DNA of 64,000 nucleotides, from assembly GCA_977020255.1 (NCBI GenBank), contig CDROCS010003593.1, positions 62,001 through 126,000 on the forward strand, read 5' to 3'. The translations under genes and the position numbers were made by a program. The notes beneath the pieces were generated by a model that had not been told where the DNA came from, made no database searches, and saw nothing but the letters and a program-made list of their open reading frames with translations. This document shows, piece by piece, positions 1-64,000 of this stretch. This DNA comes from Obrimoposthia wandeli. Its lineage: Eukaryota. Each line of letters starts with the position of its first letter. Within the stretch, counting starts at the first letter, position 1.

Positions 1-2221
1 GAGCACACTTGGTACAACCTGTACACTCTTCCTCTATCTCATAAGAAATCAAATCTTCACACTTTCCTGATGGACAAGTCCCCTTTATATGAGCTTCGTA
101 TTCGTGTCTGAAATATTTTAAAGTCGACAGGACTGGATTTGGAGCTGTTTGTCCCAAACCACAAATACTACCTTTTTTCGTATTGATTGCCAATTTCTCA
201 AGTAAATCCAGATCTTCAAGTTTTCCTTTTCCCGATTTAATCTTATCTAGAATTTCGAGCATTCGTCGCGTTCCAATCCTACAGAAAGTACATCTTCCGC
301 AGGATTCTTCCTGAGTAAACGATAAGAAGTAGCGAGCAATATCCACCATACAATCCGATTCGTCAAGAACAATTAGTCCTCCCGAACCCATCATGGCTCC
401 TACTTCTTTCAAAGAATCAAAATCAATTGTAGTATCTGCCATCGAAGCAGGAATACATCCTCCTGAAGGCCCACCAATTTGTACGGCTTTAAATTCTTTT
501 CCATCAGCAATACCGCCTCCAATTTCTTCAACAATTTGGCGAATCGAAATACCCATAGGAACCTCTATCAGTCCACCACGTTTAATTTTTCCCGCCAAAG
601 CAAAAACCTTAGTTCCTTTACTTTTCTCAGTTCCTATCTCACTAAACTTACCTGAGCCATTCCTCAGAATCCAAGGAACAAGTGAGAAGGTCTCCGTATT
701 ATTTATAAGTGTAGGTTGATTCCAAAGTCCTTTTTCTGCTGGATATGGAGGACGCAATTGGGGAATCCCTCTCTTACCTTCAATAGATGCGATTAAAGCG
801 GTTTCTTCACCACAAACAAAAGCACCTGCTCCTTCGAAAATTTCCATATCGAAAGAAAAATCTGATCCTAAAATATTCTTACCAAGAATGCCCTTTTCTC
901 TACATATTTTAATGCCTTCTCGAATTCGCTCTACCGCTAATGGATACTCTGCACGTATATACAAACGTCCTTCAGTCGCACCAACGGCATAAGCTCCAAT
1001 AATAATCCCTTCGATGACGCGGAATGGATAGGATTCTAAAAGCATTCTATCCATAAAGGCACCTGGATCACCTTCATCGCCATTGCAAATAATATATTTT
1101 TGATCTGATTGAGCTTGCTGAACCATTCGCCATTTAATGAAAGATGGAAATCCTGCTCCACCTCTCCCTTTCAAGCCACTCGCTTCAATTTCTTCGATAA
1201 TTTGATCAGGACTGAGTTCTTTCAAACATTTTTCCAATGCTGAAAACCCCTCTTTACTTTTATATTCTTCAAAATCTGAAGGTCGAATTTCACCTCTGTA
1301 TTCAGTAGCAATATTGATTTGTCCTTTAAGGAATTCTGCAATTGGTGTATTTTCTTCACTAACATTATATTGTGATGATGACTTCGGTATATCTGTAAAA
1401 GTTAAGTTCTCAGCATAATTATAGAATCGACTTTTGAATCGATTCATGAGACTGTCAGATTTAAAATGCCTTTGAATAATATCACCAACATCTTCCGACT
1501 TCAGCTTGGTATAATAAACAGCGTCCTCTCCTAACTTGTGAATTTCCATCATGGGCACTTGATTACAAACACCAACACAACCAACCTGTTTCACATCTAC
1601 ATTAATACCACTACTATCCAAAGTCTCTTCTAAGGCTTCTTTTACTCCTGAACTACCACTAGCAATACAACACGATCCTAATCCAATACGAATTTCACCT
1701 TGAGGCAAACCCTTTTCTGAAAGCGTTCTCACCTTTTCCTTACTTCCTGTTCCCTCTTTTAAGAGAAAATCTTCCATAACGTCTTTAACTGTTCCCGTCT
1801 CGACATGACCGTAGGTTACATCGTCGATCTGAACAACTGGTGCCAAAGTGCAACAACCCAAACAGGCTACTTCTTCAAGTGTAAATTTCTTTTGATCATC
1901 GGTACTTTCTCCATCAGGCAAATTTAATTCTCTTCGAAAAGCATCGTAAACCTGGCCAGCCCCTTTTACATGACAAGCTGTTCCAACACACACGCGAACA
2001 ATATGCTCACCTACTGGTTGATGGCGGAATTGAGAATAAAAAGTTGAAATACCTGAAATCTGTGCCTGCGTAATATCTGTGATTTCACAAACACGCTTCA
2101 AGGCCTCTTCGGGTAAATAATTCAGCTCTCCTTGAATCGCTTGAAGAATTGGAATAACCTTTTCGGTTGTCTTCCCTTTTTCCAAAACAATTCTATCGAC
2201 GATATCCTTTATATTATTCAT
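1..2221 (-). CDS. nuoF: NuoE/thioredoxin-like 2Fe-2S/NuoF fusion (HydC-HydB or HndA-HndC-like NAD(P)H diaphorase); 3' end lies outside the window
   Basis: Missing from the ORF track; translated by hand from ATG at 2221 (MNNIKDIVDRIVLEKG). NuoE Cys motifs VRVCVGTACHVKG and EVACLGCCTLAP; second 2Fe-2S domain LGSCCIASG/GCVGVCNQ; NuoF motifs CNGDEGDPGAFMDR, GAGAFVCGEETAL, GGPSGGC, ESCGRCTFCRIG, SICGLG; ferredoxin motif CTGCTKCA at the edge. Confidence 0.9.
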   Translation of the reverse strand, partial: MNNIKDIVDRIVLEKGKTTEKVIPILQAIQGELNYLPEEALKRVCEITDITQAQISGISTFYSQFRHQPVGEHIVRVCVGTACHVKGAGQVYDAFRRELNLPDGESTDDQKKFTLEEVACLGCCTLAPVVQIDDVTYGHVETGTVKDVMEDFLLKEGTGSKEKVRTLSEKGLPQGEIRIGLGSCCIASGSSGVKEALEETLDSSGINVDVKQVGCVGVCNQVPMMEIHKLGEDAVYYTKLKSEDVGDIIQRHFKSDSLMNRFKSRFYNYAENLTFTDIPKSSSQYNVSEENTPIAEFLKGQINIATEYRGEIRPSDFEEYKSKEGFSALEKCLKELSPDQIIEEIEASGLKGRGGAGFPSFIKWRMVQQAQSDQKYIICNGDEGDPGAFMDRMLLESYPFRVIEGIIIGAYAVGATEGRLYIRAEYPLAVERIREGIKICREKGILGKNILGSDFSFDMEIFEGAGAFVCGEETALIASIEGKRGIPQLRPPYPAEKGLWNQPTLINNTETFSLVPWILRNGSGKFSEIGTEKSKGTKVFALAGKIKRGGLIEVPMGISIRQIVEEIGGGIADGKEFKAVQIGGPSGGCIPASMADTTIDFDSLKEVGAMMGSGGLIVLDESDCMVDIARYFLSFTQEESCGRCTFCRIGTRRMLEILDKIKSGKGKLEDLDLLEKLAINTKKGSICGLGQTAPNPVLSTLKYFRHEYEAHIKGTCPSGKCEDLISYEIEEECTGCTKCA

Positions 2222-2311
2222 TATTTCTTTTCAAGTATCAAGTTTTAATAAAGCTTCAAGCATTAGGATAACAAATTTTTCATCATCACATTAACACATC
2301 TTCACATCAAC

Positions 2312-4201
2312 TTACTTTCCTATACAATATAGATTCTTACCTGCACGGATATAAATATGTCCATCTGCAAATGCAGGTGTTGAGTCTGATTTTTCACCTA
2401 GATTTGAAGTCGCAATAGAAACAAACTCCTTATCAGCTTTAAAAATGTGCATACTTCCAGCTCTGTCTAGCAGATATATTTTTTCATCAACCAAAATTGG
2501 TGAAGCGTAAAAACCGTTATCAAATTCATGCTCCCAATACAATTCTCCCGATAGAGCATCGTAACAAGCCACAAGTCCATATGATGTCACAACGAATAAA
2601 TATTTATCCGTTGCTATTGGACTTGGTACATCTGATAAATAATCATAGGCTTCCCAAAGAACTTCAGGATTAGCACCTGTTTTGATGGCTACCAAACTAG
2701 CATATTCGTTAAGAGCAAACACAATTCCATTGGCATAAGCCACAGATGGTCCAACTTCACCAGTAATACAATCAAGCTTCCACAATTCTTCACCAGTTAA
2801 TGCATCGTAAGAAGCCACGCAAGGATCAGCAGCTAATATCACTTCTGCCCTGTCGCCGTTCTGAACAACTACTGGAGATGCCCACGATACTTTTACCTTT
2901 CTATCTGTACTCCATACCTCATCACCTGTTTTAGTCGAAAGAGCCATTACTTTGCCAGATTTTTTATGATCGTATTGTACAATCAGCTTATCTTCAAAAA
3001 CAACTAAGGAAGATGAATGTCCATAATGATTATCAGGTACACCTAAATTCTTAGACCAAACAGGTTTTCCATTCATATCTAAAGCGACTAGATCACCATT
3101 AGAGAAAATGGAAAAAACAAAAGTTCCATCAGTACTTACAGTTGCTGCAGCATGTCCCGTATCAGGAGTCACCTCAGGAGAAGCTAAAGATCCAGCAACA
3201 TTATTAATATCAGCTGTCCATAGTAACTTACCCGAGTTTCGATTGTAGCAATAAACTTGTTTTTTATTTGCATCTGCTCCTGACAAGAATAGTTTGTCAC
3301 CCCAAATTACTGGCGAATTATAGGCATGTAGTTCTGGCGTAACTTTCCACTTTATATTCTTACCAGTAGCCCCATCCCATTCTGTAGGTACATTTTTGTG
3401 GTAAGCAATTCCATTACCACCCGGCCCTCTGAAAGAAGGAAAGTTTGACATCATTGCCTTACTTGGGTATTGCCCTGTATATTTTTTTGCAGCAGGTATT
3501 TTCTTAGCTTCTACAGCTTTTTCAACTGGCTTCGGTTGTGATGTCTCCTCTACAGTTGTCTCGACAGCCTTTTTAGTTTCAACTTTTTCAGCACTTGCTT
3601 CTTCAACAATAGCTTTTTTCTCAATTTCTTTTGGTTTCTCAGTAGCAGTAACAACTGGTGCTTCATTAGCCTTAGTTTCAGCTTTAGCAATTTTTGCAGC
3701 ATCGGTAAATCGTGTACCTATATCTTTATGCGTAACAAAAGCTAATATCAGAGTTACAACAACTAAAACAGATCCTCCAATACTAAGCCATTTTCTAGCA
3801 TTTTGCTGATAGCTGATTATATTTTGACTGTACGCCTCATCGACTGAAGGCAATATTTTTTTGCCCATTCTCATAATCTGCATTGCAATTATCATCACAA
3901 TAAGTGAAAGCAATAAAAGATAAGCTCCTGTTCTTACTTCCCACTGATTGGTGAAAAATGCTTTACGAACTAACAAATCCATTTCTCTGATTTGCTCTCG
4001 CAATTGATTATCATTAGGATTGTCGTTCAATCGTTCAACCAAAGAATTAATCACTTCGGTATTGACAGGATCAACCTTATTAATTTGCATATAGTTGACA
4101 ATAACCATAGCACAAATTAAGATGGCAAAAACACCAGATACTATAGCGACACCTCGCCACAGAGATAGGTTGATTGGTTTATTTGAAAATTTCGTGTTCA
4201 T
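2312..4201 (-). CDS. PQQ-like (BamB-like) beta-propeller protein with 3 N-terminal TM helices and a long charged linker
   Basis: Three hydrophobic segments in the first ~160 aa, K/E/A/P-rich linker, FPSFRGPGGNG motif, repeated docking motifs (ALSTKTGDEVW, YDALTGEELW, YDALSGELYW). Confidence 0.85.
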   Translation of the reverse strand: MNTKFSNKPINLSLWRGVAIVSGVFAILICAMVIVNYMQINKVDPVNTEVINSLVERLNDNPNDNQLREQIREMDLLVRKAFFTNQWEVRTGAYLLLLSLIVMIIAMQIMRMGKKILPSVDEAYSQNIISYQQNARKWLSIGGSVLVVVTLILAFVTHKDIGTRFTDAAKIAKAETKANEAPVVTATEKPKEIEKKAIVEEASAEKVETKKAVETTVEETSQPKPVEKAVEAKKIPAAKKYTGQYPSKAMMSNFPSFRGPGGNGIAYHKNVPTEWDGATGKNIKWKVTPELHAYNSPVIWGDKLFLSGADANKKQVYCYNRNSGKLLWTADINNVAGSLASPEVTPDTGHAAATVSTDGTFVFSIFSNGDLVALDMNGKPVWSKNLGVPDNHYGHSSSLVVFEDKLIVQYDHKKSGKVMALSTKTGDEVWSTDRKVKVSWASPVVVQNGDRAEVILAADPCVASYDALTGEELWKLDCITGEVGPSVAYANGIVFALNEYASLVAIKTGANPEVLWEAYDYLSDVPSPIATDKYLFVVTSYGLVACYDALSGELYWEHEFDNGFYASPILVDEKIYLLDRAGSMHIFKADKEFVSIATSNLGEKSDSTPAFADGHIYIRAGKNLYCIGK

Positions 4202-4480
4202 AATCTTATCTAATTCCTATGTTAGCCACTTCGTGCTCTCTAACTGGGCAATATTTCAAACTTCAGCGAGCACAGAATACATTCAGGGACTCACTTTTCA
4301 TTTCTCGATCTATTTCTTTACCAATTTCAGGCCCCTTTAATGTTTTTCTGTTCTGACGTTTTCCAGTATTTCAGCGTTTTCCACATTCCCCTTAGATATT
4401 GACAAGACATTCCTTTTTTAAACGACTCACTAACACTTCGATATTTCAAGACGGATAAAGACACACCCATTATGCACGCA

Positions 4481-5782
4481 TCAACAGCTAACAGGGCAAT
4501 ATTTTAAACAGCGAGCACAGCTCACACATTCACCTTTATCAGGCGTGTAATCCTCTCGGTATTTAAATACGGACAAGCTTGACAAAGTCAATCCGAAAAC
4601 TAAACCTAAAAAGCCTCCCAAAATCCAAGCTCCGATATAAAACTGCTCTACAATAACTGCTGCCTCGGAATACAATTCTTCAACCGGGGTTCCTGCTGTT
4701 TTAAAAGCTTCTATTTCTACAGATGGTAACATCGCATCTGGTTTGAATAACATCAGTTCATTTGCCAAGCTGACTTTGGTATTTACTTTAGCCAGATTTT
4801 CATGAAAGTTTGAAAGTGTCCATCCTCCCAAAATCATTAATAATGGTATGATCAAGCTCAATCGAATAAATCTTTTGGTTGCTGATGGTCTACCTTCCAT
4901 CACCTTAACAGGAACAGGCTTATTAATGGCTCCCAATGGGCATGAATCTTCACACAAACGACATTGAATACATTTGTTTGGCGTAATGGTAAGATGATGC
5001 TTAGAGAAGCGACTCATCCAATTTAGAAGAACACCATAAGGACAGAAGAAACGACAATAAGGTCGAGCAACAAAAGCACTCAACAAAAGAAAAATAGCGC
5101 CGATAGCAAACATGAAAAAAGTTGCATCGAATCGATAAATTCCTATAAAAGGATCGTATCTACATATAATAAAATCGGTAGCCGTAGCTGCGTATAGAAC
5201 TGATAAACCCAAATAGATATAGGGAATTAAACCCAGAACTTTCTGCAACCATGTTTTCATTGTAACAGGGCGCAAAAGAAGCACATCTTGAATGGCTCCT
5301 AAGGGGCAAACGCCTGCACAAAATGTTCGTCCAAAAAATAAGGTGTACACAAGAGGAATGACAAAAAATGCCAATGCTGATATCGGAATGCTATACTCAG
5401 GTTGGAAAAGCGCTAAAGTCACATTTTGCAATGATCCCACGGAACAAACACAGCCTTCTCGAAAAAAACCGAAATAAAGAATAGAGAATACTGACACAGC
5501 TAGAACACCTCGTCTTGAACGCTTCTTTAAAATCAGCCAAGTGATTAATGAAAGAGCCAAAATAAGAATAAAGACATCGAAAAGAGCAAAGAAATCTGAG
5601 CGGGCGTCAGGCATTGAAGTCACAGGTTGTGTATAACCTGACTCGAACTCTGGTTTCGGGAATCGCTGCTGTTGTGCAAAAAGAGGAAAACCTGAAGTCA
5701 TTAATAAAATGAACATAGATAGCATGGTGACAAGCTTCTTTATATTCCAGGTTTGTGTTACGTATTTTAAAATTTCTGACAT
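4481..5782 (-). CDS. Membrane polyferredoxin, NapH/MauN/YccM-like 4Fe-4S binding protein
   Basis: Multiple TM helices; GCVCSVGSLQ, FCAGVCPLGAIQ, YCRFFCPYG, CIQCRLCEDSCP, CVSCARCLKYCP. Extreme C-terminus uncertain because of the adjacent noisy duplication. Confidence 0.85.
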   Translation of the reverse strand: MSEILKYVTQTWNIKKLVTMLSMFILLMTSGFPLFAQQQRFPKPEFESGYTQPVTSMPDARSDFFALFDVFILILALSLITWLILKKRSRRGVLAVSVFSILYFGFFREGCVCSVGSLQNVTLALFQPEYSIPISALAFFVIPLVYTLFFGRTFCAGVCPLGAIQDVLLLRPVTMKTWLQKVLGLIPYIYLGLSVLYAATATDFIICRYDPFIGIYRFDATFFMFAIGAIFLLLSAFVARPYCRFFCPYGVLLNWMSRFSKHHLTITPNKCIQCRLCEDSCPLGAINKPVPVKVMEGRPSATKRFIRLSLIIPLLMILGGWTLSNFHENLAKVNTKVSLANELMLFKPDAMLPSVEIEAFKTAGTPVEELYSEAAVIVEQFYIGAWILGGFLGLVFGLTLSSLSVFKYREDYTPDKGECVSCARCLKYCPVSC

Positions 5783-5812
5783 TAAGAAATCTGTTTAAGG
5801 TATTGAAATAGG

Positions 5813-6382
5813 TTAGCCTTTCTTTTCTTTTTTGAAGCCTGAAAACTTATAGGGCTCATCAGCTGGCACACGTGAAAAAGCATCAGAAGGACAATCACGA
5901 GCAATGGCACATTGATTGCAATTCACACATACATCATGACTTACCTGCAACTGAAGTGATCCATTTCCAAAAGCGCCACAACCTTTCACACATTTGCCAC
6001 AGCCGATACACAAGTCTTCAATTATTTCGTATTCAAAGAATGGATCTTCGATATACTTTCTTTTAATTGCGCCAGTTGGGCAAAGTTGATTTTCAGCACC
6101 AGTTGTAATATTCTTCACATTAGGACGAAGGTAGCCACCACATAAATCGCAATAGCCACACATATCGTAAACATGAATACATTTCACCGCAGAGGGAGTC
6201 ACTACGCATGAAGTTGCACAACGTCCACATTGCGTACACTTCGTTGTATCAATTTGCCAAAGCGTATTTCCCGACACGGTTTTATGAGCCAAAACACCCG
6301 TCACCCCAACCAAACTTGCTCCTGCCGCAAAGCGAAAACACGTGTTGATAAAATCTCTTCTATTTTTTTCTTTCTCAGCCAT
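5813..6382 (-). CDS. Tat-exported multi-[4Fe-4S] ferredoxin (NapG/MauM-like role)
   Basis: NRRDFIN twin-arginine signal; CTQCGRCATSC, CGYCDLC, CPTGA, CIGCGKCVKGC, CVNCNQC...CP. Confidence 0.85.
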   Translation of the reverse strand: MAEKEKNRRDFINTCFRFAAGASLVGVTGVLAHKTVSGNTLWQIDTTKCTQCGRCATSCVVTPSAVKCIHVYDMCGYCDLCGGYLRPNVKNITTGAENQLCPTGAIKRKYIEDPFFEYEIIEDLCIGCGKCVKGCGAFGNGSLQLQVSHDVCVNCNQCAIARDCPSDAFSRVPADEPYKFSGFKKEKKG

Positions 6383-6393
6383 TCTACTACAAA

Positions 6394-6597
6394 TTATTGT
6401 ATCGAATTTTTCTTTCTATAATCAATCCCATCAGGCAAAGTACAGCCTTTATTTTTTTTACAATTACGACATACAAAATCGAAATCACAGCCTCCTTCAG
6501 AATTCATGCTTCTATAAATCATTGTTCCTGAAAAAATAGCCAATGCACTTAAAATTGTTCCTCTTCCGATATTATGCAAAAATGCTCTTCTATCCAT
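6394..6597 (-). CDS. Small twin-arginine protein with a 4-Cys cluster (67 aa)
   Basis: MDRRAFL plus hydrophobic stretch; C-x5-C-x2-C-x6-C; tightly spaced within the operon. Confidence 0.7.
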   Translation of the reverse strand: MDRRAFLHNIGRGTILSALAIFSGTMIYRSMNSEGGCDFDFVCRNCKKNKGCTLPDGIDYRKKNSIQ

Positions 6598-6648
6598 CTT
6601 ATTTTATTTTATCTCGAATGAATCCGAGATAATTTAAATTTGTCTTGT

Positions 6649-7614
6649 TTATTCTTTCAACTCAAAAATTCGAACCATTTTTCTTGATGGATCTAAAACA
6701 ATGATTCTATCATTAGAATCTACTGCTAAATCCAAACCTGCGGTTCCAGCGTCGAATTGATTGGGAGCTGCAACAACCGATTTAAAATCGCCTGATGGTA
6801 AATGAATCTTTATTCTCTCCAAACCTTTCTCACTTGTCACAAATGATCCGTCTGATAACATGGCCACATGACTTGGATTACAACAACCTCCAAAACCATC
6901 GATTTGCATTGATGTTCGTTCCCAGGTCGATATCAAATCACCTTTATCATTATAAGCCTCCAGAGCATGTCGACCAGGATTCACAACCCAAAGCTCACCT
7001 TGACGACCAAACATGAGATCAAAATAGGGGCTCGGGATCACAAAACCTCTAATCCCTTTTTCAAGATTCTTAGCTCCAATATTATTAATCTTCTTTCCAT
7101 CTATTGTATACTGATAAACGATTTTCTGTCCCGCATCTGCTATATAAACAACACCATCCTTTTCAGCGATACTGCTGATATAGGCTTTTGTTCCTTTGAT
7201 TTGAAAACTATTATTTAATCCACCGTTTGGCTTACGAACATCGACCCTATTTCCAACACCCAAGAGGATATTGCCTGATTCAGAGATACTAACAGAATGA
7301 GCATCGCCTCTTACTTTCATACTCGATTGAACTTGCCCTTGCATATCAAAAATCCAAAGCTTATCGGTTCCACTCACATAGATTCTATCTTCCGCATCTA
7401 ATGCAAGTCCGAATACAGATTCTGAATTAATTTTAAAAGATGATACTTCCTTATAAGCAATCAATGATGAATCGACTTTCCTCAATTCCTTAAGATCGTA
7501 TTCATAAATATTCTGTTGAGGTTTTGGTTTCTCAAAAAACAAGTCACCCGCTATTAAGCCCACCAAAAGCAGAAGGAGTACAATCGAAAATATTAATGTC
7601 AGCTTGTTCTTCAT
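6649..7614 (-). CDS. NHL-repeat-like beta-propeller protein with N-terminal membrane anchor
   Basis: N-terminal TM; repeats like GLALDAEDRIYVS, VYIADAGQKIV, LAVDSNDRIIVLD; GFGGCCNPSHV motif. Confidence 0.75.
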   Translation of the reverse strand: MKNKLTLIFSIVLLLLLVGLIAGDLFFEKPKPQQNIYEYDLKELRKVDSSLIAYKEVSSFKINSESVFGLALDAEDRIYVSGTDKLWIFDMQGQVQSSMKVRGDAHSVSISESGNILLGVGNRVDVRKPNGGLNNSFQIKGTKAYISSIAEKDGVVYIADAGQKIVYQYTIDGKKINNIGAKNLEKGIRGFVIPSPYFDLMFGRQGELWVVNPGRHALEAYNDKGDLISTWERTSMQIDGFGGCCNPSHVAMLSDGSFVTSEKGLERIKIHLPSGDFKSVVAAPNQFDAGTAGLDLAVDSNDRIIVLDPSRKMVRIFELKE

Positions 7615-7639
7615 AATCTCTTATTTTCAAAGTCCAATC

Positions 7640-9067
7640 TTAATTTGCACGCAAATCGATACAAAGCATGTGTTTTGAATCTCGCATCAACAATCGGCCA
7701 TCCGTTATCACCATCGGCCCCCAAGCATCATGACCATCTATAAGCTTCACTTTATCGAGCAATTCGAATTTCTCAGTCGAGGCTCGGGCTATGGTCAATT
7801 CACCATTATCTTTAAGGATAAAGAATTTACCATCAGCCACTAGATAAGGACCTAAACCGAAACGATCAGTCTTACCACTTGTCCACAAAATTTTAGTACA
7901 ATCGTTAGGATCGCAACAGACAAATTGGTTACGCATTGCTCCTGCATCCTTTGGAAGAATAGTAAACATGCGTCCTTTATATAAAAGTGGCGTTTGTTGT
8001 TCTGATGCCATCCCGTCTTTGGGCTTGTATTTCTGTAAGGTTTCAACTTGATATATTCCACCCACTTTCTTCACTTGAAAAAGAGCGCCACCGGCACCAT
8101 ATCCTGCAGTCATATATACTTTACCATCACCATAAATCAACGGAGATGGAGCAACTACTGAAGGAGAAAAATCTTTTGTCTTCCATAGAATTTGCCCAAG
8201 ATCGTCGCCTTCGGCTGATACACCACAAATTCCACCTACTGCAGCATAAACCCACATTTTCTTTCCATCAAGAACCATTGGCATTATAGAAGAGTGCGAC
8301 ATTTTCCATCCATCAGGATTAGGTGTTTCCCACAAAACCTTACCTGTAGCACAATCAACGCCAATAAGCAGAGCTTTACCTCCAGGTGCAATTATGGCAA
8401 CATTGTTATCGATAATTGGACATTGCCCGGTATACCAAAAAGGAATTTCGGATTGATATTCTTTGACCAAATCCAATCCCCACAAGAAATCTCCTGATTC
8501 AGGATTCACACACATCACATGGCAACGTGGCCCCATACTCACAATATATTTATCATTTATTGCAGGAATGGTTCTCGACATACCGTGATTTCTCTTCACA
8601 TGAACCTTATAAGATCGTTTCCAAATCTCTTCGCCAGTCTCCAAAGAAAAGCATCGAAGAGCATCTGCCTTTTTCACCTCATCATAGTCAAGCAAATAAA
8701 CCTTACCATTATAAACGACAGGAGCAGCATGTCCTTCACCTAAATCTTGTTTCCACAAAATCTTTGGCTCAGGTCCAATCTTATCTACAAGCTTTATTTT
8801 TTCTTTCGAAACATTATCAAAATCTGCACCTCTAAACTGAGTCCATTTACCTGTTAAACTTGAAGTGTGCTCAGTATAGGATATAAATTTCTCACCAATA
8901 TTTACCACATCGACAGCTTCGGTTCCAGCTTTAGGACGATTATCCAAGCCCGGCACACTTGCTGAGAAATCTTGAACTGGATCGTATCTCAACCAAGAAA
9001 CAAATATTGAAATGGCTATAACAACAGCCAAAGTCAGGAAAAGAATATTTAAGAATTTTTTATTCAT
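7640..9067 (-). CDS. PQQ-like beta-propeller protein, N-terminally anchored
   Basis: N-terminal TM; WTQFRG; CFSLETGEEIW, CVNPESGDFLW, VDCATGKVLW docking repeats. Confidence 0.85.
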   Translation of the reverse strand: MNKKFLNILFLTLAVVIAISIFVSWLRYDPVQDFSASVPGLDNRPKAGTEAVDVVNIGEKFISYTEHTSSLTGKWTQFRGADFDNVSKEKIKLVDKIGPEPKILWKQDLGEGHAAPVVYNGKVYLLDYDEVKKADALRCFSLETGEEIWKRSYKVHVKRNHGMSRTIPAINDKYIVSMGPRCHVMCVNPESGDFLWGLDLVKEYQSEIPFWYTGQCPIIDNNVAIIAPGGKALLIGVDCATGKVLWETPNPDGWKMSHSSIMPMVLDGKKMWVYAAVGGICGVSAEGDDLGQILWKTKDFSPSVVAPSPLIYGDGKVYMTAGYGAGGALFQVKKVGGIYQVETLQKYKPKDGMASEQQTPLLYKGRMFTILPKDAGAMRNQFVCCDPNDCTKILWTSGKTDRFGLGPYLVADGKFFILKDNGELTIARASTEKFELLDKVKLIDGHDAWGPMVITDGRLLMRDSKHMLCIDLRAN

Positions 9068-9078
9068 GGAAATGCAGA

Positions 9079-10326
9079 CTATGCTTTAATATTATAAGCC
9101 ATCAAGGCATCTTCGTGACGCACATATAGAATACCATCTTTTATAACTAAATGCGACCAATGTGGCCCTTTACCCAAAGGCACTTTAAAAGAACTAATAA
9201 CTTCAAATCCGTCGGGACTTGCTTTGGACAATGCGATATTTCCACCTTTTTCATCGTAGCAATACAACATGCCTTCAGCAGATATTATTGAGCCTTTATT
9301 TTCCCATTCTGTCTCATACATAGACTTGCCTGTTTCCCACTCTAAGCAAACCCATTTACCCATTCGGTTGTGCACCCAGTTAGAACCATAAACATAGTCG
9401 CCTAAGCGAACAGCACCACCATGATGTACATCTAATAAAGAATCAACATAGGCCAATTTTACCGAAGAAGCATCTTCGCTTAAATCAAGCATTACCGATT
9501 TATGATCGTATCCATTTGTTACGAATATCTTTCCATTATAATAAAGCGGTGTATTGGTTTGAATATTTGCTTTCCATTCTCCACCAGCATATTCTGCATA
9601 ATTGAAAGTCCAGATAATCTCACCACTTTCAGGATTAACGCCTATGACATTATTTTCTGTAACAGTAACAATCAATTTCGTTCCATTACGATCAACCATA
9701 AGAGGCGAAACATAGCCTGGCTTGTCTTTTAAACTTTTAGATTGCCAAACAGTTTCACCCGTTAGTTTATTTAAAGCAACCATAGTCGTTTTCTCACCAC
9801 AAGGTGTATAATAAACGTAATCATTGTGTAGTAAAAGAGATTCTGAAATTCCCCATTGACCATATGTTCCTTCGAATTTCTCACTCGCCTTTACTTGCCA
9901 AAAGATATCTCCTGTTAGGGCATTCAAACAAGCTAAATCACCTTTCCCACTTGAAAGATAAATCCTATCATTTTCAATAGTTGGTGTACAACGACTATCC
10001 GGGAATGAACTATCCCAACAACGACCATAAGGCACTTCCCATTTAAGTTGACCTTTCATATCAACAGCCATCAAAACATCCATTGAATCTTTAATTCCAG
10101 TTAAGTAAACAACATCATTCACCACTGCAACTGAAGAATAACCTTTCGGTATATCAACCAATGACCACAACATTTCTGGTCCTTCTTTAGGCCATTCTTT
10201 CAACAAGCCTGTTTCATTGTAAACACCAGTTCTGTTTGGCCCACGCCATTCACTTTTTTGTTTTGGAGAGTTACATTGAGTAAAAACAGTTATGGCTACC
10301 AAGCCAAGTAAAAGCAGTCGTTTCAT
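9079..10326 (-). CDS. PQQ-like beta-propeller lipoprotein
   Basis: Lipobox-like VFTQC; EWRGPNRTG; CLNALTGDIFW, ALNKLTGETVW repeats. Confidence 0.85.
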   Translation of the reverse strand: MKRLLLLGLVAITVFTQCNSPKQKSEWRGPNRTGVYNETGLLKEWPKEGPEMLWSLVDIPKGYSSVAVVNDVVYLTGIKDSMDVLMAVDMKGQLKWEVPYGRCWDSSFPDSRCTPTIENDRIYLSSGKGDLACLNALTGDIFWQVKASEKFEGTYGQWGISESLLLHNDYVYYTPCGEKTTMVALNKLTGETVWQSKSLKDKPGYVSPLMVDRNGTKLIVTVTENNVIGVNPESGEIIWTFNYAEYAGGEWKANIQTNTPLYYNGKIFVTNGYDHKSVMLDLSEDASSVKLAYVDSLLDVHHGGAVRLGDYVYGSNWVHNRMGKWVCLEWETGKSMYETEWENKGSIISAEGMLYCYDEKGGNIALSKASPDGFEVISSFKVPLGKGPHWSHLVIKDGILYVRHEDALMAYNIKA

Positions 10327-10534
10327 TTGTATATTTTTAATCTTCTTTATTATCAGAATGAGATATTTATTTTTAAATAAATGAGTGTTTCAAATCTATC
10401 AATTCCACAAGCAATTTTAATAAATAACAAGCTCGTTAACATTCGGTTAACAAGAAGCAATTCTTAATTAATCTAAAGAAGAATAGTATTCAGATTGAGT
10501 CTTATTAAGATAAGGGATTGACTCGTATTTAAAA

Positions 10535-11740
10535 CTAAATTTCGTAAACCATAAATGCACCACCATGACGAACATACATTCTGTTTTTATGAATCACCAA
10601 GTGTGCCCAATGCTGTTTAGTCCCCATTGGAACTCTAAAGAAACTCACTTTATTGAATTCTCCATTTTTGATATCGATCAAACCAATTTCACCATTATCG
10701 CCATAGCAATACAACATACCATCAGCAAAAATCACATTTCCTTTAGCTATTGCCTTTGATGAATAAATTTCCTCACCAGTTTTCCAATCGATGCAATACC
10801 ACATACGATTTTTATGTCCTGACACGTATATTTTACCATCGACTAATACAGCACCCCCCATTTGATTATCAACGAATGTATTTCGCCACATCTCTCTTAC
10901 TGACGATCCATCTTCGGATAACTGAAGCATGACACCACCTTTGCCGTAACCACTAAAACAAAACAATTGTCCATCTTTATATAAAGGTGTGTTTGGATGA
11001 ATATCATACATATTCTTATGCTCAAAACTCCAAAGCATCTTTCCATTCTTAATATCAATTCCAATAATTGAACCAGCAGTATGCGTAACCAAAAGTGAAC
11101 GATTTCCTCGCTTCACTAATAAAGGAGAACAATAAGCTGACTTCTCGCCCATTGCTTTTGTTTTCCAAATCAAATCACCGGTTTTTTTATTTACGGCAAT
11201 CACATTAGTCTCTTTACCACCTGGCGTACTGAATAACATATCGCCTTCGATTAAAAGATTTTCAGTCATTCCAAAACGAAGGTTTCTACCACCATATTCT
11301 GTCAACAAATTTTTAGACCAAACCTTCTCTCCATTTTCTGCAGACATAGCCACCAATTCTCCATGCCCACTCATCATATACAAAAGACCGTCATTCAACA
11401 ATGGCGTACCTCGTACACCATCATAATTATCCATCCACTCTTTTGCGTAGTTCTTTTTCCACAGTTGCTTTCCTGAATGATCAAAAGCAATAATGAAACC
11501 TTGATCTCCATCAACACCTCCAGTATATACAACATCATCTGTTACTGTAGCCGACGCATGTCCATCTCCTAAAGCATCAAAACTCCACAATAACTTTGGC
11601 CCAGCCTCAGGCCATTTCTTCAATAAATCTTTGGCATCATATTTACCATCACGATCAACACCTCTCCACTGCATAATTTCCTGAGAATGCGACTGGAAGA
11701 CAAACAAAATACTGGCTACGAATAAGAAAAGAGATCTCAT
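10535..11740 (-). CDS. PQQ-like beta-propeller protein with cleavable signal peptide
   Basis: Signal peptide ending QSHS-Q; QWRGVDRDG; AMSAENGEKVW, AVNKKTGDLIW repeats; clear paralogue of 9079-10326. Confidence 0.85.
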   Translation of the reverse strand: MRSLFLFVASILFVFQSHSQEIMQWRGVDRDGKYDAKDLLKKWPEAGPKLLWSFDALGDGHASATVTDDVVYTGGVDGDQGFIIAFDHSGKQLWKKNYAKEWMDNYDGVRGTPLLNDGLLYMMSGHGELVAMSAENGEKVWSKNLLTEYGGRNLRFGMTENLLIEGDMLFSTPGGKETNVIAVNKKTGDLIWKTKAMGEKSAYCSPLLVKRGNRSLLVTHTAGSIIGIDIKNGKMLWSFEHKNMYDIHPNTPLYKDGQLFCFSGYGKGGVMLQLSEDGSSVREMWRNTFVDNQMGGAVLVDGKIYVSGHKNRMWYCIDWKTGEEIYSSKAIAKGNVIFADGMLYCYGDNGEIGLIDIKNGEFNKVSFFRVPMGTKQHWAHLVIHKNRMYVRHGGAFMVYEI

Positions 11741-11910
11741 ATTTTAAAATTTAGGATTCAAAATCATTACAAACAACTACAAGAATCTAAAGATAAGACC
11801 AATCACCTCAAATTTCAATGAGAAAACCCCATATTAAGAAATCCATTATAAGTCTAAATAACCTCAAGAACATTCCTTTTTCAAAAAGAAGTCAAATTTC
11901 ACATAAAAAT

Positions 11911-11941
11911 AAGGGCTAGCTGAAATAATCAACTAGCCCTT
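11911..11941 (-). terminator. Intrinsic terminator after the methyltransferase gene
   Basis: aagggctag...ctagccctt inverted repeat, followed by a T run on the minus strand. Confidence 0.7.
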
Positions 11942-11951
11942 TAATATGCTA

Positions 11952-12617
11952 TTACGAAATAGTATAATTCTTTACATCATCTATACAACTTAACAAATAC
12001 AACGATATTAGGCTTAATGAAACCATCTCCGCATCCCATCTTTCAGCAAGGAAATTCATACTTTTTTCTGAAAAGAAACAAACATGAGTCAAATCCCTCT
12101 TGTAATACCAATCATGAAACTCATCATCTGATGGTGGGAATTGAGTTTTTACAGCCAAAACCCCATTAGGTTTTAACAAACTAAACAAACTATCGAGCTC
12201 CATTTGTGGTTTATGAAAATGCTCAACGACCTCACAAGTTGTGATAAAGTCGTAAGTTTTATGAAACACCTCTTCATTGGGAGCGTAAAAGGCATCATAA
12301 ATATCGGTCCGAAACCCTCGAGACTCAAACATCTTCGATAAAGTCGGACCTGGTCCAGATCCGAAATCCAAACCAGACGCACCTTCTGATATTCTATCAA
12401 GAACAGGATTCATAATTTGTTTCAGATAGTCTTGATAAACCAAATCATCAGGCAAATTTTCATGTTGATCATACTTAACCTTCTCAGCTTCGTACGTAAT
12501 GAAAAATACTTGAGGCACGAAAACAAGCCCACAATCTAGACAAGAATAATACTCACGAGATTCTCCTGCGTAATAAAACGAAGTGTTTTCGGAACGACAC
12601 AAAGGACATTTTTCCAC
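11952..12617 (-). CDS. Class I SAM-dependent methyltransferase with N-terminal Zn-ribbon
   Basis: CPLC...CLDC; motif I GLDFGSGPG; CEVVEH. Confidence 0.85.
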   Translation of the reverse strand: MEKCPLCRSENTSFYYAGESREYYSCLDCGLVFVPQVFFITYEAEKVKYDQHENLPDDLVYQDYLKQIMNPVLDRISEGASGLDFGSGPGPTLSKMFESRGFRTDIYDAFYAPNEEVFHKTYDFITTCEVVEHFHKPQMELDSLFSLLKPNGVLAVKTQFPPSDDEFHDWYYKRDLTHVCFFSEKSMNFLAERWDAEMVSLSLISLYLLSCIDDVKNYTIS

Positions 12618-12665
12618 AATAAAGATTTAATTCAGAACAAAATTTGCAGTAATTTACACCAAATC

Positions 12666-13103
12666 CTAATTCTCCTTAAACAATTTAACTTGCCTCAATC
12701 CGAGAACAAACAAAGCAATCACCTTCAAAACCTCCATTACACCATACATCATATGAACTGAGCTTTTCTCAGGCTGCATTCCTTGCATAATCAACTGAGC
12801 ATTCTCATTCAACTCAGGCAACAAATAACCCGACTGGGCTACAATAAAAGTAAAGATTAAAACTCCAGTTGCCACGATAATCTTATCAGTGTATCGATAA
12901 AAAACGACAACCAAAAGAAAAACTGAAAACACCCGCTCTACGCCATTTAAAGCACTAAAAACATGTCTTCCTACATCAAGTGCAGTAGGCAAATCAAGAC
13001 TCTCAGCCCTAAACTTAACCCAAGCCTCCATAAAACTAATAGACAGTATAAAACCTATCCATATAAAACTCACTACAAACCCATAATTTACTAATTTCTT
13101 CAT
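12666..13103 (-). CDS. Hypothetical 4-TM membrane protein (DUF4149-like)
   Basis: Four hydrophobic helices; co-oriented with the methyltransferase. Confidence 0.65.
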   Translation of the reverse strand: MKKLVNYGFVVSFIWIGFILSISFMEAWVKFRAESLDLPTALDVGRHVFSALNGVERVFSVFLLVVVFYRYTDKIIVATGVLIFTFIVAQSGYLLPELNENAQLIMQGMQPEKSSVHMMYGVMEVLKVIALFVLGLRQVKLFKEN

Positions 13104-13369
13104 GCCAATTATTTTTATACTTTTGCAGCCATTCTAAGATTTAGAGCTGTTGAATATTATTTTGAATGAGTAAAAATAACAAAAAGAAAATCTTATCCTC
13201 ATCCAAAATCAATTTAAGATCCAGTTTTACAAACAACACATTAAAACTGACACAAGTCTTAACAAGTCATCAAAACTAAGTTTTAGAAAACCAAATATAT
13301 AGCCCACCCAACAAGCCTAACCAGCAGCAAATAAAAACCTCAAATCAAAAAGTTTTCAACAATCGCACT

Positions 13370-13399
13370 AAAGTGGTTGAAAGTGGTTGAAAGTGGTTT
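13370..13399 (+). promoter_or_regulatory. MraZ operator: three tandem AAAGTGGTT repeats with a 10-nt period
   Basis: aaagtggttg aaagtggttg aaagtggttt, 40 nt upstream of mraZ; GTGG-core repeats are established MraZ boxes. Confidence 0.85.
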
Positions 13400-13439
13400 G
13401 AAAATTTCTTACTTTTACATTCATAAACCATTTTAGCCA

Positions 13440-13898
13440 ATGCTAACATTTATAGGTGATTATCCATGCAAACTAGACGCAAAGGGACGAGTTCTTCTCC
13501 CCTCTGCATTTCGAAAGTTGCTAGCAGCTTCTTCCGAAGATAGGTTTGTTATGCGAAAAAATCTATATGAAGACTGTCTTGATCTCTTTCCCGTTTCGGA
13601 ATGGAACAGACAATTAGCAATGATTCGGAGTCAATTAAACCCATTCAATCGCAAGCACGCTACTTTCTTAAGAGAGTTTTATAGAGGAACAGCTGAAATG
13701 CAAATCGATGGCAATGGTCGGATTTTGATCCCAAAGAAATTTTTCTCTGACACCAACTTATCAAACGGATTAACTCTTGTTGGACAAGATGGTAAAATCG
13801 AAATATGGGATACAAAAAAATATAACGATTCTGGGATGAACCAAGAGGAATTCAACCAATTGGCAAACGACATTTTAGGAGACAACATGGCTTTATAA
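13440..13898 (+). CDS. mraZ: Division/cell wall cluster transcriptional repressor MraZ
   Basis: Two DxxGR motifs (LDAKGRV, IDGNGRI); first gene of the dcw cluster. Confidence 0.95.
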   Translation: MLTFIGDYPCKLDAKGRVLLPSAFRKLLAASSEDRFVMRKNLYEDCLDLFPVSEWNRQLAMIRSQLNPFNRKHATFLREFYRGTAEMQIDGNGRILIPKKFFSDTNLSNGLTLVGQDGKIEIWDTKKYNDSGMNQEEFNQLANDILGDNMAL

Positions 13899-13947
13899 GC
13901 CGAATACCAAATAGAGTCTATTTTCAAATATTGTAATATCATATAGC

Positions 13948-14853
13948 ATGACATCATATCACGTACCTGTACTTTTAAACGAAAGCATTGAAGCTTTAGA
14001 CATCAAACCAGATGGAATATATGTCGACCTTACCTTTGGTGGAGGAGGCCATTCAAGAGAAATAATCAAGCACCTAACGACTGGTAAACTAATTGGTTTC
14101 GATCAGGATGTTGATGCAGAAAGAAATATTATAGACGATGAACGATTTATTTTCATTCGTCACAATTTCAGATACTTCAAGAATTTCCTAAAATATATTG
14201 GCCACGAAAAAGTTGACGGCATCCTTGCTGACTTAGGTGTATCGTCTCACGAATTTGATGTTGCAGAACGAGGATTTTCATTCCGTTTTGATGGTGATTT
14301 GGACATGAGAATGAACCAAAGTGCCAACTTTGATGCAGCTGATCTTTTAAACACTTACTCTTCTGATGAGCTGTTTAGAGTGTTCAAATATTACGGCGAA
14401 GTTAAAAATCCAGGAAAACTAGTTCGCTTAATACTTGCTCATCGTGAGGACAATGAGTTCAAAACGATTCAACAGCTAAAAGAAGTTATTCTGCCATGTA
14501 CGCCAAAGTTTAAGGAGCATAAATATTGGGCACAAGTTTTTCAAGCTTTACGTATCGAAGTTAATGCTGAGATGGATGCTTTGAAAGACATGCTTGATCA
14601 AATTCCTGAGGCATTGAAACCTGATGGAAGATTAGTCGTTATAACATACCATTCGCTTGAAGATAGATTAGTGAAGAATTTCATTAGAGATGGAAAGTTT
14701 GCCGGAGGAGCCGAAAAAGATTTCTATGGCAAAACCAATGCACCTCTTGAAGCTGTTAACAGAAAAATCATTCTTCCTAGCGAAGAAGAATTAGAACTGA
14801 ACAACAGGTCTCGAAGTGCAAAACTGAGAATTGCACAACCAAGAACAAATTAG
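13948..14853 (+). CDS. rsmH: 16S rRNA m4C1402 methyltransferase RsmH
   Basis: HVPVLL, DLTFGGGGHS, DLGVSS, LDMRM, YHSLEDR, RSRSAKLR. Confidence 0.97.
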   Translation: MTSYHVPVLLNESIEALDIKPDGIYVDLTFGGGGHSREIIKHLTTGKLIGFDQDVDAERNIIDDERFIFIRHNFRYFKNFLKYIGHEKVDGILADLGVSSHEFDVAERGFSFRFDGDLDMRMNQSANFDAADLLNTYSSDELFRVFKYYGEVKNPGKLVRLILAHREDNEFKTIQQLKEVILPCTPKFKEHKYWAQVFQALRIEVNAEMDALKDMLDQIPEALKPDGRLVVITYHSLEDRLVKNFIRDGKFAGGAEKDFYGKTNAPLEAVNRKIILPSEEELELNNRSRSAKLRIAQPRTN

Positions 14854-14874
14854 AATCATTCAAATTGAAATAGA

Positions 14875-15251
14875 ATGTTTGGATTCAAACGAAAATATAA
14901 GGACTTCATAAACCCTAAAGAAGAAATAAAAGAAACCCCCTCGGGTTCTTTTAAAGATATCATTTCGGGTAGTGTCTTATCAAGGATAATGATTTATTTT
15001 CCTCAACATATTATTTCATTCATATCTCTGGCATCTATTACATCAGTAACCGATATCATTCTGAACGTGTTTATCGTGATATGATAAGCCTTGAAAAAGA
15101 GTTAAAAGAATTACGCTTTGAATCCATAACAACTGCATCAGATTTGATGTACATGAGTAAACAGTCAGAAGTTGTAAAAAGAGTAGAAAAAGAGGGTCTT
15201 GATTTAATTGAGTCAACAGAACCTCCAGTAAAAATCTATTTAGAAAAGTAA
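14875..15251 (+). CDS. ftsL: FtsL-like cell division protein (frameshifted, probably a sequence error)
   Basis: Located between rsmH and ftsI. The N-terminal frame shifts near 15000-15030 into YISNRYHSERVYRDMISLEKELKELRFESITTASDLM...EPPVKIYLEK*. Confidence 0.8.
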
Positions 15252-15254
15252 ACT

Positions 15255-17372
15255 GTGCAAATAAAAAACGACATCATGTGGCGAGTGGGCGTCTGTTACA
15301 CTCTAATTGTACTTTTCGCATTCTGTGTGGTTAGCCGAGTTGTTTACCTGCAAGTTTTCGAAGGAGATGAATGGAGAGGCCGTGCACAATCTATCAGCAA
15401 AAAAGATATTACTGTTTATGCAAACAGAGGTGATATTTGTGCAGCTGACGGTCGTCTTTTGGCTAGCTCTATACCATACTATGAGTTACGAATGGATTTC
15501 CAGGCTCCTGGCTTAACGAATGCTATTTTCAAGAAAAATGTAGATTCTTTAGCGCTTTGTTTATCTAAATTTTTCAAAGATAAAAGCAAATCTAATTACC
15601 GCAGACAACTTTGGGATGCCAAATTCCACTCTAAAAGAAACCGATACGTTTTGATTAATCACCGAAAGGTGAATTACAACGAACTAAAACAAATAAAAAC
15701 ATTTCCCCTTTTCAGATTATCATCCAACAAAGGAGGTCTAATCTGCTTACACGAAAGCAAAAGAGTTCAACCACATATCAACCTTGCTAGTCGTACAATT
15801 GGTTATTTGAATAAAGGAAATGGCAACGAACTTATAGGAAAAGTCGGTCTTGAAGGTTTATTTGAAAATGAACTAAAAGGAATCGACGGCATTTCCATGA
15901 TGCAAAAAATGTCGGGCAAATGGCTACCTGTCAATCAAGCTGACCCTAAGGATGGTAACGATATCATTACAACCATTGATGTCAATTTTCAAGATGTTGC
16001 ACAAACAGCCCTTTTACAACAACTTCAAAAATATCATGCTGATCATGGAACAGCAATACTAATGGAAGTTGAAACAGGAGCTATAAAGGCAATCGCCAAT
16101 TTAGGATTAGATAGAAAGAAAAACCGCTATCTAGAAATTTACAATTATGCCATAGGTGAGCTTAACTGAACCAGGATCTACGTCAAACTGGCTTCGATGA
16201 TGGCTTTACTTGAGGATGGTTATGTTGAACCTACAGATTCAATCGACACAGGCAATGGTGTTCATCGCTTTTATAAAGATAAGATGCGTGACTCACATAT
16301 TGGAGGCTATGGTAAAATAAGCGTACAACAGGCCTTCGAAAAATCGTCGAATGTAGGGATATCAAAACTCGTCAATCAATTTTACAAAGATAGACCTCGA
16401 GATTTTATTAATCGCTTATACCATTTCAGGCTGAACAAAACCTTAGAATTGGATATTAAAGGTGAAGGTCAACCTAAAATTAAATTTCCTGGGGAAGAAG
16501 GCTGGTCAGGTATTTCACTTCCCTGGATGTCCATTGGTTATGAGGTACAGCAAACACCTCTTCAAACATTGAGCTTTTATAATGCCATTGCCAATAATGG
16601 TAAAATGATGCAGAGCTAGTTTTAGTTATGAATCAAATATCATGGAAAAGTACTGCAGGATTTTGATGAAGAGGTTTTAAAACGTAGCCTTTGCTCAAGA
16701 GAGACCTTAAGAAAGGTGAGATCGATGCTCGAAGGTGTTGTTTTGAGAGGAACAGCAACAAATCTTAAGAATTCGAGTTATAGTATTGCAGGTAAAACAG
16801 GAACAGCCCAAATAGCTGACAAAAATAAGGGTTACGGAGTCAAAGTTTATCAAGCTTCATTTGTAGGTTATTTCCCTGCTGATAATCCAAAATACTCATG
16901 CATTGTTGTTATCAACAGTCCAGATAAAACGAAAGGTTTCTATGGAAATCAAGTTGCGGGACCAGTTTTCAAAACAATTGCAGATAAGGTATACGCTATG
17001 ACTTATGCCATGCATCCTCCGAAACATGATGAACAGGTCCTAGAAATCAAAGTACCAATCTCTTTGAATGGTAACAAAGATGACTTGGACAAAGTTTTTA
17101 AAGAACTTGATGTACCAACTGATGATCGTGACGTTTATAGCGATTGGGTTTTAACATCGCGTCAAGATTCTATAATCAAATACAAAAACAGAACGATAAA
17201 CAATCATTTAGTTCCTAATGTTAAAGGAATGGGATTGCAAGATGCTCTATATATTCTAGAAAATGCAGGATTGAAAGTTACAACTAGTGGTTTTGGCTCA
17301 GTGAAAAAACAGTCAATTCGCCCTGGTTCAAATTTTCGATCTGGTACTAGAATTAAAATAGAGTTATCCTAA
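15255..17372 (+). CDS. ftsI: Penicillin-binding protein FtsI/PBP3 with C-terminal PASTA domain (split by frameshifts)
   Basis: ORF pieces 15255-16169, 16197-16619 and 16716-17372 carry RGDI..DGR, EPGST (broken), SSN, KTGTAQ and the PASTA motif VPNVKGM. Confidence 0.9.
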
Positions 17373-17405
17373 GAAAAAGCAGAAGACCTATATCATATAT
17401 AAAAG

Positions 17406-18872
17406 ATGATTAAGATGACTAAAAACATAAGGGATTTATTAAAATCTATCGATATAATAGAAAGTATTGGCGAACTCAATATTGAGATCAACAATCTACA
17501 TTTCGATTCTCGAAAAGTGGAAGAAAGTGATTTTTTCATTGCTCAGGTTGGAACACAATCAGATGGCCATAATTTTATACCTAAGGCTATCGAACTAGGT
17601 GCTAAGGCAATTTTGTGCGAACATCTACCAGAAAATACAAACCCAAATATCACATACATTAAAGTAGAAAATACTTCAAAAGCACTTTCTACTTTAGCAC
17701 ACAATTATTACGATTGTCCTTCAGATCATATAAAGCTTGTAGGTGTTACTGGCACTAATGGTAAAACTACTATTGCCAGCTTACTGTACGACCTTTTCAG
17801 AAAACTAGGTTATAAAGTAGGACTACTTTCTACGGTTACAAACTATATCGATACAAAGAAAGTTAAAGCTACACATACAACCCCTGATGCCATTCAGATA
17901 TCGAAGTTATTAAATGATATGATTGAAGAGGGCTGTGAATATTGTTTTATGGAAGTTAGCTCTCATGCTGTTGATCAGCATAGAACAGAGGCTTTAAATT
18001 TCAAAGGTGGTATTTTCACTAACCTAACTCATGATCATTTAGACTATCACAAAACTTTTGATGCCTACTTAAGAGCAAAAAAAGGCTTTTTTGATCAACT
18101 GGGTAAAACCTCATTTGCTATCACCAATGCCGATGATAAAAATGGGAAGATCATTTTGCAAAATACCAAGGCGCATAAATTCAATTATTCAACAAGAGCT
18201 TTCGCTGACTACCGCTGTCAAATTCTTGAAAAACATTTCAATGGCATGCTTCTGGAAATGGATGGCCTTGAATTGTGGACAAATTTCATTGGCGATTTTA
18301 ATGCTCACAACCTGTTATCAGTTTATGGTGCAGCTAGACTTCTTGACCAATCTAAAGAGGAAGTTCTCACAAAAATGAGTGAACTGAAATCTGTGGCAGG
18401 CCGTTTCGAAAGCATTATTTCTCCTGATGGTATAATGGCAATTGTGGATTATGCACACACGCCAGATGCATTAAAGAATGTCCTGCTTACAATCGATCAA
18501 CTTCGTAGTAGAAACGAAACAGTAATTACAGTTGTTGGTGCTGGAGGCGACAGAGACAAGACCAAGCGTCCTTTGATGGGAAAAGTGGGTGCTGAATATA
18601 GCGATAAGGTGATTTTAACTTCCGACAACCCTCGCTCTGAGAATCCAGAAACCATCATTACAGAAATGAGAGAAGGTATTTCTGCTAATAATCTTAGAAA
18701 GGTGTTAGCTATTACAGATAGAAAAGAGGCTATTCGCACTGCTATCATGTTAGCAAAAAAGGATGACATTATTCTTATTGCAGGTAAGGGTCACGAGGAT
18801 TACCAAGAAATTAAGGGTGTGAAACATCACTTTGACGATAAAGAAATTATTAACGAAATATTCAATCAATAA
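17406..18872 (+). CDS. murE: UDP-MurNAc-tripeptide synthetase MurE
   Basis: [38 protein letters not shown]. Confidence 0.97.
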
Positions 18873-18874
18873 GC

Positions 18875-20128
18875 ATGTTGTACTATCTATTTAAATACCT
18901 ACATGGATTAGATTTCCCAGGAGCTGGGATGTTTGATTACATTTCATTTCGTGCTGCATTGAGTATCATCACATCACTCTTAATTGCCACTGTATTTGGA
19001 AAAAAAATCATTTACTATCTGCAAAAACAACAAATTGGTGAGATTGTAAGAGATCTTGGTCTTGCAGGACAAATCGAGAAAAAAGGAACACCTACAATGG
19101 GTGGAATCATTATTCTAATTTCTATTCTCGTTCCTGTTTTATTATTCGCCAAACTCGATAACATCTATATTATCCTGATGATTATCACAACAGTTTGGCT
19201 AGGATTAATTGGCTTCATTGACGATTATATTAAAGTCTTCAAGAAGGACAAAGAAGGCTTAAAGGGACGATTCAAGATTGCAGGACAAGTAGGTTTAGGT
19301 TTAATTGTAGGCTTAACTCTATATATGAATGATGATGTGGTTATTCGTGAAAGGGCCAATATTTATGACATTGGAACTCAAACGGAGGTTGTTGACGAAG
19401 GCTTTACAGCTGATAGTGCTAACGCAACAGCAATGACTCATGATATAAAGTCAACGAAAACGACTATCCCATTCTTTAAAAACAACGAGTTCGATTATGA
19501 AGACTTAGTTCGTTGGGGAGGTGAATATTCAGGGATCCTAGCTTGGATACTCTTTATTATTGTCACCATATTTATTGTTACAGCAGTTTCCAATGGCGCT
19601 AATATGACAGATGGACTAGACGGACTCGCAACGGGAACATCAGCCATCATAGGTGCCACACTTGGTATCTTAGCTTACCTTTCGGGTCACTTAGTTTATG
19701 CCAGTTATCTAGATATCATGTATATTCCTCACTCAGGTGAGCTGGTTGTTTATATCGCTGCATTTATTGGATCTACTATTGGTTTCCTATGGTACAACTC
19801 CTATCCTGCTCAAGTTTTCATGGGAGATACAGGAAGTCTTTCATTGGGAGGAATTATTGCAGTTTTAGCAATTATCATTCATAAAGAGCTATTAATACCT
19901 GTACTATGCGGTATTTTCTTGGTAGAAAATCTTTCTGTTATGATGCAAGTTTCATGGTTTAAGTATACAAGAAAAAGATACGGTGTAGGTCGTCGAATAT
20001 TCAGGATGGCACCTCTTCACCACCATTATCAATTAAAGGGATATCCTGAAGCTAAAATTGTAACTCGATTTTGGATTATCGGTATTTTCTTGGCAGTAAT
20101 CACAATCGTGACTCTTAAAATCAGATAA
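18875..20128 (+). CDS. mraY: Phospho-MurNAc-pentapeptide transferase MraY
   Basis: [33 protein letters not shown]. Confidence 0.97.
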
Positions 20129-21470
20129 ATGAATAGTCAGAAAACCATAGTTGTTTTAGGTGCTGGAGAAAGTGGTGTTGGTGCAGCTATACTTGCTAAA
20201 AGCAAAGGCTTTAATGTATTTGTTTCCGACAAGGGACAAATCACGGCAGGCTACAGTAAAATTCTGAACGAATACAATATTCCTTTCGAAGAAGGAAAAC
20301 ATAGTGAAGATCGTATTTTAGAAGCCATCGAGGTCGTTAAAAGCCCTGGCATTCCAGACAGCCCACCTATGTTAAAACTAAACGATTTAAACATTCCTGT
20401 AATCTCAGAAATTGAGTTTGCTGGCCGTTATTCGGATGCTAAAATGATTTGCATCACAGGTAGTAATGGAAAAACCAATATCAACACTGTTATTTACCAC
20501 AGTTAAAAAGCTGGGTATAAAATAGATTTAGTTGCAATACTTGGTCACAGTTTACTGTCAGGTTTTGCTTTGAAAACATTACAGCCAATTAGCTAGTTTG
20601 AGCCGGGCAGTTTTCTCAACTAGATGGTATGCAGCAACTACAGCTTTATATCACATACTAATGAACATCACTCCTGACCATCTGGATCGATACGATTATA
20701 AGATGGGGAATTATATTGATTCTAAATTCAGAATCATTCAAAATCAGACTGAGAATGATGCTTTCATTTTCTGTCATGATGACGAAATCATAACAAAAGA
20801 GCTTCAACAAATATCAGTGCAAGTTCAAAAGCATCCATTTAGTATTTATGAATGTTTACCAAAGGGGGCAAGTTTGAAAAATGATGATTTAATTATTAAG
20901 AATGAAAACATCAATCTTAATATGAAACAAACTGAACTTTCCCTAAAAGGAAAGCACAACACTTACAACTCAATGGCTGCAGGAATCGCAGGTAGTATTC
21001 TTGGTATCCGTAAAGAAGTTATCAGAGAAAGCTTAAGTGATTTTGAAGGTGTAGAACATCGCCTTGAGATGCTACCAAATGTTCGTGGTGTTGAATTTAT
21101 AAATGATTCAAAAGCAACAAACATTAATTCTACATGGTATGCTCTAGAAAGCATGAACGACGAAACAGTCTGGATTGTTGGTGGTGTGGATAAAGGCAAT
21201 GACTATTCTGAGTTAATGGACTTAGTTAAAGAAAAAGTAAAAGCTATCGTATGCTTGGGAGTTGATAATTCTAAAATCCATAAAGCCTTCGATGGTGCTA
21301 TCGATACAATTGTAGATACACAATCGATGCATGATGCTGTGAAAATAGCTTATGAATTAGCAAATGAAGAGGCTATTGTTCTTTTATCTCCAGCATGTGC
21401 AAGTTTCGATTTGTTCAAGAGTTACGAAGATAGAGGCGATCAATTTAAAGAAGAAGTGCGAAAATTATAG
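20129..21470 (+). CDS. murD: UDP-MurNAc-L-Ala:D-Glu ligase MurD (garbled at ~20480-20670)
   Basis: LGAGESG, KSPGIP, ITGSNGKT, NITPDHLDRY, NDSKATN, SPACASFD; internal frameshifts. Confidence 0.92.
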
Positions 21471-21480
21471 ATAGAATCAA

Positions 21481-22653
21481 ATGGGACGATTTGTCAACAA
21501 TTTTAAATTACAAGGCGATAAGGTGATATGGATCATTATTTTTCTACTTTCCATCATTTCCCTTTTAGTAGTCTACAGTTCTACTGGAACCTTAGCATAT
21601 AAGGTTAAAGGAGGAAATACGTCCTATTTTTTCATCAAGCAATTGGTTCTTCTACTCGCTTGTTATGTTATAATTTATATTACTCACAAAATACCATACA
21701 AGCATTATTCTAGCTGGGCTAATATGGGCTTACTCGTTGCTATTGGCATGTTGTTATTGGCAAAAATTGTTGGGGTAAATCTTAACCAAGCATCAAGATG
21801 GATTACAATTCCCGGAATTGGTTTTAACTTTCAACCATCTGAATTAGCTAAACTAGCTTTAATTTTATTTGTCTCTCGGATACTCTCAAAATTCCAAACC
21901 GATAGAGAATGTCAAAAAGAAGCATTCTGGAAAATAATTGCAGCAGTTGCTGTGGTGTGTGGCATCATTTTTCTGGATGACTTTTCTACTTCAGCAATAT
22001 TAGGAGCCATCTGCTTAATGCTAATGTTTATAGGTAGAATAGGCGCCAAGTATCTCCTTGGAACCATGGGTTCTGGCTTAGGCCTTATCATCATCTTACT
22101 CATAATAGCCCCATTCTTACCTGATAGTTTTGGACGTATTCATACCGTCAGAAATCGAATTTTGAACTTCGCTGGCATGGGTGAGAAAAAAACTGACAAC
22201 GACCGTAACTATCAAGTCGATCAGGCTAAAATAGCCGTTGTTTCTGGTGGCATAACGGGTAAAGGCCCTGGCAACAGTGATCAACGAAATTTTTTACCTC
22301 ATCCCTACTCTGATTTTATTTATGCGATTATACTAGAAGAACTAGGATGGGTTGGCGGATTTGGAATTCTAGCCCTTTACCTATTCCTAATTTATAGAGC
22401 AGGCTCCATTGTCCGGAAATGTGACCGGACCTTTCCAGCTTTCCTCGTCATTGGACTCAGTCTAAGTATCGTTGCACAAGCATTAACCAATATGGCTGTT
22501 TCTGTTAATTTAATTCCAGTAACAGGTCAACCGCTGCCTCTGGTCAGCATGGGAGGAACCTCACTATTTTTTACAAGTGCAGCCTTGGGGATGATTTTAA
22601 GTGTGAGCCGAGAAGTTAAAGAACAAGAAGATTTAAACCATGAAGAAGATTAA
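21481..22653 (+). CDS. ftsW: SEDS protein FtsW
   Basis: Multi-TM; FQPSELAK, YSDFIYAII, GQPLPLVSMGGTS. Confidence 0.95.
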   Translation: MGRFVNNFKLQGDKVIWIIIFLLSIISLLVVYSSTGTLAYKVKGGNTSYFFIKQLVLLLACYVIIYITHKIPYKHYSSWANMGLLVAIGMLLLAKIVGVNLNQASRWITIPGIGFNFQPSELAKLALILFVSRILSKFQTDRECQKEAFWKIIAAVAVVCGIIFLDDFSTSAILGAICLMLMFIGRIGAKYLLGTMGSGLGLIIILLIIAPFLPDSFGRIHTVRNRILNFAGMGEKKTDNDRNYQVDQAKIAVVSGGITGKGPGNSDQRNFLPHPYSDFIYAIILEELGWVGGFGILALYLFLIYRAGSIVRKCDRTFPAFLVIGLSLSIVAQALTNMAVSVNLIPVTGQPLPLVSMGGTSLFFTSAALGMILSVSREVKEQEDLNHEED

Positions 22654-23743
22654 AATAATAGTTAGCGGAGGTGGAACTGGAGGGCATATCTTTCCAGCGA
22701 TTTCGATTGCCAATGCCTTAAAAGCTAAACATAGCGATATAGAAATTTTATTTGTGGGTGCCGATGGTAAAATGGAAATGGAAAAAGTACCAGCTGCTGG
22801 TTACAAAATCATTGGACTTCCCATTAGAGGCTTACAAAGAAATTTCAGCAAAGAGAATCTTAAATTTTTCTCTCGACTATTCAAAAGTCTTCGCAAGGCT
22901 AAAAAGATTATAAAAGAATTTAAACCTGATGCTGTAGTTGGAGTGGGTGGTTATGCCAGTGGCCCTTTATTGCATGTGGCAAACAAAATGGGCATTCCAT
23001 CATTGATTCAAGAACAGAATTCATATGCAGGAATCACTAATAAACTGTTAGCGAAGAAGGCAAATAAAATTTGTGTGGCTTATCAAGGTATGGAGCGTTT
23101 TTTTCCTGCTGCTAAAATCTTGATGACTGGAAATCCTGTCAGGAAAGATCTAACACAATTAGAGGATCTAAGATTAGAAGCTCAGCGTTTTTTCAATCTC
23201 GATCCAAACAAAAAGACATTACTGGTTATTGGAGGAAGTTTAGGAGCAAGAACCATTAATCACAGTATTATAGAAAACATTGAAGCGTTTAAAGATAAGG
23301 CTATTCAAGTGATATGGCAATGTGGTAAATTTTACCATACAGAGATGAAGGAGAAGCTTTCTCAAGCCAATATTGACAACGTACAAGTTTCAGATTTTTT
23401 AGCTCGAATGGATTTGGCTTACGCTGCATCCGATCTTGTTATTTCAAGAGCTGGAGCAGGAACTATTTCTGAACTGTGTTTGGTGGAGAAAGCATGTATT
23501 CTAGTTCCTTCACCTAATGTTTCAGAAGATCATCAAACTAAGAATGCTATGGCTCTAGTTGATCAAAACGCAGCCATCATGATTTCAGATATCGAATCGA
23601 GAGAAAGATTGGTTAAAGAAGCCCTATTGTTATTAGATAAGGATGCTGAGCTAGAAAACCTAAGAAAGAAAATTGCCTTACTAGCAAAACCAAATGCTGC
23701 AGACGAAATTGCAGATGAAATATTAAAAATGATTAAGCAATAA
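22640..23743 (+). CDS. murG: MurG glycosyltransferase
   Basis: GGGTGGHIFP, GGYASGP, EQNS, GGSLGA, RAGAGT, HQTKNA. Confidence 0.97.
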   Translation: MKKIKIIVSGGGTGGHIFPAISIANALKAKHSDIEILFVGADGKMEMEKVPAAGYKIIGLPIRGLQRNFSKENLKFFSRLFKSLRKAKKIIKEFKPDAVVGVGGYASGPLLHVANKMGIPSLIQEQNSYAGITNKLLAKKANKICVAYQGMERFFPAAKILMTGNPVRKDLTQLEDLRLEAQRFFNLDPNKKTLLVIGGSLGARTINHSIIENIEAFKDKAIQVIWQCGKFYHTEMKEKLSQANIDNVQVSDFLARMDLAYAASDLVISRAGAGTISELCLVEKACILVPSPNVSEDHQTKNAMALVDQNAAIMISDIESRERLVKEALLLLDKDAELENLRKKIALLAKPNAADEIADEILKMIKQ

Positions 23744-23788
23744 ATTTAGGTCTCATAGACTTAAATTGATTCACATATAGGCAGGGGA

Positions 23789-25168
23789 ATGATGAATATA
23801 GAGGATTATAAAAACATCTATTTTGTAGGAGTTGGAGGTATTGGGATGAGTGCTATTGCACGATATTTCAAAGCTATTGGGAAAAATGTGTCTGGTTACG
23901 ACAAGACACAAACTTTGCTTACTGGGGAATTAGAAAAAGAAGGTATTGATATTATTTTCAGCGATGGTGTTGATATAATTCCAGAGATTTATCTCAATAA
24001 AAGTGAAACTCTAGTGGTTTATACACCTGCTATTCCTTCAATTCATGAGCAATTATCTTTTTTCAAAAACGAGAATTTCCTTTTGATGAAAAGAGCCCAA
24101 GTTTTGGGGTTCTTATCTGATCCATTAAATGGAATTGGTATTGCCGGCACACATGGAAAAACAACTGTATCGAGTCTAACAGCTCATATATTCAAAACTT
24201 CAGCTCTAGATTGCAATGCCTTTTTAGGTGGTATTGCAAGAAATTACAACACCAATCTACTCCTGTCAAAAACGAGTCCATGGGTGGTTTTAGAAGCTGA
24301 TGAGTTTGACAGATCATTTCTTCAACTTCACCCACAGGTCGCTGTAGTAACATCAATGGATGCGGATCATTTGGACATATATGGTAAAAAAGAAGAACTG
24401 GAAAAAACATTTCAAGACTATGTCAGACAAATCAAAAAAGATGGTCACCTAATTTATAAGAAAGGTTTACCATTAAACCCAGCAGGTATCAATCTTTATT
24501 CATATTCCTTAGAAGATGAAGAAGCTGATTTCTATGCAAAAAACCTTAAGCTAGTTCAAGGTTTATATCAATTTGATTTGGTATACCCAGAGGGTTGCAT
24601 TGAAGGCTTAAATCTTTCATATCCGGGTCGAATAAATGTTGAGAATGCAATTGCTGCTAGTGCTGTCGCATTAATTTGTGGCATTAGCGAAGATGAACTT
24701 CGATCAGCATTAAATAGTTTCTTGGGGGTTAGACGAAGATTTGATTATAGGATTAAGAGCGATAACTTAGTTTTTATTGATGATTATGCACATCACCCTA
24801 AAGAACTATGGGAAAGCATCTCATCGGTTAAAGCTATCTATCCAAATAAAAAAATAACGGGAATTTTTCAACCTCATCTTTATACAAGAACACGCGATTT
24901 TGCAGATGGTTTCGCAGAAAGTTTAGATCTATTAGACGAACTAATCTTACTCGACATTTACCCTGCCAGAGAACTTCCGATAGAAGGTGTTGACTCGAAC
25001 CTTATTCTTAGCAAAATGAAAAAGAAAGGTAGAATTTGCACAAAGGAAGAATTAATTAAAGAAATTGAACAGAGCGAAATAGAAGTATTATTAACTTTGG
25101 GGGCAGGTGATATCGACAAGCTAGTTAAACCCATAGAACAGGTTTTGAATCAAAGAATAAAATGCTAA
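23789..25168 (+). CDS. murC: UDP-MurNAc:L-Ala ligase MurC
   Basis: GVGGIGMS, GTHGKTT, EADEFD, DDYAHHP, FQPH. Confidence 0.97.
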   Translation: MMNIEDYKNIYFVGVGGIGMSAIARYFKAIGKNVSGYDKTQTLLTGELEKEGIDIIFSDGVDIIPEIYLNKSETLVVYTPAIPSIHEQLSFFKNENFLLMKRAQVLGFLSDPLNGIGIAGTHGKTTVSSLTAHIFKTSALDCNAFLGGIARNYNTNLLLSKTSPWVVLEADEFDRSFLQLHPQVAVVTSMDADHLDIYGKKEELEKTFQDYVRQIKKDGHLIYKKGLPLNPAGINLYSYSLEDEEADFYAKNLKLVQGLYQFDLVYPEGCIEGLNLSYPGRINVENAIAASAVALICGISEDELRSALNSFLGVRRRFDYRIKSDNLVFIDDYAHHPKELWESISSVKAIYPNKKITGIFQPHLYTRTRDFADGFAESLDLLDELILLDIYPARELPIEGVDSNLILSKMKKKGRICTKEELIKEIEQSEIEVLLTLGAGDIDKLVKPIEQVLNQRIKC

Positions 25169-25890
25169 AAAAAATCAAGCCCATATTAATCACTCTGGCA
25201 TTATTTGCCTACATCATTTTCACTTTCGCTTTTGTGAATACGAAAAGTGATGCCATACTGGTTACAGGTATTGATATCAATATTACTGATAGCTTAAATA
25301 CGCATTTCATTTCCGATTCTGAGATCAAAAATCTCATATTAAAGAATCATCCAGGCATAATTGGTAAGCAAGCCACAAAAATAAATAAAGAGCAACTAGA
25401 ACGTGTGATAAACAAAATTCCATCTGTAAAAAACACAGAGGTTTTCACCTCACTAAAAGGCTGCTTACATCTCGAAATTGAACAACGAAAACCAGTTGTT
25501 CGATTACTAAAAGGGAAAGGGTTTTATATTGATGAAGAAGGTAGACGAATGCCGCTATCTTCTAACTATACCTCAAGAGTTTTGGTTGTGTCTGGGCACA
25601 TAAAAGACAAGACGATTGAAAGCGAACTAATGCCACTGGTGAATTTTATTACAAAAGATGAATTTTGGTCTTCGCAAATCAATCAAATCTATGTAGATTC
25701 GAATAATGAATACATTTTAATACCTAGAGTAGGCGGACAGAAAATTGAGATGGGGGAAATTGATAATTTCGAAAGGAAATTTGACAAGCTCTATGCATTA
25801 TACAAAGATGGGTTCTCAACAGTGGGTTGGAACAAATACAAAAAGATAAATTTGAAATACGAGAATCAGATCGTATGTACAAAAAGATAA
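25162..25890 (+). CDS. ftsQ: Cell division protein FtsQ
   Basis: Between murC and ftsA; N-terminal TM, POTRA-like region, INLKYENQIVC end. Confidence 0.88.
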   Translation: MLKKIKPILITLALFAYIIFTFAFVNTKSDAILVTGIDINITDSLNTHFISDSEIKNLILKNHPGIIGKQATKINKEQLERVINKIPSVKNTEVFTSLKGCLHLEIEQRKPVVRLLKGKGFYIDEEGRRMPLSSNYTSRVLVVSGHIKDKTIESELMPLVNFITKDEFWSSQINQIYVDSNNEYILIPRVGGQKIEMGEIDNFERKFDKLYALYKDGFSTVGWNKYKKINLKYENQIVCTKR

Positions 25891-25894
25891 TAGG

Positions 25895-27145
25895 ATGATC
25901 AACACTAACGAAATTATAGCGGCTATAGATATTGGTACAACTAAAATTGTTGCCATAGCGGGGAAAGTTACATCCAACGGAGAACTTCAAATACTTGGAC
26001 TACAAAAAACAAAATCGACAGGTGTAGTTAAAGGCGTTATCCAAAACATTAACCTCACAATTGAAGCCATTCGTGAGGTAATAGAAAAATTACAAGAAAA
26101 TACAAATATTAAAATAGATAAGGCATACGTTGGTATTGCCGGACAACATATTAGAAGCTTAAAAAACCGTCAGTTTAAATATATACAAAACGATTCAGAA
26201 ATTATTACTCAAGAAGATATTGATACGATTATAAAAGAAAATTTCAGAATTCCAATTCAAGTTGGCGAACAAATTCTTCACGTTATCCCACAAGATTATG
26301 TAGTTGATAAAGATAAAGGAATTACTGACCCTCTTGGAATGGCTGGACGCAGACTTGATGGTAACTTTAATATCATTATTGGAAGAACAGCATCAGCTAG
26401 AAATATTGAAAACTGTGTTAAAGCTGTTGATATTGATATTGAAGAACTTGTTTTAGAACCTCTAGCCTCATCTCTAGCAGTTTTAACTCCTGAAGAGAAA
26501 GAAGCTGGCGTTGTACTTGTTGATATAGGTGGTGGAACCACAGATATAACACTCTATTTCGATGGTGTTCTTCGTCACACAGCTGTTATTCCTTTTGGAG
26601 GCGATGTGGTAACCAAAGATATTAAAGAAGGATGTCATCTTTTATTAAAACAAGCAGAAGCATTAAAAGTACAGTTTGGTGAATCTGTTGAACAATTAGC
26701 AGATAACGATAAAGTGGTCAATATTCCACGAACAGGAGGATGGGATCCCAAAGAGATCGCATTTAAAACCCTTGCACAGATTATTCAGTGCCGTATGGAA
26801 GAAATCTTAGATCGTGTGAAATATCAAATTGACATGACGCCTTATGGTGACAAACTAGGTGCTGGAGTTGTACTGACTGGTGGTGGAGCCATGCTTAAAA
26901 ATCTAGATATATTAACGAGGGAAAAACTAGGCGTAGATGTTAGAATTGGTTATCCCAATGCATCAGGTCTAATCAAGGTTGATGAAGCAATTAATATTCC
27001 AATGTATGCAACAAGTATTGGTCTACTATTGAATGGCTTGAATAAGTTACAGCACAGACCAAGTGACGCTATTACGAACCAAGCAAATACTAAAACTAGG
27101 AAAAAGGGAATAAAACGTTTCTTTGAAACACTCTTCGATAACTAG
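25895..27145 (+). CDS. ftsA: Cell division protein FtsA
   Basis: IDIGTTK, VDIGGGTTD, VLTGGGA; amphipathic C-tail KKGIKRFFETLFDN. Confidence 0.96.
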   Translation: MINTNEIIAAIDIGTTKIVAIAGKVTSNGELQILGLQKTKSTGVVKGVIQNINLTIEAIREVIEKLQENTNIKIDKAYVGIAGQHIRSLKNRQFKYIQNDSEIITQEDIDTIIKENFRIPIQVGEQILHVIPQDYVVDKDKGITDPLGMAGRRLDGNFNIIIGRTASARNIENCVKAVDIDIEELVLEPLASSLAVLTPEEKEAGVVLVDIGGGTTDITLYFDGVLRHTAVIPFGGDVVTKDIKEGCHLLLKQAEALKVQFGESVEQLADNDKVVNIPRTGGWDPKEIAFKTLAQIIQCRMEEILDRVKYQIDMTPYGDKLGAGVVLTGGGAMLKNLDILTREKLGVDVRIGYPNASGLIKVDEAINIPMYATSIGLLLNGLNKLQHRPSDAITNQANTKTRKKGIKRFFETLFDN

Positions 27146-27253
27146 TATTAAAAATATAAAAACAAGCTTTTGATGATTCTGAATTCCCCTAGATATCATT
27201 ATCAAATTCAAGCCTCATCAACTTGCAGTTAAAAACACGATAAACCCTAAATT

Positions 27254-28567
27254 ATGATTGACGATATACTACCTGTTGATTTCGAAACAAAAGAAGAATC
27301 AATAATTAAAGTTATTGGTGTTGGAGGCGGTGGAAGTAACGCTGTCAATCACATGTTTAAAGAAGGTATTAAAGATGTTGGCTTTGTGATATGCAATACC
27401 GACTCGCAAGCTTTAGTGGATAGCCCGATTCCTTTAAAAATACAATTGGGTAAAAGTCTAACGGAAGGACGAGGAGCAGGCAACAAACCTGAAAAAGGTA
27501 GACAATCAGCCATAGAAAGTATAGATGATGTCAATAAACTTCTTGGAGAAAAAACCAAAATGATTTTCATTACTGCCGGCATGGGTGGAGGAACTGGTAC
27601 AGGTGCAGCTCCAGTAATTGCCGAGCTTGCTAAAGAGAGAGGTATACTTACCGTTGGAATTGTAACCATTCCTTTCCTATTTGAAGGGCAACGTAGAGTT
27701 CAACAAGCATTAGAAGGCATAGAGAATTTAGAGAAACATGTAGATGCCTTATTGATCATCAACAATGAAAAATTAAGAAGCATGTTTGGCGACTTAAAAC
27801 TTTCAGAAGCTTTTGCTCAAGCCGATAGTGTTTTATCAATTGCTGCCAAATCTATCGCCGAAATCATTACAGTTCATGGCTATGTAAATGTCGACTTTGC
27901 TGATGTAGAAACAGTAATGCGTAACTCTGGAGTTGCCATTATGGGATCAGCTAGCTTATCTGGTGAAGACAGAGCAATTAAGGCAATTAAGCAAGCTCTT
28001 AATTCACCATTATTAAACAGCAATAATATCTATGGTGCACGTAATATTCTACTAAATATCATATCAGGTACCGAAGAAGCAACCATGATGGAGGTTACTG
28101 AAATTACAGAATATGTTCAGGCAGTTGTAGGAAACGATGTTAGTATTATATGGGGGAATGGTTATAGCGAATCATGCAATGATGAGTTGAGCGTAACTAT
28201 TATAGCAACAGGTTTTACTGATAATCCAATTCCAGAGCTAAATATCCAGCCTCGCCAACATGAACAAAATAAGGAACCTCAGCTTGAATTAATAATTGAA
28301 AATCCAGAAATGCTAGAGACCGAAGCTAACAATTCAAAAAGGAAGGTTTCGTCTACAAAAATGAACAACACAAACCAGACAGAAATGTTTGAGGAATCAT
28401 TTGAAGAGGAAAATGTAACTAAGAGCAATGAGGATACAACACCTGATAACAGGTCGAATGATTCTTATACTGCTCCTAAGAAAAAAGAGGTAGTAAAGGA
28501 AAAGAAATCAGGTTGGTTCAAAGACACTCTAGGTTCATTATTCGATACCGAAGATACATCTATGTAA
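27254..28567 (+). CDS. ftsZ: FtsZ paralogue 1 (no recognisable core C-terminal peptide; FtsA-like tail)
   Basis: GVGGGGSN, GRGAG, AGMGGGTGTG, T7 loop NVDFADV; ends SGWFKDTLGSLFDTEDTSM. Confidence 0.95.
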   Translation: MIDDILPVDFETKEESIIKVIGVGGGGSNAVNHMFKEGIKDVGFVICNTDSQALVDSPIPLKIQLGKSLTEGRGAGNKPEKGRQSAIESIDDVNKLLGEKTKMIFITAGMGGGTGTGAAPVIAELAKERGILTVGIVTIPFLFEGQRRVQQALEGIENLEKHVDALLIINNEKLRSMFGDLKLSEAFAQADSVLSIAAKSIAEIITVHGYVNVDFADVETVMRNSGVAIMGSASLSGEDRAIKAIKQALNSPLLNSNNIYGARNILLNIISGTEEATMMEVTEITEYVQAVVGNDVSIIWGNGYSESCNDELSVTIIATGFTDNPIPELNIQPRQHEQNKEPQLELIIENPEMLETEANNSKRKVSSTKMNNTNQTEMFEESFEEENVTKSNEDTTPDNRSNDSYTAPKKKEVVKEKKSGWFKDTLGSLFDTEDTSM

Positions 28568-28573
28568 ATTAAT

Positions 28574-28664
28574 AGCTTGGAAATACACACTATCTCCAAG
28601 CTTAAAGTTTCATTTAGAAAATCTTAATTAAAATAAGGTCGTAATTAATTAAGCATTACATTTG
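28574..28664 (+). promoter_or_regulatory. Hairpin after ftsZ1 plus TAnnTTTG promoter for ftsZ2
   Basis: agcttgga/tccaagct inverted repeat at 28574-28602; TACATTTG at 28657-28664. Confidence 0.6.
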
Positions 28665-28736
28665 CATCGCAAAAAGGTTAAATACGATAGAATACAATCA
28701 CACACATCCAACAAGAGGATAAATACAATAGAATTA

Positions 28737-30011
28737 ATGAGCGAGGAATTAATGGATTTTGGCTTGATAGAAGACGAACCTTCAATTATTAAAGTAATTG
28801 GAGTTGGTGGTGGTGGAGGCAATGCTGTTAACTACATGTATCAGCAAGGCATCAAAGATGTTGATTTTGTCATCTGTAATACGGATGCACAAGCATTAGC
28901 AAAAAGCAGTGTGCCAAAGAAAATTCAACTTGGAGAATCTTTAACAGAAGGACGTGGAGCTGGTAATAAGCCTGAAAAAGGTGAACAATCAGCTATAGAA
29001 AACTTAGATGATGTTATTGAAGTATTAGCAGATAATACCAAAATGGTATTTATTACAGCTGGTATGGGTGGAGGTACCGGAACTGGTGCTGCTCCAATCA
29101 TTGCTAAGGCTGCAAAAGACATGAATATTCTTACTGTTGGTATTGTAACTATCCCTTTCCGTTTCGAGGGTAGGCAACGTATCAATCAGGCAGTAGAAGG
29201 TATAAGAAAACTTAAAGAAAATGTCGATTCACTTCTTGTAATCGATAATGGAAAACTTTCTGAAATATATGGCGATCTTAAACTATCAACAGCATTCTCG
29301 AAAGCTGATGACGTTTTAGCCACAGCAGCAAAAGGGATTGCTGAAATTATAACACTACATGGTTACATCAATGTTGACTTCGAAGATGTTAAAACCGTGA
29401 TGACAAATAGTGGTGTTGCTGTTATGGGATCAGCAAGTGCAGAAGGTGAAGGAAGAGCAGTAACTGCTATTCGAGAGGCATTAACCTCTCCTCTACTTGA
29501 CAATAACGATGTTCGTGGAGCAAAATCTATTCTTCTGAATATCACATCTGGAACCGAAGAAGTGACAATGGATGAAGTCGGTGAAATCACCGATTATGTC
29601 TATGAAGCAGTAGGTGATAGTGGAAATATTATTTGGGGTACTGGGCAGGATGAAGCTTTAGGTGATAATATTTCTGTAACTATTATTGCTACTGGTTTTG
29701 AACATGACGAATCAGAAAATTACGATACAAGACCTCAACAAGCTGTTATAAACAAACCGAGTGCTTTTAAAGGAGGTAAAGGTCCAGCTAAAACAACCGA
29801 AACTCAAAATTTACAATTGGAGTTAGATCCTGTATCTGAACCAGAAGCTAAGCGAAATGTAAAACTAGATGCTAGTAACATGAACGATGCGGAGATTCAG
29901 GAAAATGAAGAAATTCCAGCATATAAGCGTAAACAAATCAATTTACAGAGAACCGAACCTCCAAAAACATCCAATGTGGTTCATTTCGATTTAGATGATT
30001 TTGATAATTAA
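28737..30011 (+). CDS. ftsZ: FtsZ paralogue 2 (canonical, with core C-terminal peptide)
   Basis: Likely start is ATG 28737 (MSEELMDF); the ORF-track TTG lies inside the -7 box. GVGGGGGN, AGMGGGTGTG, NVDFEDV; EEIPAYKRK. Confidence 0.95.
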   Translation: MSEELMDFGLIEDEPSIIKVIGVGGGGGNAVNYMYQQGIKDVDFVICNTDAQALAKSSVPKKIQLGESLTEGRGAGNKPEKGEQSAIENLDDVIEVLADNTKMVFITAGMGGGTGTGAAPIIAKAAKDMNILTVGIVTIPFRFEGRQRINQAVEGIRKLKENVDSLLVIDNGKLSEIYGDLKLSTAFSKADDVLATAAKGIAEIITLHGYINVDFEDVKTVMTNSGVAVMGSASAEGEGRAVTAIREALTSPLLDNNDVRGAKSILLNITSGTEEVTMDEVGEITDYVYEAVGDSGNIIWGTGQDEALGDNISVTIIATGFEHDESENYDTRPQQAVINKPSAFKGGKGPAKTTETQNLQLELDPVSEPEAKRNVKLDASNMNDAEIQENEEIPAYKRKQINLQRTEPPKTSNVVHFDLDDFDN

Positions 30012-30068
30012 TACAAATCTGTATAAGCCCATCTTCTGACTCGGGTTTATACAATAATCTCATACATC

Positions 30069-30515
30069 ATGACTTTATTAGAACAAATAAACAGTGACAT
30101 GAAGGCTGCAATGAAAGCCAAAGATAAAGAGAGATTGCAAGCTATTAGAGCAGTAAAAACAGCTTTCACTCTTGAAATGACAAAAACAGGTAGTACTGAG
30201 ATTGCCGACGCTGATGCTTTAAAAATTGTACAGAAACTTGCTAAGCAGAGAAAAGATTCTGCCGATACATTTATTGCAGCTGACCGTCAAGAGTTGGCTG
30301 ATGTTGAACTACATGAGATGTCAGTTATTGAAGCTTATCTTCCAGCACAGATTGGTGATGAAGAACTAACTGAAATTATCAAAGGTTTGGTTGCGAAAAC
30401 TGGAGCTAGCTCTATTAAAGATATGGGTAAAGTTGTTGGTATGGCATCTAAGGAATTAGCTGGTCGTGCTGATGGGAAAACCATTGCAGATAAAGTGAAA
30501 GCTTTACTAGCTTAA
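30069..30515 (+). CDS. GatB/YqeY domain protein
   Basis: DMKAAMKAKD, KQRKDS, YLPAQ, KDMGKV, GRADGK. Confidence 0.93.
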   Translation: MTLLEQINSDMKAAMKAKDKERLQAIRAVKTAFTLEMTKTGSTEIADADALKIVQKLAKQRKDSADTFIAADRQELADVELHEMSVIEAYLPAQIGDEELTEIIKGLVAKTGASSIKDMGKVVGMASKELAGRADGKTIADKVKALLA

Positions 30516-30532
30516 CATCGATATTCAAACAC

Positions 30533-30568
30533 AAAAGAGGCTGTCAATTAACATTGACAGCCTCTTTT
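30533..30568. terminator. Bidirectional terminator between yqeY and miaB
   Basis: aaaagaggctgtcaat / attgacagcctctttt perfect 16-bp stem. Confidence 0.88.
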
Positions 30569-30593
30569 CCTCAACTAGTTCGTGAAGGCTGCT

Positions 30594-31934
30594 TTATTCA
30601 GCAATCTCACCAATTAATGTGGCTGAGGTACAGCTAACAGCTTTTACCTTTACGAAATCTCCAACCTTTAAATCATTTTTAGGCAATACAAAGGCTTTAT
30701 TCTGAGAAGAACGACCATACATCTCTTGATCAGATTTCTTAGATAAACCTTCAATTAAAATTTCAAAAGTCTTTCCAATATCTCGCTGATTACTTTCTAA
30801 AGAGAGTTGTCTTTGTAAGGCAATCATTTCATCCAAACGCTTCGATTTCACATCCTCTGGAATATTATCCTTCAGATTTTTATAAGCAAATGTTCCTGGA
30901 CGTTCCGAATATTTAAACATATAAGAATAATCGTAACCTGCCCATTTCATCAGTTCTAGAGTTTCCTGAAAATCCTCTTCGGTTTCGTTGTGAAAACCTA
31001 CAAATAGGTCAGACGTTAAACCACAATCTGGCATATACTTTCGAATGGCTTCAACACGATTCATATACCATTCACGAGTATATTTACGACGCATATTTTT
31101 TAGTACCTCATCACTTCCTGATTGAACAGGTAAATGAATGTATTTGCATATATTTTCATTTGCAGCCATCACTTTAAGTGTGTCATCACTCATATCCTTT
31201 GGATGAGAAGTTGAAAAACGAATACGCATATTCGGTTCCGCCTTAGCCACCATTTCTAAAAGTTCTGGAAAAGCAATCTCTGAACCAGAATCAGTATTAG
31301 TAAATCGGTATGAGTTAACATTTTGCCCCAACAAGGTGACTTCCTTATAGCCTTTAGAGGCTAAATCGCGAACTTCTGTTAGAATACTATCAAAGTTACG
31401 ACTACGTTCTCTTCCTCGAGTGTATGGTACGATACAATAAGTACAAAAATTATTACAGCCTCTCATAATTGAAACAAAACCAGAAATTGCTGTTTCATCA
31501 ATACGAGATGGACAAATATCCTTATAAGTTTCTGTTAATGATAAATCGATGTTAATGGCCTTTTCACCCTTCTCAGCTTTCTTTACTAACAAAGGTAAAT
31601 CCATATAAGCATCAGGTCCAACAACAATATCCACATTCTTTTCTTGCTCAAAAAGTTTGGCTCCAAGTCTCTCTGCCATACAGCCAATAACACCAACTAA
31701 GAGTTTAGGATTTTTCTTCTTTAGTATATTAAACCCTTGCACTCTACCACGAACTCTTTGCTCAGCATTTTCACGAATAGAACATGTGTTTACCAAAATC
31801 ACATCAGCCTCAGTTCTTTCATTCGTTCTTTCAAACCCATCGTGCTCCATAATGGCAGCTACTACTTCACTGTCGGCAACATTCATTTGGCAACCATAGG
31901 TCTCCATGAATAACTTCTTATTGCTTTTGCTCAT
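30594..31934 (-). CDS. miaB: tRNA-2-methylthio-N6-isopentenyladenosine synthase MiaB
   Basis: TYGCQMN, NTCSIRENAE, GCMAER, radical SAM CNNFCTYC, RGRERSR, TRAM domain; promoter TATCTTTG at 31972-31979. Confidence 0.96.
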   Translation of the reverse strand: MSKSNKKLFMETYGCQMNVADSEVVAAIMEHDGFERTNERTEADVILVNTCSIRENAEQRVRGRVQGFNILKKKNPKLLVGVIGCMAERLGAKLFEQEKNVDIVVGPDAYMDLPLLVKKAEKGEKAINIDLSLTETYKDICPSRIDETAISGFVSIMRGCNNFCTYCIVPYTRGRERSRNFDSILTEVRDLASKGYKEVTLLGQNVNSYRFTNTDSGSEIAFPELLEMVAKAEPNMRIRFSTSHPKDMSDDTLKVMAANENICKYIHLPVQSGSDEVLKNMRRKYTREWYMNRVEAIRKYMPDCGLTSDLFVGFHNETEEDFQETLELMKWAGYDYSYMFKYSERPGTFAYKNLKDNIPEDVKSKRLDEMIALQRQLSLESNQRDIGKTFEILIEGLSKKSDQEMYGRSSQNKAFVLPKNDLKVGDFVKVKAVSCTSATLIGEIAE

Positions 31935-32224
31935 TGCTTTCCTATTATCCTTATTGATTTTTTATAACGCGCAAAGATAAATCTTATTAGTAGAAAGACA
32001 ATTAGAGCGAGACAAATTCTAAGGATTCAATTCAATAAACACAAGATTGCATCCTACAAACACGATTCTTTATGTACTTTTCGAAGGATTGCCCCTTTCT
32101 TTTTTAAGGAAGTCAATATAAAATTCCGATATTTAGGCCGGAATTGACTTTAATGGGTTTCATTCAAGTATTTATTGAGTCAAAATAAGTCACAACTAAG
32201 CCTTATTTTAAGAATTATATCGAA

Positions 32225-33046
32225 ATGCAAGACCAATCAAAATCTCAGGATTTTCAAAAGATAGATCTCAAACAAGTGTTTGCTAGTAAAGGCAAACTAA
32301 TGCCTGGCTTTATCATTTCATACTTAAAACGTATCATCCACCAGGATGAACTGAATGACTTTCTTTCTAAAAATCATCAAAAGCAAGGCATCGATTTTTC
32401 TCAAGCCGTTTTAGATGAATTATCGATTACCTATGATATTCATGGACTAGATAAACTCGATAAAAACAAGCGTTATCTTTTAGTAGCCAATCACCCACTA
32501 GGAGGACCAGATGGAATTATTCTAATTACCTTATTTGGACAGTATTTCAAAACAGTTCGAATCTTAGTTAATGATATTCTAATGAATATTAAAAACATGG
32601 GTGAGATATTTGTACCAATTAATAAGCACGGAGGTCAGGCCAAAGAAGCAGCAAAAATTATTGAATCTGCTTACGCATCTGATTCTTCTATTTTAACTTT
32701 TCCTGCAGGATTAGTTTCTAGAAAACAAAAGGGAGTCATTAAAGATTTAGAGTGGAAAAAGAGCTTTATCGTAAAAGCCAAGAAACATCAACGCGATATT
32801 GTTCCAATACACATTAGTGGTAGAAACTCAAATTTCTTCTACAACCTTGCTAATTTCAGAAAGTTTATAGGCCTTAAAGCCAACCTTGAAATGTTATATC
32901 TAGTAAACGAGCTATTCAAGCAGAAAGGACGACAATTTAAAATCACAATTGGTGATCCTATTCCTTATGAAAGCATTGATCGTAGCTTAAATAATAATCA
33001 ATGGGCAGAGAAAATTAAAAAGCAATGCTACGATCTTGCTGATTAA
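32225..33046 (+). CDS. PlsC-family acyltransferase (GlsA/OlsA-like O-acyltransferase)
   Basis: ANHPLGGPDG (HxxxxD), FPAGLVSR; adjacent to a GNAT acyltransferase. Confidence 0.85.
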   Translation: MQDQSKSQDFQKIDLKQVFASKGKLMPGFIISYLKRIIHQDELNDFLSKNHQKQGIDFSQAVLDELSITYDIHGLDKLDKNKRYLLVANHPLGGPDGIILITLFGQYFKTVRILVNDILMNIKNMGEIFVPINKHGGQAKEAAKIIESAYASDSSILTFPAGLVSRKQKGVIKDLEWKKSFIVKAKKHQRDIVPIHISGRNSNFFYNLANFRKFIGLKANLEMLYLVNELFKQKGRQFKITIGDPIPYESIDRSLNNNQWAEKIKKQCYDLAD

Positions 33047-33236
33047 TCACACAAAACTTAAAATCCACAAGAAACACTATATTTGAAAAGAATTTAGAAT
33101 TCAAAACCTAGTCAATACGCAAGAATTGCTGTGGAAATTTCCTTATTTTCACTTATATTGCTAGAATAACACCACAAACGAGTTTCATTATTCTATCTAA
33201 GAATTTGAAAATCGTCGCGAATTAAAAAGAAAACAG

Positions 33237-34205
33237 ATGAAAGATATTATCCCACCAGTAGATAAAGAGCTCCTTGAGAAAGAACTAACCGAGGATCGAT
33301 TTGTAAGAAAGACCAATAAGGGATCGAACGAAATTTATTGTTTTACTCACCATAACTCGCCAAACTTAATGCGCGAGGTAGGACGTTTACGTGAAATTAC
33401 ATTTAGAAAAGCTGGTGGTGGAACTGGTAAAGAAACAGATATTGATCATTACGATTTAGATGAAAGACCTTATCATCAACTAATTGTTTGGGACCCTAGT
33501 GCAAAGGAAATATTAGGAGGATATCGCTATATTATCTGTAAGGATGCTCACACAGATGAACAAGGTAATTCAATTCTTGCAACTTCAAGATTATTTGATT
33601 TTTCAGATGAATTCAAATCAAAATATATCCCAAAAATGATTGAACTTGGTCGTTCATTTGTTCAGCCAGAATACCAATCAATATTAAAAGGAAGAAAGAG
33701 TCTTTATGCGCTAGACAACTTATGGGATGGACTAGGAGCTTTAATAGTTGAATATCCTGAGATCAAGTACTTCTTTGGAAAAGTGACAATGTATCCTCAC
33801 TTCAACACCGATGCACGTAATCACATTCTTTATTTTATGAATAGAATGTTTAATGACGTAGATAACCTTGCTTGGCCATTAAATCCTCTTAAAACAAATG
33901 CCGATACAGCTGCAATGGATGCAACCTACAATGGTGTTGATTTTAAAGAAAACTATAAGATTCTATCTAGAATCGTACGCGAAAATGGAGCGAATATCCC
34001 TCCACTTATTAATGCATACATGGGTCTATCTCCATCTATGAGAAGTTTTGGGACAGCCGTGAATACTCATTTTGGGGACGTTGAAGAAACGAGTATCATG
34101 ATTACAATCGAAGATGTATACGAGAATAAAGTAGAACGTCACATCTCTTCTTACTTGAATTTTTTAAAAATTCGTTTACCAAGAACAAACTTTCATTTGT
34201 TCAAG

Positions 34206-34257
<52 letters not shown>

Positions 34258-34277
34258 CATTAGTCAATTCAAATTGA
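33237..34277 (+). CDS. GNAT-family amino-acid N-acyltransferase (GlsB/OlsB-like, often annotated as hemolysin)
   Basis: EVGRLREITFR, DIDHYD, ILGGYR, IELGRSFV, IPPLINAY; C-tail length affected by the A run. Confidence 0.85.
34206..34255 (+). repeat. 50-nt poly(A) homopolymer inside the 3' end of the GNAT gene
   Basis: Directly visible; translates in frame as poly-Lys. Confidence 0.95.
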
Positions 34278-34286
34278 CCACAAACG

Positions 34287-34318
34287 AAAAAAGTCATCCA
34301 TTAGGATGACTTTTTTTT
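34287..34318. terminator. Bidirectional terminator between the GNAT gene and purF
   Basis: aaaaaagtcatcc / ggatgactttttt. Confidence 0.85.
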
Positions 34319-34337
34319 ATTTATTTAAACTCAAAGA

Positions 34338-36239
34338 TTAATAAGCTCTTTTTGTATTTCCTTCAACATAGTTGATGAATGATGTATTCACAACCTTGTT
34401 TCCTCCTGGAGTTGGATAATTACCAGTAAAATACCAGTCACCATTATTTTCAGGACAAGCTGCATGTAAATTCTCTACAGTTTGGAATACAATTTTCACC
34501 TCAGCATTCATATCTTCCGGTGTTAATTGCACCGAAATTTTATCTGAAATCTCTTCTGGAGTAAATGGTTTGTAAATCTCAGTTACATAGTTCATCACCT
34601 CTTCCTTAGGTAAATTCTCCTGAGCCTTGCACTTCTGATATACATCTTCTATTAAACTCTCCATGTTTCTCTCCTTAAGCAATGCTATAGCAGCATTAAA
34701 AGCACAGAAATCACCCATTCTTGTCATATCAATACCATAACAGTCTGGGTAACGAATTTGAGGTGCAGAAGACACAACAACAATTTTCTTAGGATGAAGT
34801 CTATCTAAAATTCTAAGGATACTTTTCTTAAGAGTTGTTCCACGTACAATTGAATCGTCAATAATAACTAAGTTATCAACACCGTTACGAACAATACCAT
34901 AAGTTACATCGTAAACGTGACCAACTAGATCATCACGACCTTCGTCACCTGATATAAATGTTCTTAGCTTAACATCCTTAACTGCGATTTTCTCAACACG
35001 AGGTTCAACAGAAATAATCTCTTGTAACTTCTCTTCAGTCCACTCACCGTTTAAGTCGTGAATCTTACGTTTCTTATCTTCCTGCAGATGGTTTCTAACA
35101 CCCTCCATCATACCATAAAAAGCTGTTTCAGCCGTATTTGGTATAAATGAGAACACTGAATTCGCTATATCATTATCAATACTTTCAAGAATAGCTGGAG
35201 TCAACAATTGTCCTAACTTCTTTCTTTCTAAGTAAATATCCTTATCAGATCCTCTTGAGAAATATATTCTCTCGAATGAACATGAGCTTCTTTTCTCTGC
35301 TACACGAACAGGAACTTCTTTAATATCACCATTCTTGCTAATAATCACAGCATTACCTGGTCCAATTTCCTTAATATCATCAGCTTTAACATTTAAAGCT
35401 GTTTGAATAACTGGACGTTCAGATGCAACAACTAAAATTTCATCATCCTGATAATAATAAGCTGGACGAATTCCCCAAGGGTCACGCATTACAAAAGAGT
35501 CGCCATGTCCAAACATACCAGCAATAGCATATCCACCATCCCAATCACGAGAAGCATTAGAAAGTACTTTCTGTACATCAAGATTATTCTCGATCAAAGG
35601 CGATATTTCCTGAGAAGTAAAACCTTCATTTTTATATTGTCTGAATTTAAGTTGGTTTTCTTCATCAAGATAATGACCAACTTTTTCAAGAATAGTTACT
35701 GTATCTGTATAATCAGTTGGGCTCTGACCTAAAGAAACCAATAGATCAAAAAGCTCATCAACATTAGTCAAGTTAAAGTTACCTGCTAATACAAGGTTAC
35801 GAGAACGCCAATTATTTTCACGCTTTACAGGATGAACAAAATCGATACTGTTACGACCGAATGTTCCGTAACGAAGGTGTCCTAAATAAACTTCACTAGC
35901 GAAAGGCACATTTTCCTTTGCCCATTTAGCATCTTCAAATTGCTCAGGATTAGCTTCTCTTTTTTTCGCCAAATCTCCATAAATACTATCGAATACATCT
36001 TTAATAGGCTGATTCCCATTTGAACGATGACGATGAATATATTTCGTTCCAGGCTGTTGATCGATTTTGATACTAGCGGCTCCTGCTCCTTCTTGTCCTC
36101 TATTATGCTGTTTCTCCATCAAAAGACAAAGCTTCTGAATTCCATATTGCCAAGTCCCATACTTTTCCTGATAATACTCAAGAGGCTTACGCAAACGGAC
36201 TAAAGCTATTCCGCACTCGTGTTTAAGTTGATCACTCAT
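34338..36239 (-). CDS. purF: Amidophosphoribosyltransferase
   Basis: HECG N-terminal nucleophile, HNRGQEGAG, GHLRYGT, CSFERIYFSR, IDDSIVRGTT, YGIDM. Confidence 0.96.
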   Translation of the reverse strand: MSDQLKHECGIALVRLRKPLEYYQEKYGTWQYGIQKLCLLMEKQHNRGQEGAGAASIKIDQQPGTKYIHRHRSNGNQPIKDVFDSIYGDLAKKREANPEQFEDAKWAKENVPFASEVYLGHLRYGTFGRNSIDFVHPVKRENNWRSRNLVLAGNFNLTNVDELFDLLVSLGQSPTDYTDTVTILEKVGHYLDEENQLKFRQYKNEGFTSQEISPLIENNLDVQKVLSNASRDWDGGYAIAGMFGHGDSFVMRDPWGIRPAYYYQDDEILVVASERPVIQTALNVKADDIKEIGPGNAVIISKNGDIKEVPVRVAEKRSSCSFERIYFSRGSDKDIYLERKKLGQLLTPAILESIDNDIANSVFSFIPNTAETAFYGMMEGVRNHLQEDKKRKIHDLNGEWTEEKLQEIISVEPRVEKIAVKDVKLRTFISGDEGRDDLVGHVYDVTYGIVRNGVDNLVIIDDSIVRGTTLKKSILRILDRLHPKKIVVVSSAPQIRYPDCYGIDMTRMGDFCAFNAAIALLKERNMESLIEDVYQKCKAQENLPKEEVMNYVTEIYKPFTPEEISDKISVQLTPEDMNAEVKIVFQTVENLHAACPENNGDWYFTGNYPTPGGNKVVNTSFINYVEGNTKRAY

Positions 36240-36365
36240 TTCGATTTATTATAATGGTTATTTAGTACTGTTCTTATCTCTTGTACGCTACAAAATTACA
36301 ATTTCCTTTGCAATATTTTATATAAAAAAAACCGCTTAGATTCATCCAAGCAGTTTAATATTATT

Positions 36366-36926
36366 CTATTTCTTAATCTCAATCTTTTCCTTTACTTCAA
36401 GGTCAACCAAATTTATTTGATCTTTTACAAGATAGCAGTATGGATATAGTTTCACACATTGCTTATATAAGTGCATGGCTTCGAATTTATTCCTAAAATT
36501 CCCTATTCGCACTCTAAAATCTGGTGCCTGATATTTCACATACACTCTTTCATTTGGGAATCGTTCTTTTAAATCCTCTCTGATGGAAAAGGCTTTTTCT
36601 CTATCTCGACCACCTCCCGAGAAGATTTGGATTCGATAGCCTTGAAAGCCTGGAATATAAGAATTCTCAGCCCTATCAATCTTAAGCAAATCATCAATTC
36701 TATAATCCTGGATAATTTTTACGGAACCTTTACCTAAACTATCTTGCTTAAGTCTATCAATAAACTCCACATTACCTTTATAGAATTCTATCTTTTTCAC
36801 ACGAACTAAATCTTGAACTTTTAGCTCAAGTGAATCTACCATTGAGTCTGTTTCAAACTCTTGCGCATGAAGTGATGAAAGACAAAAAGCAAATACAATG
36901 GTGAATAAAGAAAGAATATACTTCAT
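36366..36926 (-). CDS. SPOR domain protein
   Basis: Signal peptide (MKYILSLF); GYRIQIFSG, FRVRIGNF; likely start ATG 36926. Confidence 0.85.
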   Translation of the reverse strand: MKYILSLFTIVFAFCLSSLHAQEFETDSMVDSLELKVQDLVRVKKIEFYKGNVEFIDRLKQDSLGKGSVKIIQDYRIDDLLKIDRAENSYIPGFQGYRIQIFSGGGRDREKAFSIREDLKERFPNERVYVKYQAPDFRVRIGNFRNKFEAMHLYKQCVKLYPYCYLVKDQINLVDLEVKEKIEIKK

Positions 36927-37272
36927 ATAATATGTGTTTTCCAAAACTAATAACTTCTCAATTCTATTAAAGGATACTCAAACCCAACTGATTAGCAATA
37001 CCTTTTCAATTTATAGAATAGATCTCAAAAATAATCAAAAATATCTAGCTTCAAATATATTTTAACGATTGATAAGATTTCTATTTCTAATTATCCAAAA
37101 GCAAGTTAACACCAAGACTATATCATCTAGAATATCAAGCGATTATACTGTATGAAAAATTACATACATTCAATACTAAAGAACCAAAAATTAGCATTAA
37201 TTAAAAAAATAAAGAAAGGAAAGAGAAAATAAGAAAGGAAAGAATTCGAGATCAGGTGATCTTAAACTTGGG

Positions 37273-37359
37273 AAAAAGAAAAAGGATGGTAACCACAACC
37301 ATCCTTTCTTCTAACTATTAACCAAAATTTGAAGACGGATTCCAAGGATTCAATCTTCG
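37273..37359 (-). ncRNA. Candidate ~87-nt small RNA
   Basis: Minus-strand TATTTTTG (37364-37371) with TTG 18 nt upstream, 5' hairpin, single-stranded UUUUGGUUAAUAGUUAG, terminator stem aaaggatggt/accatccttt with U run; no ORF. Confidence 0.55.
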
Positions 37360-37665
37360 TGGGCAAAAATAAGATCTATAAATTAAATTCAACATTATAA
37401 TGATGAAAAATACGCCAAAATGTCCTATAACATATTATCAATCAAGCAGAGATTACGATCCAGCATATCTTATTTATAATAATTTTAAACACAGTAAATC
37501 TAATAAAAACCCTTAAGCATTGATAAGCAAAAAGCTACCACACTTTCACTTATCAATGTCCGAAAAAAAACATCATTCAATTAAATATTATATATCCATC
37601 TAGTCTACAAACTTTCTTCCTCCGTTAAAGATTGTTAAGCATGAACTTGCACATCAGTATTTTTC

Positions 37666-37673
37666 TATATTTG
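37666..37673 (+). promoter_or_regulatory. Bacteroidota -7 promoter element of rprX
   Basis: TATATTTG ends 5 nt before the ATG. Confidence 0.65.
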
Positions 37674-37678
37674 TATCT

Positions 37679-39193
37679 ATGGGCAAAAAATACATATGGT
37701 TAGTAACAATCGTTTTAGCGATTTCCTTATGCGGATTGATCTTAATTCAAATTAAATACTATCAATCTACAGCAAAAATTAAGGAAGATCAGTTTTTTCT
37801 TACGGTAAGTAAGGCTCTCGACCAAATGGTTGATAAAATGGAATCTGACGATGAAGCAAAAAGCATCTTAGACGGAACTGGCGGTAACCGTTCAAATATC
37901 AATAAGAATAAAAATATTAATGGCTATGGCTATAGTATTGATATTCCGCCAAATCCTTCTCAGCATCAAACTGCTTCAATAAGTTACTATAAGGATAATA
38001 AAAAACTTTACACCAAAGAAACTGAACTTAATACCAAAACATTTAGCGATTTACTTAAAAAAGCACAAGATCCTCGATTCAAATTCTTAAACAATCGAAT
38101 TGGGGGATACCAGTTTCAAACTTCATTTATAGCTGCAAGTATGGCTCGTCAGTCTATGCCTCTTAAGGAGAGAATAGACATGAATACCATACAAAAACTG
38201 ATTAAGGAGAAGCTAAAAAACAATGCGATTAAACTAGATTTTGAGTTTGCTATCCAATCAGATAATATCTACGTAAAAAAATCGAAAAACTATTTTTCAG
38301 AGGAAAAGAAGGAGAAATTTTCAAAGCAGTTATTTCCCAACGATGCATTTAGGAACTCACATTACTTATACATCTTTTTTCCAGATATGCATAAGTACAT
38401 CATTAAGTCATATACAATGTTAATTCCTTCATTGGTTTTATCATTAATATTAATTTTGTGTTGTGCTTTCACGATTTACATCATATTTAGACAGAAGCGT
38501 TTATCAAAAATAAAAAACGATTTCATCAACAATATGACGCATGAGTTCAAAACTCCTATTTCAACCATTTCTCTTGCTTCCCAAATGCTTAGAGATACTT
38601 CTATAACGACTACACCAACAAGTATAAATCAAATGGCTAAAATCATTAATGATGAAAGTAGACGATTAAGCTATCAGGTTGAAAAAGTTCTACAAATGGC
38701 TATATTTAATGAGGGTCGTTTAAAATTAAAACTGAAAGCAATTAATCTTCATCATATAATTGAGAATCTAATGCCTAACTTCACTATTAGAGTTGAAGAT
38801 AAAAAAGGAAACACTTACCAACATTTAGATGCCAATGAGGATCTTGTCATGTTAGATGAAGTTCATATAGGTAATCTTATTTCTAACTTAATAGATAATG
38901 CCATTAAGTACAGTAAAGATACACCTGAGATAAGTATTAGTACTAGAAATAAAGATAAAGGAATTGTGATGTCGATTACCGATAATGGTATTGGAATATC
39001 AAAAGAGGATCAAAAAATGGTTTTCGAACGTTTCTTTAGAGTACACACTGGAAATGTTCACGATGTGAAAGGCTTTGGCTTAGGTTTATCCTACGTAAAA
39101 AGAATTGCCGATGCTCACGGTGGACATGTTAGTGTTGATAGTAGCCTTGGAAAAGGTACAAAATTTGAAGTATACCTGCCATTTAAAAAATAG
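37679..39193 (+). CDS. rprX: Sensor histidine kinase, RprX-like
   Basis: Two TMs; NNMTHEFKTP, DNAIKY, DNGIGI, GFGLGL; paired with an OmpR-type regulator. Confidence 0.85.
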   Translation: MGKKYIWLVTIVLAISLCGLILIQIKYYQSTAKIKEDQFFLTVSKALDQMVDKMESDDEAKSILDGTGGNRSNINKNKNINGYGYSIDIPPNPSQHQTASISYYKDNKKLYTKETELNTKTFSDLLKKAQDPRFKFLNNRIGGYQFQTSFIAASMARQSMPLKERIDMNTIQKLIKEKLKNNAIKLDFEFAIQSDNIYVKKSKNYFSEEKKEKFSKQLFPNDAFRNSHYLYIFFPDMHKYIIKSYTMLIPSLVLSLILILCCAFTIYIIFRQKRLSKIKNDFINNMTHEFKTPISTISLASQMLRDTSITTTPTSINQMAKIINDESRRLSYQVEKVLQMAIFNEGRLKLKLKAINLHHIIENLMPNFTIRVEDKKGNTYQHLDANEDLVMLDEVHIGNLISNLIDNAIKYSKDTPEISISTRNKDKGIVMSITDNGIGISKEDQKMVFERFFRVHTGNVHDVKGFGLGLSYVKRIADAHGGHVSVDSSLGKGTKFEVYLPFKK

Positions 39194-39198
39194 ACATT

Positions 39199-39885
39199 AT
39201 GAAAAAAGAAATTAAAGTCTTATTGGCTGAAGATGATGCAAATCTCGGCCTTTTGCTTAAAGAATATTTAGTAGCTAAAGGCTACGACACAACCTTATGC
39301 GAAGATGGTGATAAGGCATACGATGCATTTTTAAAGAACCCTTTTGATATTGGCATTTTCGATGTCATGATGCCTCATCGTGATGGTTTTACATTAGCTA
39401 AGGATATTCGTTTAATCAACTCTGAAATTCCTATTATATTCCTAACTGCAAAATCGATGAAAGATGATGTACTTGAAGGTTTCAAATTGGGAGCTGACGA
39501 TTATATGACCAAACCTTTTAGTATGGAAGAACTTTTGGTTCGTATCGAAGCTGTATTAAGAAGAGCTGGTGGCAAAAAAGAAAACAAGCAAGAAGAATTC
39601 AAACTAGGTCGTTTCCTTTTCGATTCGAAAAAGCAATTGCTTCACGATGGTGACAAAGCAATTAAGCTAACCACAAAAGAGTCGGAACTTCTTAAACTAC
39701 TTTGTAGTAATGCAAACGAAGTATTTGAACGTAATTTCGCACTTAAAACAATATGGTTAGACGACAACTACTTTAATGCACGAAGCATGGATGTCTATAT
39801 TACCAAGTTACGTAAACATCTTAAACCAGAACCGAATATCGAAATTATAAATGTTCATGGTAAAGGATATAAACTTATCATGTAA
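39199..39885 (+). CDS. rprY: OmpR-family response regulator, RprY-like
   Basis: AEDD, DVMMP, GADDYMTKPF, RSMDVYITKLRK, NVHGKGYKL. Confidence 0.9.
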   Translation: MKKEIKVLLAEDDANLGLLLKEYLVAKGYDTTLCEDGDKAYDAFLKNPFDIGIFDVMMPHRDGFTLAKDIRLINSEIPIIFLTAKSMKDDVLEGFKLGADDYMTKPFSMEELLVRIEAVLRRAGGKKENKQEEFKLGRFLFDSKKQLLHDGDKAIKLTTKESELLKLLCSNANEVFERNFALKTIWLDDNYFNARSMDVYITKLRKHLKPEPNIEIINVHGKGYKLIM

Positions 39886-39908
39886 TTTTTCAAAAATAAT
39901 TTATTAAG

Positions 39909-39942
39909 AAGTCCTCAAAATAAAATTTTGGGGACTTTTTTT
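39909..39942 (+). terminator. Terminator after rprY
   Basis: aagtcctcaaaa / ttttggggactt plus T run. Confidence 0.8.
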
Positions 39943-39953
39943 ATGAAATCATC

Positions 39954-40013
39954 CTACTATAAAAATAGTAGAAAAGTTTGTTATTAAAATTAATCCTACT
40001 ATATTTGTAGTAG
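39954..40013 (+). promoter_or_regulatory. blaI promoter with two 18-bp palindromic operators
   Basis: CTACTAT-aaaa-ATAGTAG (39954-39971) and CTACTAT-attt-GTAGTAG (39996-40013); TTTG at 39977-39980 and TATATTTG at 40000-40007. Confidence 0.8.
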
Positions 40014-40057
40014 ACGATGTATTTAAAATAGCCAATTGCAATAAAATAGAGTACCGT

Positions 40058-40429
40058 ATGAAACAAATGACGAAAGCTGAAGAACAGGTGATGCAGATAT
40101 TATGGAACCTAAATGAAAGCAATATCAGAAGTATTGTTGATAAATTTGATATACCTAAGCCAGCTTACACAACTGTTGCAACGGTTCTAAAAGTTTTAGA
40201 AAAAAAAGGCTTCGTCATTAAAATTCCACAAGGGAAAACACATCTATTTGTTCCGAAAATCACCAAAGAAGAATACTCAGGTCAACAAATGGGAAGTTTA
40301 TTGCAAAACTATTTTAATGGTTCGTTCTCAAAAATGGCATCTTTTTTTGCTAAGGAAAATAACCTGAGCATTTCAGATTTAGAAGATATGATTGAGATAA
40401 CTAAAAACGAAATTAATAAAGACAAGTGA
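40058..40429 (+). CDS. BlaI/MecI/CopY family repressor
   Basis: TKAEEQVMQILW, AYTTVATVL..LEKKGFV, YFNGS. Confidence 0.93.
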   Translation: MKQMTKAEEQVMQILWNLNESNIRSIVDKFDIPKPAYTTVATVLKVLEKKGFVIKIPQGKTHLFVPKITKEEYSGQQMGSLLQNYFNGSFSKMASFFAKENNLSISDLEDMIEITKNEINKDK

Positions 40430-40430
40430 T

Positions 40431-41678
40431 ATGACCGATCTATATATTTACCTCCTTAAATCGTCTGCAATTCTAGCCATATTCTATGGCGTCTATCACT
40501 TCTTTTTGCAAGATGAGAAATTCTACAAAGGAATTAGAGTTTATCTAGCTTCTTCCCTACTTCTGTCATTTGTATTGCCACTTGTAGAAATGAATTTTGC
40601 GGTTTCAGAAGCTGCTAATAATTCAAATATAGTTTTACTTCTAAACGCTATTAATCTGAGTGCAGAAGGCAATCAAACAACTAGCTTATTGGAAAACATA
40701 TCATTAACTCAAATATTTGTAGGCTTATACATCTTTATTTGTTTCACTTTAACGATCAGATCAATTATTCGGATAAGTAAAACTCAAAAGATTATCAACA
40801 ATAACCCATCTGATGAATTTGAAGGACAAAAGCTTATAAAAGTTGACGAAAGCACACCTAATTTCTCTTTTCTAGGAAAAATTGTAATTAGTGATAAAGA
40901 TTATAATACAGAATCATTTAGAAATATTATAGCACACGAAAAAATACATGTAGAACAAAAGCATTGGATCGATCTGCTTTTGGTAGAGTTAACAACAATT
41001 TTATTGTGGTTTAACCCTTTTGCATGGCTTTTTGAAAGAGCTATAAAACAAACGCATGAATTGTTGGCTGATGAAGGAGTTATTGCGCAAGGCTGCAACA
41101 TTGGACAATATCAGGCGAGTATTTTAAACCAAATAATGGGAGTTGAAGTGATGGGTTTAGCCAATAACTTTAATTACTCTATTACTAAAAAACGAATGAT
41201 AATGATGACGAAAACCAATACATCAAAAAGCAGAAAATTTAGACTTCTGTTTATAATTCCAGCAATTGCGATTGCATTGACACTGAATTTGAAATGTACA
41301 CCAAAAATTAATTACAGTAAAAATAGTAAGACAATCCAAAAGGTCGAATCAAGTAATAGTGATCAAATCTTCGTAATTGTAGAAGACATGCCAGAATTCC
41401 CAGGAGGAGACCTTGCTCTTCAGACTTGGATTGCTGAAAATGTAAAATATCCGGAAATTGCTCAAAAAAACAAGAAAGAAGGGCGAGTATATGTAGGTTT
41501 TATTGTTAACCAAAAAGGTGGCGTTGAAGGCATCAAAATTATGAAAGGTGCTTCAGCATCACTCGATGCTGAAGCTATGCGAGTAATTGGCGAAATGCCT
41601 ACTTGGAAACCAGGGAAACAGAGAGGTCAATTTGTTAAGGTATCCTACACAGTACCAATTAATTTTTCTTTACAATAG
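40431..41678 (+). CDS. M56 (BlaR1-like) metallopeptidase fused to a TonB C-terminal domain
   Basis: HEKIH zinc motif, WFNPFAW, HELLAD, KRMIMM, then DMPEFPGG...YP...GRVYVGF...VPINF. Confidence 0.92.
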   Translation: MTDLYIYLLKSSAILAIFYGVYHFFLQDEKFYKGIRVYLASSLLLSFVLPLVEMNFAVSEAANNSNIVLLLNAINLSAEGNQTTSLLENISLTQIFVGLYIFICFTLTIRSIIRISKTQKIINNNPSDEFEGQKLIKVDESTPNFSFLGKIVISDKDYNTESFRNIIAHEKIHVEQKHWIDLLLVELTTILLWFNPFAWLFERAIKQTHELLADEGVIAQGCNIGQYQASILNQIMGVEVMGLANNFNYSITKKRMIMMTKTNTSKSRKFRLLFIIPAIAIALTLNLKCTPKINYSKNSKTIQKVESSNSDQIFVIVEDMPEFPGGDLALQTWIAENVKYPEIAQKNKKEGRVYVGFIVNQKGGVEGIKIMKGASASLDAEAMRVIGEMPTWKPGKQRGQFVKVSYTVPINFSLQ

Positions 41679-41828
41679 ATTTTATAATTACATCCTAAAT
41701 ATCAGCGCTACCAATTACTTTAAATCATTTCTTTTAGTTGACTTGGACTAATACTGCTTAATCGTTTAATAAAACGTAAAATAAATTTATGAATTTCCTT
41801 TAAATCCGCCATTTTCACTAAAAACAAA

Positions 41829-42643
41829 ATGATAATGATGAATAAAAATAACAAATCTAGGGTTCAAAAATTCAGCTTTCTATATATGTTTCCAGCTATA
41901 ACAGCTTTACTCGCTCTTAATTTACAAGTTGTAAATGTTGCACAAGCTCAAACCAACGAAGTTGTAGCTATTACCAAAAAATCTGAAAAAGTTAAAATTG
42001 AAGGGACACTTCTCAACAACGACAACAAACCTGTAGTAAACTACAATGTCATGCTTTGGGATATGACTTTGCAAAAAGCAAGGGAGAATAATGAAAATAG
42101 AATAACGATCAAAGTTATCAAAACAGATTCTGAAGGGAAATTCTCTACTCCAATTGCAAAAAACACAATTGTTAAAATATTTAATGGTAAAGAAGAAGTT
42201 ATTACTCGCAACGTTGATGACTTTATTCTTAATGGCAAAAAGCAAGGAGACACTTATTGCCTAACTCTTAAATCCCAAGAACATCTAGAATCTGGAAAAA
42301 AAAGGAATAAAGCTAAACGCTTATCTAATAAAAAAGGTGTCTATGTAATTGTTGATGATATGCCTGAATTTCAGGAGATGAAGCTCTTCAAACATGGATA
42401 GCTAAAAATATAAAGTATCCTGAAGATGCTCATAAAAAGAATATTGAAGGGCGAGTATATGTAGGTTTTGTAATTAACAAAAAAGGTGGTGTTGAAGATA
42501 TCAAACTCATGAGAGGTGTTGAAGCATCACTGATGCCAGCTAACCGTGAGCACCCGTACTATGCCAATGTGGACACCTGGAAACAAAGCGGAAAAGTAGT
42601 AAGTGTACAATACACAGTACCTATCAACTTTGCTTTAAAATAA
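41829..42643 (+). CDS. Second TonB C-terminal domain protein, a 5'-truncated paralogue (frameshifted in this sequence)
   Basis: Starts MIMMNK, like the post-M56 part of the upstream gene. The TonB_C domain continues past 42401 in a shifted frame (LQTWIAKNIKYP...YTVPINFALK*). Confidence 0.72.
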
Positions 42644-42663
42644 ACAATATTTTAGTATGTAAT

Positions 42664-42698
42664 AAAAAGCCTCAGATAACGGTTCTGAGAGCTTTTTT
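42664..42698. terminator. Terminator between convergent genes
   Basis: aaaaagc.tcaga / tctga.agcttttt. Confidence 0.75.
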
Positions 42699-42700
42699 GT

Positions 42701-44219
42701 TTATTTATTTTTTCTTGCCTTTTCAATAATTACATCTTGTACCGGACGTTTCTCAATTTTTGAATCCAACCACGATATTAAATCAAGATAAAGAAAAGCT
42801 CGCTTCTCAAAAGGATCATTTACCCATTGCACCAAGTCACTTCTCGATTTAATAAATTCCTCTTTCAACTGATCTGGACTAATGCCGCTTAATCGTCTAA
42901 TAAATCGTATAATATATTTCTGAACCTCCTGTAAATCTTCCATTTTCACTAAGAAACGATAGGTCGATCTAATTTGATAATCCAAATGATCGGTATGTTC
43001 CAATTCATAATGGCTGATCAGATTCAGAATACGTGCGAAACAATGGATATCTGCCCTTAGAGACGTATCTTTTTGCTCAATAATTCTATTCAGGAATTTT
43101 ATGGCTTCACGGTACTCTCCACACCCGAAATAAAGACAAGCTATTTTGTAGTAGAAAACTAAATTTCGATGCTTATCTAAACTGTATTTATTAGCTTCAA
43201 TGAAACTCTCAATTTCAGGAACAATAGCAGTACCTTCCTTAAACTGCCCTTCCATAAAATACTGGTTTATTTGGTGCATATAAGAAAACTGTTGTTGCAA
43301 AATTGAAAGGTTAGTGTTCGCTTTTACATGCTCCTCGTTTTCTAGGCTCATAAGAAGTTTCAAGCTCTTCTTAAACTTGCTAAGATGATTGGTATAGAAT
43401 AAGGCTACCAATACGTTATTAAGAGCTTTAAGGTACAAATCACACTGACTTGTAATCAAATCAGGATTCATCTGAAATAAGTCGACCCACTTTTGCGCGT
43501 ACTTATAACACATCAGGAAATCTTGAATAATCAAATTATACCAAACATAAGACTGATAGAGATACAGCTTTTCGTAGAAACTCAATTTCGTCATATCTAC
43601 CGAACGAATACTAAAGATCACTAACCATCATAGCATTTTATCGTTTCCTGAGCATACCCAACCTTAAGGAAGCAAACGAATCGAATATATTTGCAGGCTT
43701 CCCATTTCTTGATTAAGTACAACAGACTCCGAAGTAATCTCATCAGCCCTAGTCTCAATACTCTTAGTCACATACTGAGATTCTATGAGTTTTTCAAACT
43801 CAACAATTTCGAGATGGAGCAATTTCCTCTCATATTTCTCAGCTAGAACCTTACTCTTTTCCAACATTCGTAAACTTTGTTGGTACAAGCCTTTGTTGTA
43901 TAATACTTTTGCATGATCAATCTGCTCTCGAATACTTATCGAGATATCATGATTTACCTGAGTCAAACGCAAACTTGTTAAAAGTTGCTTATAAAGGTGA
44001 GCCTTTAAGTTAGGAAGTTGAGATAGCTTGATATCCTTTGCTCGTTTAAGTATGAGTTCTTCCTTGTAAATATCCATTTTATCGATAGAATCGAAAACTT
44101 GAATAAATTCTACTCTTCCCGCTTCCTATTCGATTAGCGTAAAGTTTAAAATTCCTCTTTTCCGACTTGGTCATCGATTTGATTAGCTGAAATAAGGGTT
44201 CTATTTGATGCTTAGACAT
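42701..44219 (-). CDS. Helical/TPR-like hypothetical protein (two apparent frameshifts)
   Basis: Start MSKHQIEPLFQLIKSMTKSEKRNFKLY at 44219; joins ORFs 43664-44077 and 42701-43621 via shifts near 44115 and 43640. Confidence 0.7.
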
Positions 44220-44376
44220 AGTTGTTTTTTATCCGTATCTAACTAATAAACAAGTTATTTATCGCACAGACGAACTTTGAACTTCGGAAATAACTCATAA
44301 AAGTGATTTTCCAGAGCTTAAGCTATGTGCTACATTCATGTCGTTTTTCAAATCAACATAGTAAGCAACATAGGAT

Positions 44377-44697
44377 ATGCATTCAAATGTAATAAAATTC
44401 GGCAAACCTGTTTTAACAAATGAGATTGAATCTAATTCAATCAACTTAAGTCAAAAGCAATCTCTTAATAAAATGATACTAGATAAACTCTCTGTTATTT
44501 TAGGTCAGGATGTAAATAAGGGGTTGAAAATGATTGAGCAATTAATCAGCAAAGAAGAAATGCTTGCTTTTAAATCTGAGCTTGAAACTAAAACCACATT
44601 AAAACATCAAGTCGCTTATCAATCTATAAGTAATAATGGACGCCTTAATAATCTAAAGTCTTGTTTCGAGGGACTTTCGGCAGATAGCATTTTGTAG
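44377..44697 (+). CDS. Hypothetical protein (106 aa)
   Basis: Fills the gap divergent from the 44219 start; protein-like composition; no recognised family. Confidence 0.45.
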   Translation: MHSNVIKFGKPVLTNEIESNSINLSQKQSLNKMILDKLSVILGQDVNKGLKMIEQLISKEEMLAFKSELETKTTLKHQVAYQSISNNGRLNNLKSCFEGLSADSIL

Positions 44698-44963
44698 AAT
44701 TTAAAATATCAATAAATCTATTTTTCAAGCTTATAGCTTTAAACAATGCAAAAGGTCGATACAAAGCTATAAGAATTTGAAAAGTCGGTTTAACGGTGCC
44801 TAGGTAATCTAAGTAGTTTACCCTCTGCTTAGGGCGTCTAACTATTAACCAAATCTGAGGAATACTAAGCTGTGAGGATAGTGAATTAATTGCTTCGTAG
44901 GGTCAATTAGATATAATTGTGAATCATCCCTTCTGTTAGAATTAGTAGTTTATTTCTGAAGCA

Positions 44964-45647
44964 TTATTTATTTATCTGACCACTTAGATTCTTCAAGATT
45001 AATTTATTCCTTTTCGTTATTCTCCTTCTATCAGAATAAACCATAAGTGAAAAAATTAATAATCCATAAAGCACAGTAACCAATATGGGTATCGTGACCG
45101 AATTGTTAAGGTCCCAAATTAACCACAAAATAAAAATAGTGATTTCAATTAATATTGAAGTCACTATTAATTTATCCCAAGATTTAGAATCATAATATGA
45201 ATTCAATACTGGACAATTCATATCTATCATCTTAATCAAGTTATTTTTAAAGCTTGCCCAATCATTATCTTCCTTGATTTTCTTATAAAGAGTAAATCTA
45301 ATTTTCCTAGAATCTTTCAAACCTACTACAATAGATTCGATTGTATCAATCTTATTTTGGTCAATTCTATACCATTTCACAAGATCCCAAGGAATACGAT
45401 CATGATTTATAAACCCAAAACCCTCATCATCTATTATTGAATAGATTGAAGTAACTCGAACTGATTTCCTAAAAACTAGAAATACAAAACCAAATGTTAA
45501 TAAGGATAAGCTTATGGAAACTAAAGAGGGAACTCCTAATAAAATAAAAATTGGTAGAATAAATATTGGAGTTAAATAGATCCCAAGCTTTGTTAGAAAA
45601 TAAGATCTGGAATTAACACTCGAAAATTTGTATTTTTCCATAGTCAC
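44964..45647 (-). CDS. Hypothetical membrane protein (4 TM around a soluble domain)
   Basis: Two TM pairs; directly downstream of the TBDR gene. Confidence 0.6.
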   Translation of the reverse strand: MTMEKYKFSSVNSRSYFLTKLGIYLTPIFILPIFILLGVPSLVSISLSLLTFGFVFLVFRKSVRVTSIYSIIDDEGFGFINHDRIPWDLVKWYRIDQNKIDTIESIVVGLKDSRKIRFTLYKKIKEDNDWASFKNNLIKMIDMNCPVLNSYYDSKSWDKLIVTSILIEITIFILWLIWDLNNSVTIPILVTVLYGLLIFSLMVYSDRRRITKRNKLILKNLSGQINK

Positions 45648-45677
45648 AAAAATACAAATTATTACTTATGACAAACA

Positions 45678-48161
45678 TCAAAATCCGACTTTCAAAAATA
45701 GCCTTACTGAGAAAGGTGTTGTCTTCTCATTGATATTTAATATTTCTTCTTGTCCAAGTGTTAGAATTTCTGAATCAAAATAGTTGATATTTTCTTTATC
45801 AAACACATTAAGAAACATCAAACCAAATTCAGTTTTAATTTTCGTCGGCTTCATTTTATAAATAATGGAAGCATCTAATCGACTATAACTGGGTTCTGAG
45901 ACAATCTCATTTTGAAATGAGTTATAAGTTGGAAATCCTGATCCCCACATATAATTGGCAGAACAATAAAAACGACCAAGATTAACTAAACCAGCAATTT
46001 TCAACTCGTGAGTTTGATCATGAAGAGCTCTTTGAAAAGTATTAACTTGTCCATACTCAAACTTCTCCTCAGTCCTTCCAAGCGTATAGGCTAGCCAAAA
46101 GGCATGTTTATTAAGCGTTTTTTTTACGAATAAGTCTAGTCCGTAAGTCTGACTCTTACCAACAGTTATACCTTCAGTTATTATATTTCTAAAATAGCGT
46201 GTATGCCCTTTGGTGTATTTGTGATAAGTCTCAAGAGATATCGTATAATCTTCTTTATGCAGAGTCGCACCAAAAACAAAATGTTGAGAATTTAAAACGG
46301 GTATCGTCTTTTCATCAGAACCTACCCAAAAATCACGTTTATGATCCTCATTATCCCATATTATACTACGACTTATAAATTGTTGATAGATACCCCATCC
46401 CGAATTCACCGACAATGATGGCGATATTTTATAACTCAATGAAAGACGAGGATCAGCATAGAATTTCTTGATTAAAGTTGGATAATTTAGGTTAATCCCA
46501 ATTTTAGCTGACAAATTTTCAGTGATAGAAATCTTATTTTGTAAGAACCCACTTAACCTTCCCATATCAGCATCGTAATCCATTAAACTTACACCAAGTG
46601 TATCTTCAGAATATTTAATTTGATTATATAAATAAGTTAGCCCAGCTTGAAAGAACATTCTTTTTGACAAATTGAAGCCATGTTTAAGACCAGCTTTGTA
46701 TTCAACAATCTTCGTGTCTCGTTCATCTTTACTGCGGACTTCTGTGCTTTTATTTCTTATTCTATATACATCAACTAAATTAATGACAGATGAATTTAAT
46801 CCGGAGGTAGTCATAAAAAATTCACTTTGTCCTCCTTTACGCCACTGCTTGTTATAAATAATTGATACGCCATACTGGTCAGTATCTTCACTCTTACTCT
46901 TGCGAATTTGATTAAATCTTCCTGCAGAAAAATTATAATCATATTCATTGGCACCTTTTAATAGACTCACATTTAAAGAATTCCCCTCATCTCCAGAATA
47001 GGAATATTTCAGATTCATATCTTTAAATTTGTAATTAGGGGTCAAAACAATATTAGAAATATTCTGCGCCCCATTATTAGAGTTAGTAACACTCGTTGAT
47101 ACCGATTCATTCTCATAAAGGTTATAATAGGTTTGCCTATATGCAGCAATTAACGAAGATTTTTTAGACAAAGGCAATTCTAATGAGGCATTAGCAGTAA
47201 CATTGCTCAATACTAAATTAAAGGCAGGCTTATTCTTATTTCCATTTTTCCCTATAATATTTACAAAACCTCCTACTCTACCATCATACCGAGAATCATA
47301 ACCGCCTTTTTCAACATTAATATATTTTGCCATAAGCGGATTAATATCCCCTATATTCTGAAAGGAGTTTTTTAGTCCCCAGAGTGTGATTTTGTCAAAT
47401 AAAACTTGAGTTTCTCCATCATAAGACCCCCAAATAATCACACGGTCGGATTGTTCATTTGAGGCGGCGATACCTGGCTGCATTCGCAAAAGCTCAAAAA
47501 CCGAATTATCTCCATTCCCTGGCAAGAAGTTTACTATTTTATGGTTCAAACTAACGCTACCTACTTCATTTCCTAGTTTAATAAAATTCTGAACCATTCT
47601 GTCTGACACGATAACTTCTGGTAAATCTGACTGAGCAGGATGAAGATAAAGTTTATGATTTTCACTAGGATTTAGCACAGTATCTAAAACAAAATAACCT
47701 AAGTGTGAGGCTTGCAGGTGCAGATCATCATCCTCATCAGAGGTATATGAAAAGCCACCACTCATATCACTAACTTGTGGCATATCATTAATCGCTAAAT
47801 GAGAATAAGGCAAACTTTCTTTCGTCTCCAAATCGTAAAGATTACCTCTTAAATAATATTTCTTTTTTCTATTGTGTGGATAAATAAGAAAAACCCCATC
47901 TGTATATTGATATTTAAATGAGGTGTTTTTTAATAAGAATTTTATCGCTTCTTCTACCTTGGGGAAAGTTCTTTCGGTAGTTATAATGAAGCTTGAAAGT
48001 AGCTGATCATTAAAAGAAAATTGCACACCATACCTATCTCTTAAATCAATTAGAACATGATTTAAGCTTTGTTGTTTCGCATTAACTTTTATTTCTTGAG
48101 AATATGAAACTAGCTTTATTGCGAAAACTAATGCAAGTAGAATTACAATTTTTAATTTCAC
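45678..48161 (-). CDS. TonB-dependent receptor/transducer with N-terminal STN-like domain
   Basis: Signal peptide, STN-like segment, carboxypeptidase-like domain, LPEVIV, plug LRMQPGI...EKGGYDSRYDGRVGG, terminal KVGF. Confidence 0.88.
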   Translation of the reverse strand: MKLKIVILLALVFAIKLVSYSQEIKVNAKQQSLNHVLIDLRDRYGVQFSFNDQLLSSFIITTERTFPKVEEAIKFLLKNTSFKYQYTDGVFLIYPHNRKKKYYLRGNLYDLETKESLPYSHLAINDMPQVSDMSGGFSYTSDEDDDLHLQASHLGYFVLDTVLNPSENHKLYLHPAQSDLPEVIVSDRMVQNFIKLGNEVGSVSLNHKIVNFLPGNGDNSVFELLRMQPGIAASNEQSDRVIIWGSYDGETQVLFDKITLWGLKNSFQNIGDINPLMAKYINVEKGGYDSRYDGRVGGFVNIIGKNGNKNKPAFNLVLSNVTANASLELPLSKKSSLIAAYRQTYYNLYENESVSTSVTNSNNGAQNISNIVLTPNYKFKDMNLKYSYSGDEGNSLNVSLLKGANEYDYNFSAGRFNQIRKSKSEDTDQYGVSIIYNKQWRKGGQSEFFMTTSGLNSSVINLVDVYRIRNKSTEVRSKDERDTKIVEYKAGLKHGFNLSKRMFFQAGLTYLYNQIKYSEDTLGVSLMDYDADMGRLSGFLQNKISITENLSAKIGINLNYPTLIKKFYADPRLSLSYKISPSLSVNSGWGIYQQFISRSIIWDNEDHKRDFWVGSDEKTIPVLNSQHFVFGATLHKEDYTISLETYHKYTKGHTRYFRNIITEGITVGKSQTYGLDLFVKKTLNKHAFWLAYTLGRTEEKFEYGQVNTFQRALHDQTHELKIAGLVNLGRFYCSANYMWGSGFPTYNSFQNEIVSEPSYSRLDASIIYKMKPTKIKTEFGLMFLNVFDKENINYFDSEILTLGQEEILNINEKTTPFSVRLFLKVGF

Positions 48162-49030
48162 TTAGTGTTTTTTGAACAAACAATATATTTCTTCGATGAA
48201 ACTTTTGAATATTCAAGTCCTAGTGGTAAACAAACTAGGTTCAATACTTCATCAACCGAATTACCTTTCTTGAAGTTACCGGTATAAAGAATTTTATGCA
48301 AATCTTTCTTTTCAATTCTAATATTATATTGCAACTCAATTTCCTCAAACACATGTCTAATTGGTGTAGCTGTAAAAAAGAATATATGACTACGCCACAT
48401 CGTTTTATCCTTAGTATTTATTCCTGATTTCAGCTCAATTATTCCATTTCTATTAATCGAAGCAAAATCTTTAGGAAATAAGACCACTTCATCCTGAGTC
48501 ACTTTAGAAACAACTTTAACCTTTCCAGTAAAACAGGTCACGTTATATGTATTCTTTCTAGTATTAATATTAAAACTTGTACCTAGTATACTCGTTGAGC
48601 CAGAACGAGAAACAATATCGAAACGATTCCCTTTACTTATATTAAAAAATGCTTCCCCTTCGAATTTCACTTCGCGAGTAAATCGCCACCAATAAGGGTG
48701 GTAAGTCAGATTTGAGTTTGCATTAAGCTCAACACGACTTTGATCTGGCAAAAACACAGCCAAATGTTCTCCTTTAGGACAATATACGCTCTCTGTGTAA
48801 AATCTCATGAATGCCGTACTTGCAATTACTAGCAATACACTTGCAGCAATAGAATACATCAACCAATTAGGCTTGAGTTTCTTTATAGGTTTTGGAGTAT
48901 CTTCAAGCTCAGAAAACATCTCACTCCAAATCTCATCTTTCGATTTAGAAAAAGGCGATTCAATCTCAGGTAAGGAATTAAGAAATTCCGTATCAGAATA
49001 TTGATCCATATTTTTTAAGTCAAGACTCAT
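48158..49030 (-). CDS. FecR family anti-sigma factor
   Basis: Single TM; LPDQSRVELNANS, GEAFF, ILGTSFN, TGKVKV. Confidence 0.92.
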   Translation of the reverse strand: MSLDLKNMDQYSDTEFLNSLPEIESPFSKSKDEIWSEMFSELEDTPKPIKKLKPNWLMYSIAASVLLVIASTAFMRFYTESVYCPKGEHLAVFLPDQSRVELNANSNLTYHPYWWRFTREVKFEGEAFFNISKGNRFDIVSRSGSTSILGTSFNINTRKNTYNVTCFTGKVKVVSKVTQDEVVLFPKDFASINRNGIIELKSGINTKDKTMWRSHIFFFTATPIRHVFEEIELQYNIRIEKKDLHKILYTGNFKKGNSVDEVLNLVCLPLGLEYSKVSSKKYIVCSKNTK

Positions 49031-49048
49031 TAGATTTCTATCGGTTGA

Positions 49049-49549
49049 TTAATTAAAAATAGTTTCGTTCTTCAATGCTTTTTTCAGAAATTGAAGTGCA
49101 TGCTTCATTCGTTTTTCAACTGCTTTTACAGATAAGTTTAATCGTTCGGCAATTTCAGAATATTTATACCCTTCATTTCTACTCATTAAAAAAACCACTC
49201 TTTGCTTTTCAGATAACTGAGTTAAAGCCAGCTCATATCTACAATTTAACTCCTTGTATTCCAAAATTTCTTCTGGCGATTCCGTTTCATCATATTGTTT
49301 GGTATTAGCAATATAGTTTTGAGCGACACTATCTTTCCGGTATTTGGATATAAACAGATCATGTGCAATTTTATAAAGTAAAGCTTTTACTGGAGGATCC
49401 TTAAAGCTGTCTCGCTTTTCCCACACTCTCATAAAACACTCCTGTGCAATATCAGTCGCTAACTCAGTATTCCCCGATCGGAAATACACATAGTTGCGAA
49501 TAGCATCGAAATACGTATCAAAAAGATATTTAAAATGTTCTTTATCCAA
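49049..49549 (-). CDS. ECF RNA polymerase sigma-70 factor
   Basis: ATDIAQECFMRVW, LSEKQRVVFLMSR, YSEIAERLNLSVKAVEKRM. Confidence 0.93.
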   Translation of the reverse strand: MDKEHFKYLFDTYFDAIRNYVYFRSGNTELATDIAQECFMRVWEKRDSFKDPPVKALLYKIAHDLFISKYRKDSVAQNYIANTKQYDETESPEEILEYKELNCRYELALTQLSEKQRVVFLMSRNEGYKYSEIAERLNLSVKAVEKRMKHALQFLKKALKNETIFN

Positions 49550-49626
49550 GACTGTGTGAATAAATGGTTCCCTTAAATTTAATCTATTTTTTAGATAAAG
49601 AACTGAAATCTAGTGATTATATAGAT

Positions 49627-49666
49627 ATGGAATAGTAATCAGCAAATTTGCTGACCGCTATTCCAT
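49627..49666. terminator. Hairpin between the lipoprotein and ECF genes
   Basis: atggaatag...tcagca/tgctga...ctattccat. Confidence 0.6.
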
Positions 49667-49680
49667 CTCTCACCTAAAAC

Positions 49681-50598
49681 TTATTTGCAACATCCGTGTC
49701 TATGATATCCAAGAGTAATTTCTTCGTCACCATCAGCTGTCGTCTTTATAGCTTTATCGTCACATGTTCCTTCTCCAAAATCTACTCTGGCAAATTCTTC
49801 TCCATTCTGAGAATAAACCACAATACCACTTACTATATATTTACATGTACCCAATCGTACAAGAAAATCATCAATCCCTTTTTTAAATTCATTATTCTCT
49901 GAATCTACAAAAACATCTTGTCCTGTGATGTAAATTATATCATCAGCTCTATCATAGCTCGTATCTAATCCTTCAACCCATTCCTTGGTTTTGTTACCTA
50001 CACAAGACACTTCAGTTTCATCAGCAAATGTGAAATTCAAATCATACTCGTGTTCAAATTTTCTAGAAACACCAGCTTCACCAGAAAATACAACTTTCTT
50101 ATAACCTGCTATACCAATTGAATCAACTTTAAAATTTTGATACGTAAATTCTCTCATAGCACCATCAGTTCTTGGAGGTGCAGAAACTACAATTATAACA
50201 ATCCCACTTATAATTCTACCATTTCTTAAAGTAATACCATCACCATAATCAATTGTAATCGTTTTAGGAAAGCCATCATTATCACCATCAACAACAGTCA
50301 CTTCTGGGCCCATATCATCTTTATAACAACGCCATCTTCTATAAAGTTCGCCTAAGTTTCTCAGGCGGTAACCATAAGCACCAGCTTTTACAGTACTTTC
50401 TTCCAATGAAAACATATCACTTTCGTAATCGGCTTCAGTCATAACATTCGCTATAGCAACTTCTGTATCAACAACAGAAGCAACATCTGTTATACTCAAA
50501 TCGCTTTCATCGATTAATTTCACATTATCATCAGATTTGTCACATGCTGTGAATATAAATCCGATTCCAATTAATAGAATAAATAATAACTTTTTCAT
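49681..50598 (-). CDS. Hypothetical lipoprotein
   Basis: Lipobox FTAC followed by acidic residues; C-terminal DFGEGTCDD. Confidence 0.8.
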   Translation of the reverse strand: MKKLLFILLIGIGFIFTACDKSDDNVKLIDESDLSITDVASVVDTEVAIANVMTEADYESDMFSLEESTVKAGAYGYRLRNLGELYRRWRCYKDDMGPEVTVVDGDNDGFPKTITIDYGDGITLRNGRIISGIVIIVVSAPPRTDGAMREFTYQNFKVDSIGIAGYKKVVFSGEAGVSRKFEHEYDLNFTFADETEVSCVGNKTKEWVEGLDTSYDRADDIIYITGQDVFVDSENNEFKKGIDDFLVRLGTCKYIVSGIVVYSQNGEEFARVDFGEGTCDDKAIKTTADGDEEITLGYHRHGCCK

Positions 50599-50910
50599 AA
50601 TTATAGATTTTATGTGTTAAACTAATTTCAGAACTGAAGGACGACTCAATATCCCTCTCATACATCTATACCGTACAAAACATCTTTTACCCTCCCTTTT
50701 TATTTAAAAAAAATACAAACAAGTAATCGACAACAAACTAGACACCCTTTATTCATAAGCATTACAGAACGATCATCACGCTTATTTACACCTTCATCAA
50801 CAGAAATTAGCTATTCATATAAAACCGATATTTCTTGGGTTACTTTTTCGCTCTTTAAGGAATTAAGTAGATGACAGGGATAGTTTCATGTTGATTAAAA
50901 AGAAGGATAA

Positions 50911-51093
50911 GTGAGAGAAAGGAAGTTAAGGAAAGCACAATTTTATTCAATATTGGGTTTCAGTATTATTGCATTAGGTATACTACTACAGGTTTATTCA
51001 AACATAAAAAACTGCGCACATTTATTACTAATATTAGGAACAAGCATTTGTTTTTTTGCATTGATTAAAGCCATTAAAAATTTCAGAAAATAG
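50911..51093 (+). CDS. Small 2-TM membrane protein
   Basis: Basic N-terminus and two hydrophobic helices; GTG start. Confidence 0.45.
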   Translation: MRERKLRKAQFYSILGFSIIALGILLQVYSNIKNCAHLLLILGTSICFFALIKAIKNFRK

Positions 51094-51390
51094 GTGATTA
51101 AATGTATTTAGCCAAGATTGAATCTTGTATATCGGTATTCATTCTTGGTTAAATAATTGAGCTCAATTCATCAATTAGCAGATCGAATTAAAAACAGCTA
51201 TTTAAAGAATATCTCTTCCCAAGCTTAATATTTCACTATCACAATCCGCATCTCCTTTATTATAAACCCTTTACTCATCTTGTCTAATCCAAGGAATTGA
51301 ATATCTTTGTTGATTGATCGAGATGCTCCGTAAATGAAGTTGACTAAGTTGAAAAACGGTAGGAGTCTCAAGCCTTATATAATTTGATTT

Positions 51391-53184
51391 TTGAAGATGA
51401 AGAATATTCGTAATTTTTGCATAATTGCCCATATCGACCACGGAAAAAGCACACTTGCCGATCGATTATTACAAGTAACTGGAACTGTCAGCGAACGCCA
51501 ACAGCAAGCTCAAGTACTTGATGATATGGATTTGGAACGTGAACGTGGTATCACCATTAAGAGTCATGCCATTCAGATGGACTATACTGAAAAAGGTGAA
51601 GATTATGTATTAAATCTGATTGACACACCAGGACACGTCGATTTCTCTTATGAGGTATCAAGGTCTATTGCTGCATGCGAAGGCGCCTTGTTAATTGTCG
51701 ACTCTACTCAAGGTATACAAGCACAAACCATCTCCAATCTGTATTTAGCAATTGAACAAGATTTGGAAATTATTCCGGTTCTGAATAAAATTGATTTACC
51801 TAATGCTAACCCTGAAGATGTAGCAGATCAAATCGTTGATCTTTTAGGTTGTAAAAAAAGCGATATACTACTAGCTAGTGGTAAAACTGGAGAAGGTGTC
51901 CCTGAGATTTTAGACGCAATTATAGATAGAGTTCCTGCTCCAAAGGGAGATAATAAAGCTCCTTTACAAGCCTTAATTTTCGATTCTACATACAATGCTT
52001 TTCGTGGTATCATTACTTACATTAGAGTAATGAATGGTGAAATACGAAAAGGTGACTTGGTGAAATTCCTGAATACCGATAAAGAATATATTGCTGATGA
52101 AGTCGGAGTTTTGCGATTGGAACGTGAACCTCGCAAAATATTAAGTACTGGAGATGTCGGTTACATTGTATTGGGAATAAAAACATCTACAGAAGTTAAA
52201 GTAGGTGAAACCATTACAAACAAAATAAACCCTTGTGAAAAAGCAATCGAAGGATTTGAAGAGGTAAAACCAATGGTTTTTGCTGGTGTTTATCCTATCG
52301 ATAGTGAAGATTTCGAAGACTTACGTGCTTCGATGGAAAAATTAAAACTAAATGATGCTTCTCTTACTTTTGAGCCAGAATCGTCTTTAGCACTTGGTTT
52401 TGGTTTCCGATGTGGTTTCCTTGGCCTTTTACATATGGAAATTGTTCAAGAACGTTTGGATCGTGAGTTCAATATGAACGTGATCACTACAGTTCCTAAC
52501 GTATCGTATATAGCACATACCAGAAAAGGTGATGTATTCGAAATGCACAATCCTTCGGATATGCCTGACCCAAATTCACTGGAATTTATTGAAGAACCCT
52601 TTATACGTGCACAAATCATTACGAAATCTGAATTTGTTGGACCATTAATGACGCTTTGTTTGAGTAAACGAGGCATGATGACTAACCAGCAATACTTAAC
52701 CAGTGAACGTGTTGAGTTAACTTACGAGATGCCATTGGGTGAGATTGTATTCGACTTCTACGATAAACTGAAAAGCATTTCAAAAGGTTATGCCTCATTT
52801 GACTATTTCCTAATTGGTGTAAAACCTGCCAAATTGGTGAAACTAGATATTCTTTTAAATGGTGAGGGAGTAGATGCACTTTCAACATTGATCCATTTCG
52901 ATAATGCTCAATCATTCGGAAGAAGAATGTGTGAGAAGCTTAAAGAGCTAATTCCCCGACAGCAATTTGATATTGCTATACAAGGTGCAATTGGAGCTAA
53001 AATCATCTCTAGAGAGACTGTAAAGGCCGTTCGTAAGGATGTAACTGCAAAATGTTATGGTGGTGATATCTCTCGTAAACGTAAACTTCTTGAAAAACAG
53101 AAGAAAGGTAAGAAGAAGATGAAACAAATTGGTAATGTAGAAGTACCACAAAAAGCTTTCTTAGCTGTTCTTAAGCTAGATTAA
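51391..53184 (+). CDS. lepA: Elongation factor 4 (LepA)
   Basis: [52 protein letters not shown]. Confidence 0.98.
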
Positions 53185-53212
53185 TATAGCTTTCCTTTAT
53201 TAAAATATATTT

Positions 53213-53240
53213 AAACCCTTCGATTTATCGAGGGGTTTTT
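53213..53240 (+). terminator. lepA terminator
   Basis: aaacccttcga / tcgaggggttt plus T run. Confidence 0.8.
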
Positions 53241-53512
53241 CTTTGACTATAATTCAACATTAAAGTTTCCTTAAATCTTTTTAGTCAAAGATTAAAGGCT
53301 TTTAAATAAAACGAGTCCTAATTTTGAAAGTCATAATTAATCAATCCTAGATTTCAATAATCATGAAACGATAATCACTTTTTACTCTAATAGATCAACT
53401 CATCTTTATTTATTCACAAAGGCATCTTCCAGAGAACCAGAATAAAAAGAAACAATTAAGTTTATATCATAAAAGAGGCAATAGATATTCCTGGACGAGA
53501 CAAGCTAAAATA

Positions 53513-53548
53513 CAAAAGAGGATGATAGCTTACTATCATCCTCTTTTG
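53513..53548 (-). terminator. Terminator of acpP-fabF-rnc
   Basis: caaaagaggatgatag / ctatcatcctcttttg perfect stem. Confidence 0.85.
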
Positions 53549-53577
53549 CTCTGCGAGCAGAATATAATTAACTACAA

Positions 53578-54324
53578 CTATGCTGTAGCTACCAAAGGTT
53601 CCTCGAGCTGAATTAAAGCTTCTTTTGCAGCCATTTGCTGAGCTTCCTTCTTAGATGCACCAATACCTTTTCCCAGCATGTTTTTCTCAACTTCAACTTC
53701 AGAAATGAATACAGGCAATTTCATCACCTTATCTAATCCATTTTCACGAGTATCGAAAACAACATCCTTTTTATTTTTCTGAGCCCACTCAATAAGTTTG
53801 CTCTTAAAGTTTGTCTCTACTGTAACCACTTCTTCAATGTTGATGTAGTTACGGAAAATTTTATCTTCGATAAAAGTTTTAGTTACAGAATAGCCTTGAT
53901 CAAGAAAAATAGCTCCTATCAAAGCTTCGAATGCATCACCATAAATATGCTTGTTGTTATTCAGGTTGACATTCGACATAACCTGCTTATCCAATCCAAT
54001 TGTAAGAGCTAACCTATTTAAAGATTCACGACTAACGATTTTAGAACGGATTTGAGTAAGAAACCCCTCACTCTTGTTGGGAAAGTATTTGTAAAGAATA
54101 TCAGCCGTTATAGATCCTAATATGGCATCTCCTAAATATTCGAGACGTTCATTATTCATAGGAGCTCCATCCTTACAGGGGATAGACGCTGATTTATGCA
54201 CAAGCGCAAGCTCATACAAATCGATTTTATTAGGCGTAAAGCCCAAAAGATCAAAAGTCAATCCATAAAACTCCCTCTTAGGTAAGAAACGAAGTTTTAT
54301 GGATTGAATAATAGATTTAATCAC
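53578..54324 (-). CDS. rnc: Ribonuclease III
   Basis: NERLEYLGDAIL, DAFEALIGA, dsRBD with SKKEAQQ. Confidence 0.97.
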   Translation of the reverse strand: MIKSIIQSIKLRFLPKREFYGLTFDLLGFTPNKIDLYELALVHKSASIPCKDGAPMNNERLEYLGDAILGSITADILYKYFPNKSEGFLTQIRSKIVSRESLNRLALTIGLDKQVMSNVNLNNNKHIYGDAFEALIGAIFLDQGYSVTKTFIEDKIFRNYINIEEVVTVETNFKSKLIEWAQKNKKDVVFDTRENGLDKVMKLPVFISEVEVEKNMLGKGIGASKKEAQQMAAKEALIQLEEPLVATA

Positions 54325-54327
54325 AAA

Positions 54328-55581
54328 TTATTCAGTAAAAGATTTGAAAATTACTGAAGCATTGTGTCCACCAAAACCAAACGTGTTGCTTAAAGCAGCT
54401 CTGATAGGGCGCTTTTGAGCAGTGTGTAGAGTCAGGTTTAATTTCTCATCAATTTCAGGATCTTGTTCTCTGTGATGGATAGTTGGCGGTACAGTAGAGT
54501 TATTAATTGCTAGAATACTAGCGATAGCTTCAACTGAACCGGCAGCTCCCAAGAGATGACCTGTCATTGATTTGGTAGAACTAATGTTCACATTGTATGC
54601 ATGCTCACCTAAAACAGTTTTAACTGCTCTCAATTCTGGGATATCTCCTACTGGAGTAGATGTTCCATGAACGTTGATGTAGTCTAGATCTTCAGGTTGC
54701 ATATTAGCATCGTTCAATGCCATTTTCATAGCATTTATTGCACCACGTCCTTCAGGATGTGTTGCTGTCAAGTGATAAGCATCACCAGACATCCCACCAC
54801 CAACAATTTCAGCATATATTTTAGCACCACGAGCCTTAGCGTGTTCATATTCTTCAAGAATAAGAGCGCCAGCGCCTTCTCCCATTACAAAACCGTCACG
54901 GGTTTTACAAAATGGACGAGATGCTTCTTTATAGTCATCATTGTTAGTTGAAAGGGCCTGCATTGAGTTAAATCCACCCAATCCCGCTTCATTAATCGAA
55001 GCTTCTGAACCACCTGATATAAAGATATCAGCTTTACCCAAACGGATATAGTTCATTGCATCAATCATAGCGTGAGTTGATGAAGCACATGCAGATACTG
55101 TACCGTAGTTCGGTCCCTGGAAACCATATTTCATTGAAATATGACCGGCAGCAATATCAGAAATCATCTTAGGAATAAAGAAAGGAGAGAAACGAGGAGT
55201 TCCGTCCCCGTTTGCATATCCTGTTACTTCATCTAAGAAAGTCTTAATTCCGCCAATTCCAGAACCCCAAATTACTCCGGCTCTTGTTAAATCTTCTGCC
55301 TCCAAATCGAAACCTGCATCCTCAACCGCTTCTTTAGCAGCAATTAAAGCATACTGCGCATAAAGATCGAGTTTACGAACTTCTTTGCGATCGAAATGAG
55401 CTTTAGGGTCGAAGTTTTTAACCTCGCAAGCAAACTTAGTCTTGAACTTTGAAGCATCGAACTGTTGAATCATATCAGATCCACTCACTCCGTTCTTCAA
55501 ACTTTCCCAATATTCAGCAATATTATTACCAATTGGGTTAATGGTTCCAAGACCAGTTACTACTACTCTTTTAAGTTCCAT
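54328..55581 (-). CDS. fabF: 3-oxoacyl-ACP synthase II
   Basis: VVVTGLG, SACASS, HGTST, KSMTGHLLGAAG, NTFGFGGHN. Confidence 0.97.
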   Translation of the reverse strand: MELKRVVVTGLGTINPIGNNIAEYWESLKNGVSGSDMIQQFDASKFKTKFACEVKNFDPKAHFDRKEVRKLDLYAQYALIAAKEAVEDAGFDLEAEDLTRAGVIWGSGIGGIKTFLDEVTGYANGDGTPRFSPFFIPKMISDIAAGHISMKYGFQGPNYGTVSACASSTHAMIDAMNYIRLGKADIFISGGSEASINEAGLGGFNSMQALSTNNDDYKEASRPFCKTRDGFVMGEGAGALILEEYEHAKARGAKIYAEIVGGGMSGDAYHLTATHPEGRGAINAMKMALNDANMQPEDLDYINVHGTSTPVGDIPELRAVKTVLGEHAYNVNISSTKSMTGHLLGAAGSVEAIASILAINNSTVPPTIHHREQDPEIDEKLNLTLHTAQKRPIRAALSNTFGFGGHNASVIFKSFTE

Positions 55582-55603
55582 AAAAAAGGTTCTGGTTAAT
55601 TAA

Positions 55604-55840
55604 TTACTTAGCGTTCTCTTCGATATAAGAAATAGCGGCACCTACAGTCCCGATGTTTTCAGCTTGATCGTCTGGAATAGCAATGTTAAATTCTTTTTCG
55701 AATTCCATGATTAACTCAACGGTATCCAATGAATCAGCTCCTAGGTCGTTAGTGAAGCTAGCTTCGATAGCAACTTCAGTTTCATCAACACCCAATTTGT
55801 CAACAATGATTGCTTTTACTCTAGATGCAATATCAGACAT
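55604..55840 (-). CDS. acpP: Acyl carrier protein
   Basis: [14 protein letters not shown]; upstream TATCTTTG at 55946-55953. Confidence 0.98.
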
Positions 55841-56229
55841 AACTTTAAAATTTTAGATTAATATTTAAAAAACTAATTATTTTCTAACTCTGCAAAGAAA
55901 TAAATTTAGAATATAAAATCAAACTTATTTCCACATAGCTGGACGCAAAGATAATCCTTTTTATTTCTCCTGTGAAAGGATTTACCATTAAATTAACCCC
56001 ACCCAAGGCCTCATACCTGATAACCTGCACGATAAGGAATAAAAAGCAAAGAGAAACTATCTTTTTTAATCGTTATTTATTAAGTGGTTTAAACTCTAAA
56101 CTCCTGAATAATAAGTAAAATACATAAATATTTAGTTCCTAATTATATCAGATAAAAATCATGATAATCAGAAGAGTATAAATTCATTTATTAACTAACT
56201 TTGCTGAGATTAAATACGAAACAACTAGT

Positions 56230-56799
56230 ATGAAAAGAATAGCCATTTTAGCTTCTGGATCAGGAAGTAATGCTGAAAATATTGCAACCTATTTCAAATC
56301 AAACTCTGATGTTGAAATCTCTATTATTCTCAGCAACAAAAAAGACGCCTTTGTTCTTGAAAGAGCAAACAAACTAAATATTCCAGGCCAATCATTCAAT
56401 CGAAATGATTTTTACGAAACAAATACTCTTGTTGACTTATTAAAAAGCAAACAAATTGATCTAGTCGTATTAGCAGGTTTTTTATGGCTCGTGCCTGATT
56501 CTCTTATTCGGGCTTTCCCTAATAAAATCGTTAATATCCATCCTGCTCTTCTTCCAAACTATGGAGGGAAAGGCATGTATGGTATGAATGTTCACAATGC
56601 TGTTATCAATAACAAAGAAAAAGAAAGCGGTATTACAATTCACCTTGTGAATGAAAAATACGATGATGGTGAAACCATTCTTCAGGCTAAATGTCAAATT
56701 GATGAAAATGATTCAGCTGAAGATCTTGCCAATAAAATTCACGAATTAGAGTACGAGCATTTCCCTCGTGCTATTGAAAGCTATTTAAATAAGCTTTAG
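56230..56799 (+). CDS. purN: Phosphoribosylglycinamide formyltransferase
   Basis: ASGSGSN, LAGF, NIHPALLP, HLVNEKYDDG; promoter TAACTTTG at 56196-56203. Confidence 0.97.
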   Translation: MKRIAILASGSGSNAENIATYFKSNSDVEISIILSNKKDAFVLERANKLNIPGQSFNRNDFYETNTLVDLLKSKQIDLVVLAGFLWLVPDSLIRAFPNKIVNIHPALLPNYGGKGMYGMNVHNAVINNKEKESGITIHLVNEKYDDGETILQAKCQIDENDSAEDLANKIHELEYEHFPRAIESYLNKL

Positions 56800-56822
56800 A
56801 AAATAAGTCATTATTAGATATC

Positions 56823-56860
56823 AAAAATGGGAGAAAGTTTTAAAACCTTCTCCCATTTTT
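56823..56860. terminator. Bidirectional terminator between purN and the M23 gene
   Basis: aaaaatgggagaa / ttctcccattttt. Confidence 0.85.
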
Positions 56861-56875
56861 ATGCTTTATCTAAAA

Positions 56876-58184
56876 TTATTGTAGACCCTGGATTGTTGAA
56901 TCAAAAGCCACTTCCTCTTGAGCTATTTTCACGCCACCATCTAATTCAATCAATAATTGATCTTTTACTTTATTATAAGCCTCAACATTCTGTTCTGAAA
57001 TTGGCGCAACAGGAGGCGATTTCATTTTAAGAGGATTAATAGCTTTCCCATTTTTATGCACTCTAAAATCTAAATGCGGTCCTGTAGCCAAACCACTCGC
57101 TCCTACGTAACCAATAACTTGTCCTTGTTTTACCCTTGAGCCAACACCTACATGTTTTCCAAATCGTGAAAAGTGCATATAAGTTGTTATATATACAGAG
57201 TTGTGTTTAACCTTAAGGTAACGTCCTCCTCCTCTTTTCTGAAAGCCTTTTTTCACAATAACACCATCACCAATAGTCATTACTGGAGTTCCTGTTGGTG
57301 CTGCATAATCGATTCCATGATGAGCACGGTAACGTTTAAGAACAGGATGAAAACGTCTATTTGAAAATCTTGAACTTATACGAGAAAAACGAAGTGGAGC
57401 TTTCAAAAATGCTTTCTGTAAACTCTCTCCTTCTTCATTAAAATAACCGTCTTTCTCCCCATCAGTATAAGCGAAAGCATAATTATTTGATTTGTGATGC
57501 ACAAAATTCGCAGCTATCACTTTAAGCTGATGGATAGACTCGCCATCAATTAATTCTTCGTCGTATATAACATGAAATTCATCTCCTTTTCCAATTCCAA
57601 AGAAATCGATTGTCCATGCATAAATATCAGACAACTCCATAGAGAGAACAGGATCGGCATTGGAATCAACCATTGCATTCCATAATGAAGACTCAATTGT
57701 ACCACTAATCTGTTTACGGACTTTTGTAATTTCCTTTTGGCCTTTATAAACTTGAATTGTATCAGTTAAATCGAATACAATATATTCTTTTGGGGTGTTC
57801 TCGTAAATAAAATATTCAGCAGTTTTTAAGCTATCCTTAGTAAAAAGCACAGCATATTTCCTTCCTGATTTTATCTTTCGAACATTAAAAACGTTCTTCG
57901 CTTTTTGAGCAATCTCATAAATAAGTTTTGAGGACACACCTTGCTTATCTAATATTACAGAAAGTGTTTGATTGCGTTTTTATTTTAAATTCTTCGAGCT
58001 TAAAGTTATCTATAGGAAATCCGTATTTATAATTCACTTCCTGATTTTGGACTGAATCAATTAATACTGGTTTAGCTTTGTCAGTCTTAGTCAAGTCTAC
58101 ACCCGTTCTATTTCTAAGAAAAAATAAAACAACAAAAATAAGAACTGGAATTATTAAGTATTGAACTTTTAGAAAACGCTTCAT
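56876..58184 (-). CDS. M23 family peptidoglycan endopeptidase (MepM-like); one extra A near 57975
   Basis: HHGIDY and HLDF zinc motifs. Removing one A from the A5 run fuses 57945-58184 with 56876-57937 (KIKRNQTLSVILDKQGVSSK). Confidence 0.88.
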
Positions 58185-58312
58185 AAAATAATTTAATCTT
58201 CAAAAATTAAAATTTGGTCAGATCTCTTCAATAAATCAGCCCATACAATCCACCCTTTTCTTTCTCCTAGCTGACTTCGTCGTCGAAGTTAAGATATATT
58301 ATATGTGGATAC

Positions 58313-58351
58313 AAATTGCCGGGTAATAGAATCATCTACACCCGGCAATTT
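58313..58351 (-). terminator. Terminator after the yitT genes
   Basis: aaattgccgggt / acccggcaattt. Confidence 0.75.
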
Positions 58352-58397
58352 TAACATTATTAAACCTATTGATTTATTTCATCAGAAACAACCAATA

Positions 58398-59258
58398 TTA
58401 TTTTATTTTATCGAAACCTTGTCCGTATACACCCATTACAGATCCCATTGAAATAAAAGCATCTGGATCAACAATTTTCACCATCTTAAGAATCGCCTGA
58501 GAATCTTTCTTTTTTGCTAGAAGCATCAATACCTTTACATCCTCCTGAGAATAACCTCCCTTAGCTTGAAGCTCAGTCATTCCTTGACTTAAAGTCGTAA
58601 TAAGCTCTGTTCTCATCACATCATATTTTTTTGTGAAAATAAAAATTTGAACAGATTGTTTCGCTCCTTCAATCGCCATATCTACACAATAAGCACTCAC
58701 CCCCATCGCTACAAAACCATAAACAACTTGCTCAATGGAATTTGATACAAAGTATGATGAAGAAATAATAATAAGATCCAAAGTCAAAAGAAGTTGACCG
58801 GGGCTATAATTACGGTATTTATTTATCATCATGGCAATAATATCAGTACCTCCAGTACTTCCACCTTGCGATAATATCAAACCTGCACTTGCTCCAGCCA
58901 TAATACCACCAATTATAGCACACATAAATTTGTCACTAACTATTGGTTCGGTAATAATCGATTGCAATAGCCACAAAAAGAAGGATAATACAATAGTGGC
59001 AAATATGGTTTTGATTCCAAACCCAAAACCTAGCACTTTCATGCCTAGAATCAGCAATAAACCATTTATAATAAAAACAGAATACCCAACCTTAAAACCT
59101 GTTGCAAAATAGATAATAGTAGCCATACCAGTAACTCCACCTCCTACAATTCCAGATGGAATTAGGAAGCCTGTCCAACCAATAGAACCAATAAAAAGTC
59201 CAAGAGCAATAATAAAATAAGATTTAAATTGCTTGGTGAAATTTATAACACTTACCAT
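58398..59258 (-). CDS. YitT family membrane protein (copy 2)
   Basis: GGGVTG, GGSTGGTDIIA, DPDAFI; own promoter TAGCTTTG near 59304-59311. Confidence 0.9.
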   Translation of the reverse strand: MVSVINFTKQFKSYFIIALGLFIGSIGWTGFLIPSGIVGGGVTGMATIIYFATGFKVGYSVFIINGLLLILGMKVLGFGFGIKTIFATIVLSFFLWLLQSIITEPIVSDKFMCAIIGGIMAGASAGLILSQGGSTGGTDIIAMMINKYRNYSPGQLLLTLDLIIISSSYFVSNSIEQVVYGFVAMGVSAYCVDMAIEGAKQSVQIFIFTKKYDVMRTELITTLSQGMTELQAKGGYSQEDVKVLMLLAKKKDSQAILKMVKIVDPDAFISMGSVMGVYGQGFDKIK

Positions 59259-59326
59259 TATATAATTTTAAAATATTTTCCCCACATCGGGTTTCGTTTT
59301 CGGGCACAAAGCTAGTAAGATTTTCC

Positions 59327-60187
59327 TTACGCACGAATTTCTTCGAAGCCAAAACCATAAACTCCCATAACAGAGCCCATGGAAATAAATGCATCAGGAT
59401 CATGCTGTTTCACTATTTTGAAAACCTGTGGAGCTTCATGTTTACGAACGACAACCATCAGCATCTTTTTATTTTCCTTTGAGTACCATCCCATGGCATC
59501 GATAACAGAAATTCCTCTGTTAATATTTAAACCAATCTCATCGGCCAATGTTTCATGATCCTTTGTAATAATAAACATTTGTGCTGATTGTTTACTCCCA
59601 CTAATAACCATATCGATAGCATAAGAAGCAACACCCATACACACATACCCGTAAACAATAGTAGGTACATCACCAAAAACAATATAAGAAGATGCAATAA
59701 TAAAGACATCGATATATAAAATGACACGTCCTGGACTGATATTCCTATATTTGTTTATAATCATGGCTATAATATCGGTACCTCCACTACTACCACCCTG
59801 CGAAATAGTAATGCCAACTCCAGCACCACCTAATATACCTCCAATAATTGCAGCCATAAATTTATCATCAACTAAGGGTGCAGTAAAGAAATTTTGCTGA
59901 ACACTAAGAAAAACTGAACCCAATAAAATAGCATAGATGGTTTTGGCACCAAATTTAGGTCCAAGAATTTTTAAAGCTATTATTATCAAAAAACAATTAA
60001 TGATAAAGTAAGACACACCAACAGGAATAGTCTCTCCAGAACCATAAAAAATTAAAGTTCCAATACCACTAACACCACCACCAATGATCTCTGATGGAAT
60101 TAAAAAGGCTGTCCAGCCAAAACTATAAATTGCCAATCCTAGGGCTATGATTAGATAGGATTTCAATTCAGCAGTGTTCATTTTCAT
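59327..60187 (-). CDS. YitT family membrane protein (copy 1)
   Basis: GGGVSG, GGSSGGTDIIA, DPDAFI. Confidence 0.9.
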   Translation of the reverse strand: MKMNTAELKSYLIIALGLAIYSFGWTAFLIPSEIIGGGVSGIGTLIFYGSGETIPVGVSYFIINCFLIIIALKILGPKFGAKTIYAILLGSVFLSVQQNFFTAPLVDDKFMAAIIGGILGGAGVGITISQGGSSGGTDIIAMIINKYRNISPGRVILYIDVFIIASSYIVFGDVPTIVYGYVCMGVASYAIDMVISGSKQSAQMFIITKDHETLADEIGLNINRGISVIDAMGWYSKENKKMLMVVVRKHEAPQVFKIVKQHDPDAFISMGSVMGVYGFGFEEIRA

Positions 60188-60240
60188 TTTCTTAATTATT
60201 ATTTTTTTGAGATTAATATTACGCTTTACCTTAAAAAAAG

Positions 60241-60283
60241 AAAAGCTCCAGTTTCATTGAGTAGTCAATGGAACTGAAGCTTT
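60241..60283 (-). terminator. leuS terminator
   Basis: aaagct.cagtt.cattga / tcaatg.aactg.agcttt. Confidence 0.78.
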
Positions 60284-60309
60284 TCAAATATGAATTATTA
60301 GCTTTCTGT

Positions 60310-63078
60310 TTAGACTACTATATTTACGATTTTCTTAGGGACAATGATCACCTTTTTAGGGGTTTTACCATCAATCCATTTCTGGGCCTGTTCACAAGTC
60401 ATCACGGCCTGTTCTATTTCATCTTTACTCAGACTTAACGAAAGCTCAAGTATGAATCTCATTTTCCCATTAAATGACACAGGATATGAGTAGACATCTT
60501 CAACTAAATACGATTCATTAAAGACAGGGAAAGTCGCATCGGTAATACTATTGGTATTTCCACACAGCTTCCAAAGTTCTTCAGTAACATGAGGTGCAAA
60601 AGATGCTAACAGAGTAAGTAGTTCTTCTAAAATTGCTTTCTTATTACACTTCGCACTATTCAGCTCATTTACACAAATCATAAATGCCGAGACTGACGTA
60701 TTGAATGAGAAACGTTCAATATCATCTTGAATCTTCTTAATGGTTTTATGTAGTATTTTATATTCAGCCTTAGTTGGTTCATCTGTTGAAATCACGAATT
60801 CATTCTGATCGTTATGGAATAAACGCCACAACTTCTTCAAGAATTTATGAACACCATCAATTCCATTAGTATCCCAAGGTTTTGATGCCTCTAATGGTCC
60901 TAAGAACATCTCATACAAACGAAGTGTATCTGCACCATATTCATCAACAATCACATCAGGATTAACCACGTTAAACATCGATTTCGACATTTTCTCTACA
61001 GCCCAACCACAAATGTATTTACCATCTTCCAATACAAATTCTGCATCAGTATACTCAGGCATCCAATTTTTGAAAGCTTCAGTATCTAAAACATCGTTTT
61101 TAACGATATTTACATCAACATGAATTTGAGTCGTATCGTGATCTTTTCTCAAACCATATGACACATATTTGTTGGTATTCTTAATACGATAAACAAAGTT
61201 TGAACGACCTTGAATCATACCTTGATTAATCAATTTCTTGAAAGGCTCATTCTTACACACTTTACCTATATCGAAAAGGAATTTATTCCAAAAACGTGAA
61301 TAGATCAAGTGACCAGTTGCGTGCTCAGTACCTCCAATATACAAGTCTACATCTTGCCAATATTCATTTACCTCCTCAGATACCAACGCGTCATTATTAC
61401 GAGGATCCATATAACGTAAATAATAAGCTGATGAACCTGCAAAGCCAGGCATGGTATTCAACTCAATAGGATAACCATCTTCAGTCGTCCAATTTGTTGC
61501 ACGTCCCAATGGTGGCTCACCTGTTTCGGTTGGTAAATATTTATCAACCTCAGGTAACTCAAGAGGCAATTTATCTGCATCCATCATTTGTGGCATACCA
61601 TCCTTAAAATAAACCGGGAATGGTTCACCCCAATAACGCTGACGAGAGAAAATAGCATCACGCAATCGGAAATTGATTTTACGCTTACCTAATCCTCTTT
61701 CTTCAATTTCAACATTTGCTTTTACAATAGCATCTTTAACATCCAGGCCATTCATAAAATCTGAATTGATCATCTCACCAGATTTTGCATCGTAAGATTC
61801 TTCGCTAATATCACCTCCTGATACAACAGGTACAATTGGCAAATCGAATTTCTTTGCAAAAGCGTAGTCACGACTATCATGAGCAGGAACGGCCATGATA
61901 GCACCTGTTCCATATCCAGCCAAAACGTAATCACTTATCCATACAGGAATTGCTTCTCCTGAAAATGGATGTATAGCATACGAGCCTGTAAATTCACCAC
62001 TAACCGTCTTAACATCGGCCATACGTTCTCTTTCAGTACGCTTTTTAGTAGCTGCAATATAAGCTGCAATTTTTTCTTTATATTCTGGAGTTGTTAATTG
62101 ATCTACTAACTCACTTTCTGGAGCCAAAACCATAAAACTAACTCCGAAAATCGTATCAGGTCTGGTTGTAAAAACCGTCATACGTACATCAGAATCCTTC
62201 ACCATGAAGTCCATCTCTGCACCTTCTGAACGACCAATCCAGTTACGCTGAATTTCTTTTAACGAATCAGTCCACTCAAGACTCTCCATATCTTCAAGTA
62301 AACGCTTTGCATAAGCAGATACTCTTAGAGACCATTGACGCATTTTTTTCTGCTCAACAGGATAACCTCCACGAACAGATAAACCATCTTTAATTTCATC
62401 ATTAGCAAGCACAGTACCCAACTGAGGACACCAGTTCACTAAAGTATTCGCCAAATAAGCTAAACGGTAATTTAATAGAATAGTATCTTGCTCTTTTTCA
62501 TTTAGAACATTCCACTCCTCAGCCGTAAAAATATCTTCTTGAGAAGTAGCAGCATTAACACCTGCATTTCCCTTAGTTTCAAATTCAATTACCAAATCAG
62601 AAATAGCTTCAGCTTTTTGAGTTTTACTATTGAAATAATGTTTAAACATTTCAATAAAAGCCCACTGAGTCCATTTGTAATATTCAGGATCAGAAGTACG
62701 AACCTCTCTATCCCAATCGTAAGAAAATCCAATTTTATCTAACTGCTGACGATATCTTTTGATATTTACTTCAGTCGTTATAGCAGGATGTTGTCCCGTT
62801 TGAATCGCATATTGCTCAGCAGGTAAACCATAGGCATCGTAGCCCATTGGGTGCAATACATTAAAACCTTTTAAACGCTTATAGCGAGAGTATATATCAG
62901 AAGCAATATAGCCAAGTGGATGACCAACATGTAATCCAGCACCCGATGGGTAAGGGAACATATCGAGAACATAAAATTTTGGTTTACTTGTATCAACATC
63001 AACTTTATAAGTCTTGTTATCAACCCAAAACTTCTGCCACTTTTTTTCTATTTCTTTAAAATTGTATTCCATGTTCAA
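60310..63078 (-). CDS. leuS: Leucyl-tRNA synthetase
   Basis: [43 protein letters not shown]. Confidence 0.98.
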
Positions 63079-63415
63079 TAGCTAATTAGATATGAATTCC
63101 GATTTTACCGGGATAAGAAATGCTAGAATACTAGTTATTCCTATACTTCTACCTGATTGATAAATAAACGGTTTAGGTTATTCCATCATGCATCAATAAT
63201 TCAAATGCAAAACTTATAAGCCCAACCTTCATTAAGCCGCAAAATTAGTAAAAGTTTGAAATAAATATAGTCTTTATTCTAAAAAGAGAAATTATTATAT
63301 TTTGTCTATTAAATATTCATAGCTAATGATTAGCCTATTTAAAAAAATCAAAAGGCAAGCTAGAAGCCATTTTGAATAAATAATTAGATTAATTTTCTAA
63401 ATTTGTTCACGAAAT

Positions 63416-63489
63416 GGCTCCATAGTTCAGCTGAATAGAACGTCAGATTCCGGTTCTGGAGGTCATGGGTTTGAATCCCATTGGAGTCA
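63416..63489 (+). tRNA. tRNA-Arg(CCG)
   Basis: Acceptor stem GGCTCCA/TGGAGTC; anticodon arm TCAGA-TTCCGGT-TCTGG; T arm ATGGG-TTTGAAT-CCCAT; promoter TAAATTTG at 63398-63405. Confidence 0.93.
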
Positions 63490-63495
63490 CATAAA

Positions 63496-63525
63496 AAAAG
63501 CTCGAAGTATTAACTTCGAGCTTTT
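63496..63525 (+). terminator. tRNA terminator
   Basis: aaaagctcgaag / cttcgagctttt. Confidence 0.85.
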
Positions 63526-63547
63526 CTATTATCAAATTTATGGGAAC

Positions 63548-63578
63548 AAAAAAAAGGAGTCCATAAGGACTCCTTTTT
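63548..63578 (-). terminator. exbD terminator
   Basis: aaaaggagtcc / ggactcctttt with U run on the minus strand. Confidence 0.8.
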
Positions 63579-63599
63579 AAATATATATCGAATAATAAA

Positions 63600-64000
63600 T
63601 TATTCTCCAGTTTGTCTAGTTGAATAGTTCAACTTAAGTGAACTCGCTTTTCTAAGTTCCTGCTTAATGTCAGTGATAATACCCATTTTAGTGTATTGAT
63701 CAACTTTCAAAGAAGTAGTCAACTTATTACGCAATTCTTCTTTTCTTGATTCACGTTCTGAAGCAATAAAAGCTTGAATATCTTCAACTGTTGCAAATTG
63801 GTCATTCAACTGGATACGAGGCATAGTTCCGTATGTCTTCTGGAACTTTCTCATAGGTACACCTACATAGATGTTACTTACAAGATCCTTTTTCTCCAAT
63901 TTAGTTACCTCTTTCGCTTCAGGAACCATAATATCTACATTTAAGTCAACTTCTCTCATAGTTGTAGCAACCATAAAGAAAAATAACAACATAAATACGA
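63600..64000 (-). CDS. exbD: Biopolymer transporter ExbD/TolR (5' end outside the window)
   Basis: VFMLLFFFMVATTM, then VDQYTKMGIITDIKQELRKA. Confidence 0.85.
   Translation of the reverse strand, partial: VFMLLFFFMVATTMREVDLNVDIMVPEAKEVTKLEKKDLVSNIYVGVPMRKFQKTYGTMPRIQLNDQFATVEDIQAFIASERESRKEELRNKLTTSLKVDQYTKMGIITDIKQELRKASSLKLNYSTRQTGE

Follow-up and report, generated by a model that had tools for sequence, protein, structure and literature searches.

In clusters for periplasmic propeller enzymes such as nos, mau and qhp, the enzyme is accompanied by an accessory protein for electron transfer, by an ABC transporter, by a small subunit rich in Cys or by a radical SAM maturase; in the mau cluster, a propeller subunit and a small exported Cys-rich subunit stand beside the MauM/MauN pair. 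NapH binds the periplasmic NapG and the cytoplasmic Fe-S protein NapF, the latter via its first Cys motif, and its family is generally regarded as quinol dehydrogenases that take electrons from the quinol pool (PMC5928378). NfnABC and StnABC are electron-bifurcating transhydrogenases of the Bfu family (PMC11829005, PMC12018979), and membrane-bound Bfu complexes have been predicted previously (PMC9304861).

The locus described here shares parts with each of these systems. It lies at positions 1-11740 of the window (the whole stretch of DNA that we analysed, 64,000 nucleotides), where nine co-oriented genes, g1 to g9, are all encoded on the minus strand.

11911-11941, minus strand: hairpin terminator with a 13-bp stem, 6 GC pairs and a T-run, belonging to the upstream methyltransferase gene
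10535-11740, minus strand: g1 (p1), 401 aa with a Sec signal peptide, an exported PQQ_2/BamB-like propeller of the 8-blade type
9079-10326, minus strand: g2 (p2), 415 aa PQQ_2 propeller with a lipoprotein-type N-terminus
7640-9067, minus strand: g3 (p3), 475 aa PQQ_2 propeller with an N-terminal anchor
6649-7614, minus strand: g4, 321 aa, N-terminally anchored six-blade NHL propeller
6394-6597, minus strand: g5 (sTat), 67-aa twin-arginine protein with four Cys
5813-6382, minus strand: g6 (TatFd), 189 aa twin-arginine ferredoxin
4481-5782, minus strand: g7, 433 aa NapH-like membrane polyferredoxin
4202-4480, minus strand: g7-g8 spacer, 279 nt
2312-4201, minus strand: g8 (p4), 629 aa, three N-terminal TM helices and a PQQ_2 propeller
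1-2221, minus strand (start at 2221, running beyond base 1): g9, NuoE-[2Fe-2S]-NuoF fusion, 740 aa in the window

The hairpin, rated strong, closes the upstream gene just ahead of g1 and sets the 5' limit of the transcription unit formed by the cluster. From g1 to g9 the intergenic gaps are 208, 11, 25, 51, 11, 30, 279 and 90 nt. The mostly tight spacing described in the original prediction therefore applies to six gaps (11-90 nt), but not to g7-g8 or to g1-g2, which also contains a weak hairpin. The other open reading frames in the window are housekeeping genes (the dcw cluster, MiaB-like, LepA, RNase III, FabF, LeuRS and others) and, as originally predicted, they include no nap, mau, pqq or hydrogenase genes.

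Gene order was retained in ~98% of 80 species-level Bacteroidota genomes whose NapH-like proteins are 50-96% identical; these genomes are mutually related best matches, so agreement among them overstates their independence. Counting only loci long enough to show the position (55 downstream, 67 upstream), g7 is followed by p4, by NuoEF and by a GltD-like gene in 54/55 loci each, while TatFd lies upstream of g7 in 67/67 and NHL, p3 and p1/p2 in 66/67. Since the same order recurs at this frequency, the nine-gene arrangement is far beyond chance. Together with the shared strand and the Pfam matches, this confirms the predicted set of nine co-oriented envelope and redox genes. The median apparent gap is 3 nt both between p4 and NuoEF and between NuoEF and the GltD-like gene.

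The proposed nine-gene operon was nevertheless too small. In relatives, the GltD-like gene and one for a fifth propeller come after NuoEF, then a LolD/MacB-type ABC pair and a sixth propeller, and behind these a ferredoxin and a radical SAM gene; the unit comprises at least 15 genes and extends past base 1, and the nine in the window are its first two-thirds. The core (p3, NHL, TatFd, NapH-like, p4, NuoEF and GltD-like) is found again in three of the four high-GC loci that are informative, so that the linkage of propeller and Fe-S genes, whose loss had been named as a refutation, is kept with NuoEF both there and in the 80 Bacteroidota genomes. These three loci, L085, L086 and L088 (59-71% GC, as compared to ~38% for the cluster in the window), encode p3, NHL, TatFd, NapH::p4, NuoEF and the GltD-like protein with overlaps of 1-4 nt. 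A further locus, L084, retains TatFd-NapH::p4-NuoEF as far as the contig end. In the distant locus L087 the order p3-NHL-small-TatFd-NapH-p4 is present and the NuoEF and GltD-like genes are not adjacent to these membrane and periplasmic genes, which means that the genes of the membrane/periplasmic module can stand separately from the Bfu genes, or that the module may function in their absence.

The cytoplasmic part of the cluster resembles the Bfu-family transhydrogenases. The product of g9 matched 2Fe-2S_thioredx, Complex1_51K and NADH_4Fe-4S in Pfam, and the NCBIfam matches agree with the NuoEF fusion that had been proposed; only 740 aa lie in the window, as the gene is cut by its edge. No internal stop occurs over these residues, ~40 C-terminal residues lie beyond base 1, and a full-length orthologue has 781 aa with a 2x[4Fe-4S] domain at its end. 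The protein is equivalent to BfuC and BfuB in one chain, which are separate in NfnABC/StnABC (PDB 9bov, 8oh5, 9n5u; PMC11829005, PMC12018979). Among solved structures it is nearest to NfnB (9n5u_B, E 8e-210; 9bov_B) and Stn 8oh5_B, with ~600 residues aligning to NfnB/StnB at E 1e-206 to 8e-210, and it is closest to the Nfn-type BfuB. The FMN/NADH site is kept, as are the Cys ligands of clusters C1, B5, B1, B3 and B4 (at least 98% conserved in 60 orthologues). This NuoF site is the only evident nucleotide site, and the NAD(P)H named in the original prediction was too broad.

The next gene, just past base 1 and read from relatives, encodes the GltD-like protein, a truncated BfuA-like protein. 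Judged by sequence, it retains the [2Fe-2S] and [4Fe-4S] clusters and the FAD fold; the alignment with NfnA/StnC takes in the [2Fe-2S] cluster, the clusters of the GltD type and other clusters, as well as the FAD fold. In contrast to NfnA/StnC (963-1178 aa) it has only 503-560 aa. The alignment covers NfnA/StnC residues 3-288 and resumes only at ~414/452-671; a single GxGxx[GA] motif occurs in 50/54 orthologues, 27-39 residues take the place of NfnA's ~125-165, and G-[S/N] stands in place of the GD motif in 53/53. None of the 53 orthologues has the NADPH-binding subdomain, and the Fdh-like domain is missing in its entirety. Hence no substrate site remains in the protein itself, and we rejected the possibility that NuoEF and the GltD-like protein form the NfnABC/Stn enzyme. 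The downstream genes had been named as the place where an already characterised complex might appear; the first of them does resemble NfnABC/Stn, but without these two domains it is not that complex, and another redox partner is needed. Also unlike NfnABC/StnABC, the BfuA-like gene here always lies directly behind the membrane/periplasmic genes. A literature search found no paper describing the cluster, which is conserved in anaerobic Bacteroidota and some high-GC bacteria and is uncharacterised.

The membrane protein g7 matched Fer4_5 (55.6 bits, cut-off 22) and Fer4 in Pfam, and its family comprises 388 representative clusters at E<=1e-30. Like NapGH/NosGH/MauMN and the NapH/NosR/RdhC module, it has two CX3CP motifs (C155/C159 and C243/C247) and two 4Fe-4S motifs (CxxCxxCxxxCP, 271-281 and 419-429), and its neighbor g6 is Tat-targeted with four cluster motifs. 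The resemblance to NapGH/MauMN is one of architecture and does not extend to the curated models: g7 scored 48 bits against the NapH/MauN model TIGR02163 (cut-off 213), and g6 matched neither the NapG nor the MauM model. A predicted signal peptide precedes ~7 predicted TM helices. Its cleavable appearance and an invariant periplasmic N-terminal motif set g7 apart from NapH-type proteins, as does an extra TM hairpin between the two 4Fe-4S motifs; the NosR-type FMN domain is lacking. In contrast to the nap, nos and mau systems, no genes for NapA, NosZ or methylamine dehydrogenase lie nearby in the window or the fetched loci.

By hydropathy and charge, the CX3CP pair and the 4Fe-4S pair of g7 all fall in K/R-rich loops predicted to be cytoplasmic, and C111, C113 and C207 are predicted to be periplasmic. 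The Tat ferredoxin and the propellers are predicted to lie on the other side of the membrane from the 4Fe-4S motifs. In 14 protein clusters from high-GC relatives, the NapH-like protein and p4 form a single polypeptide, whose C-terminal part is 34% identical to g8 (E 2e-124). This fusion fits the topology, since the g7 C-terminus and the p4 N-terminus would both be inside and the propeller outside. Synteny, fusion and topology together indicate a link from cytoplasm to periplasm, for which “trans-envelope”, the term used for the electron conduit first proposed, is too strong.

Both g5 and g6 begin with an RR-x-F motif. Of the 18 Cys of g6, 16 are invariant and make up four CxxCxxC...C(P) motifs, as would suit four [4Fe-4S] clusters; the protein matched several Fer4 families in Pfam and had no solved structural relative. 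The mature part of g5 is ~35-40 aa long and contains four Cys in the pattern C-x6-C-x2-C-x5-C with L-P-[ED] after them; g5 matched nothing in Pfam or NCBIfam. A strict scan found a small RR- and Cys-containing open reading frame between the NHL and TatFd genes in 43/77 loci, and genes of 74-81 aa are annotated at this position in L086, L087 and L088.

The propellers g1, g2, g3 and g8 matched PQQ_2 (PF13360) at 68-101 bits (97.3, 73.1 and 100.9 for g1, g2 and g8; cut-off 27.6). They are BamB-like, as the PQQ-like label implied, but not demonstrable quinoproteins: PQQ-dehydrogenase curated models scored far under cut-off, and no catalytic cofactor site could be recognised in them. The closest structures are those of a scaffold, BamB, and of generic propeller enzymes, with ~15% identity. 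g1 belongs to a p1/p2 paralogue group with one to five copies depending on the locus, and p1 is missing from L085. The hydrophobic leader of g2 ends in a Cys, and the protein looks like a lipoprotein. The most conserved propeller is p3, a core component with orthologues of 38-47% identity in loci of 52-71% GC; a 59-sequence alignment has a mean column identity of 65% and 82 invariant columns, including K158-R159-N160-H161-G162, M256-S257-H258 and E356-Q357-Q358. Its AlphaFold model (pLDDT 90.7) resembles BamB, tetrathionate hydrolase and PQQ alcohol dehydrogenases (TM ~0.55-0.6, query-normalised). The other core propeller, p4, has predicted TM helices at 17-35, 92-110 and 139-157, the first loop being conserved; a linker rich in Lys, Glu and Ala leads on to the propeller, and 94 residues are near-invariant. 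g4 matched NHL (PF01436) at 28.1 bits (cut-off 20) and contains an invariant G243-C244-C245-N246-P247 with a vicinal Cys-Cys pair; its model (pLDDT 93.7) matched the folds of TRIM2/3 NHL, PAL and Vgb lyase.

The most likely explanation, to which we assign a probability of roughly 55%, is that the operon of at least 15 genes encodes one new membrane-spanning, periplasm-facing redox complex of the Bfu type. On the cytoplasmic side, g9 would supply the BfuC and BfuB core, with its NADH/FMN site and a ferredoxin-facing 2x[4Fe-4S] end, and would pair with the truncated BfuA-like protein. This module may dock on the cytoplasmic 2x[4Fe-4S] domain of g7, which would hand electrons across the inner membrane to the four-cluster ferredoxin g6, and g6 in turn to a periplasmic assembly of the tethered propeller p4, p3, the NHL protein g4 and g5; the variable-copy propellers p1/p2 would be accessory. 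Electron flow would most likely be outward, with NADH and reduced ferredoxin jointly reducing a low-potential periplasmic acceptor. It could be speculated that this acceptor is a disulfide or an inorganic or organic sulfur species at the g4 Cys-Cys site.

We count as precedents the contacts of NapH with NapG and NapF (PMC5928378) and the predicted membrane-bound Mbh-Bfu and Nuo-Bfu complexes (PMC9304861). In the latter, too, Bfu core genes lie inside a membrane-protein operon and the third substrate would be reached via membrane subunits; those subunits are complex-I/Mbh-type ion-pumping modules acting on H2 or quinone, whereas here they are a NapH-type polyferredoxin and a Tat ferredoxin, with periplasmic propellers. 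That Bfu survey does not mention the present complex (PMC9304861). Several points count against a single complex: the separation in L087, the propellers' lack of a recognisable catalytic cofactor site, the mutual relatedness of the 80 Bacteroidota loci, and the wide g7-g8 and g1-g2 gaps in the window. Further points are the quinol dehydrogenase role generally attributed to the NapH family, and that no cofactor is known to carry electrons from NapH-family cytoplasmic clusters through the bilayer.

Another possibility, which we consider unlikely, is that two separate machines are adjacent only through shared regulation. A NapGH-like menaquinol dehydrogenase (g6 and g7) would feed or maintain a propeller enzyme in the periplasm, in the way that NosGH/NosR serve NosZ and MauMN may serve methylamine dehydrogenase, while a soluble Bfu-type NADH/ferredoxin oxidoreductase would act on some cytoplasmic third substrate. 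The separation in L087 favors this, as do the electron supply of NapH and its relatives from the quinol pool (PMC5928378), the solubility of all structurally characterised Bfu enzymes matched here, and the proximity of NuoEF to Nfn-type BfuB, the clade in which Bacteroidetes BfuB was placed earlier (PMC9304861). On the other hand, the BfuA-like partner lacks, in 53/53 orthologues, the one substrate site known for BfuA of the Nfn type, the order p4-NuoEF-BfuA-like with overlapping stop and start codons holds from ~38% to 71% GC, and the junction between the two halves is constant while flanking genes vary among loci.

It is less probable still that the cluster serves mainly to mature and export a small modified protein, or a cofactor derived from a peptide. 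Here the radical SAM enzyme would cross-link g5, much like the small Cys-rich subunits found in quinohemoprotein amine dehydrogenase and methylamine dehydrogenase; the MacB-type ABC pair would handle it, it would lodge in a propeller, and the Fe-S and Bfu proteins would give reducing power for maturation rather than respiration-like turnover. A ferredoxin (270-286 aa) and a radical SAM gene do follow ABC-FtsX-propeller in Ancylomarina (L089), Labilibaculum (L083) and L088 (71% GC), g5 is conserved and its Cys are flanked by acidic residues, and the mau cluster has a comparable composition. The nos, mau and qhp clusters follow a broadly similar logic of exported propellers, a NapH/NosR-type membrane Fe-S protein, an ABC transporter and a radical SAM gene further downstream, but the propellers here are PQQ_2 and NHL proteins instead of NosZ, MauB or QhpB, and Cu, heme and quinone-forming genes are absent. 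However, the Tat signal of g5 makes an ABC exporter unnecessary, g5 has no Trp or conserved Tyr as the source of a known quinone cofactor, the radical SAM protein reached no curated peptide-maturase cut-off (best 70 bits, cut-off 525), and L085 and L087 have no ABC or radical SAM genes beside the core.

That the propellers are non-catalytic BamB-like scaffolds in a cluster for outer-membrane or lipoprotein biogenesis, with minor or regulatory Fe-S genes, is hardly credible: BamB chains are the best fold matches of p3, the ATPase is nearest LolD (243 bits, cut-off 308) and g2 is lipoprotein-like, but the propellers score far under the BamB cut-off (75 versus 285 bits), the invariant columns of p3 contain many polar and charged residues, which is more typical of an active site or a binding site than of a scaffold, and neither the strict linkage to ~10 Fe-S cluster sites and two flavin sites nor the covalent p4-polyferredoxin fusion would be explained.

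The g7-g8 spacer has no repeat copies elsewhere in the window or in the fetched loci and matched no Rfam family. It is far longer than its counterpart in the closest relatives (25-43 nt).

The original prediction described nine co-oriented genes in window 1-11740, and all nine were found there on the minus strand. Matches to PQQ_2 were well over the Pfam cut-off for g1, g2, g3 and g8 (propellers p1, p2, p3 and p4, respectively). The other Pfam matches were NHL for g4, multiple Fer4 for g6 (a Tat ferredoxin, TatFd), Fer4_5 plus Fer4 for g7 (a NapH-like membrane polyferredoxin), and 2Fe-2S_thioredx, Complex1_51K and NADH_4Fe-4S for g9 (a NuoE-NuoF fusion, NuoEF). RR-x-F leaders were present on g5, a small 4-Cys protein of 67 aa, and on g6. 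All nine genes are intact and full-length against orthologues; g9 is open over 740 codons without a stop and continues past base 1. The upstream methyltransferase gene ends in a terminator, and the unit therefore begins at g1:

11941-11911, minus strand: terminator of the upstream methyltransferase gene, 13-bp stem

As was also predicted, no nap, mau, pqq or hydrogenase genes were present in the rest of the window, which contained housekeeping genes only. g7 was 96% identical to a protein of a Marinifilaceae MAG and 92-93% identical to those of Ancylomarina species. Based on these identities, the bacterium that carries the cluster is an Ancylomarina-like member of the Marinilabiliales.

The predicted extent of the unit did not hold. 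The nine genes stand, but retrieval of the downstream genes from relatives placed a GltD-like gene next, and judged from these genomes the unit has at least 15 genes, of which the window contains no more than the first nine. In Ancylomarina subtilis and Labilibaculum manganireducens the order of the nine genes is the same and seven more genes follow:

After NuoEF: GltD-like protein, 503-515 aa, with Fer2_4, Fer4_20 and partial Pyr_redox_2
After the GltD-like gene: fifth PQQ_2 propeller
After the fifth propeller: LolD-like ABC ATPase
After the ABC ATPase: duplicated FtsX/MacB-type permease, 1094 aa (1094-1118 aa with the distant locus L088 included)
After the permease: sixth PQQ_2 propeller
After the sixth propeller: ferredoxin-domain protein, 280-286 aa (269-286 aa with L088 included)
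After the ferredoxin-domain gene: radical SAM enzyme

The continuation from the ABC ATPase to the radical SAM enzyme was located at L089:10001-20678 (Ancylomarina), L083:10001-20699 (Labilibaculum) and L088:11576-17657 (a distant high-GC locus). Past the radical SAM gene, Ancylomarina and Labilibaculum encode a DUF116-polyprenyl synthase fusion and then prenyltransferase/squalene-cyclase-like repeat proteins.

The g7-g8 spacer (window 4202-4480, minus strand) is 279 nt long, compared to 25-43 nt in L001, L003 and L004, which are the closest relatives. Neither the window nor the fetched loci repeat its approximately 240 extra nt, which also matched no Rfam family. After g1, a weak terminator-like hairpin (9 pairs, 3 GC) lies at 10432-10454 (minus strand) inside the 208-nt g1-g2 gap, which is equal in size to that of A. 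subtilis. It may be that g1 is partly uncoupled from the remaining operon.

To assess conservation we scanned one genome per species and found at least 584 loci with g7 relatives. The best 80 of these, all from Bacteroidota and 50-96% identical, were compared with the reference proteins by BLASTP. In this sample of mutually related loci picked as best hits from at least 584, p4, NuoEF and the GltD-like gene lay 3' of g7 in 54 of the 55 loci that were long enough, and TatFd lay 5' of it in all 67 that were long enough. The NHL gene, p3 and at least one p1/p2 copy were 5' of g7 in 66 of 67 loci, with one to five p1/p2 copies per locus, and the fifth propeller was found in 48 of the 50 loci long enough (again among the best 80 of at least 584). 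In 43 of 77 loci, a strict scan recovered a small RR/4-Cys ORF with the NHL gene on one side and the TatFd gene on the other. The median apparent gap was 3 nt both at p4-NuoEF and at NuoEF-GltD-like, figures that are lower bounds because ORF starts were set at the most upstream position.

More distant relatives were sought with the g7 family, which returned 388 clusters (50% identity) at E<=1e-30 among 1.84 billion representatives. Ten of the top 150 were about 970-1136 aa long. One of these ten, P0124, is a NapH-like protein fused to p4, with the three-helix anchor of p4 included (34% identity, E 2e-124), and Fer4_5 and PQQ_2 occurred together in a single protein in fourteen 90%-identity clusters. 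The longer NapH-like variants P0131, P0299 and P0132 had no informative extra domain. We sampled five distant loci of 52-71% GC, compared to about 38% over the window's cluster (NapH::p4 denotes the fusion):

L084: TatFd-NapH::p4-NuoEF, then the contig end
L085: p3 and NHL, divergent, beside TatFd-NapH::p4-NuoEF-GltD-like
L086: FtsX-p3-NHL-small-TatFd-NapH::p4-NuoEF-GltD-like-propeller
L087: p3-NHL-small-TatFd-NapH-p4 alone, unrelated genes after p4
L088: complete set extending over ABC, FtsX, propeller, ferredoxin and radical SAM; genes overlap by 4 nt

The L085 locus lacked ABC genes and p1/p2, and its fusion protein had one relative named as Planctomycetota. These arrangements define a core shared across phyla that comprises p3, the NHL and small Tat proteins, TatFd, the NapH-like protein and p4. 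Of the four distant loci that were informative, three also have NuoEF and the GltD-like gene joined to this core. The fourth, L087, favors the main rival to a single complex, namely that a NapGH-like module linked to quinol and a soluble, independent enzyme of the bifurcating flavoenzyme (Bfu) family are merely co-regulated. On the other hand, the p4-NuoEF junction is invariant over very different genomes, and this argues against two separate machines.

Two further neighbors were seen in these loci. A Bat-like aerotolerance set (TPR, BatD and two VWA proteins; L086:18575-23057, minus strand) adjoins the L086 cluster on the opposite strand, which may be coincidence. In L087, where NuoEF is not adjacent, sulfatase and FGE-sulfatase genes (2918-5233, plus strand) are directly 5' of p3 on the same strand.

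The cytoplasmic proteins carry the features of the Bfu family, whose site names C1, B5, B1, B3 and B4 we adopt (PMC11829005). In the NuoF-like part of NuoEF, Complex1_51K (144 bits) and NADH_4Fe-4S (116 bits) account for the FMN/NADH site and for B1, the [4Fe-4S] ligands of which (C641, C644, C647 and C687, L001 numbering) were 100% conserved. The N-terminal, NuoE-like part matched 2Fe-2S_thioredx with 173 bits and has invariant C1 [2Fe-2S] ligands C78, C83, C120 and C124. The BfuB sites beyond those of respiratory NuoF were found as well: a second thioredoxin-like stretch with C184, C185, C215 and C219 provides the [2Fe-2S]-type site B5, and eight C-terminal Cys (733-773), at least 98% conserved, provide the two [4Fe-4S] sites B3/B4, the last motif of the window copy being cut by base 1. 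The closest matches of the full-length NuoEF orthologue, with E 1e-187 to 8e-210, were StnB, the HydB subunit of bifurcating hydrogenases and the NfnB subunit of NfnABC from archaea and Caldicellulosiruptor.

The GltD-like protein aligned with NfnA/StnC over residues 3-288, restarted at about 414/452 and ended at about 671. The FAD motif GxGxxG was invariant in 53 orthologues. The NADPH-binding subdomain of about 125-165 residues, which belongs to the NfnABC/Stn module together with the FAD site, was reduced in 53/53 to a linker of 27-39 residues; the GD motif was G-[S/N] in 53/53, and 50 of 54 orthologues had one dinucleotide-binding motif (GxGxx[GA]) only. The C-terminal formate-dehydrogenase-like domain of NfnA/StnC (proteins of 963-1178 aa) was also missing from these orthologues, which are 428-563 aa long. 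Their Cys sets comprise a [2Fe-2S], two GltD-type clusters, a Cx2CxCx5C site and one further [4Fe-4S]. This suggests that the GltD-like protein is a BfuA-like wire that has kept its flavin and has no evident substrate site, and the loss of the BfuA substrate domain argues against an independent soluble enzyme. A plain NfnABC/Stn transhydrogenase is ruled out, as the NADPH and Fdh-like domains are missing. By its sequence features the pair of NuoEF and GltD-like proteins belongs to the Bfu family and may couple NAD, ferredoxin and a third substrate by electron bifurcation. A published survey places Bacteroidetes BfuB merely within the Nfn clade (PMC9304861). As the Bacteroidota 'Nfn-type' Bfu genes lack the NADPH-binding domain, a transhydrogenase annotation is unfit for them.

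The N-terminus of g7 is signal-like, and its hydrophobic segments lie at 67-85, about 93-107, 132-150, 182-200, 220-238, 305-323 and 383-401. The motifs of the NapH/MauN module, two CX3CP (C155-x3-C159-P and C243-x3-C247-P) and two CxxCxxCxxxCP, were all invariant and sit in K/R-rich loops, and an extra TM hairpin separating the 4Fe-4S motifs is a variation on the NapH plan. On the opposite side are an acidic loop (324-382), C111/C113 and C207. The NapH::p4 fusion fits the predicted topology, in which the g7 C-terminus is inside, p4 contributes three helices and its propeller is outside. g6 has, besides its Tat leader, the sixteen invariant Cys in four motifs expected of a NapG/MauM-type protein.

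Thus g6 and g7 share the plan of NapG/NapH, yet they fail the curated models. g7 scored 48.1 bits against the NapH/MauN model TIGR02163 (cut-off 213) and 42.5 against the NapH equivalog (cut-off 234), and no NapG/MauM model was among the 15 NCBIfam matches at E<=0.01. PDB sequence searches with both proteins returned generic ferredoxin motifs only, with no solved relatives, and genes for NapA or methylamine dehydrogenase were absent from the window and the related loci. NapH holds NapG on the outside, and its first Cys motif is also required for contact with NapF, an Fe-S protein of the cytoplasm (PMC5928378). The NapH-NapF contact is a precedent for g7 docking a cytoplasmic Fe-S partner. Two co-regulated machines are favored by the way NapH is conventionally seen.

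Outside the membrane, p3 was the best-conserved propeller (65% mean column identity), and its 82 invariant columns are rich in polar residues. Its model (pLDDT 90.7) resembled BamB, tetrathionate hydrolase and PQQ alcohol dehydrogenases at the fold level only. g4 scored 28.1 bits for the NHL repeat PF01436 (cut-off 20), and its model (pLDDT 93.7) was a standard six-blade NHL propeller whose best fold matches were TRIM2/3 NHL (TM 0.7-0.8), with PAL and Vgb also matched; it contains an invariant G-C-C-N-P turn. Fold searches with these two confident models returned generic propellers from which no function could be transferred. All four propellers (g1, g2, g3 and g8) scored 23-55 bits for the PQQ-dehydrogenase model TIGR03075 (cut-off 480), and the propellers scored 27-75 bits for BamB TIGR03300 (cut-off 285). 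These curated scores rule out true quinoproteins and BamB; the window has no pqq genes. A PqqA-like role for g5, considered from an E-x3-Y-like spacing, was dropped as Phe or His often occupies the aromatic position. The substrate could not be read from propeller conservation, models or family scores.

The composition of the cluster, its conservation, the fusion, the domain loss and the motifs are most economically read as a single complex, and for this complex we infer contacts, an electron path, a direction and a substrate. A Bfu core would exchange electrons, in either direction, at NADH and ferredoxin, with the truncated GltD-like protein as the connector from that core. Electrons would pass by the cytoplasmic clusters of g7 through the membrane to g6, and the periplasmic end would be an assembly of p4, p3, the NHL protein and g5. 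The redox couple that Bfu enzymes link to NAD and ferredoxin has an intermediate, low potential (PMC11829005), and because of this, outward delivery of low-potential electrons to a periplasmic acceptor would be favored. It could be speculated that the acceptor at the g4 Cys-Cys site is a disulfide or a sulfur species, although this is a guess, and that the periplasmic active site includes the vicinal Cys pair of the NHL protein and a 4-Cys mini-subunit that is radical-SAM-matured or metal-binding. We put at roughly one in five the probability that this is the first Bfu enzyme with its third substrate outside the cytoplasm, its BfuBC core being wired to a catalytic module of several propellers in the periplasm by way of a NapH-type polyferredoxin and a Tat ferredoxin. 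A maturation or peptide-cofactor system, to which the radical SAM, ABC and small Cys proteins would belong, and a pure scaffold role for the propellers are both weaker explanations.

Such an enzyme would allow fermentative anaerobes to release or take up electrons of very low potential at the cell surface, and the cytoplasmic Fe-S clusters of the NapH/NosR family, a long-standing puzzle, would gain a function. If the coupling is real, the purpose of these clusters would become testable, and anaerobic degraders of polysaccharides would have an electron sink or source that has so far gone unrecognised. The hub family of g7 is large, and strong conservation of the cluster extends over marine and sediment Bacteroidota and to some high-GC bacteria. 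No cluster protein reached a curated family cut-off that gives a specific name, and neither the open-access literature searched nor curated family libraries yielded the cluster, the truncated BfuA or the NapH::propeller fusion. All parts come from known superfamilies, and the cluster as a whole is related to the Bfu family and to NapGH-type conduits; the combination is new to the literature searched.

Elsewhere in the window, the ftsI/PBP gene of the dcw cluster (15255-17372, plus strand) is interrupted in frame by a TGA at 16167 and a TAG-TTT-TAG-TTA-TGA run at 16617-16631. This leaves three ORFs (PBP_dimer; Transpeptidase; Transpeptidase plus PASTA) where A. subtilis has one gene of 705 aa; either the sequence is of poor quality here or an essential gene has become a pseudogene. 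murD (20128-21470, plus strand) is apparently frameshifted, with its N-terminal approximately 125 codons in one frame to about 20504 and its Mur_ligase_M/C part in another (ORF 20598-21470). Several broken essential genes outside the cluster suggest an imperfect consensus sequence. The region 42701-50598 (minus strand) encodes an ECF sigma factor (49049-49549), a FecR-like anti-sigma factor (48158-49030) and then an 827-aa ORF (45678-48161), with three more ORFs of 227-306 aa nearby; these four ORFs had no Pfam match at E<=1e-5. The sole Rfam family match in the window was a tRNA gene at 63416-63489 (plus strand; RF00005, 59 bits).

Follow-up and report, generated by a model that had tools for sequence, protein, structure and literature searches.

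An FtsZ paralogue with an FtsA-like C-terminal tail in a tandem ftsZ locus of walled Bacteroidota: a possible natural self-anchoring FtsZ

The window, by which we mean the whole stretch of 64,000 nucleotides analysed here, carries an Ancylomarina-like (Marinifilaceae) dcw cluster from a marine member of the Bacteroidota, with the 3' end ftsA-ftsZ1-ftsZ2-yqeY. This order is constant across all the tandem loci examined, and single-FtsZ relatives display the arrangement ftsA-ftsZ-yqeY. The three division genes of the window are:

25895..27145, forward strand: ftsA, 416 aa (TIGR01174, 356 bits; Pfam FtsA and SHS2_FTSA)
27254..28567, forward strand: ftsZ1, 437 aa, a complete FtsZ core without the core peptide (TIGR00065, 359 bits)
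28737..30011, forward strand: ftsZ2, 424 aa counted from the ATG (TIGR00065, 370 bits)

Both FtsZ proteins score above the TIGR00065 cut-off of 295, possess the PF00091 (Tubulin) and PF12327 (FtsZ_C) domains, and are 65% identical to each other across 312 residues of the core. The FtsZ1 core is modelled with confidence by AF2; across 92 FtsZ1-type sequences, its GGGTGTG signature (G109-G117) and the residues N212, D214 and D217 of the T7 loop (N-x-D-x-x-D, required for polymer-dependent GTPase activity) are invariant. As predicted from these motifs, FtsZ1 is a GTPase-competent, functional FtsZ paralogue. A pseudogene or a decaying copy can be ruled out, because ftsZ1 is conserved with its motifs intact. 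Among the Prolixibacteraceae, the FtsZ1 cores show changes such as TIPSxxEG where PFxFEG is usual.

The two paralogues part ways at their C-termini. As had been noted at first reading, FtsZ2 retains the peptide EEIPAYKRK, shared by the downstream FtsZ of each tandem locus, and continues beyond it:

29907..29933, forward strand: C-terminal core peptide EEIPAYKRK of FtsZ2 (from the translation)
29934..30008, forward strand: extension of FtsZ2 beyond the core peptide, ending in ...NVVHFDLDDFDN (from the translation)

The orthodox Bacteroidota FtsZ end is ...NSYLHDNVD. The canonical form of the core peptide, D/E-I/V-P-x-F/Y-L/K-R/K following the linker, is present in FtsZ2 and absent from FtsZ1. 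The first-pass annotation had likewise claimed that FtsZ1 is devoid of such a peptide, and this extends well beyond the window: the pattern P-[AVTS]-[FYW]-x-[RK] does not occur once in FtsZ1 or its 194 closest FtsZ1-type relatives. The genome accordingly has the make-up of a dual FtsZ system, with two paralogues and the adaptor-binding peptide in only one of them.

In place of the core peptide, FtsZ1 ends in PKKKEVVKEKKSGWFKDTLGSLFDTEDTSM (28475-28564). The interval to which attention had been drawn at first, 28440-28567, comprises the end of the linker, this tail and the stop codon. The C-terminal region is made up of the following elements:

28229..28510, forward strand: FtsZ1 linker, residues 326-419, of variable sequence and with predicted disorder (conservation; pLDDT 30-56)
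28475-28507, forward strand: basic patch PKKKEVVKEKK, the last part of the linker, specific to Ancylomarina
28511..28546, forward strand: amphipathic helix GWFKDTLGSLFD, residues 420-431 (conservation, muH, AF2 fragment)
28547..28567, forward strand: acidic end TEDTSM and stop codon, with D434 98% conserved

All 194 of the closest FtsZ1-type clusters, which come from Marinifilaceae and Prolixibacteraceae, have the tail, and the pattern [WL]-h-x3-h-x2-h-F-[DE] (h being hydrophobic) recurs in 189 of the 195 members of the FtsZ1 family. The tail is preceded by a linker in which the commonest residue has a mean frequency of just 0.33 (residues 326-417), as against 0.79 in the FtsZ1 core. Within the tail, conservation is restricted to the hydrophobic face of the helix: W421 is conserved at 98%, F422 at 91% and F430 at 100%, position 426 is F or L and position 429 is F, L or I, while the variable positions are exactly those of the polar face. 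Of the basic patch followed by a helix with large hydrophobic residues on one face, which the first-pass annotation had described, the helix face therefore holds in both families and the basic patch is seen in Ancylomarina only; the conservation of the tail in orthologues, which had been proposed as a check, is found across the two families and concerns the hydrophobic face only.

The helical character of the tail is indicated by its periodicity, the median muH of the FtsZ1 tails being 0.64 at 100 degrees (helix) and 0.16 at 160 degrees (beta-strand). The latter value rules out an amphiphilic beta-strand like that of Arabidopsis Z1C. Amphipathicity in the C-terminal region of FtsZ1 peaks at the 11-mer WFKDTLGSLFD (muH 0.59, <H> 0.63); both values are matched by only 0.3% of 16,241 background 11-mers drawn from the long ORFs of the window, and the best 11-mer of the FtsZ2 C-terminus has a muH of 0.38. 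For a 60-residue fragment of the FtsZ1 tail, AF2 gives a single helix, 420-431, with moderate pLDDT; in the model of full-length FtsZ1 the tail has a pLDDT of 30-42 and forms no helix.

A resemblance of this tail to that of the FtsA encoded upstream had been proposed from the window itself. The FtsA counterpart is:

27089..27142, forward strand: C-terminal tail of FtsA, TKTRKKGIKRFFETLFDN, in which an amphipathic helix follows a basic patch (from the translation; muH 0.77, net charge +2)

Profile alignment, HMM ranks and the single-FtsZ relatives all bear the resemblance out. Aligned by hhalign, the FtsZ1-tail and FtsA-tail profiles match with a probability of 91% (P 9e-7), a score that 3 of 200 column shuffles equalled. 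In a search of 2,973 ORFs with an FtsZ1-tail HMM, FtsA tails supplied 18 of the 19 top non-self matches, albeit at marginal E-values of 0.004 to 3. In single-FtsZ relatives, FtsZ1 tails are the best non-FtsA matches of the FtsA tails: those of two single-FtsZ Marinilabiliales score 36-40 against Marinifilum FtsZ1 tails, where the background lies at 13.5 +/- 3.2 and goes no higher than 33. The FtsZ1 tail and the Marinilabiliales FtsA tails have the ending ...FD..D..M in common. A word search with FtsZ1 residues 396-437 is silent on FtsA because it returned the Ancylomarina FtsZ1s only. Given the short length of the region, the relationship as judged from sequence is one of likeness, short of proven homology.

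This likeness could also be convergent, in which case ftsA was not the source and the tail arose de novo or out of the earlier FtsZ end. A similar look would be expected of any short amphipathic helix that stands at a C-terminus with acidic residues behind it; about 20 residues are being compared, with the shuffles and marginal E-values given above; and a DNA comparison of the ftsA 3' end and its spacer with those of ftsZ1 in six genomes, too diverged for it to be informative, recovered only the similarity of the FtsZ N-terminal coding region (z ~1-3), with no trace of a duplication junction, so that the proposed duplication origin rests on those ~20 residues. We nonetheless regard convergence as improbable. 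The likeness goes past the amphipathic pattern into the ending ...IF-[DE]-x-K/D-x-x-x-M, is strongest with the FtsA tails of related single-FtsZ lineages, which had no part in forming the idea, and involves a source gene lying directly upstream of ftsZ1. Moreover, the FtsZ1 tail is dissimilar to the orthodox Bacteroidota FtsZ end, descent from which is ruled out by an hhalign score of 6.5, the level of the shuffles. A likely origin of the tail is instead an in-frame tandem duplication with one end point at the 3' end of ftsA and the other within the linker of ftsZ. The most economical course would be a single event of this kind, yielding at one stroke ftsA, an ftsZ1 with the FtsA tail and an ftsZ2 with the original end.

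In E. coli and B. subtilis the FtsA tail acts as a membrane anchor, and the same is assumed for Bacteroidota. FtsZ1 may thus represent a self-anchoring FtsZ that occurs naturally in a walled bacterium: the face formed by W421, F422, L426, L429 and F430 would insert into the cytoplasmic membrane and attach FtsZ1 filaments to it directly. Our preferred reading, to which we assign a probability of about 0.55, is that a copy of the FtsA tail has taken the place of both the core peptide of FtsZ1 and its Bacteroidota-specific end, with an origin by duplication and with direct tethering as its function.

The charge of the tail bears on this reading. FtsZ1 tails carry far less positive charge than FtsA tails and lie amid acidic surroundings, with a median net charge of -3 across the family in the 12 residues that precede the helix. 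By a HeliQuest-type discriminant D, the motif-containing 18-mers of the FtsZ1 tails have a median of 0.38 against 1.98 for FtsA tails; only 25% of them reach 0.68, and the best one from the FtsZ1 of the window stands at 0.66. By this measure the tail falls outside the range of charge and D of known membrane-targeting sequences. Since each FtsZ1 tail is weakly cationic or acidic, its binding to the membrane as a monomer is probably weak, and the avidity of the polymer would make it effective.

W421, F430 and D434 hardly vary at all; membrane-targeting helices are usually conserved less strictly, and the pattern would equally fit a protein-binding groove. The tail might accordingly be a docking peptide and no membrane anchor, its aromatic face fitting a groove in a divisome partner (FtsA outside the core-peptide pocket, FtsZ2, or another protein that recognises FtsA tails), with FtsZ1 being tethered or regulated indirectly. 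FtsZ core peptides too bind their partners as short amphipathic helices, as in the FtsA and ZipA complexes, and the strict spacing of the three residues across two families, the net acidic local charge and the low lipid-binding discriminant all fit such a role. Yet FtsA tails come nearest to the FtsZ1 tail in sequence, and membrane insertion is their established role; the polar face of the FtsZ1 tail is precisely what varies, and a candidate partner gene is linked to ftsZ1-ftsZ2 in none of the loci examined. We consider docking unlikely on this balance, and direct tethering by the tail remains the reading that we favour.

In phylogenetic trees, FtsZ1 and FtsZ2 both fall inside Bacteroidia; FtsZ2 groups with the orthodox FtsZ of Marinilabiliales and FtsZ1 branches longer. 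On whether FtsZ1 arose once or twice, the tree tests do not reject one clade of FtsZ1 (p-AU 0.35 and 0.82) and give borderline values for separate duplications in each family (p 0.041 and 0.067); long branches are involved. The 65% identity of the cores is compatible with co-assembly of FtsZ1 and FtsZ2, of which it is no demonstration. FtsZ2 would retain the canonical route through FtsA, and if the two cores co-assemble, a ring with two types of tether would result. On the fullest version of this scheme, one in-frame duplication in an ancestor of Marinifilaceae and Prolixibacteraceae put the FtsA tail on an FtsZ copy, and the resulting self-anchoring FtsZ1 co-assembles with FtsZ2 into a two-tether Z ring; we put this forward tentatively, as a possibility that we would sooner doubt than accept. 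A different use of the same membrane binding would place FtsZ1 outside the division ring of FtsZ2, in separate structures such as those for control of cell shape or length. The long branches of the FtsZ1 clades relative to FtsZ2 and the altered Prolixibacteraceae cores speak for it, as does the form of the genera concerned, which are described as filamentous or curved rods. We think it very unlikely, however, given that at every locus the dcw cluster retains ftsZ1 with ftsA on one side and ftsZ2 on the other, and that the cores share the above identity with all polymerisation and GTPase motifs kept.

Natural self-anchoring FtsZ proteins are already known, namely M. genitalium FtsZ, plant FtsZ1 and OdinFtsZ1, and the idea itself is not new. 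Like FtsZ1, the FtsZ proteins of M. genitalium and M. pneumoniae are natural proteins without the canonical core peptide and with a terminal amphipathic helix, and the C-terminal helix of the former has been shown to bind liposomes and to localise to the membrane in E. coli (Dutta et al., bioRxiv 10.1101/2023.08.29.555414). M. genitalium, however, is wall-less and has a minimal genome with a single FtsZ, whereas FtsZ1 occurs in a walled Gram-negative that also has FtsA and a second, orthodox FtsZ; further, the M. genitalium helix is unrelated in sequence and has a cholesterol-recognition motif, where that of FtsZ1 resembles the FtsA tail. The plastid FtsZ1/FtsZ2 pair, represented in Arabidopsis by the motifs Z1C and Z2C, resembles the one reported here in having two paralogues, one with the core peptide and one without it but with a C-terminal motif of its own. 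Plant FtsZ1 has lost the core peptide, and its Z1C binds the membrane directly but weakly (An et al. 2024, PMC11285052); in the same ring, the core peptide of the pair binds a membrane-protein adaptor, so that labour is divided (PMC11285052). There the motif is an amphiphilic beta-strand of the RR/KLFF type and the adaptor is ARC6 (PMC11285052); here the motif is helical and the adaptor is FtsA. Because the tree places both paralogues inside Bacteroidia, the duplication here is independent of the plastid one.

The dual FtsZ1/FtsZ2 system of Odinarchaeota also has an amphipathic helix in one paralogue: OdinFtsZ1 binds the membrane directly by this helix, and the C-terminal tail of the other paralogue is recruited by an adaptor (PMC12583498). 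Unlike the FtsZ1 reported here, whose helix is C-terminal, OdinFtsZ1 has its helix at the N-terminus; SepF serves as the adaptor, and the two paralogues are of ancient archaeal descent (PMC12583498). The architecture of FtsZ1 is shared by the engineered FtsZ-mts chimeras, in which a core and a flexible linker are followed by a terminal helix that replaces the adaptor-binding peptide (10.1101/2023.08.29.555414); these, however, are man-made with the cationic helix of MinD, while FtsZ1 is natural, conserved in two families and far less cationic. Lastly, the FtsA and FtsZ1 tails of Bacteroidota both stand at the very end of their protein, behind a flexible linker, and share the acidic ending ...hF-D/E, but the FtsA tail sits on an actin-fold protein, is strongly cationic and is less conserved in sequence than the FtsZ1 tail.

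The tethering of the Z ring and the role of FtsA beyond it are long-standing questions, for which artificial FtsZ-mts chimeras have so far been the main approach. In the present case, FtsA, an orthodox FtsZ that depends on it, and a paralogue that apparently carries FtsA's own tail are kept together by a large group of culturable walled Gram-negatives that includes Marinifilum, Ancylomarina, Sunxiuqinia and Mangrovibacterium. If the tail binds the membrane, direct and adaptor-mediated tethering could be compared within one cell, and the pair would constitute both a bacterial parallel of plastid FtsZ1/FtsZ2 and a clean case of a new function gained when a duplication joins one gene's end to the neighbouring gene. 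Should the two-tether ring hold true, these culturable walled bacteria would offer a natural system for studying what FtsA does beyond anchoring.

The spacer between the two ftsZ genes contains two further features:

28574..28602, no strand assigned: 12-bp hairpin directly 3' of the ftsZ1 stop codon, varying in sequence between Ancylomarina loci
28657..28664, forward strand: TAcATTTG within a conserved intergenic block (alignment of 8 Ancylomarina loci)

In the latter we see a candidate for the -7 element of a Bacteroidota promoter serving ftsZ2, following the Bacteroidetes consensus TAnnTTTG. The ftsZ2 ORF has an alternative start, a TTG at 28662. Metatranscriptome contigs of relatives that are ~90-95% identical span ftsZ1 with its tail, although contigs by themselves are no proof of transcription or of its levels, and one of them runs from ftsZ1 into ftsZ2.

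The end of the dcw cluster lies on the + strand at 21.5-30.5 kb of the window and contains two ftsZ genes in tandem:

21481-22653, + strand, ftsW
22640-23743, + strand, murG
23789-25168, + strand, murC
25162-25890, + strand, ftsQ
25895-27145, + strand, ftsA
27254-28567, + strand, ftsZ1
28737-30011, + strand, ftsZ2 (alternative TTG start of the ORF at 28662)
30069-30515, + strand, yqeY-like gene, at the cluster end

The nearest genomes are those of Ancylomarina species (87-90% identity), which places the organism in the Marinifilaceae. Both FtsZ1 (437 residues) and FtsZ2 contain the Pfam Tubulin and FtsZ_C domains and score 359 and 370 bits, respectively, against the NCBIfam FtsZ equivalog (cut-off 295 bits). 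A gap-free alignment of the two cores spans 312 residues at 65% identity, and the likeness ends where the globular part ends. FtsZ1 is a complete FtsZ, and its GTPase and polymerization motifs are intact.

The first-pass annotation described FtsZ1 as ending in an FtsA-like amphipathic helix instead of the core peptide, the FtsA-binding C-terminal motif. The translations bear this out: FtsZ2 has EEIPAYKRK followed by 25 further residues, whereas FtsZ1 lacks the FtsA-binding peptide, with no core-peptide motif found anywhere in the C-terminal part past its core. FtsZ1 ends in PKKKEVVKEKKSGWFKDTLGSLFDTEDTSM and FtsA in TKTRKKGIKRFFETLFDN. On the Fauchere-Pliska scale the FtsZ1 11-mer WFKDTLGSLFD (muH 0.59, <H> 0.63) is the maximum across the entire C-terminal region, and both values are reached together by just 0.3% of 16,241 background 11-mers taken from long ORFs in the window; the observation therefore holds as it had been described. 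By comparison, muH is 0.77 for the FtsA tail and 0.38 for the best 11-mer of the FtsZ2 C-terminus. AlphaFold2 (AF2) leaves the tail of full-length FtsZ1 unstructured (pLDDT 30-42), and when run on the last 60 residues with an alignment it predicts one helix, 420-431 (pLDDT about 60-70).

The tail is conserved in orthologues. The core peptide is absent from all of the best 74 FtsZ1-type matches, which come from Ancylomarina, Marinifilum, Paralabilibaculum and further Marinifilaceae and end in W-[FL]-K-x-x-[FL]-x-x-[LI]-F-D-x-x-D-T-x-M. A genome scan recovered the tandem pair also in Prolixibacteraceae (loci L017, L018 and L035), and a search with the L017 FtsZ1 added 120 clusters from Sunxiuqinia, Mangrovibacterium, Gaoshiqia and others, which typically end in D-x-W-F-x-R-Q-F-x-[RK]-[FL]-F-[DE]-D-x-D and lack the core peptide in every case (120/120). 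In a set of 195 sequences, the most frequent residue at a position accounts on average for a fraction of 0.79 in the core, against 0.65 in the tail and 0.33 in the linker. The conserved tail positions are W421 (98%), F422 (91%), F/L at 426, F/L/I at 429, F430 (100%), D/E431 and D434 (98%), with variable positions between them; their spacing (i, i+1, i+5, i+8, i+9) corresponds to a single face of an alpha-helix, and the median muH of FtsZ1 tails drops from 0.64 at 100 degrees to 0.16 at 160 degrees. FtsZ1 of both families bears a conserved C-terminal motif, predicted to form an amphipathic helix, like that of FtsA tails.

The likeness to FtsA, which had been noted for a shared LFD, extends well past these residues in profile and rank comparisons, as illustrated by the following tails:

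Marinifilum FtsA ...FLGSLFDTHDVDM; Ancylomarina FtsZ1 ...TLGSLFDTEDTSM
Prolixibacteraceae locus L017, FtsA ...TLFFDEEQDTEMY; FtsZ1 ...NRFFEDQDTEMNA
Locus L067, FtsA ...RFLGALFDNEDAEM; FtsZ1 ...RFSKIFDNEDTDM

An FtsZ1-tail HMM run against 2,973 ORFs (window and loci) returned FtsA tails as 18 of its 19 top non-self matches (E-values 0.004 to 3), and hhalign aligned the FtsZ1-tail and FtsA-tail profiles with a probability of 91% (P 9e-7), the reversed profile scoring 8.8 and 3 of 200 column shuffles reaching the real score. In the reciprocal direction, FtsA tails of two single-FtsZ Marinilabiliales, from loci chosen for another purpose, reach scores of 36-40 with Marinifilum FtsZ1 tails; over all ORF C-termini the background is 13.5 +/- 3.2 (maximum 33). 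Descent of the tail from the usual end of orthodox Bacteroidota FtsZs (...NSYLHDNVD) was rejected, the hhalign score of 6.5 being that of shuffles.

In all loci examined, two divergent lineages included, the order is ftsA, tail-bearing ftsZ, core-peptide ftsZ, yqeY; single-FtsZ Marinilabiliales have ftsA-ftsZ-yqeY. If the stretch between the ftsA tail and the ftsZ linker had been duplicated once, in tandem and in frame, both this order and the chimeric end would result, and we infer such an event as the source of ftsZ1. Convergence may instead account for the likeness, which is limited to a 20-residue motif, and any trace of the duplication is no longer visible at the DNA level. The FtsA-like amphipathic tail is real and conserved, and probably derived from FtsA.

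In trees, FtsZ2 of both families groups with orthodox FtsZs of other Marinilabiliales, and in each family FtsZ1 forms a clade of its own, with good support and a long stem. Constraining FtsZ1 to a single clade is not rejected (p-AU 0.35 in a careful set and 0.82 in a quick one; in the latter the constraint even improved the tree by 14.8 lnL), and family-specific duplications are borderline (p 0.041 and 0.067). When the motif and gene order common to both families are weighed with the tree, which by itself does not decide, one old FtsZ1 event seems likelier than separate origins. The single FtsZ of Bacteroidales (loci L022-L058), with a degenerate core peptide (SPTYxR or TPVFKR), clusters with Marinifilaceae FtsZ1 (support 90/91) on a very long branch (0.94), which could be long-branch attraction or a true link; Dysgonomonadaceae FtsZs end in ...SLFD. 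Loci L062 and L063 (4001-5467) encode an orthodox FtsZ (P0076; VPAYKR, ...NSYLHDNVD) outside a dcw context, between genes for 3-dehydroquinate synthase and pantoate ligase, whose sister in the tree is Marinifilaceae FtsZ2. Candidatus Azobacteroides (L047, 6821-8008) has a second, very divergent FtsZ ORF of 395 residues, which lacks the core peptide and follows the normal ftsZ downstream at a distance of a few hundred bases. Orthodox Bacteroidota FtsZs (P0074-P0120) also have a further conserved element in common, some 45 residues past the core peptide and ending ...(S/R)YLH(D/E)NVD, for which we know of no assigned function; Marinifilaceae FtsZ2 (29934-30008) carries a diverged form (...NVVHFDLDDFDN, ...GNVIKFTLDDE).

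Regarding function, the aromatic face of FtsZ1 may insert into the membrane, so that its polymers would anchor themselves while FtsZ2 would be tethered via FtsA; should the two cores co-assemble, a ring with two tethers would result. The basic patch that had been reported before the helix is confined to Ancylomarina; across the family the median charge over the 12 upstream residues is -3. A HeliQuest-type discriminant has medians of 0.38 for motif-containing FtsZ1 18-mers vs 1.98 for FtsA tails. A weak monomer affinity, effective only in polymers, would fit both the low discriminant and the acidic upstream residues, and the membrane binding reported for Arabidopsis Z1C is likewise weak (PMC11285052). 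A protein-binding peptide, the main rival, would equally suit the tail, given the near-invariance of W421, F430 and D434. The earlier interpretation is partly supported: the tail is FtsA-like, with membrane anchoring and FtsZ2 tethering as putative roles. Past the helix, FtsZ1 tails (28547-28564) and Marinilabiliales FtsA tails (loci L007-L017 and L064-L069) share a conserved acidic stretch that closes with a Met, the C-terminal residue or close to it (D-T-x-M, D-V-D-M, G-A-S-M). In FtsZ1, D434 is 98% conserved. Membrane insertion does not by itself account for these features.

Natural amphipathic-helix FtsZs are documented, and this kind of system is therefore already known: Mycoplasma genitalium FtsZ binds liposomes and E. 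coli membranes through a C-terminal helix (10.1101/2023.08.29.555414, a paper that also refers to older proposals for FtsZ of archaea and Atribacteria); in plants FtsZ1 binds the membrane and FtsZ2 binds ARC6 (PMC11285052); and OdinFtsZ1 uses an N-terminal helix and OdinFtsZ2 SepF (PMC12583498). New here are the tandem position of the two genes, the apparent FtsA source of the tail, and the setting in walled Gram-negative bacteria that retain an orthodox FtsZ as well as FtsA. According to a survey of FtsZ evolution, few bacteria have two ftsZ genes, the extra copy lying outside the dcw cluster (PMC9871819); here, in contrast, both copies are inside it. Among the papers of the library searched, none links ftsZ with these taxa.

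Metatranscriptome contigs of relatives (about 90-95% identical) match portions of ftsA and ftsZ2 and of ftsZ1, here with the tail included, and one (28397-29391) crosses the ftsZ1-ftsZ2 spacer; they are weak evidence of expression and carry no information on levels. In the linker (28414-28421) a relative's contig has a 1-base deletion and, seven bases on, a 1-base insertion, a compensated change that fits a linker constrained in length and not in sequence. The spacer (28568-28736) has two parts:

28574-28602, 12-bp hairpin directly 3' of the ftsZ1 stop codon, variable in sequence among Ancylomarina
28657-28664, TAcATTTG within a strongly conserved block

The latter matches the Bacteroidetes -7 promoter consensus, and ftsZ2 may therefore have its own candidate promoter; if so, the TTG start at 28662 would be unlikely and FtsZ1 and FtsZ2 levels could differ. 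Elsewhere in the window, an unbroken run of about 50 A (34205-34255), unusual for a bacterial chromosome, lies at the 3' end of the ORF at 33237-34277 and gives it a poly-lysine C-terminus; the run may stem from misassembly or be a tract prone to slippage. A hairpin-plus-T-run terminator follows this ORF at about 34292-34320.

What the first reader, a model, noticed from the sequence alone, without database searches (positions are those of the whole stretch)
27254..30011. Tandem diverged ftsZ paralogues at the end of the dcw cluster
Seen: two full-length FtsZ genes, both with intact GGGTGTG and T7 (NxDFxD) motifs, diverged throughout, with clean frames and unrelated C-tails. Known: most bacteria have a single ftsZ; duplicates are known mainly in archaea, plastids and some alphaproteobacteria. 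Inference: a two-FtsZ divisome in a Bacteroidota lineage with sub-functionalised copies.
Basis: partly seen in the sequence, partly recalled or inferred. Interest (0 to 1): 0.75.

Follow-up and report, generated by a model that had tools for sequence, protein, structure and literature searches.

The report
Two tandem FtsZ, one FtsA-tailed
This marine Bacteroidota bacterium, like almost every species of its family, has two adjacent genes for the division-ring protein FtsZ; the extra copy has lost FtsZ's usual docking peptide and instead ends in a tail like that of the membrane anchor FtsA, so its division ring may partly anchor itself.

Summary
Two intact ftsZ genes follow ftsA at the end of the dcw cluster: ftsZ-1 at 27254-28567 and ftsZ-2 at 28737-30011 (not from the TTG at 28662). 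Their cores are 65% identical and their tails unrelated. The contig is an Ancylomarina (Marinifilaceae) inside a 1.35 Gb mixed assembly.

It is not a mis-assembly. The pair occurs in 93 of 97 species genomes of the family. It also occurs in Prolixibacteraceae and other unnamed lineages of the order, where four genomes carry three tandem copies. Only 21 of 301 sampled genomes of the order have two or more copies.

The tails split cleanly. None of 50 upstream copies has the FtsA-binding C-terminal peptide; 44 of 45 downstream copies have it. Upstream tails instead match a profile built from FtsA C-terminal tails of single-FtsZ genomes; downstream, single-copy and shuffled tails do not. Both genes are under strong purifying selection, and both appear in metatranscriptome contigs of relatives.

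Best reading: the downstream copy is tethered through FtsA, and the upstream copy binds the membrane, or FtsA's partner, directly. The pair probably arose from one tandem duplication running from the ftsA tail to the ftsZ linker. Membrane binding is inferred, not shown. I found no paper describing this. An earlier scan note (s1-229511) had the same tail idea.

The parts
25895..27145 (+). ftsA (416 aa). Its last 14 residues (27101-27142) are a basic stretch followed by a hydrophobic-periodic tail.
   Evidence: TIGR01174 ftsA at 356 bits; Pfam FtsA and SHS2_FTSA; tail read; hydrophobic moment 0.80.
27254..28567 (+). ftsZ-1, the upstream paralogue (437 aa): a full FtsZ core, a disordered linker of about 95 aa, and no FtsA-binding C-terminal peptide.
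   Evidence: best solved match is FtsZ, E 6e-87. AlphaFold core pLDDT mostly 85-97. The C-terminal-peptide regex is absent from all 50 upstream copies.
28502..28564 (+). ftsZ-1 C-terminal tail (residues 417-437): two lysines, a W/F-rich motif, then an acidic end finishing in M. It resembles the FtsA tail.
   Evidence: 10.3 bits against the FtsA-tail profile. dN 0.02 here against 0.22 in the linker within Ancylomarina. W421 and F430 are nearly invariant in 35 orthologues. Short helix at 421-427 with low pLDDT.
28568..28736 (+). Spacer between ftsZ-1 and ftsZ-2. It holds a non-conserved hairpin at 28574-28602, a conserved TAnnTTTG box at 28657-28664, and a conserved leader.
   Evidence: Hairpin. 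In the alignment of eight Ancylomarina-like spacers, T108, A109 and T112-G115 are invariant and the sequence up to the ATG is highly conserved. Reading the box as a Bacteroidota -7 promoter element is an inference from general knowledge.
28737..30011 (+). ftsZ-2, the downstream canonical paralogue (424 aa). The FtsA-binding type peptide (IPAYKRK) is at 29907-29936, and a degenerate Bacteroidota terminal motif is at 29973-30008.
   Evidence: The C-terminal peptide is found in 44 of 45 downstream copies. Start codon.
30069..30515 (+). A yqeY-like gene that closes the cluster.
   Evidence: Pfam YqeY, E 7.7e-45.

Best explanation
Shown: this Ancylomarina and nearly its whole family encode two FtsZ proteins side by side after ftsA, and both are maintained by selection. 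The downstream copy (ftsZ-2) is the canonical Bacteroidota FtsZ, with the conserved C-terminal peptide that in model bacteria docks FtsZ onto FtsA. The upstream copy (ftsZ-1) has a normal, GTPase-competent core but no such peptide. It ends in a module that matches the C-terminal tail of FtsA.

Inferred: the two cores co-assemble in one Z ring. FtsZ-2 subunits are tethered through FtsA. FtsZ-1 subunits attach directly to whatever the FtsA tail attaches to. By analogy with E. coli, B. subtilis and Thermotoga FtsA, that is the inner membrane, bound through an amphipathic helix. This would make FtsZ-1 a natural version of the engineered FtsZ-mts fusion.

Inferred origin: one tandem duplication with one breakpoint before the ftsA tail and the other in the ftsZ linker. 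That single event yields intact ftsA, an ftsZ core fused to the FtsA tail, and intact ftsZ, in exactly the order seen.
For: The pair is real and old.
- It is adjacent in all 17 Ancylomarina, Marinifilum and Marinifilaceae loci.
- 93 of 97 species genomes of the family have two or more matches.
- ftsA lies directly upstream on the same strand in 45 of 46 loci.
- A contig of run X1 bridges 28520-28852.

The motifs are partitioned.
- The C-terminal peptide is in 0 of 50 upstream copies, 44 of 45 downstream copies and 24 of 28 single copies.

The upstream tail is FtsA-like.
- A profile was built from the last 28 aa of FtsA in 25 single-FtsZ genomes. Upstream tails score a median of 8.2 bits, with 52% above 8 bits. 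Downstream tails score a median of -0.7, and none of the downstream or single-copy tails and about 0.2% of 625 shuffled tails exceed 8 bits.
- Smith-Waterman scores against FtsA tails average 21.2 for upstream tails, 14.9 for downstream tails and 15.7 +/- 1.3 for shuffled tails.
- Both kinds of tail share a basic run, a hydrophobic motif ending in F-D/E, and an acidic end that often finishes in M.

Both copies are under selection.
- dN/dS is 0.04-0.11 for copy 1 and 0.02-0.09 for copy 2. The copy-1 tail has dN 0.02 against 0.22 in its linker.
- GTPase motifs are intact in 48-50 of 50 upstream copies.

A single origin is compatible with the data.
- The tree with all 39 upstream-type copies held as one clade has a log-likelihood 24 units higher than the free quick tree, p-AU 0.84.
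- All 23 copies from the family form one clade in FastTree.

Expression.
- Contigs from three metatranscriptome libraries, about 90% identical to the window, cover both genes. Two of them bridge copy 1 to copy 2.

Precedent for splitting tethering between two FtsZ.
- Plastid FtsZ1/FtsZ2 (PMC11285052) and Odinarchaeota FtsZ1/FtsZ2 (PMC12583498).
Against: - Membrane binding is not shown for this tail, and not for any Bacteroidota FtsA tail either.
- The window's own tail has only a moderate hydrophobic moment: 0.45, matched by half of its shuffles. Upstream tails average 0.56, against 0.64 for FtsA tails and 0.80 for the window's FtsA.
- The tail ends in an acidic stretch (mean net charge -2.5 over the last 9 residues), which does not favour binding to anionic lipid.
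- AlphaFold gives the tail a pLDDT of about 40, with only a 7-residue helix.
- The RNA evidence consists of contigs from relatives in RNA libraries, which can contain DNA.
- The backbone of the FtsZ tree is unresolved, so one origin is allowed but not proven.
- The duplication model cannot be tested at the DNA level at this age.
Confidence: 0.5

Rival explanations
1. The shared FtsA/FtsZ-1 tail is not a lipid anchor. It is a short linear motif that binds a protein partner specific to these bacteria, such as a divisome membrane protein, a regulator or a protease adaptor. FtsZ-1 and FtsA would then dock onto, or compete for, the same partner.
For: The tails share more than amphipathicity. Both have a conserved F-D/E followed by an acidic stretch that often ends in D-T/A-x-M at the very C-terminus, in FtsA and in FtsZ-1 across lineages. 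The hydrophobic moment of the FtsZ-1 tail is only moderate, and the end is acidic.
Against: In every FtsA studied so far, the C-terminal amphipathic tail is the membrane-targeting sequence (general knowledge, not tested here). The tail is preceded by a basic run, as in lipid-binding tails. No candidate partner gene is linked to the pair in the loci examined.
Confidence: 0.27
2. FtsZ-1 has left division. It would build a separate structure, for example one controlling cell shape, filament or curved-rod growth or a stress response, as accessory FtsZ-like proteins do in some alphaproteobacteria and as CetZ does in archaea.
For: Without the C-terminal peptide it cannot use the usual FtsZ partners. 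A conserved promoter-like box before ftsZ-2 would allow the two genes to be expressed separately.
Against: The gene sits inside the dcw cluster between ftsA and ftsZ-2 in 45 of 46 loci. Its core is as close to single-copy FtsZ cores (up to 69% identity) as ftsZ-2 is. It passes the ftsZ equivalog cut-off. The family appears to include lineages with very different genome sizes (1.8-6.7 Mb) and habitats, so no single morphology goes with the pair.
Confidence: 0.13
3. The pair is an assembly artefact, or a recent, redundant duplicate on its way to being lost.
For: The window comes from a mixed 1.35 Gb assembly that contains many bacteria.
Against: The same tandem pair is in 93 of 97 species genomes of the family, including complete chromosomes. 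The copies are only 65% identical. Both are under strong purifying selection. Contigs from other runs bridge the junction.
Confidence: 0.01

Closest known systems
Chloroplast FtsZ1/FtsZ2 of the green lineage (PMC11285052; PMC3494859)
   Same: Two FtsZ paralogues serve one ring. One keeps the conserved C-terminal peptide that binds a membrane adaptor (ARC6 there, FtsA presumed here). The other has lost it and has its own short C-terminal motif with weak direct membrane binding.
   Different: The plastid pair is encoded in the nucleus and is unlinked, and the plastid FtsZ1 motif is an amphiphilic beta-strand (RR/KLFF). Here the pair is tandem inside the bacterial dcw cluster, and the novel tail matches the tail of the adaptor itself. 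Co-polymerisation is not tested here.
Archaeal FtsZ1/FtsZ2, e.g. Odinarchaeota (PMC12583498)
   Same: There are two FtsZ with split tethering. One binds membrane directly through an amphipathic helix, and the other is recruited by an adaptor through its C-terminal tail.
   Different: The archaeal helix is N-terminal, the adaptor is SepF, the duplication dates to the archaeal ancestor, and the genes are not tandem. This case is bacterial, uses a C-terminal tail, and is confined to part of one order.
Mycoplasma FtsZ with its own amphipathic helix (bioRxiv 10.1101/2023.08.29.555414)
   Same: It is a bacterial FtsZ proposed or shown to bind membrane directly through a terminal amphipathic helix.
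   Different: It is a single-copy FtsZ in wall-less bacteria, with no canonical partner copy. Its helix is not reported to resemble the FtsA tail.
Engineered FtsZ-mts (FtsZ fused to an amphipathic membrane-targeting sequence; used in 10.1101/079533 and PMC5979038)
   Same: It has the same design: an FtsZ core, a linker and an amphipathic tail in place of the adaptor-binding peptide. In vitro it makes FtsZ assemble on membranes without FtsA.
   Different: That protein is man-made and uses the MinD helix. This one is natural, conserved, carries an FtsA-type tail, and coexists with FtsA and a canonical FtsZ.
Extra ftsZ copies in other bacteria (PMC9871819)
   Same: They are bacterial genomes with more than one true FtsZ.
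   Different: That survey states that few bacteria have two copies and that the additional copy lies outside the dcw cluster. Here the extra copy lies inside the cluster, between ftsA and ftsZ.

Membership tests
FtsZ (NCBIfam TIGR00065; Pfam PF00091 + PF12327) | Tubulin/FtsZ GTPase domain plus FtsZ C-terminal domain, scoring above the curated cut-off | tested here: met
   Copy 1 scores 359 bits and copy 2 scores 370 bits against a cut-off of 295. Both Pfam domains are found in both copies. The best solved matches are FtsZ, E 6e-87. The AlphaFold core is confident.
FtsZ (NCBIfam TIGR00065; Pfam PF00091 + PF12327) | Nucleotide-binding signature GGGTGTG and the T7 synergy loop N.DF.D | tested here: met
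   Both motifs are present in both window proteins. Among upstream copies 50 of 50 have the first and 48 of 50 the second; among downstream copies 42 of 45 and 45 of 45.
FtsZ (NCBIfam TIGR00065; Pfam PF00091 + PF12327) | Conserved C-terminal peptide (P-x-F/Y-x-R/K type) after a disordered linker, which docks onto FtsA and other partners | tested here: not met
   This feature is met for copy 2 (IPAYKRK at 29907-29936) and not met for copy 1: 0 of 50 upstream copies have it even under a loose pattern, against 44 of 45 downstream copies. Copy 1 is therefore an FtsZ by its core but atypical in its tail.
FtsZ (NCBIfam TIGR00065; Pfam PF00091 + PF12327) | GTP-dependent polymerisation and midcell ring formation | not testable with these tools
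   This needs purified protein and fluorescent fusions.
FtsA-type C-terminal membrane-targeting tail | Sequence match to FtsA C-terminal tails, located at the extreme C-terminus after a flexible linker | tested here: met
   The profile was built from FtsA tails of 25 genomes that lack copy 1. The window's copy-1 tail scores 10.3 bits. Upstream tails have a median of 8.2 bits, against -0.7 for downstream tails and -0.2 for shuffled tails. The Smith-Waterman comparison agrees.
FtsA-type C-terminal membrane-targeting tail | Amphipathic helix preceded by basic residues | tested here: inconclusive
   A basic run is present. The hydrophobic moment is 0.45 for the window tail, no better than its shuffles. 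The group mean is 0.56, against 0.64 for FtsA tails. AlphaFold predicts a helix at 421-427 with pLDDT of about 40.
FtsA-type C-terminal membrane-targeting tail | Binds lipid bilayers | not testable with these tools
   This needs liposome co-sedimentation or localisation of a GFP-tail fusion.
Dual-FtsZ ring with split tethering (plastid and archaeal type) | Two FtsZ paralogues retained together over long evolutionary time, one with and one without the adaptor-binding motif | tested here: met
Dual-FtsZ ring with split tethering (plastid and archaeal type) | Both paralogues expressed and co-assembled in the same ring | tested here: inconclusive
   RNA-library contigs of relatives cover both genes and bridge them. 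However, contigs show neither expression level nor strand, and DNA carry-over is possible. Co-assembly is not testable here.

The most novel reading that the evidence does not exclude
One ancient tandem duplication, running from the ftsA tail to the ftsZ linker, created a natural FtsZ-FtsA-tail chimera. This self-anchoring FtsZ co-polymerises with the canonical FtsZ, giving a whole bacterial family a two-component Z ring. By GTDB placement, recalled and not verified here, that family probably includes the gut genera Odoribacter and Butyricimonas. Several marine relatives share the pair, and some have three copies. The ring would be the bacterial counterpart of the plastid FtsZ1/FtsZ2 ring.
Probability: 0.4. 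Interest if true: 0.82.

Novelty: new variant of a known kind. Interest (0 to 1): 0.7.

Why it matters
The usual statement is that bacteria have one FtsZ, and that two-FtsZ rings belong to archaea and plastids (the abstract of PMC11285052 says so, and PMC9871819 finds only rare extra copies, located outside the dcw cluster). Here a whole family, plus related lineages, keeps a second and sometimes a third FtsZ inside the dcw cluster. The two classical C-terminal functions appear to be divided between the copies.

If the FtsA-like tail anchors FtsZ-1 directly, nature has built the FtsZ-mts construct that reconstitution studies use. The pair would then be a tractable bacterial system for three questions:
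- how the density of membrane tethers affects a treadmilling ring;
- how the stoichiometry of FtsA-bound to self-bound subunits affects it;
- how a cytoskeletal duplicate becomes sub-functionalised by exchanging a tail.

It also bears on annotation, because both genes are currently named simply ftsZ.

Tried and rejected
- Mis-assembly or recent duplicate: rejected.
- ORF start at the TTG at 28662: rejected in favour of the ATG at 28737.
- Terminator between the copies: a hairpin at 28574-28602 was found only by the minus-strand scan and is not conserved among Ancylomarina spacers, so no weight is placed on it.
- Hydrophobic moment as proof of an amphipathic anchor: not decisive.
- Ongoing gene conversion or co-evolution between the FtsA tail and the FtsZ-1 tail within a genome: not seen. 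The own-genome score is 21.5, against 21.2 for other genomes.
- Resolving the age of the duplication with trees: the backbone is unresolved in both the quick IQ-TREE and the FastTree runs. A bootstrap IQ-TREE run timed out on one CPU. Only the AU test was informative.
- Multi-FtsZ genomes elsewhere in the phylum sample: these turned out to carry dispersed paralogues of 30-40% identity on other contigs, which is a different phenomenon.
That the family includes Odoribacter and Butyricimonas rests on my memory of GTDB.
- Literature: seven searches found no report of tandem ftsZ in Bacteroidota.
- The claim does not rest on an absence of relatives.
Full report
**What is there**

The + strand between 21.5 and 30.5 kb carries the end of a dcw cluster: ftsW, murG, murC, a short ftsQ-sized ORF, ftsA (25895-27145), then two FtsZ ORFs and a yqeY-like gene.
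- Both FtsZ ORFs have the Tubulin/FtsZ GTPase domain and the FtsZ_C domain.
- Both exceed the curated cut-off of the NCBIfam ftsZ equivalog model, with 359 and 370 bits against 295.
- Both contain the GGGTGTG and N.DF.D signatures.
- The best solved-structure matches of copy 1 are bacterial FtsZ, E 6e-87.
- The cores are 65% identical over 312 residues without a gap, and the tails do not align.

The one correction concerns the second gene, which starts at the ATG at 28737 rather than the TTG at 28662. That ATG and a leader before it are conserved in eight Ancylomarina-like sequences, while the stretch upstream carries indels that break the frame.

**Whose genome**

The window is contig C3593 of a 1.35 Gb assembly of 6912 contigs. 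That assembly holds at least 25 other FtsZ genes on other contigs, so it is a mixed or host-plus-microbes assembly. Only this contig has two adjacent copies. The nearest named relatives of copy 1 are Ancylomarina species (80-90% identity), followed by Marinifilum (65-69%).

**Not an artefact, and not confined to one genus**
- All 17 Ancylomarina, Marinifilum and Marinifilaceae loci carry the same tandem pair. So do two Prolixibacteraceae MAGs and a Mariniphaga MAG.
- In the species-representative genomes of the family, 94 of 97 have an FtsZ match and 93 have two or more. Wherever coordinates were listed, the matches are adjacent.
- In an even sample of 301 genomes of the order, 294 have FtsZ but only 21 have two or more.
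- I fetched eleven of those 21 from outside the family, and all carry tandem copies. Four of them have three tandem FtsZ genes.
- ftsA lies directly upstream on the same strand in 45 of 46 multi-copy loci.
- In a 401-genome sample of the phylum, the other multi-FtsZ genomes have dispersed paralogues of 30-40% identity on other contigs, which is a different phenomenon.
- Contigs from an independent-looking run bridge the junction between copy 1 and copy 2 at about 98% identity. That run may, however, be the source sample.

**The tails are the point**

Single-copy FtsZ of this order and phylum end in two motifs. The first is the widespread C-terminal peptide (E-x-I/V/T-P-A-Y/F-K/E-R). The second, further on, is a terminal motif specific to the phylum.

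In every multi-copy locus the downstream gene keeps the C-terminal peptide and the upstream gene or genes lack it. A loose pattern finds the peptide in 0 of 50 upstream copies, 44 of 45 downstream copies and 24 of 28 single copies.

The upstream copies instead end in a basic run, a W-F/L...F/L...F-D/E motif and an acidic end that often finishes in M. That is how FtsA ends in these genomes. For example, the last 13 residues of the Ancylomarina copy-1 tail and of the Marinifilum FtsA tail are identical at 9 of 13 positions, including the final M.

I tested the resemblance with a profile built only from the last 28 residues of FtsA in 25 genomes that have a single FtsZ:

| Tail class | Median score (bits) | Share above 8 bits |
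|---|---|---|
| Upstream FtsZ | 8.2 | 52% |
| Downstream FtsZ | -0.7 | 0% |
| Single-copy FtsZ | -0.1 | 0% |
| 625 shuffled tails | -0.2 | about 0.2% |

Smith-Waterman scores against FtsA tails tell the same story: 21.2 for upstream tails, 14.9 for downstream tails and 15.7 +/- 1.3 for shuffled tails. A genome's own FtsA gives no higher score than other genomes' FtsA, so there is no sign of ongoing conversion.

I reached it from the sequence before looking that note up (note), and then tested it.

**Selection and expression**
- Between Ancylomarina and between Marinifilum species, dN/dS is 0.04-0.11 for copy 1 and 0.02-0.09 for copy 2.
- Within copy 1 the linker evolves fast (dN about 0.22), but in most Ancylomarina comparisons the last 22 residues barely change (dN 0.02).
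- GTPase motifs are intact in nearly all copies of both kinds.
- Contigs from three metatranscriptome libraries, about 90% identical to the window, cover both genes. Two of them run from the end of copy 1 into copy 2. This is consistent with transcription of both genes in relatives. Contigs show neither level nor strand, and RNA libraries can contain DNA.
- The spacer holds a TAnnTTTG box at 28657-28664 that is invariant among eight relatives, followed by a conserved leader. I read this, from general knowledge of Bacteroidota promoters, as a likely own promoter for copy 2.

**Origin**

The FtsZ tree has an unresolved backbone, and upstream-type copies fall into four to six clades. When all 39 are held together as one clade, the tree has a log-likelihood 24 units higher than the freely searched quick tree, and it is not rejected (p-AU 0.84). 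All 23 upstream copies from the family form one clade in FastTree. A single old duplication followed by losses is therefore allowed and mildly favoured, but not proven.

The gene order and the tail suggest a simple event: a tandem duplication of the segment that runs from just before the ftsA tail to the ftsZ linker. It leaves ftsA intact, creates an ftsZ core fused to the FtsA tail with its stop codon, and leaves the original ftsZ intact downstream. This is inference. No DNA-level trace is expected at this age, and none was found.

A Candidatus Azobacteroides genome has a separate duplication of its own, with the second copy sister to the first.

**Mechanism**

The steps that are shown:
- two conserved, GTPase-competent FtsZ proteins;
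- the adaptor-binding peptide present only on the downstream copy;
- an FtsA-type tail on the upstream copy.

The steps that are inferred:
- the cores co-assemble;
- copy 2 is tethered through FtsA;
- copy 1 attaches directly to whatever the FtsA tail attaches to.

In E. coli, B. subtilis and Thermotoga that target is the membrane, bound through an amphipathic helix (general knowledge). If it is the same here, copy 1 is a natural analogue of the engineered FtsZ-mts.

The weak points:
- The hydrophobic moment of the window tail is only moderate (0.45, matched by half of its shuffles). The group mean is 0.56, against 0.64 for FtsA tails.
- The end of the tail is acidic.
- AlphaFold gives the tail low confidence, with a 7-residue helix at 421-427.

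The conserved acidic end shared by FtsA and copy 1 leaves room for a rival reading, in which the module binds a protein partner rather than lipid. I put direct membrane anchoring at about 0.5, the partner motif at about 0.27, a non-division role at about 0.13 and an artefact at about 0.01.

**Comparison with what is known**

The closest systems are:
- the plastid FtsZ1/FtsZ2 pair, in which FtsZ2 binds ARC6 through its C-terminal motif and FtsZ1 has its own weakly membrane-binding C-terminal motif (PMC11285052);
- the Odinarchaeota pair, in which FtsZ1 has an N-terminal amphipathic helix and FtsZ2 is recruited by SepF (PMC12583498);
- Mycoplasma FtsZ, which has its own helix (bioRxiv 10.1101/2023.08.29.555414).

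A survey of the FtsZ family states that few bacteria have two ftsZ genes and that the additional copy lies outside the dcw cluster (PMC9871819). Seven full-text searches found no report of tandem ftsZ in Bacteroidota or in any of the genera concerned.

I therefore rate this a new variant of a known kind. Dual-FtsZ rings and self-anchoring FtsZ are both known. A bacterial, dcw-embedded, family-wide pair whose extra copy carries the adaptor's own tail appears not to be described.

**Limits**
The statement that this family also holds gut genera such as Odoribacter and Butyricimonas rests on my memory of GTDB and was not verified.
- Seven of the 21 multi-copy genomes in the order sample were not inspected.

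Noticed in passing
Two of the copies have FtsA-like tails of different sequence, and one is canonical. In the trees the first copy groups with the Prolixibacteraceae upstream copies, and the second groups with another upstream clade.
   Followed up: partly
L055 5944-9009: A Candidatus Azobacteroides MAG has its own, independent FtsZ duplication. The second copy (395 aa) is sister to the first on a long branch. It lacks both the C-terminal peptide and an FtsA-like tail.
   Followed up: partly
C-termini of single-copy FtsZ in L028-L032, L049, L056-L057, L102-L109: Bacteroidota FtsZ carry a second conserved motif at the very end (N-S-F/Y-L-H-D-N-V-D type), 25-35 residues after the FtsA-binding peptide. 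It is degenerate in the ftsZ-2 of Ancylomarina and Marinifilum. It is absent from the ftsZ-2 of one large clade of the family, and it is replaced in Bacteroides, Prevotella and the Petrimonas group. I do not know its function.
   Followed up: partly
G528, G540, G608, G459 (phylum sample): Several small genomes (2.1-2.8 Mb) elsewhere in the phylum sample have two or three FtsZ-like genes on different contigs, at 30-48% identity to the query. These are dispersed, divergent paralogues and are unrelated to the tandem pair.
   Followed up: partly
whole assembly G000: The window's assembly is 1.35 Gb in 6912 contigs and holds 27 FtsZ matches on about 25 contigs, some of them read through TGA codons. 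It is a host-plus-microbes or otherwise mixed assembly, and the Ancylomarina contig is one passenger among many.
   Followed up: no
window 25162-25890: The 242-aa ORF sits where ftsQ normally lies, overlaps the end of murC by 7 bases, and matches no Pfam or NCBIfam family at E 0.001.
   Followed up: no
window 28657-28736: In the spacer between the two ftsZ genes there is a TAnnTTTG box and a leader of about 70 nt, both nearly invariant among eight Ancylomarina-like genomes. The 50 nt just after the ftsZ-1 stop codon are free to vary. This is a likely internal promoter and regulated leader for ftsZ-2.
   Followed up: partly
L043 7316-8687; G093, G087, G076: In a Mariniphaga MAG the downstream ftsZ is split into two overlapping ORFs. 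In three genomes of the family the upstream copy has one in-frame stop. These may be sequencing errors or occasional decay of one copy.
   Followed up: no
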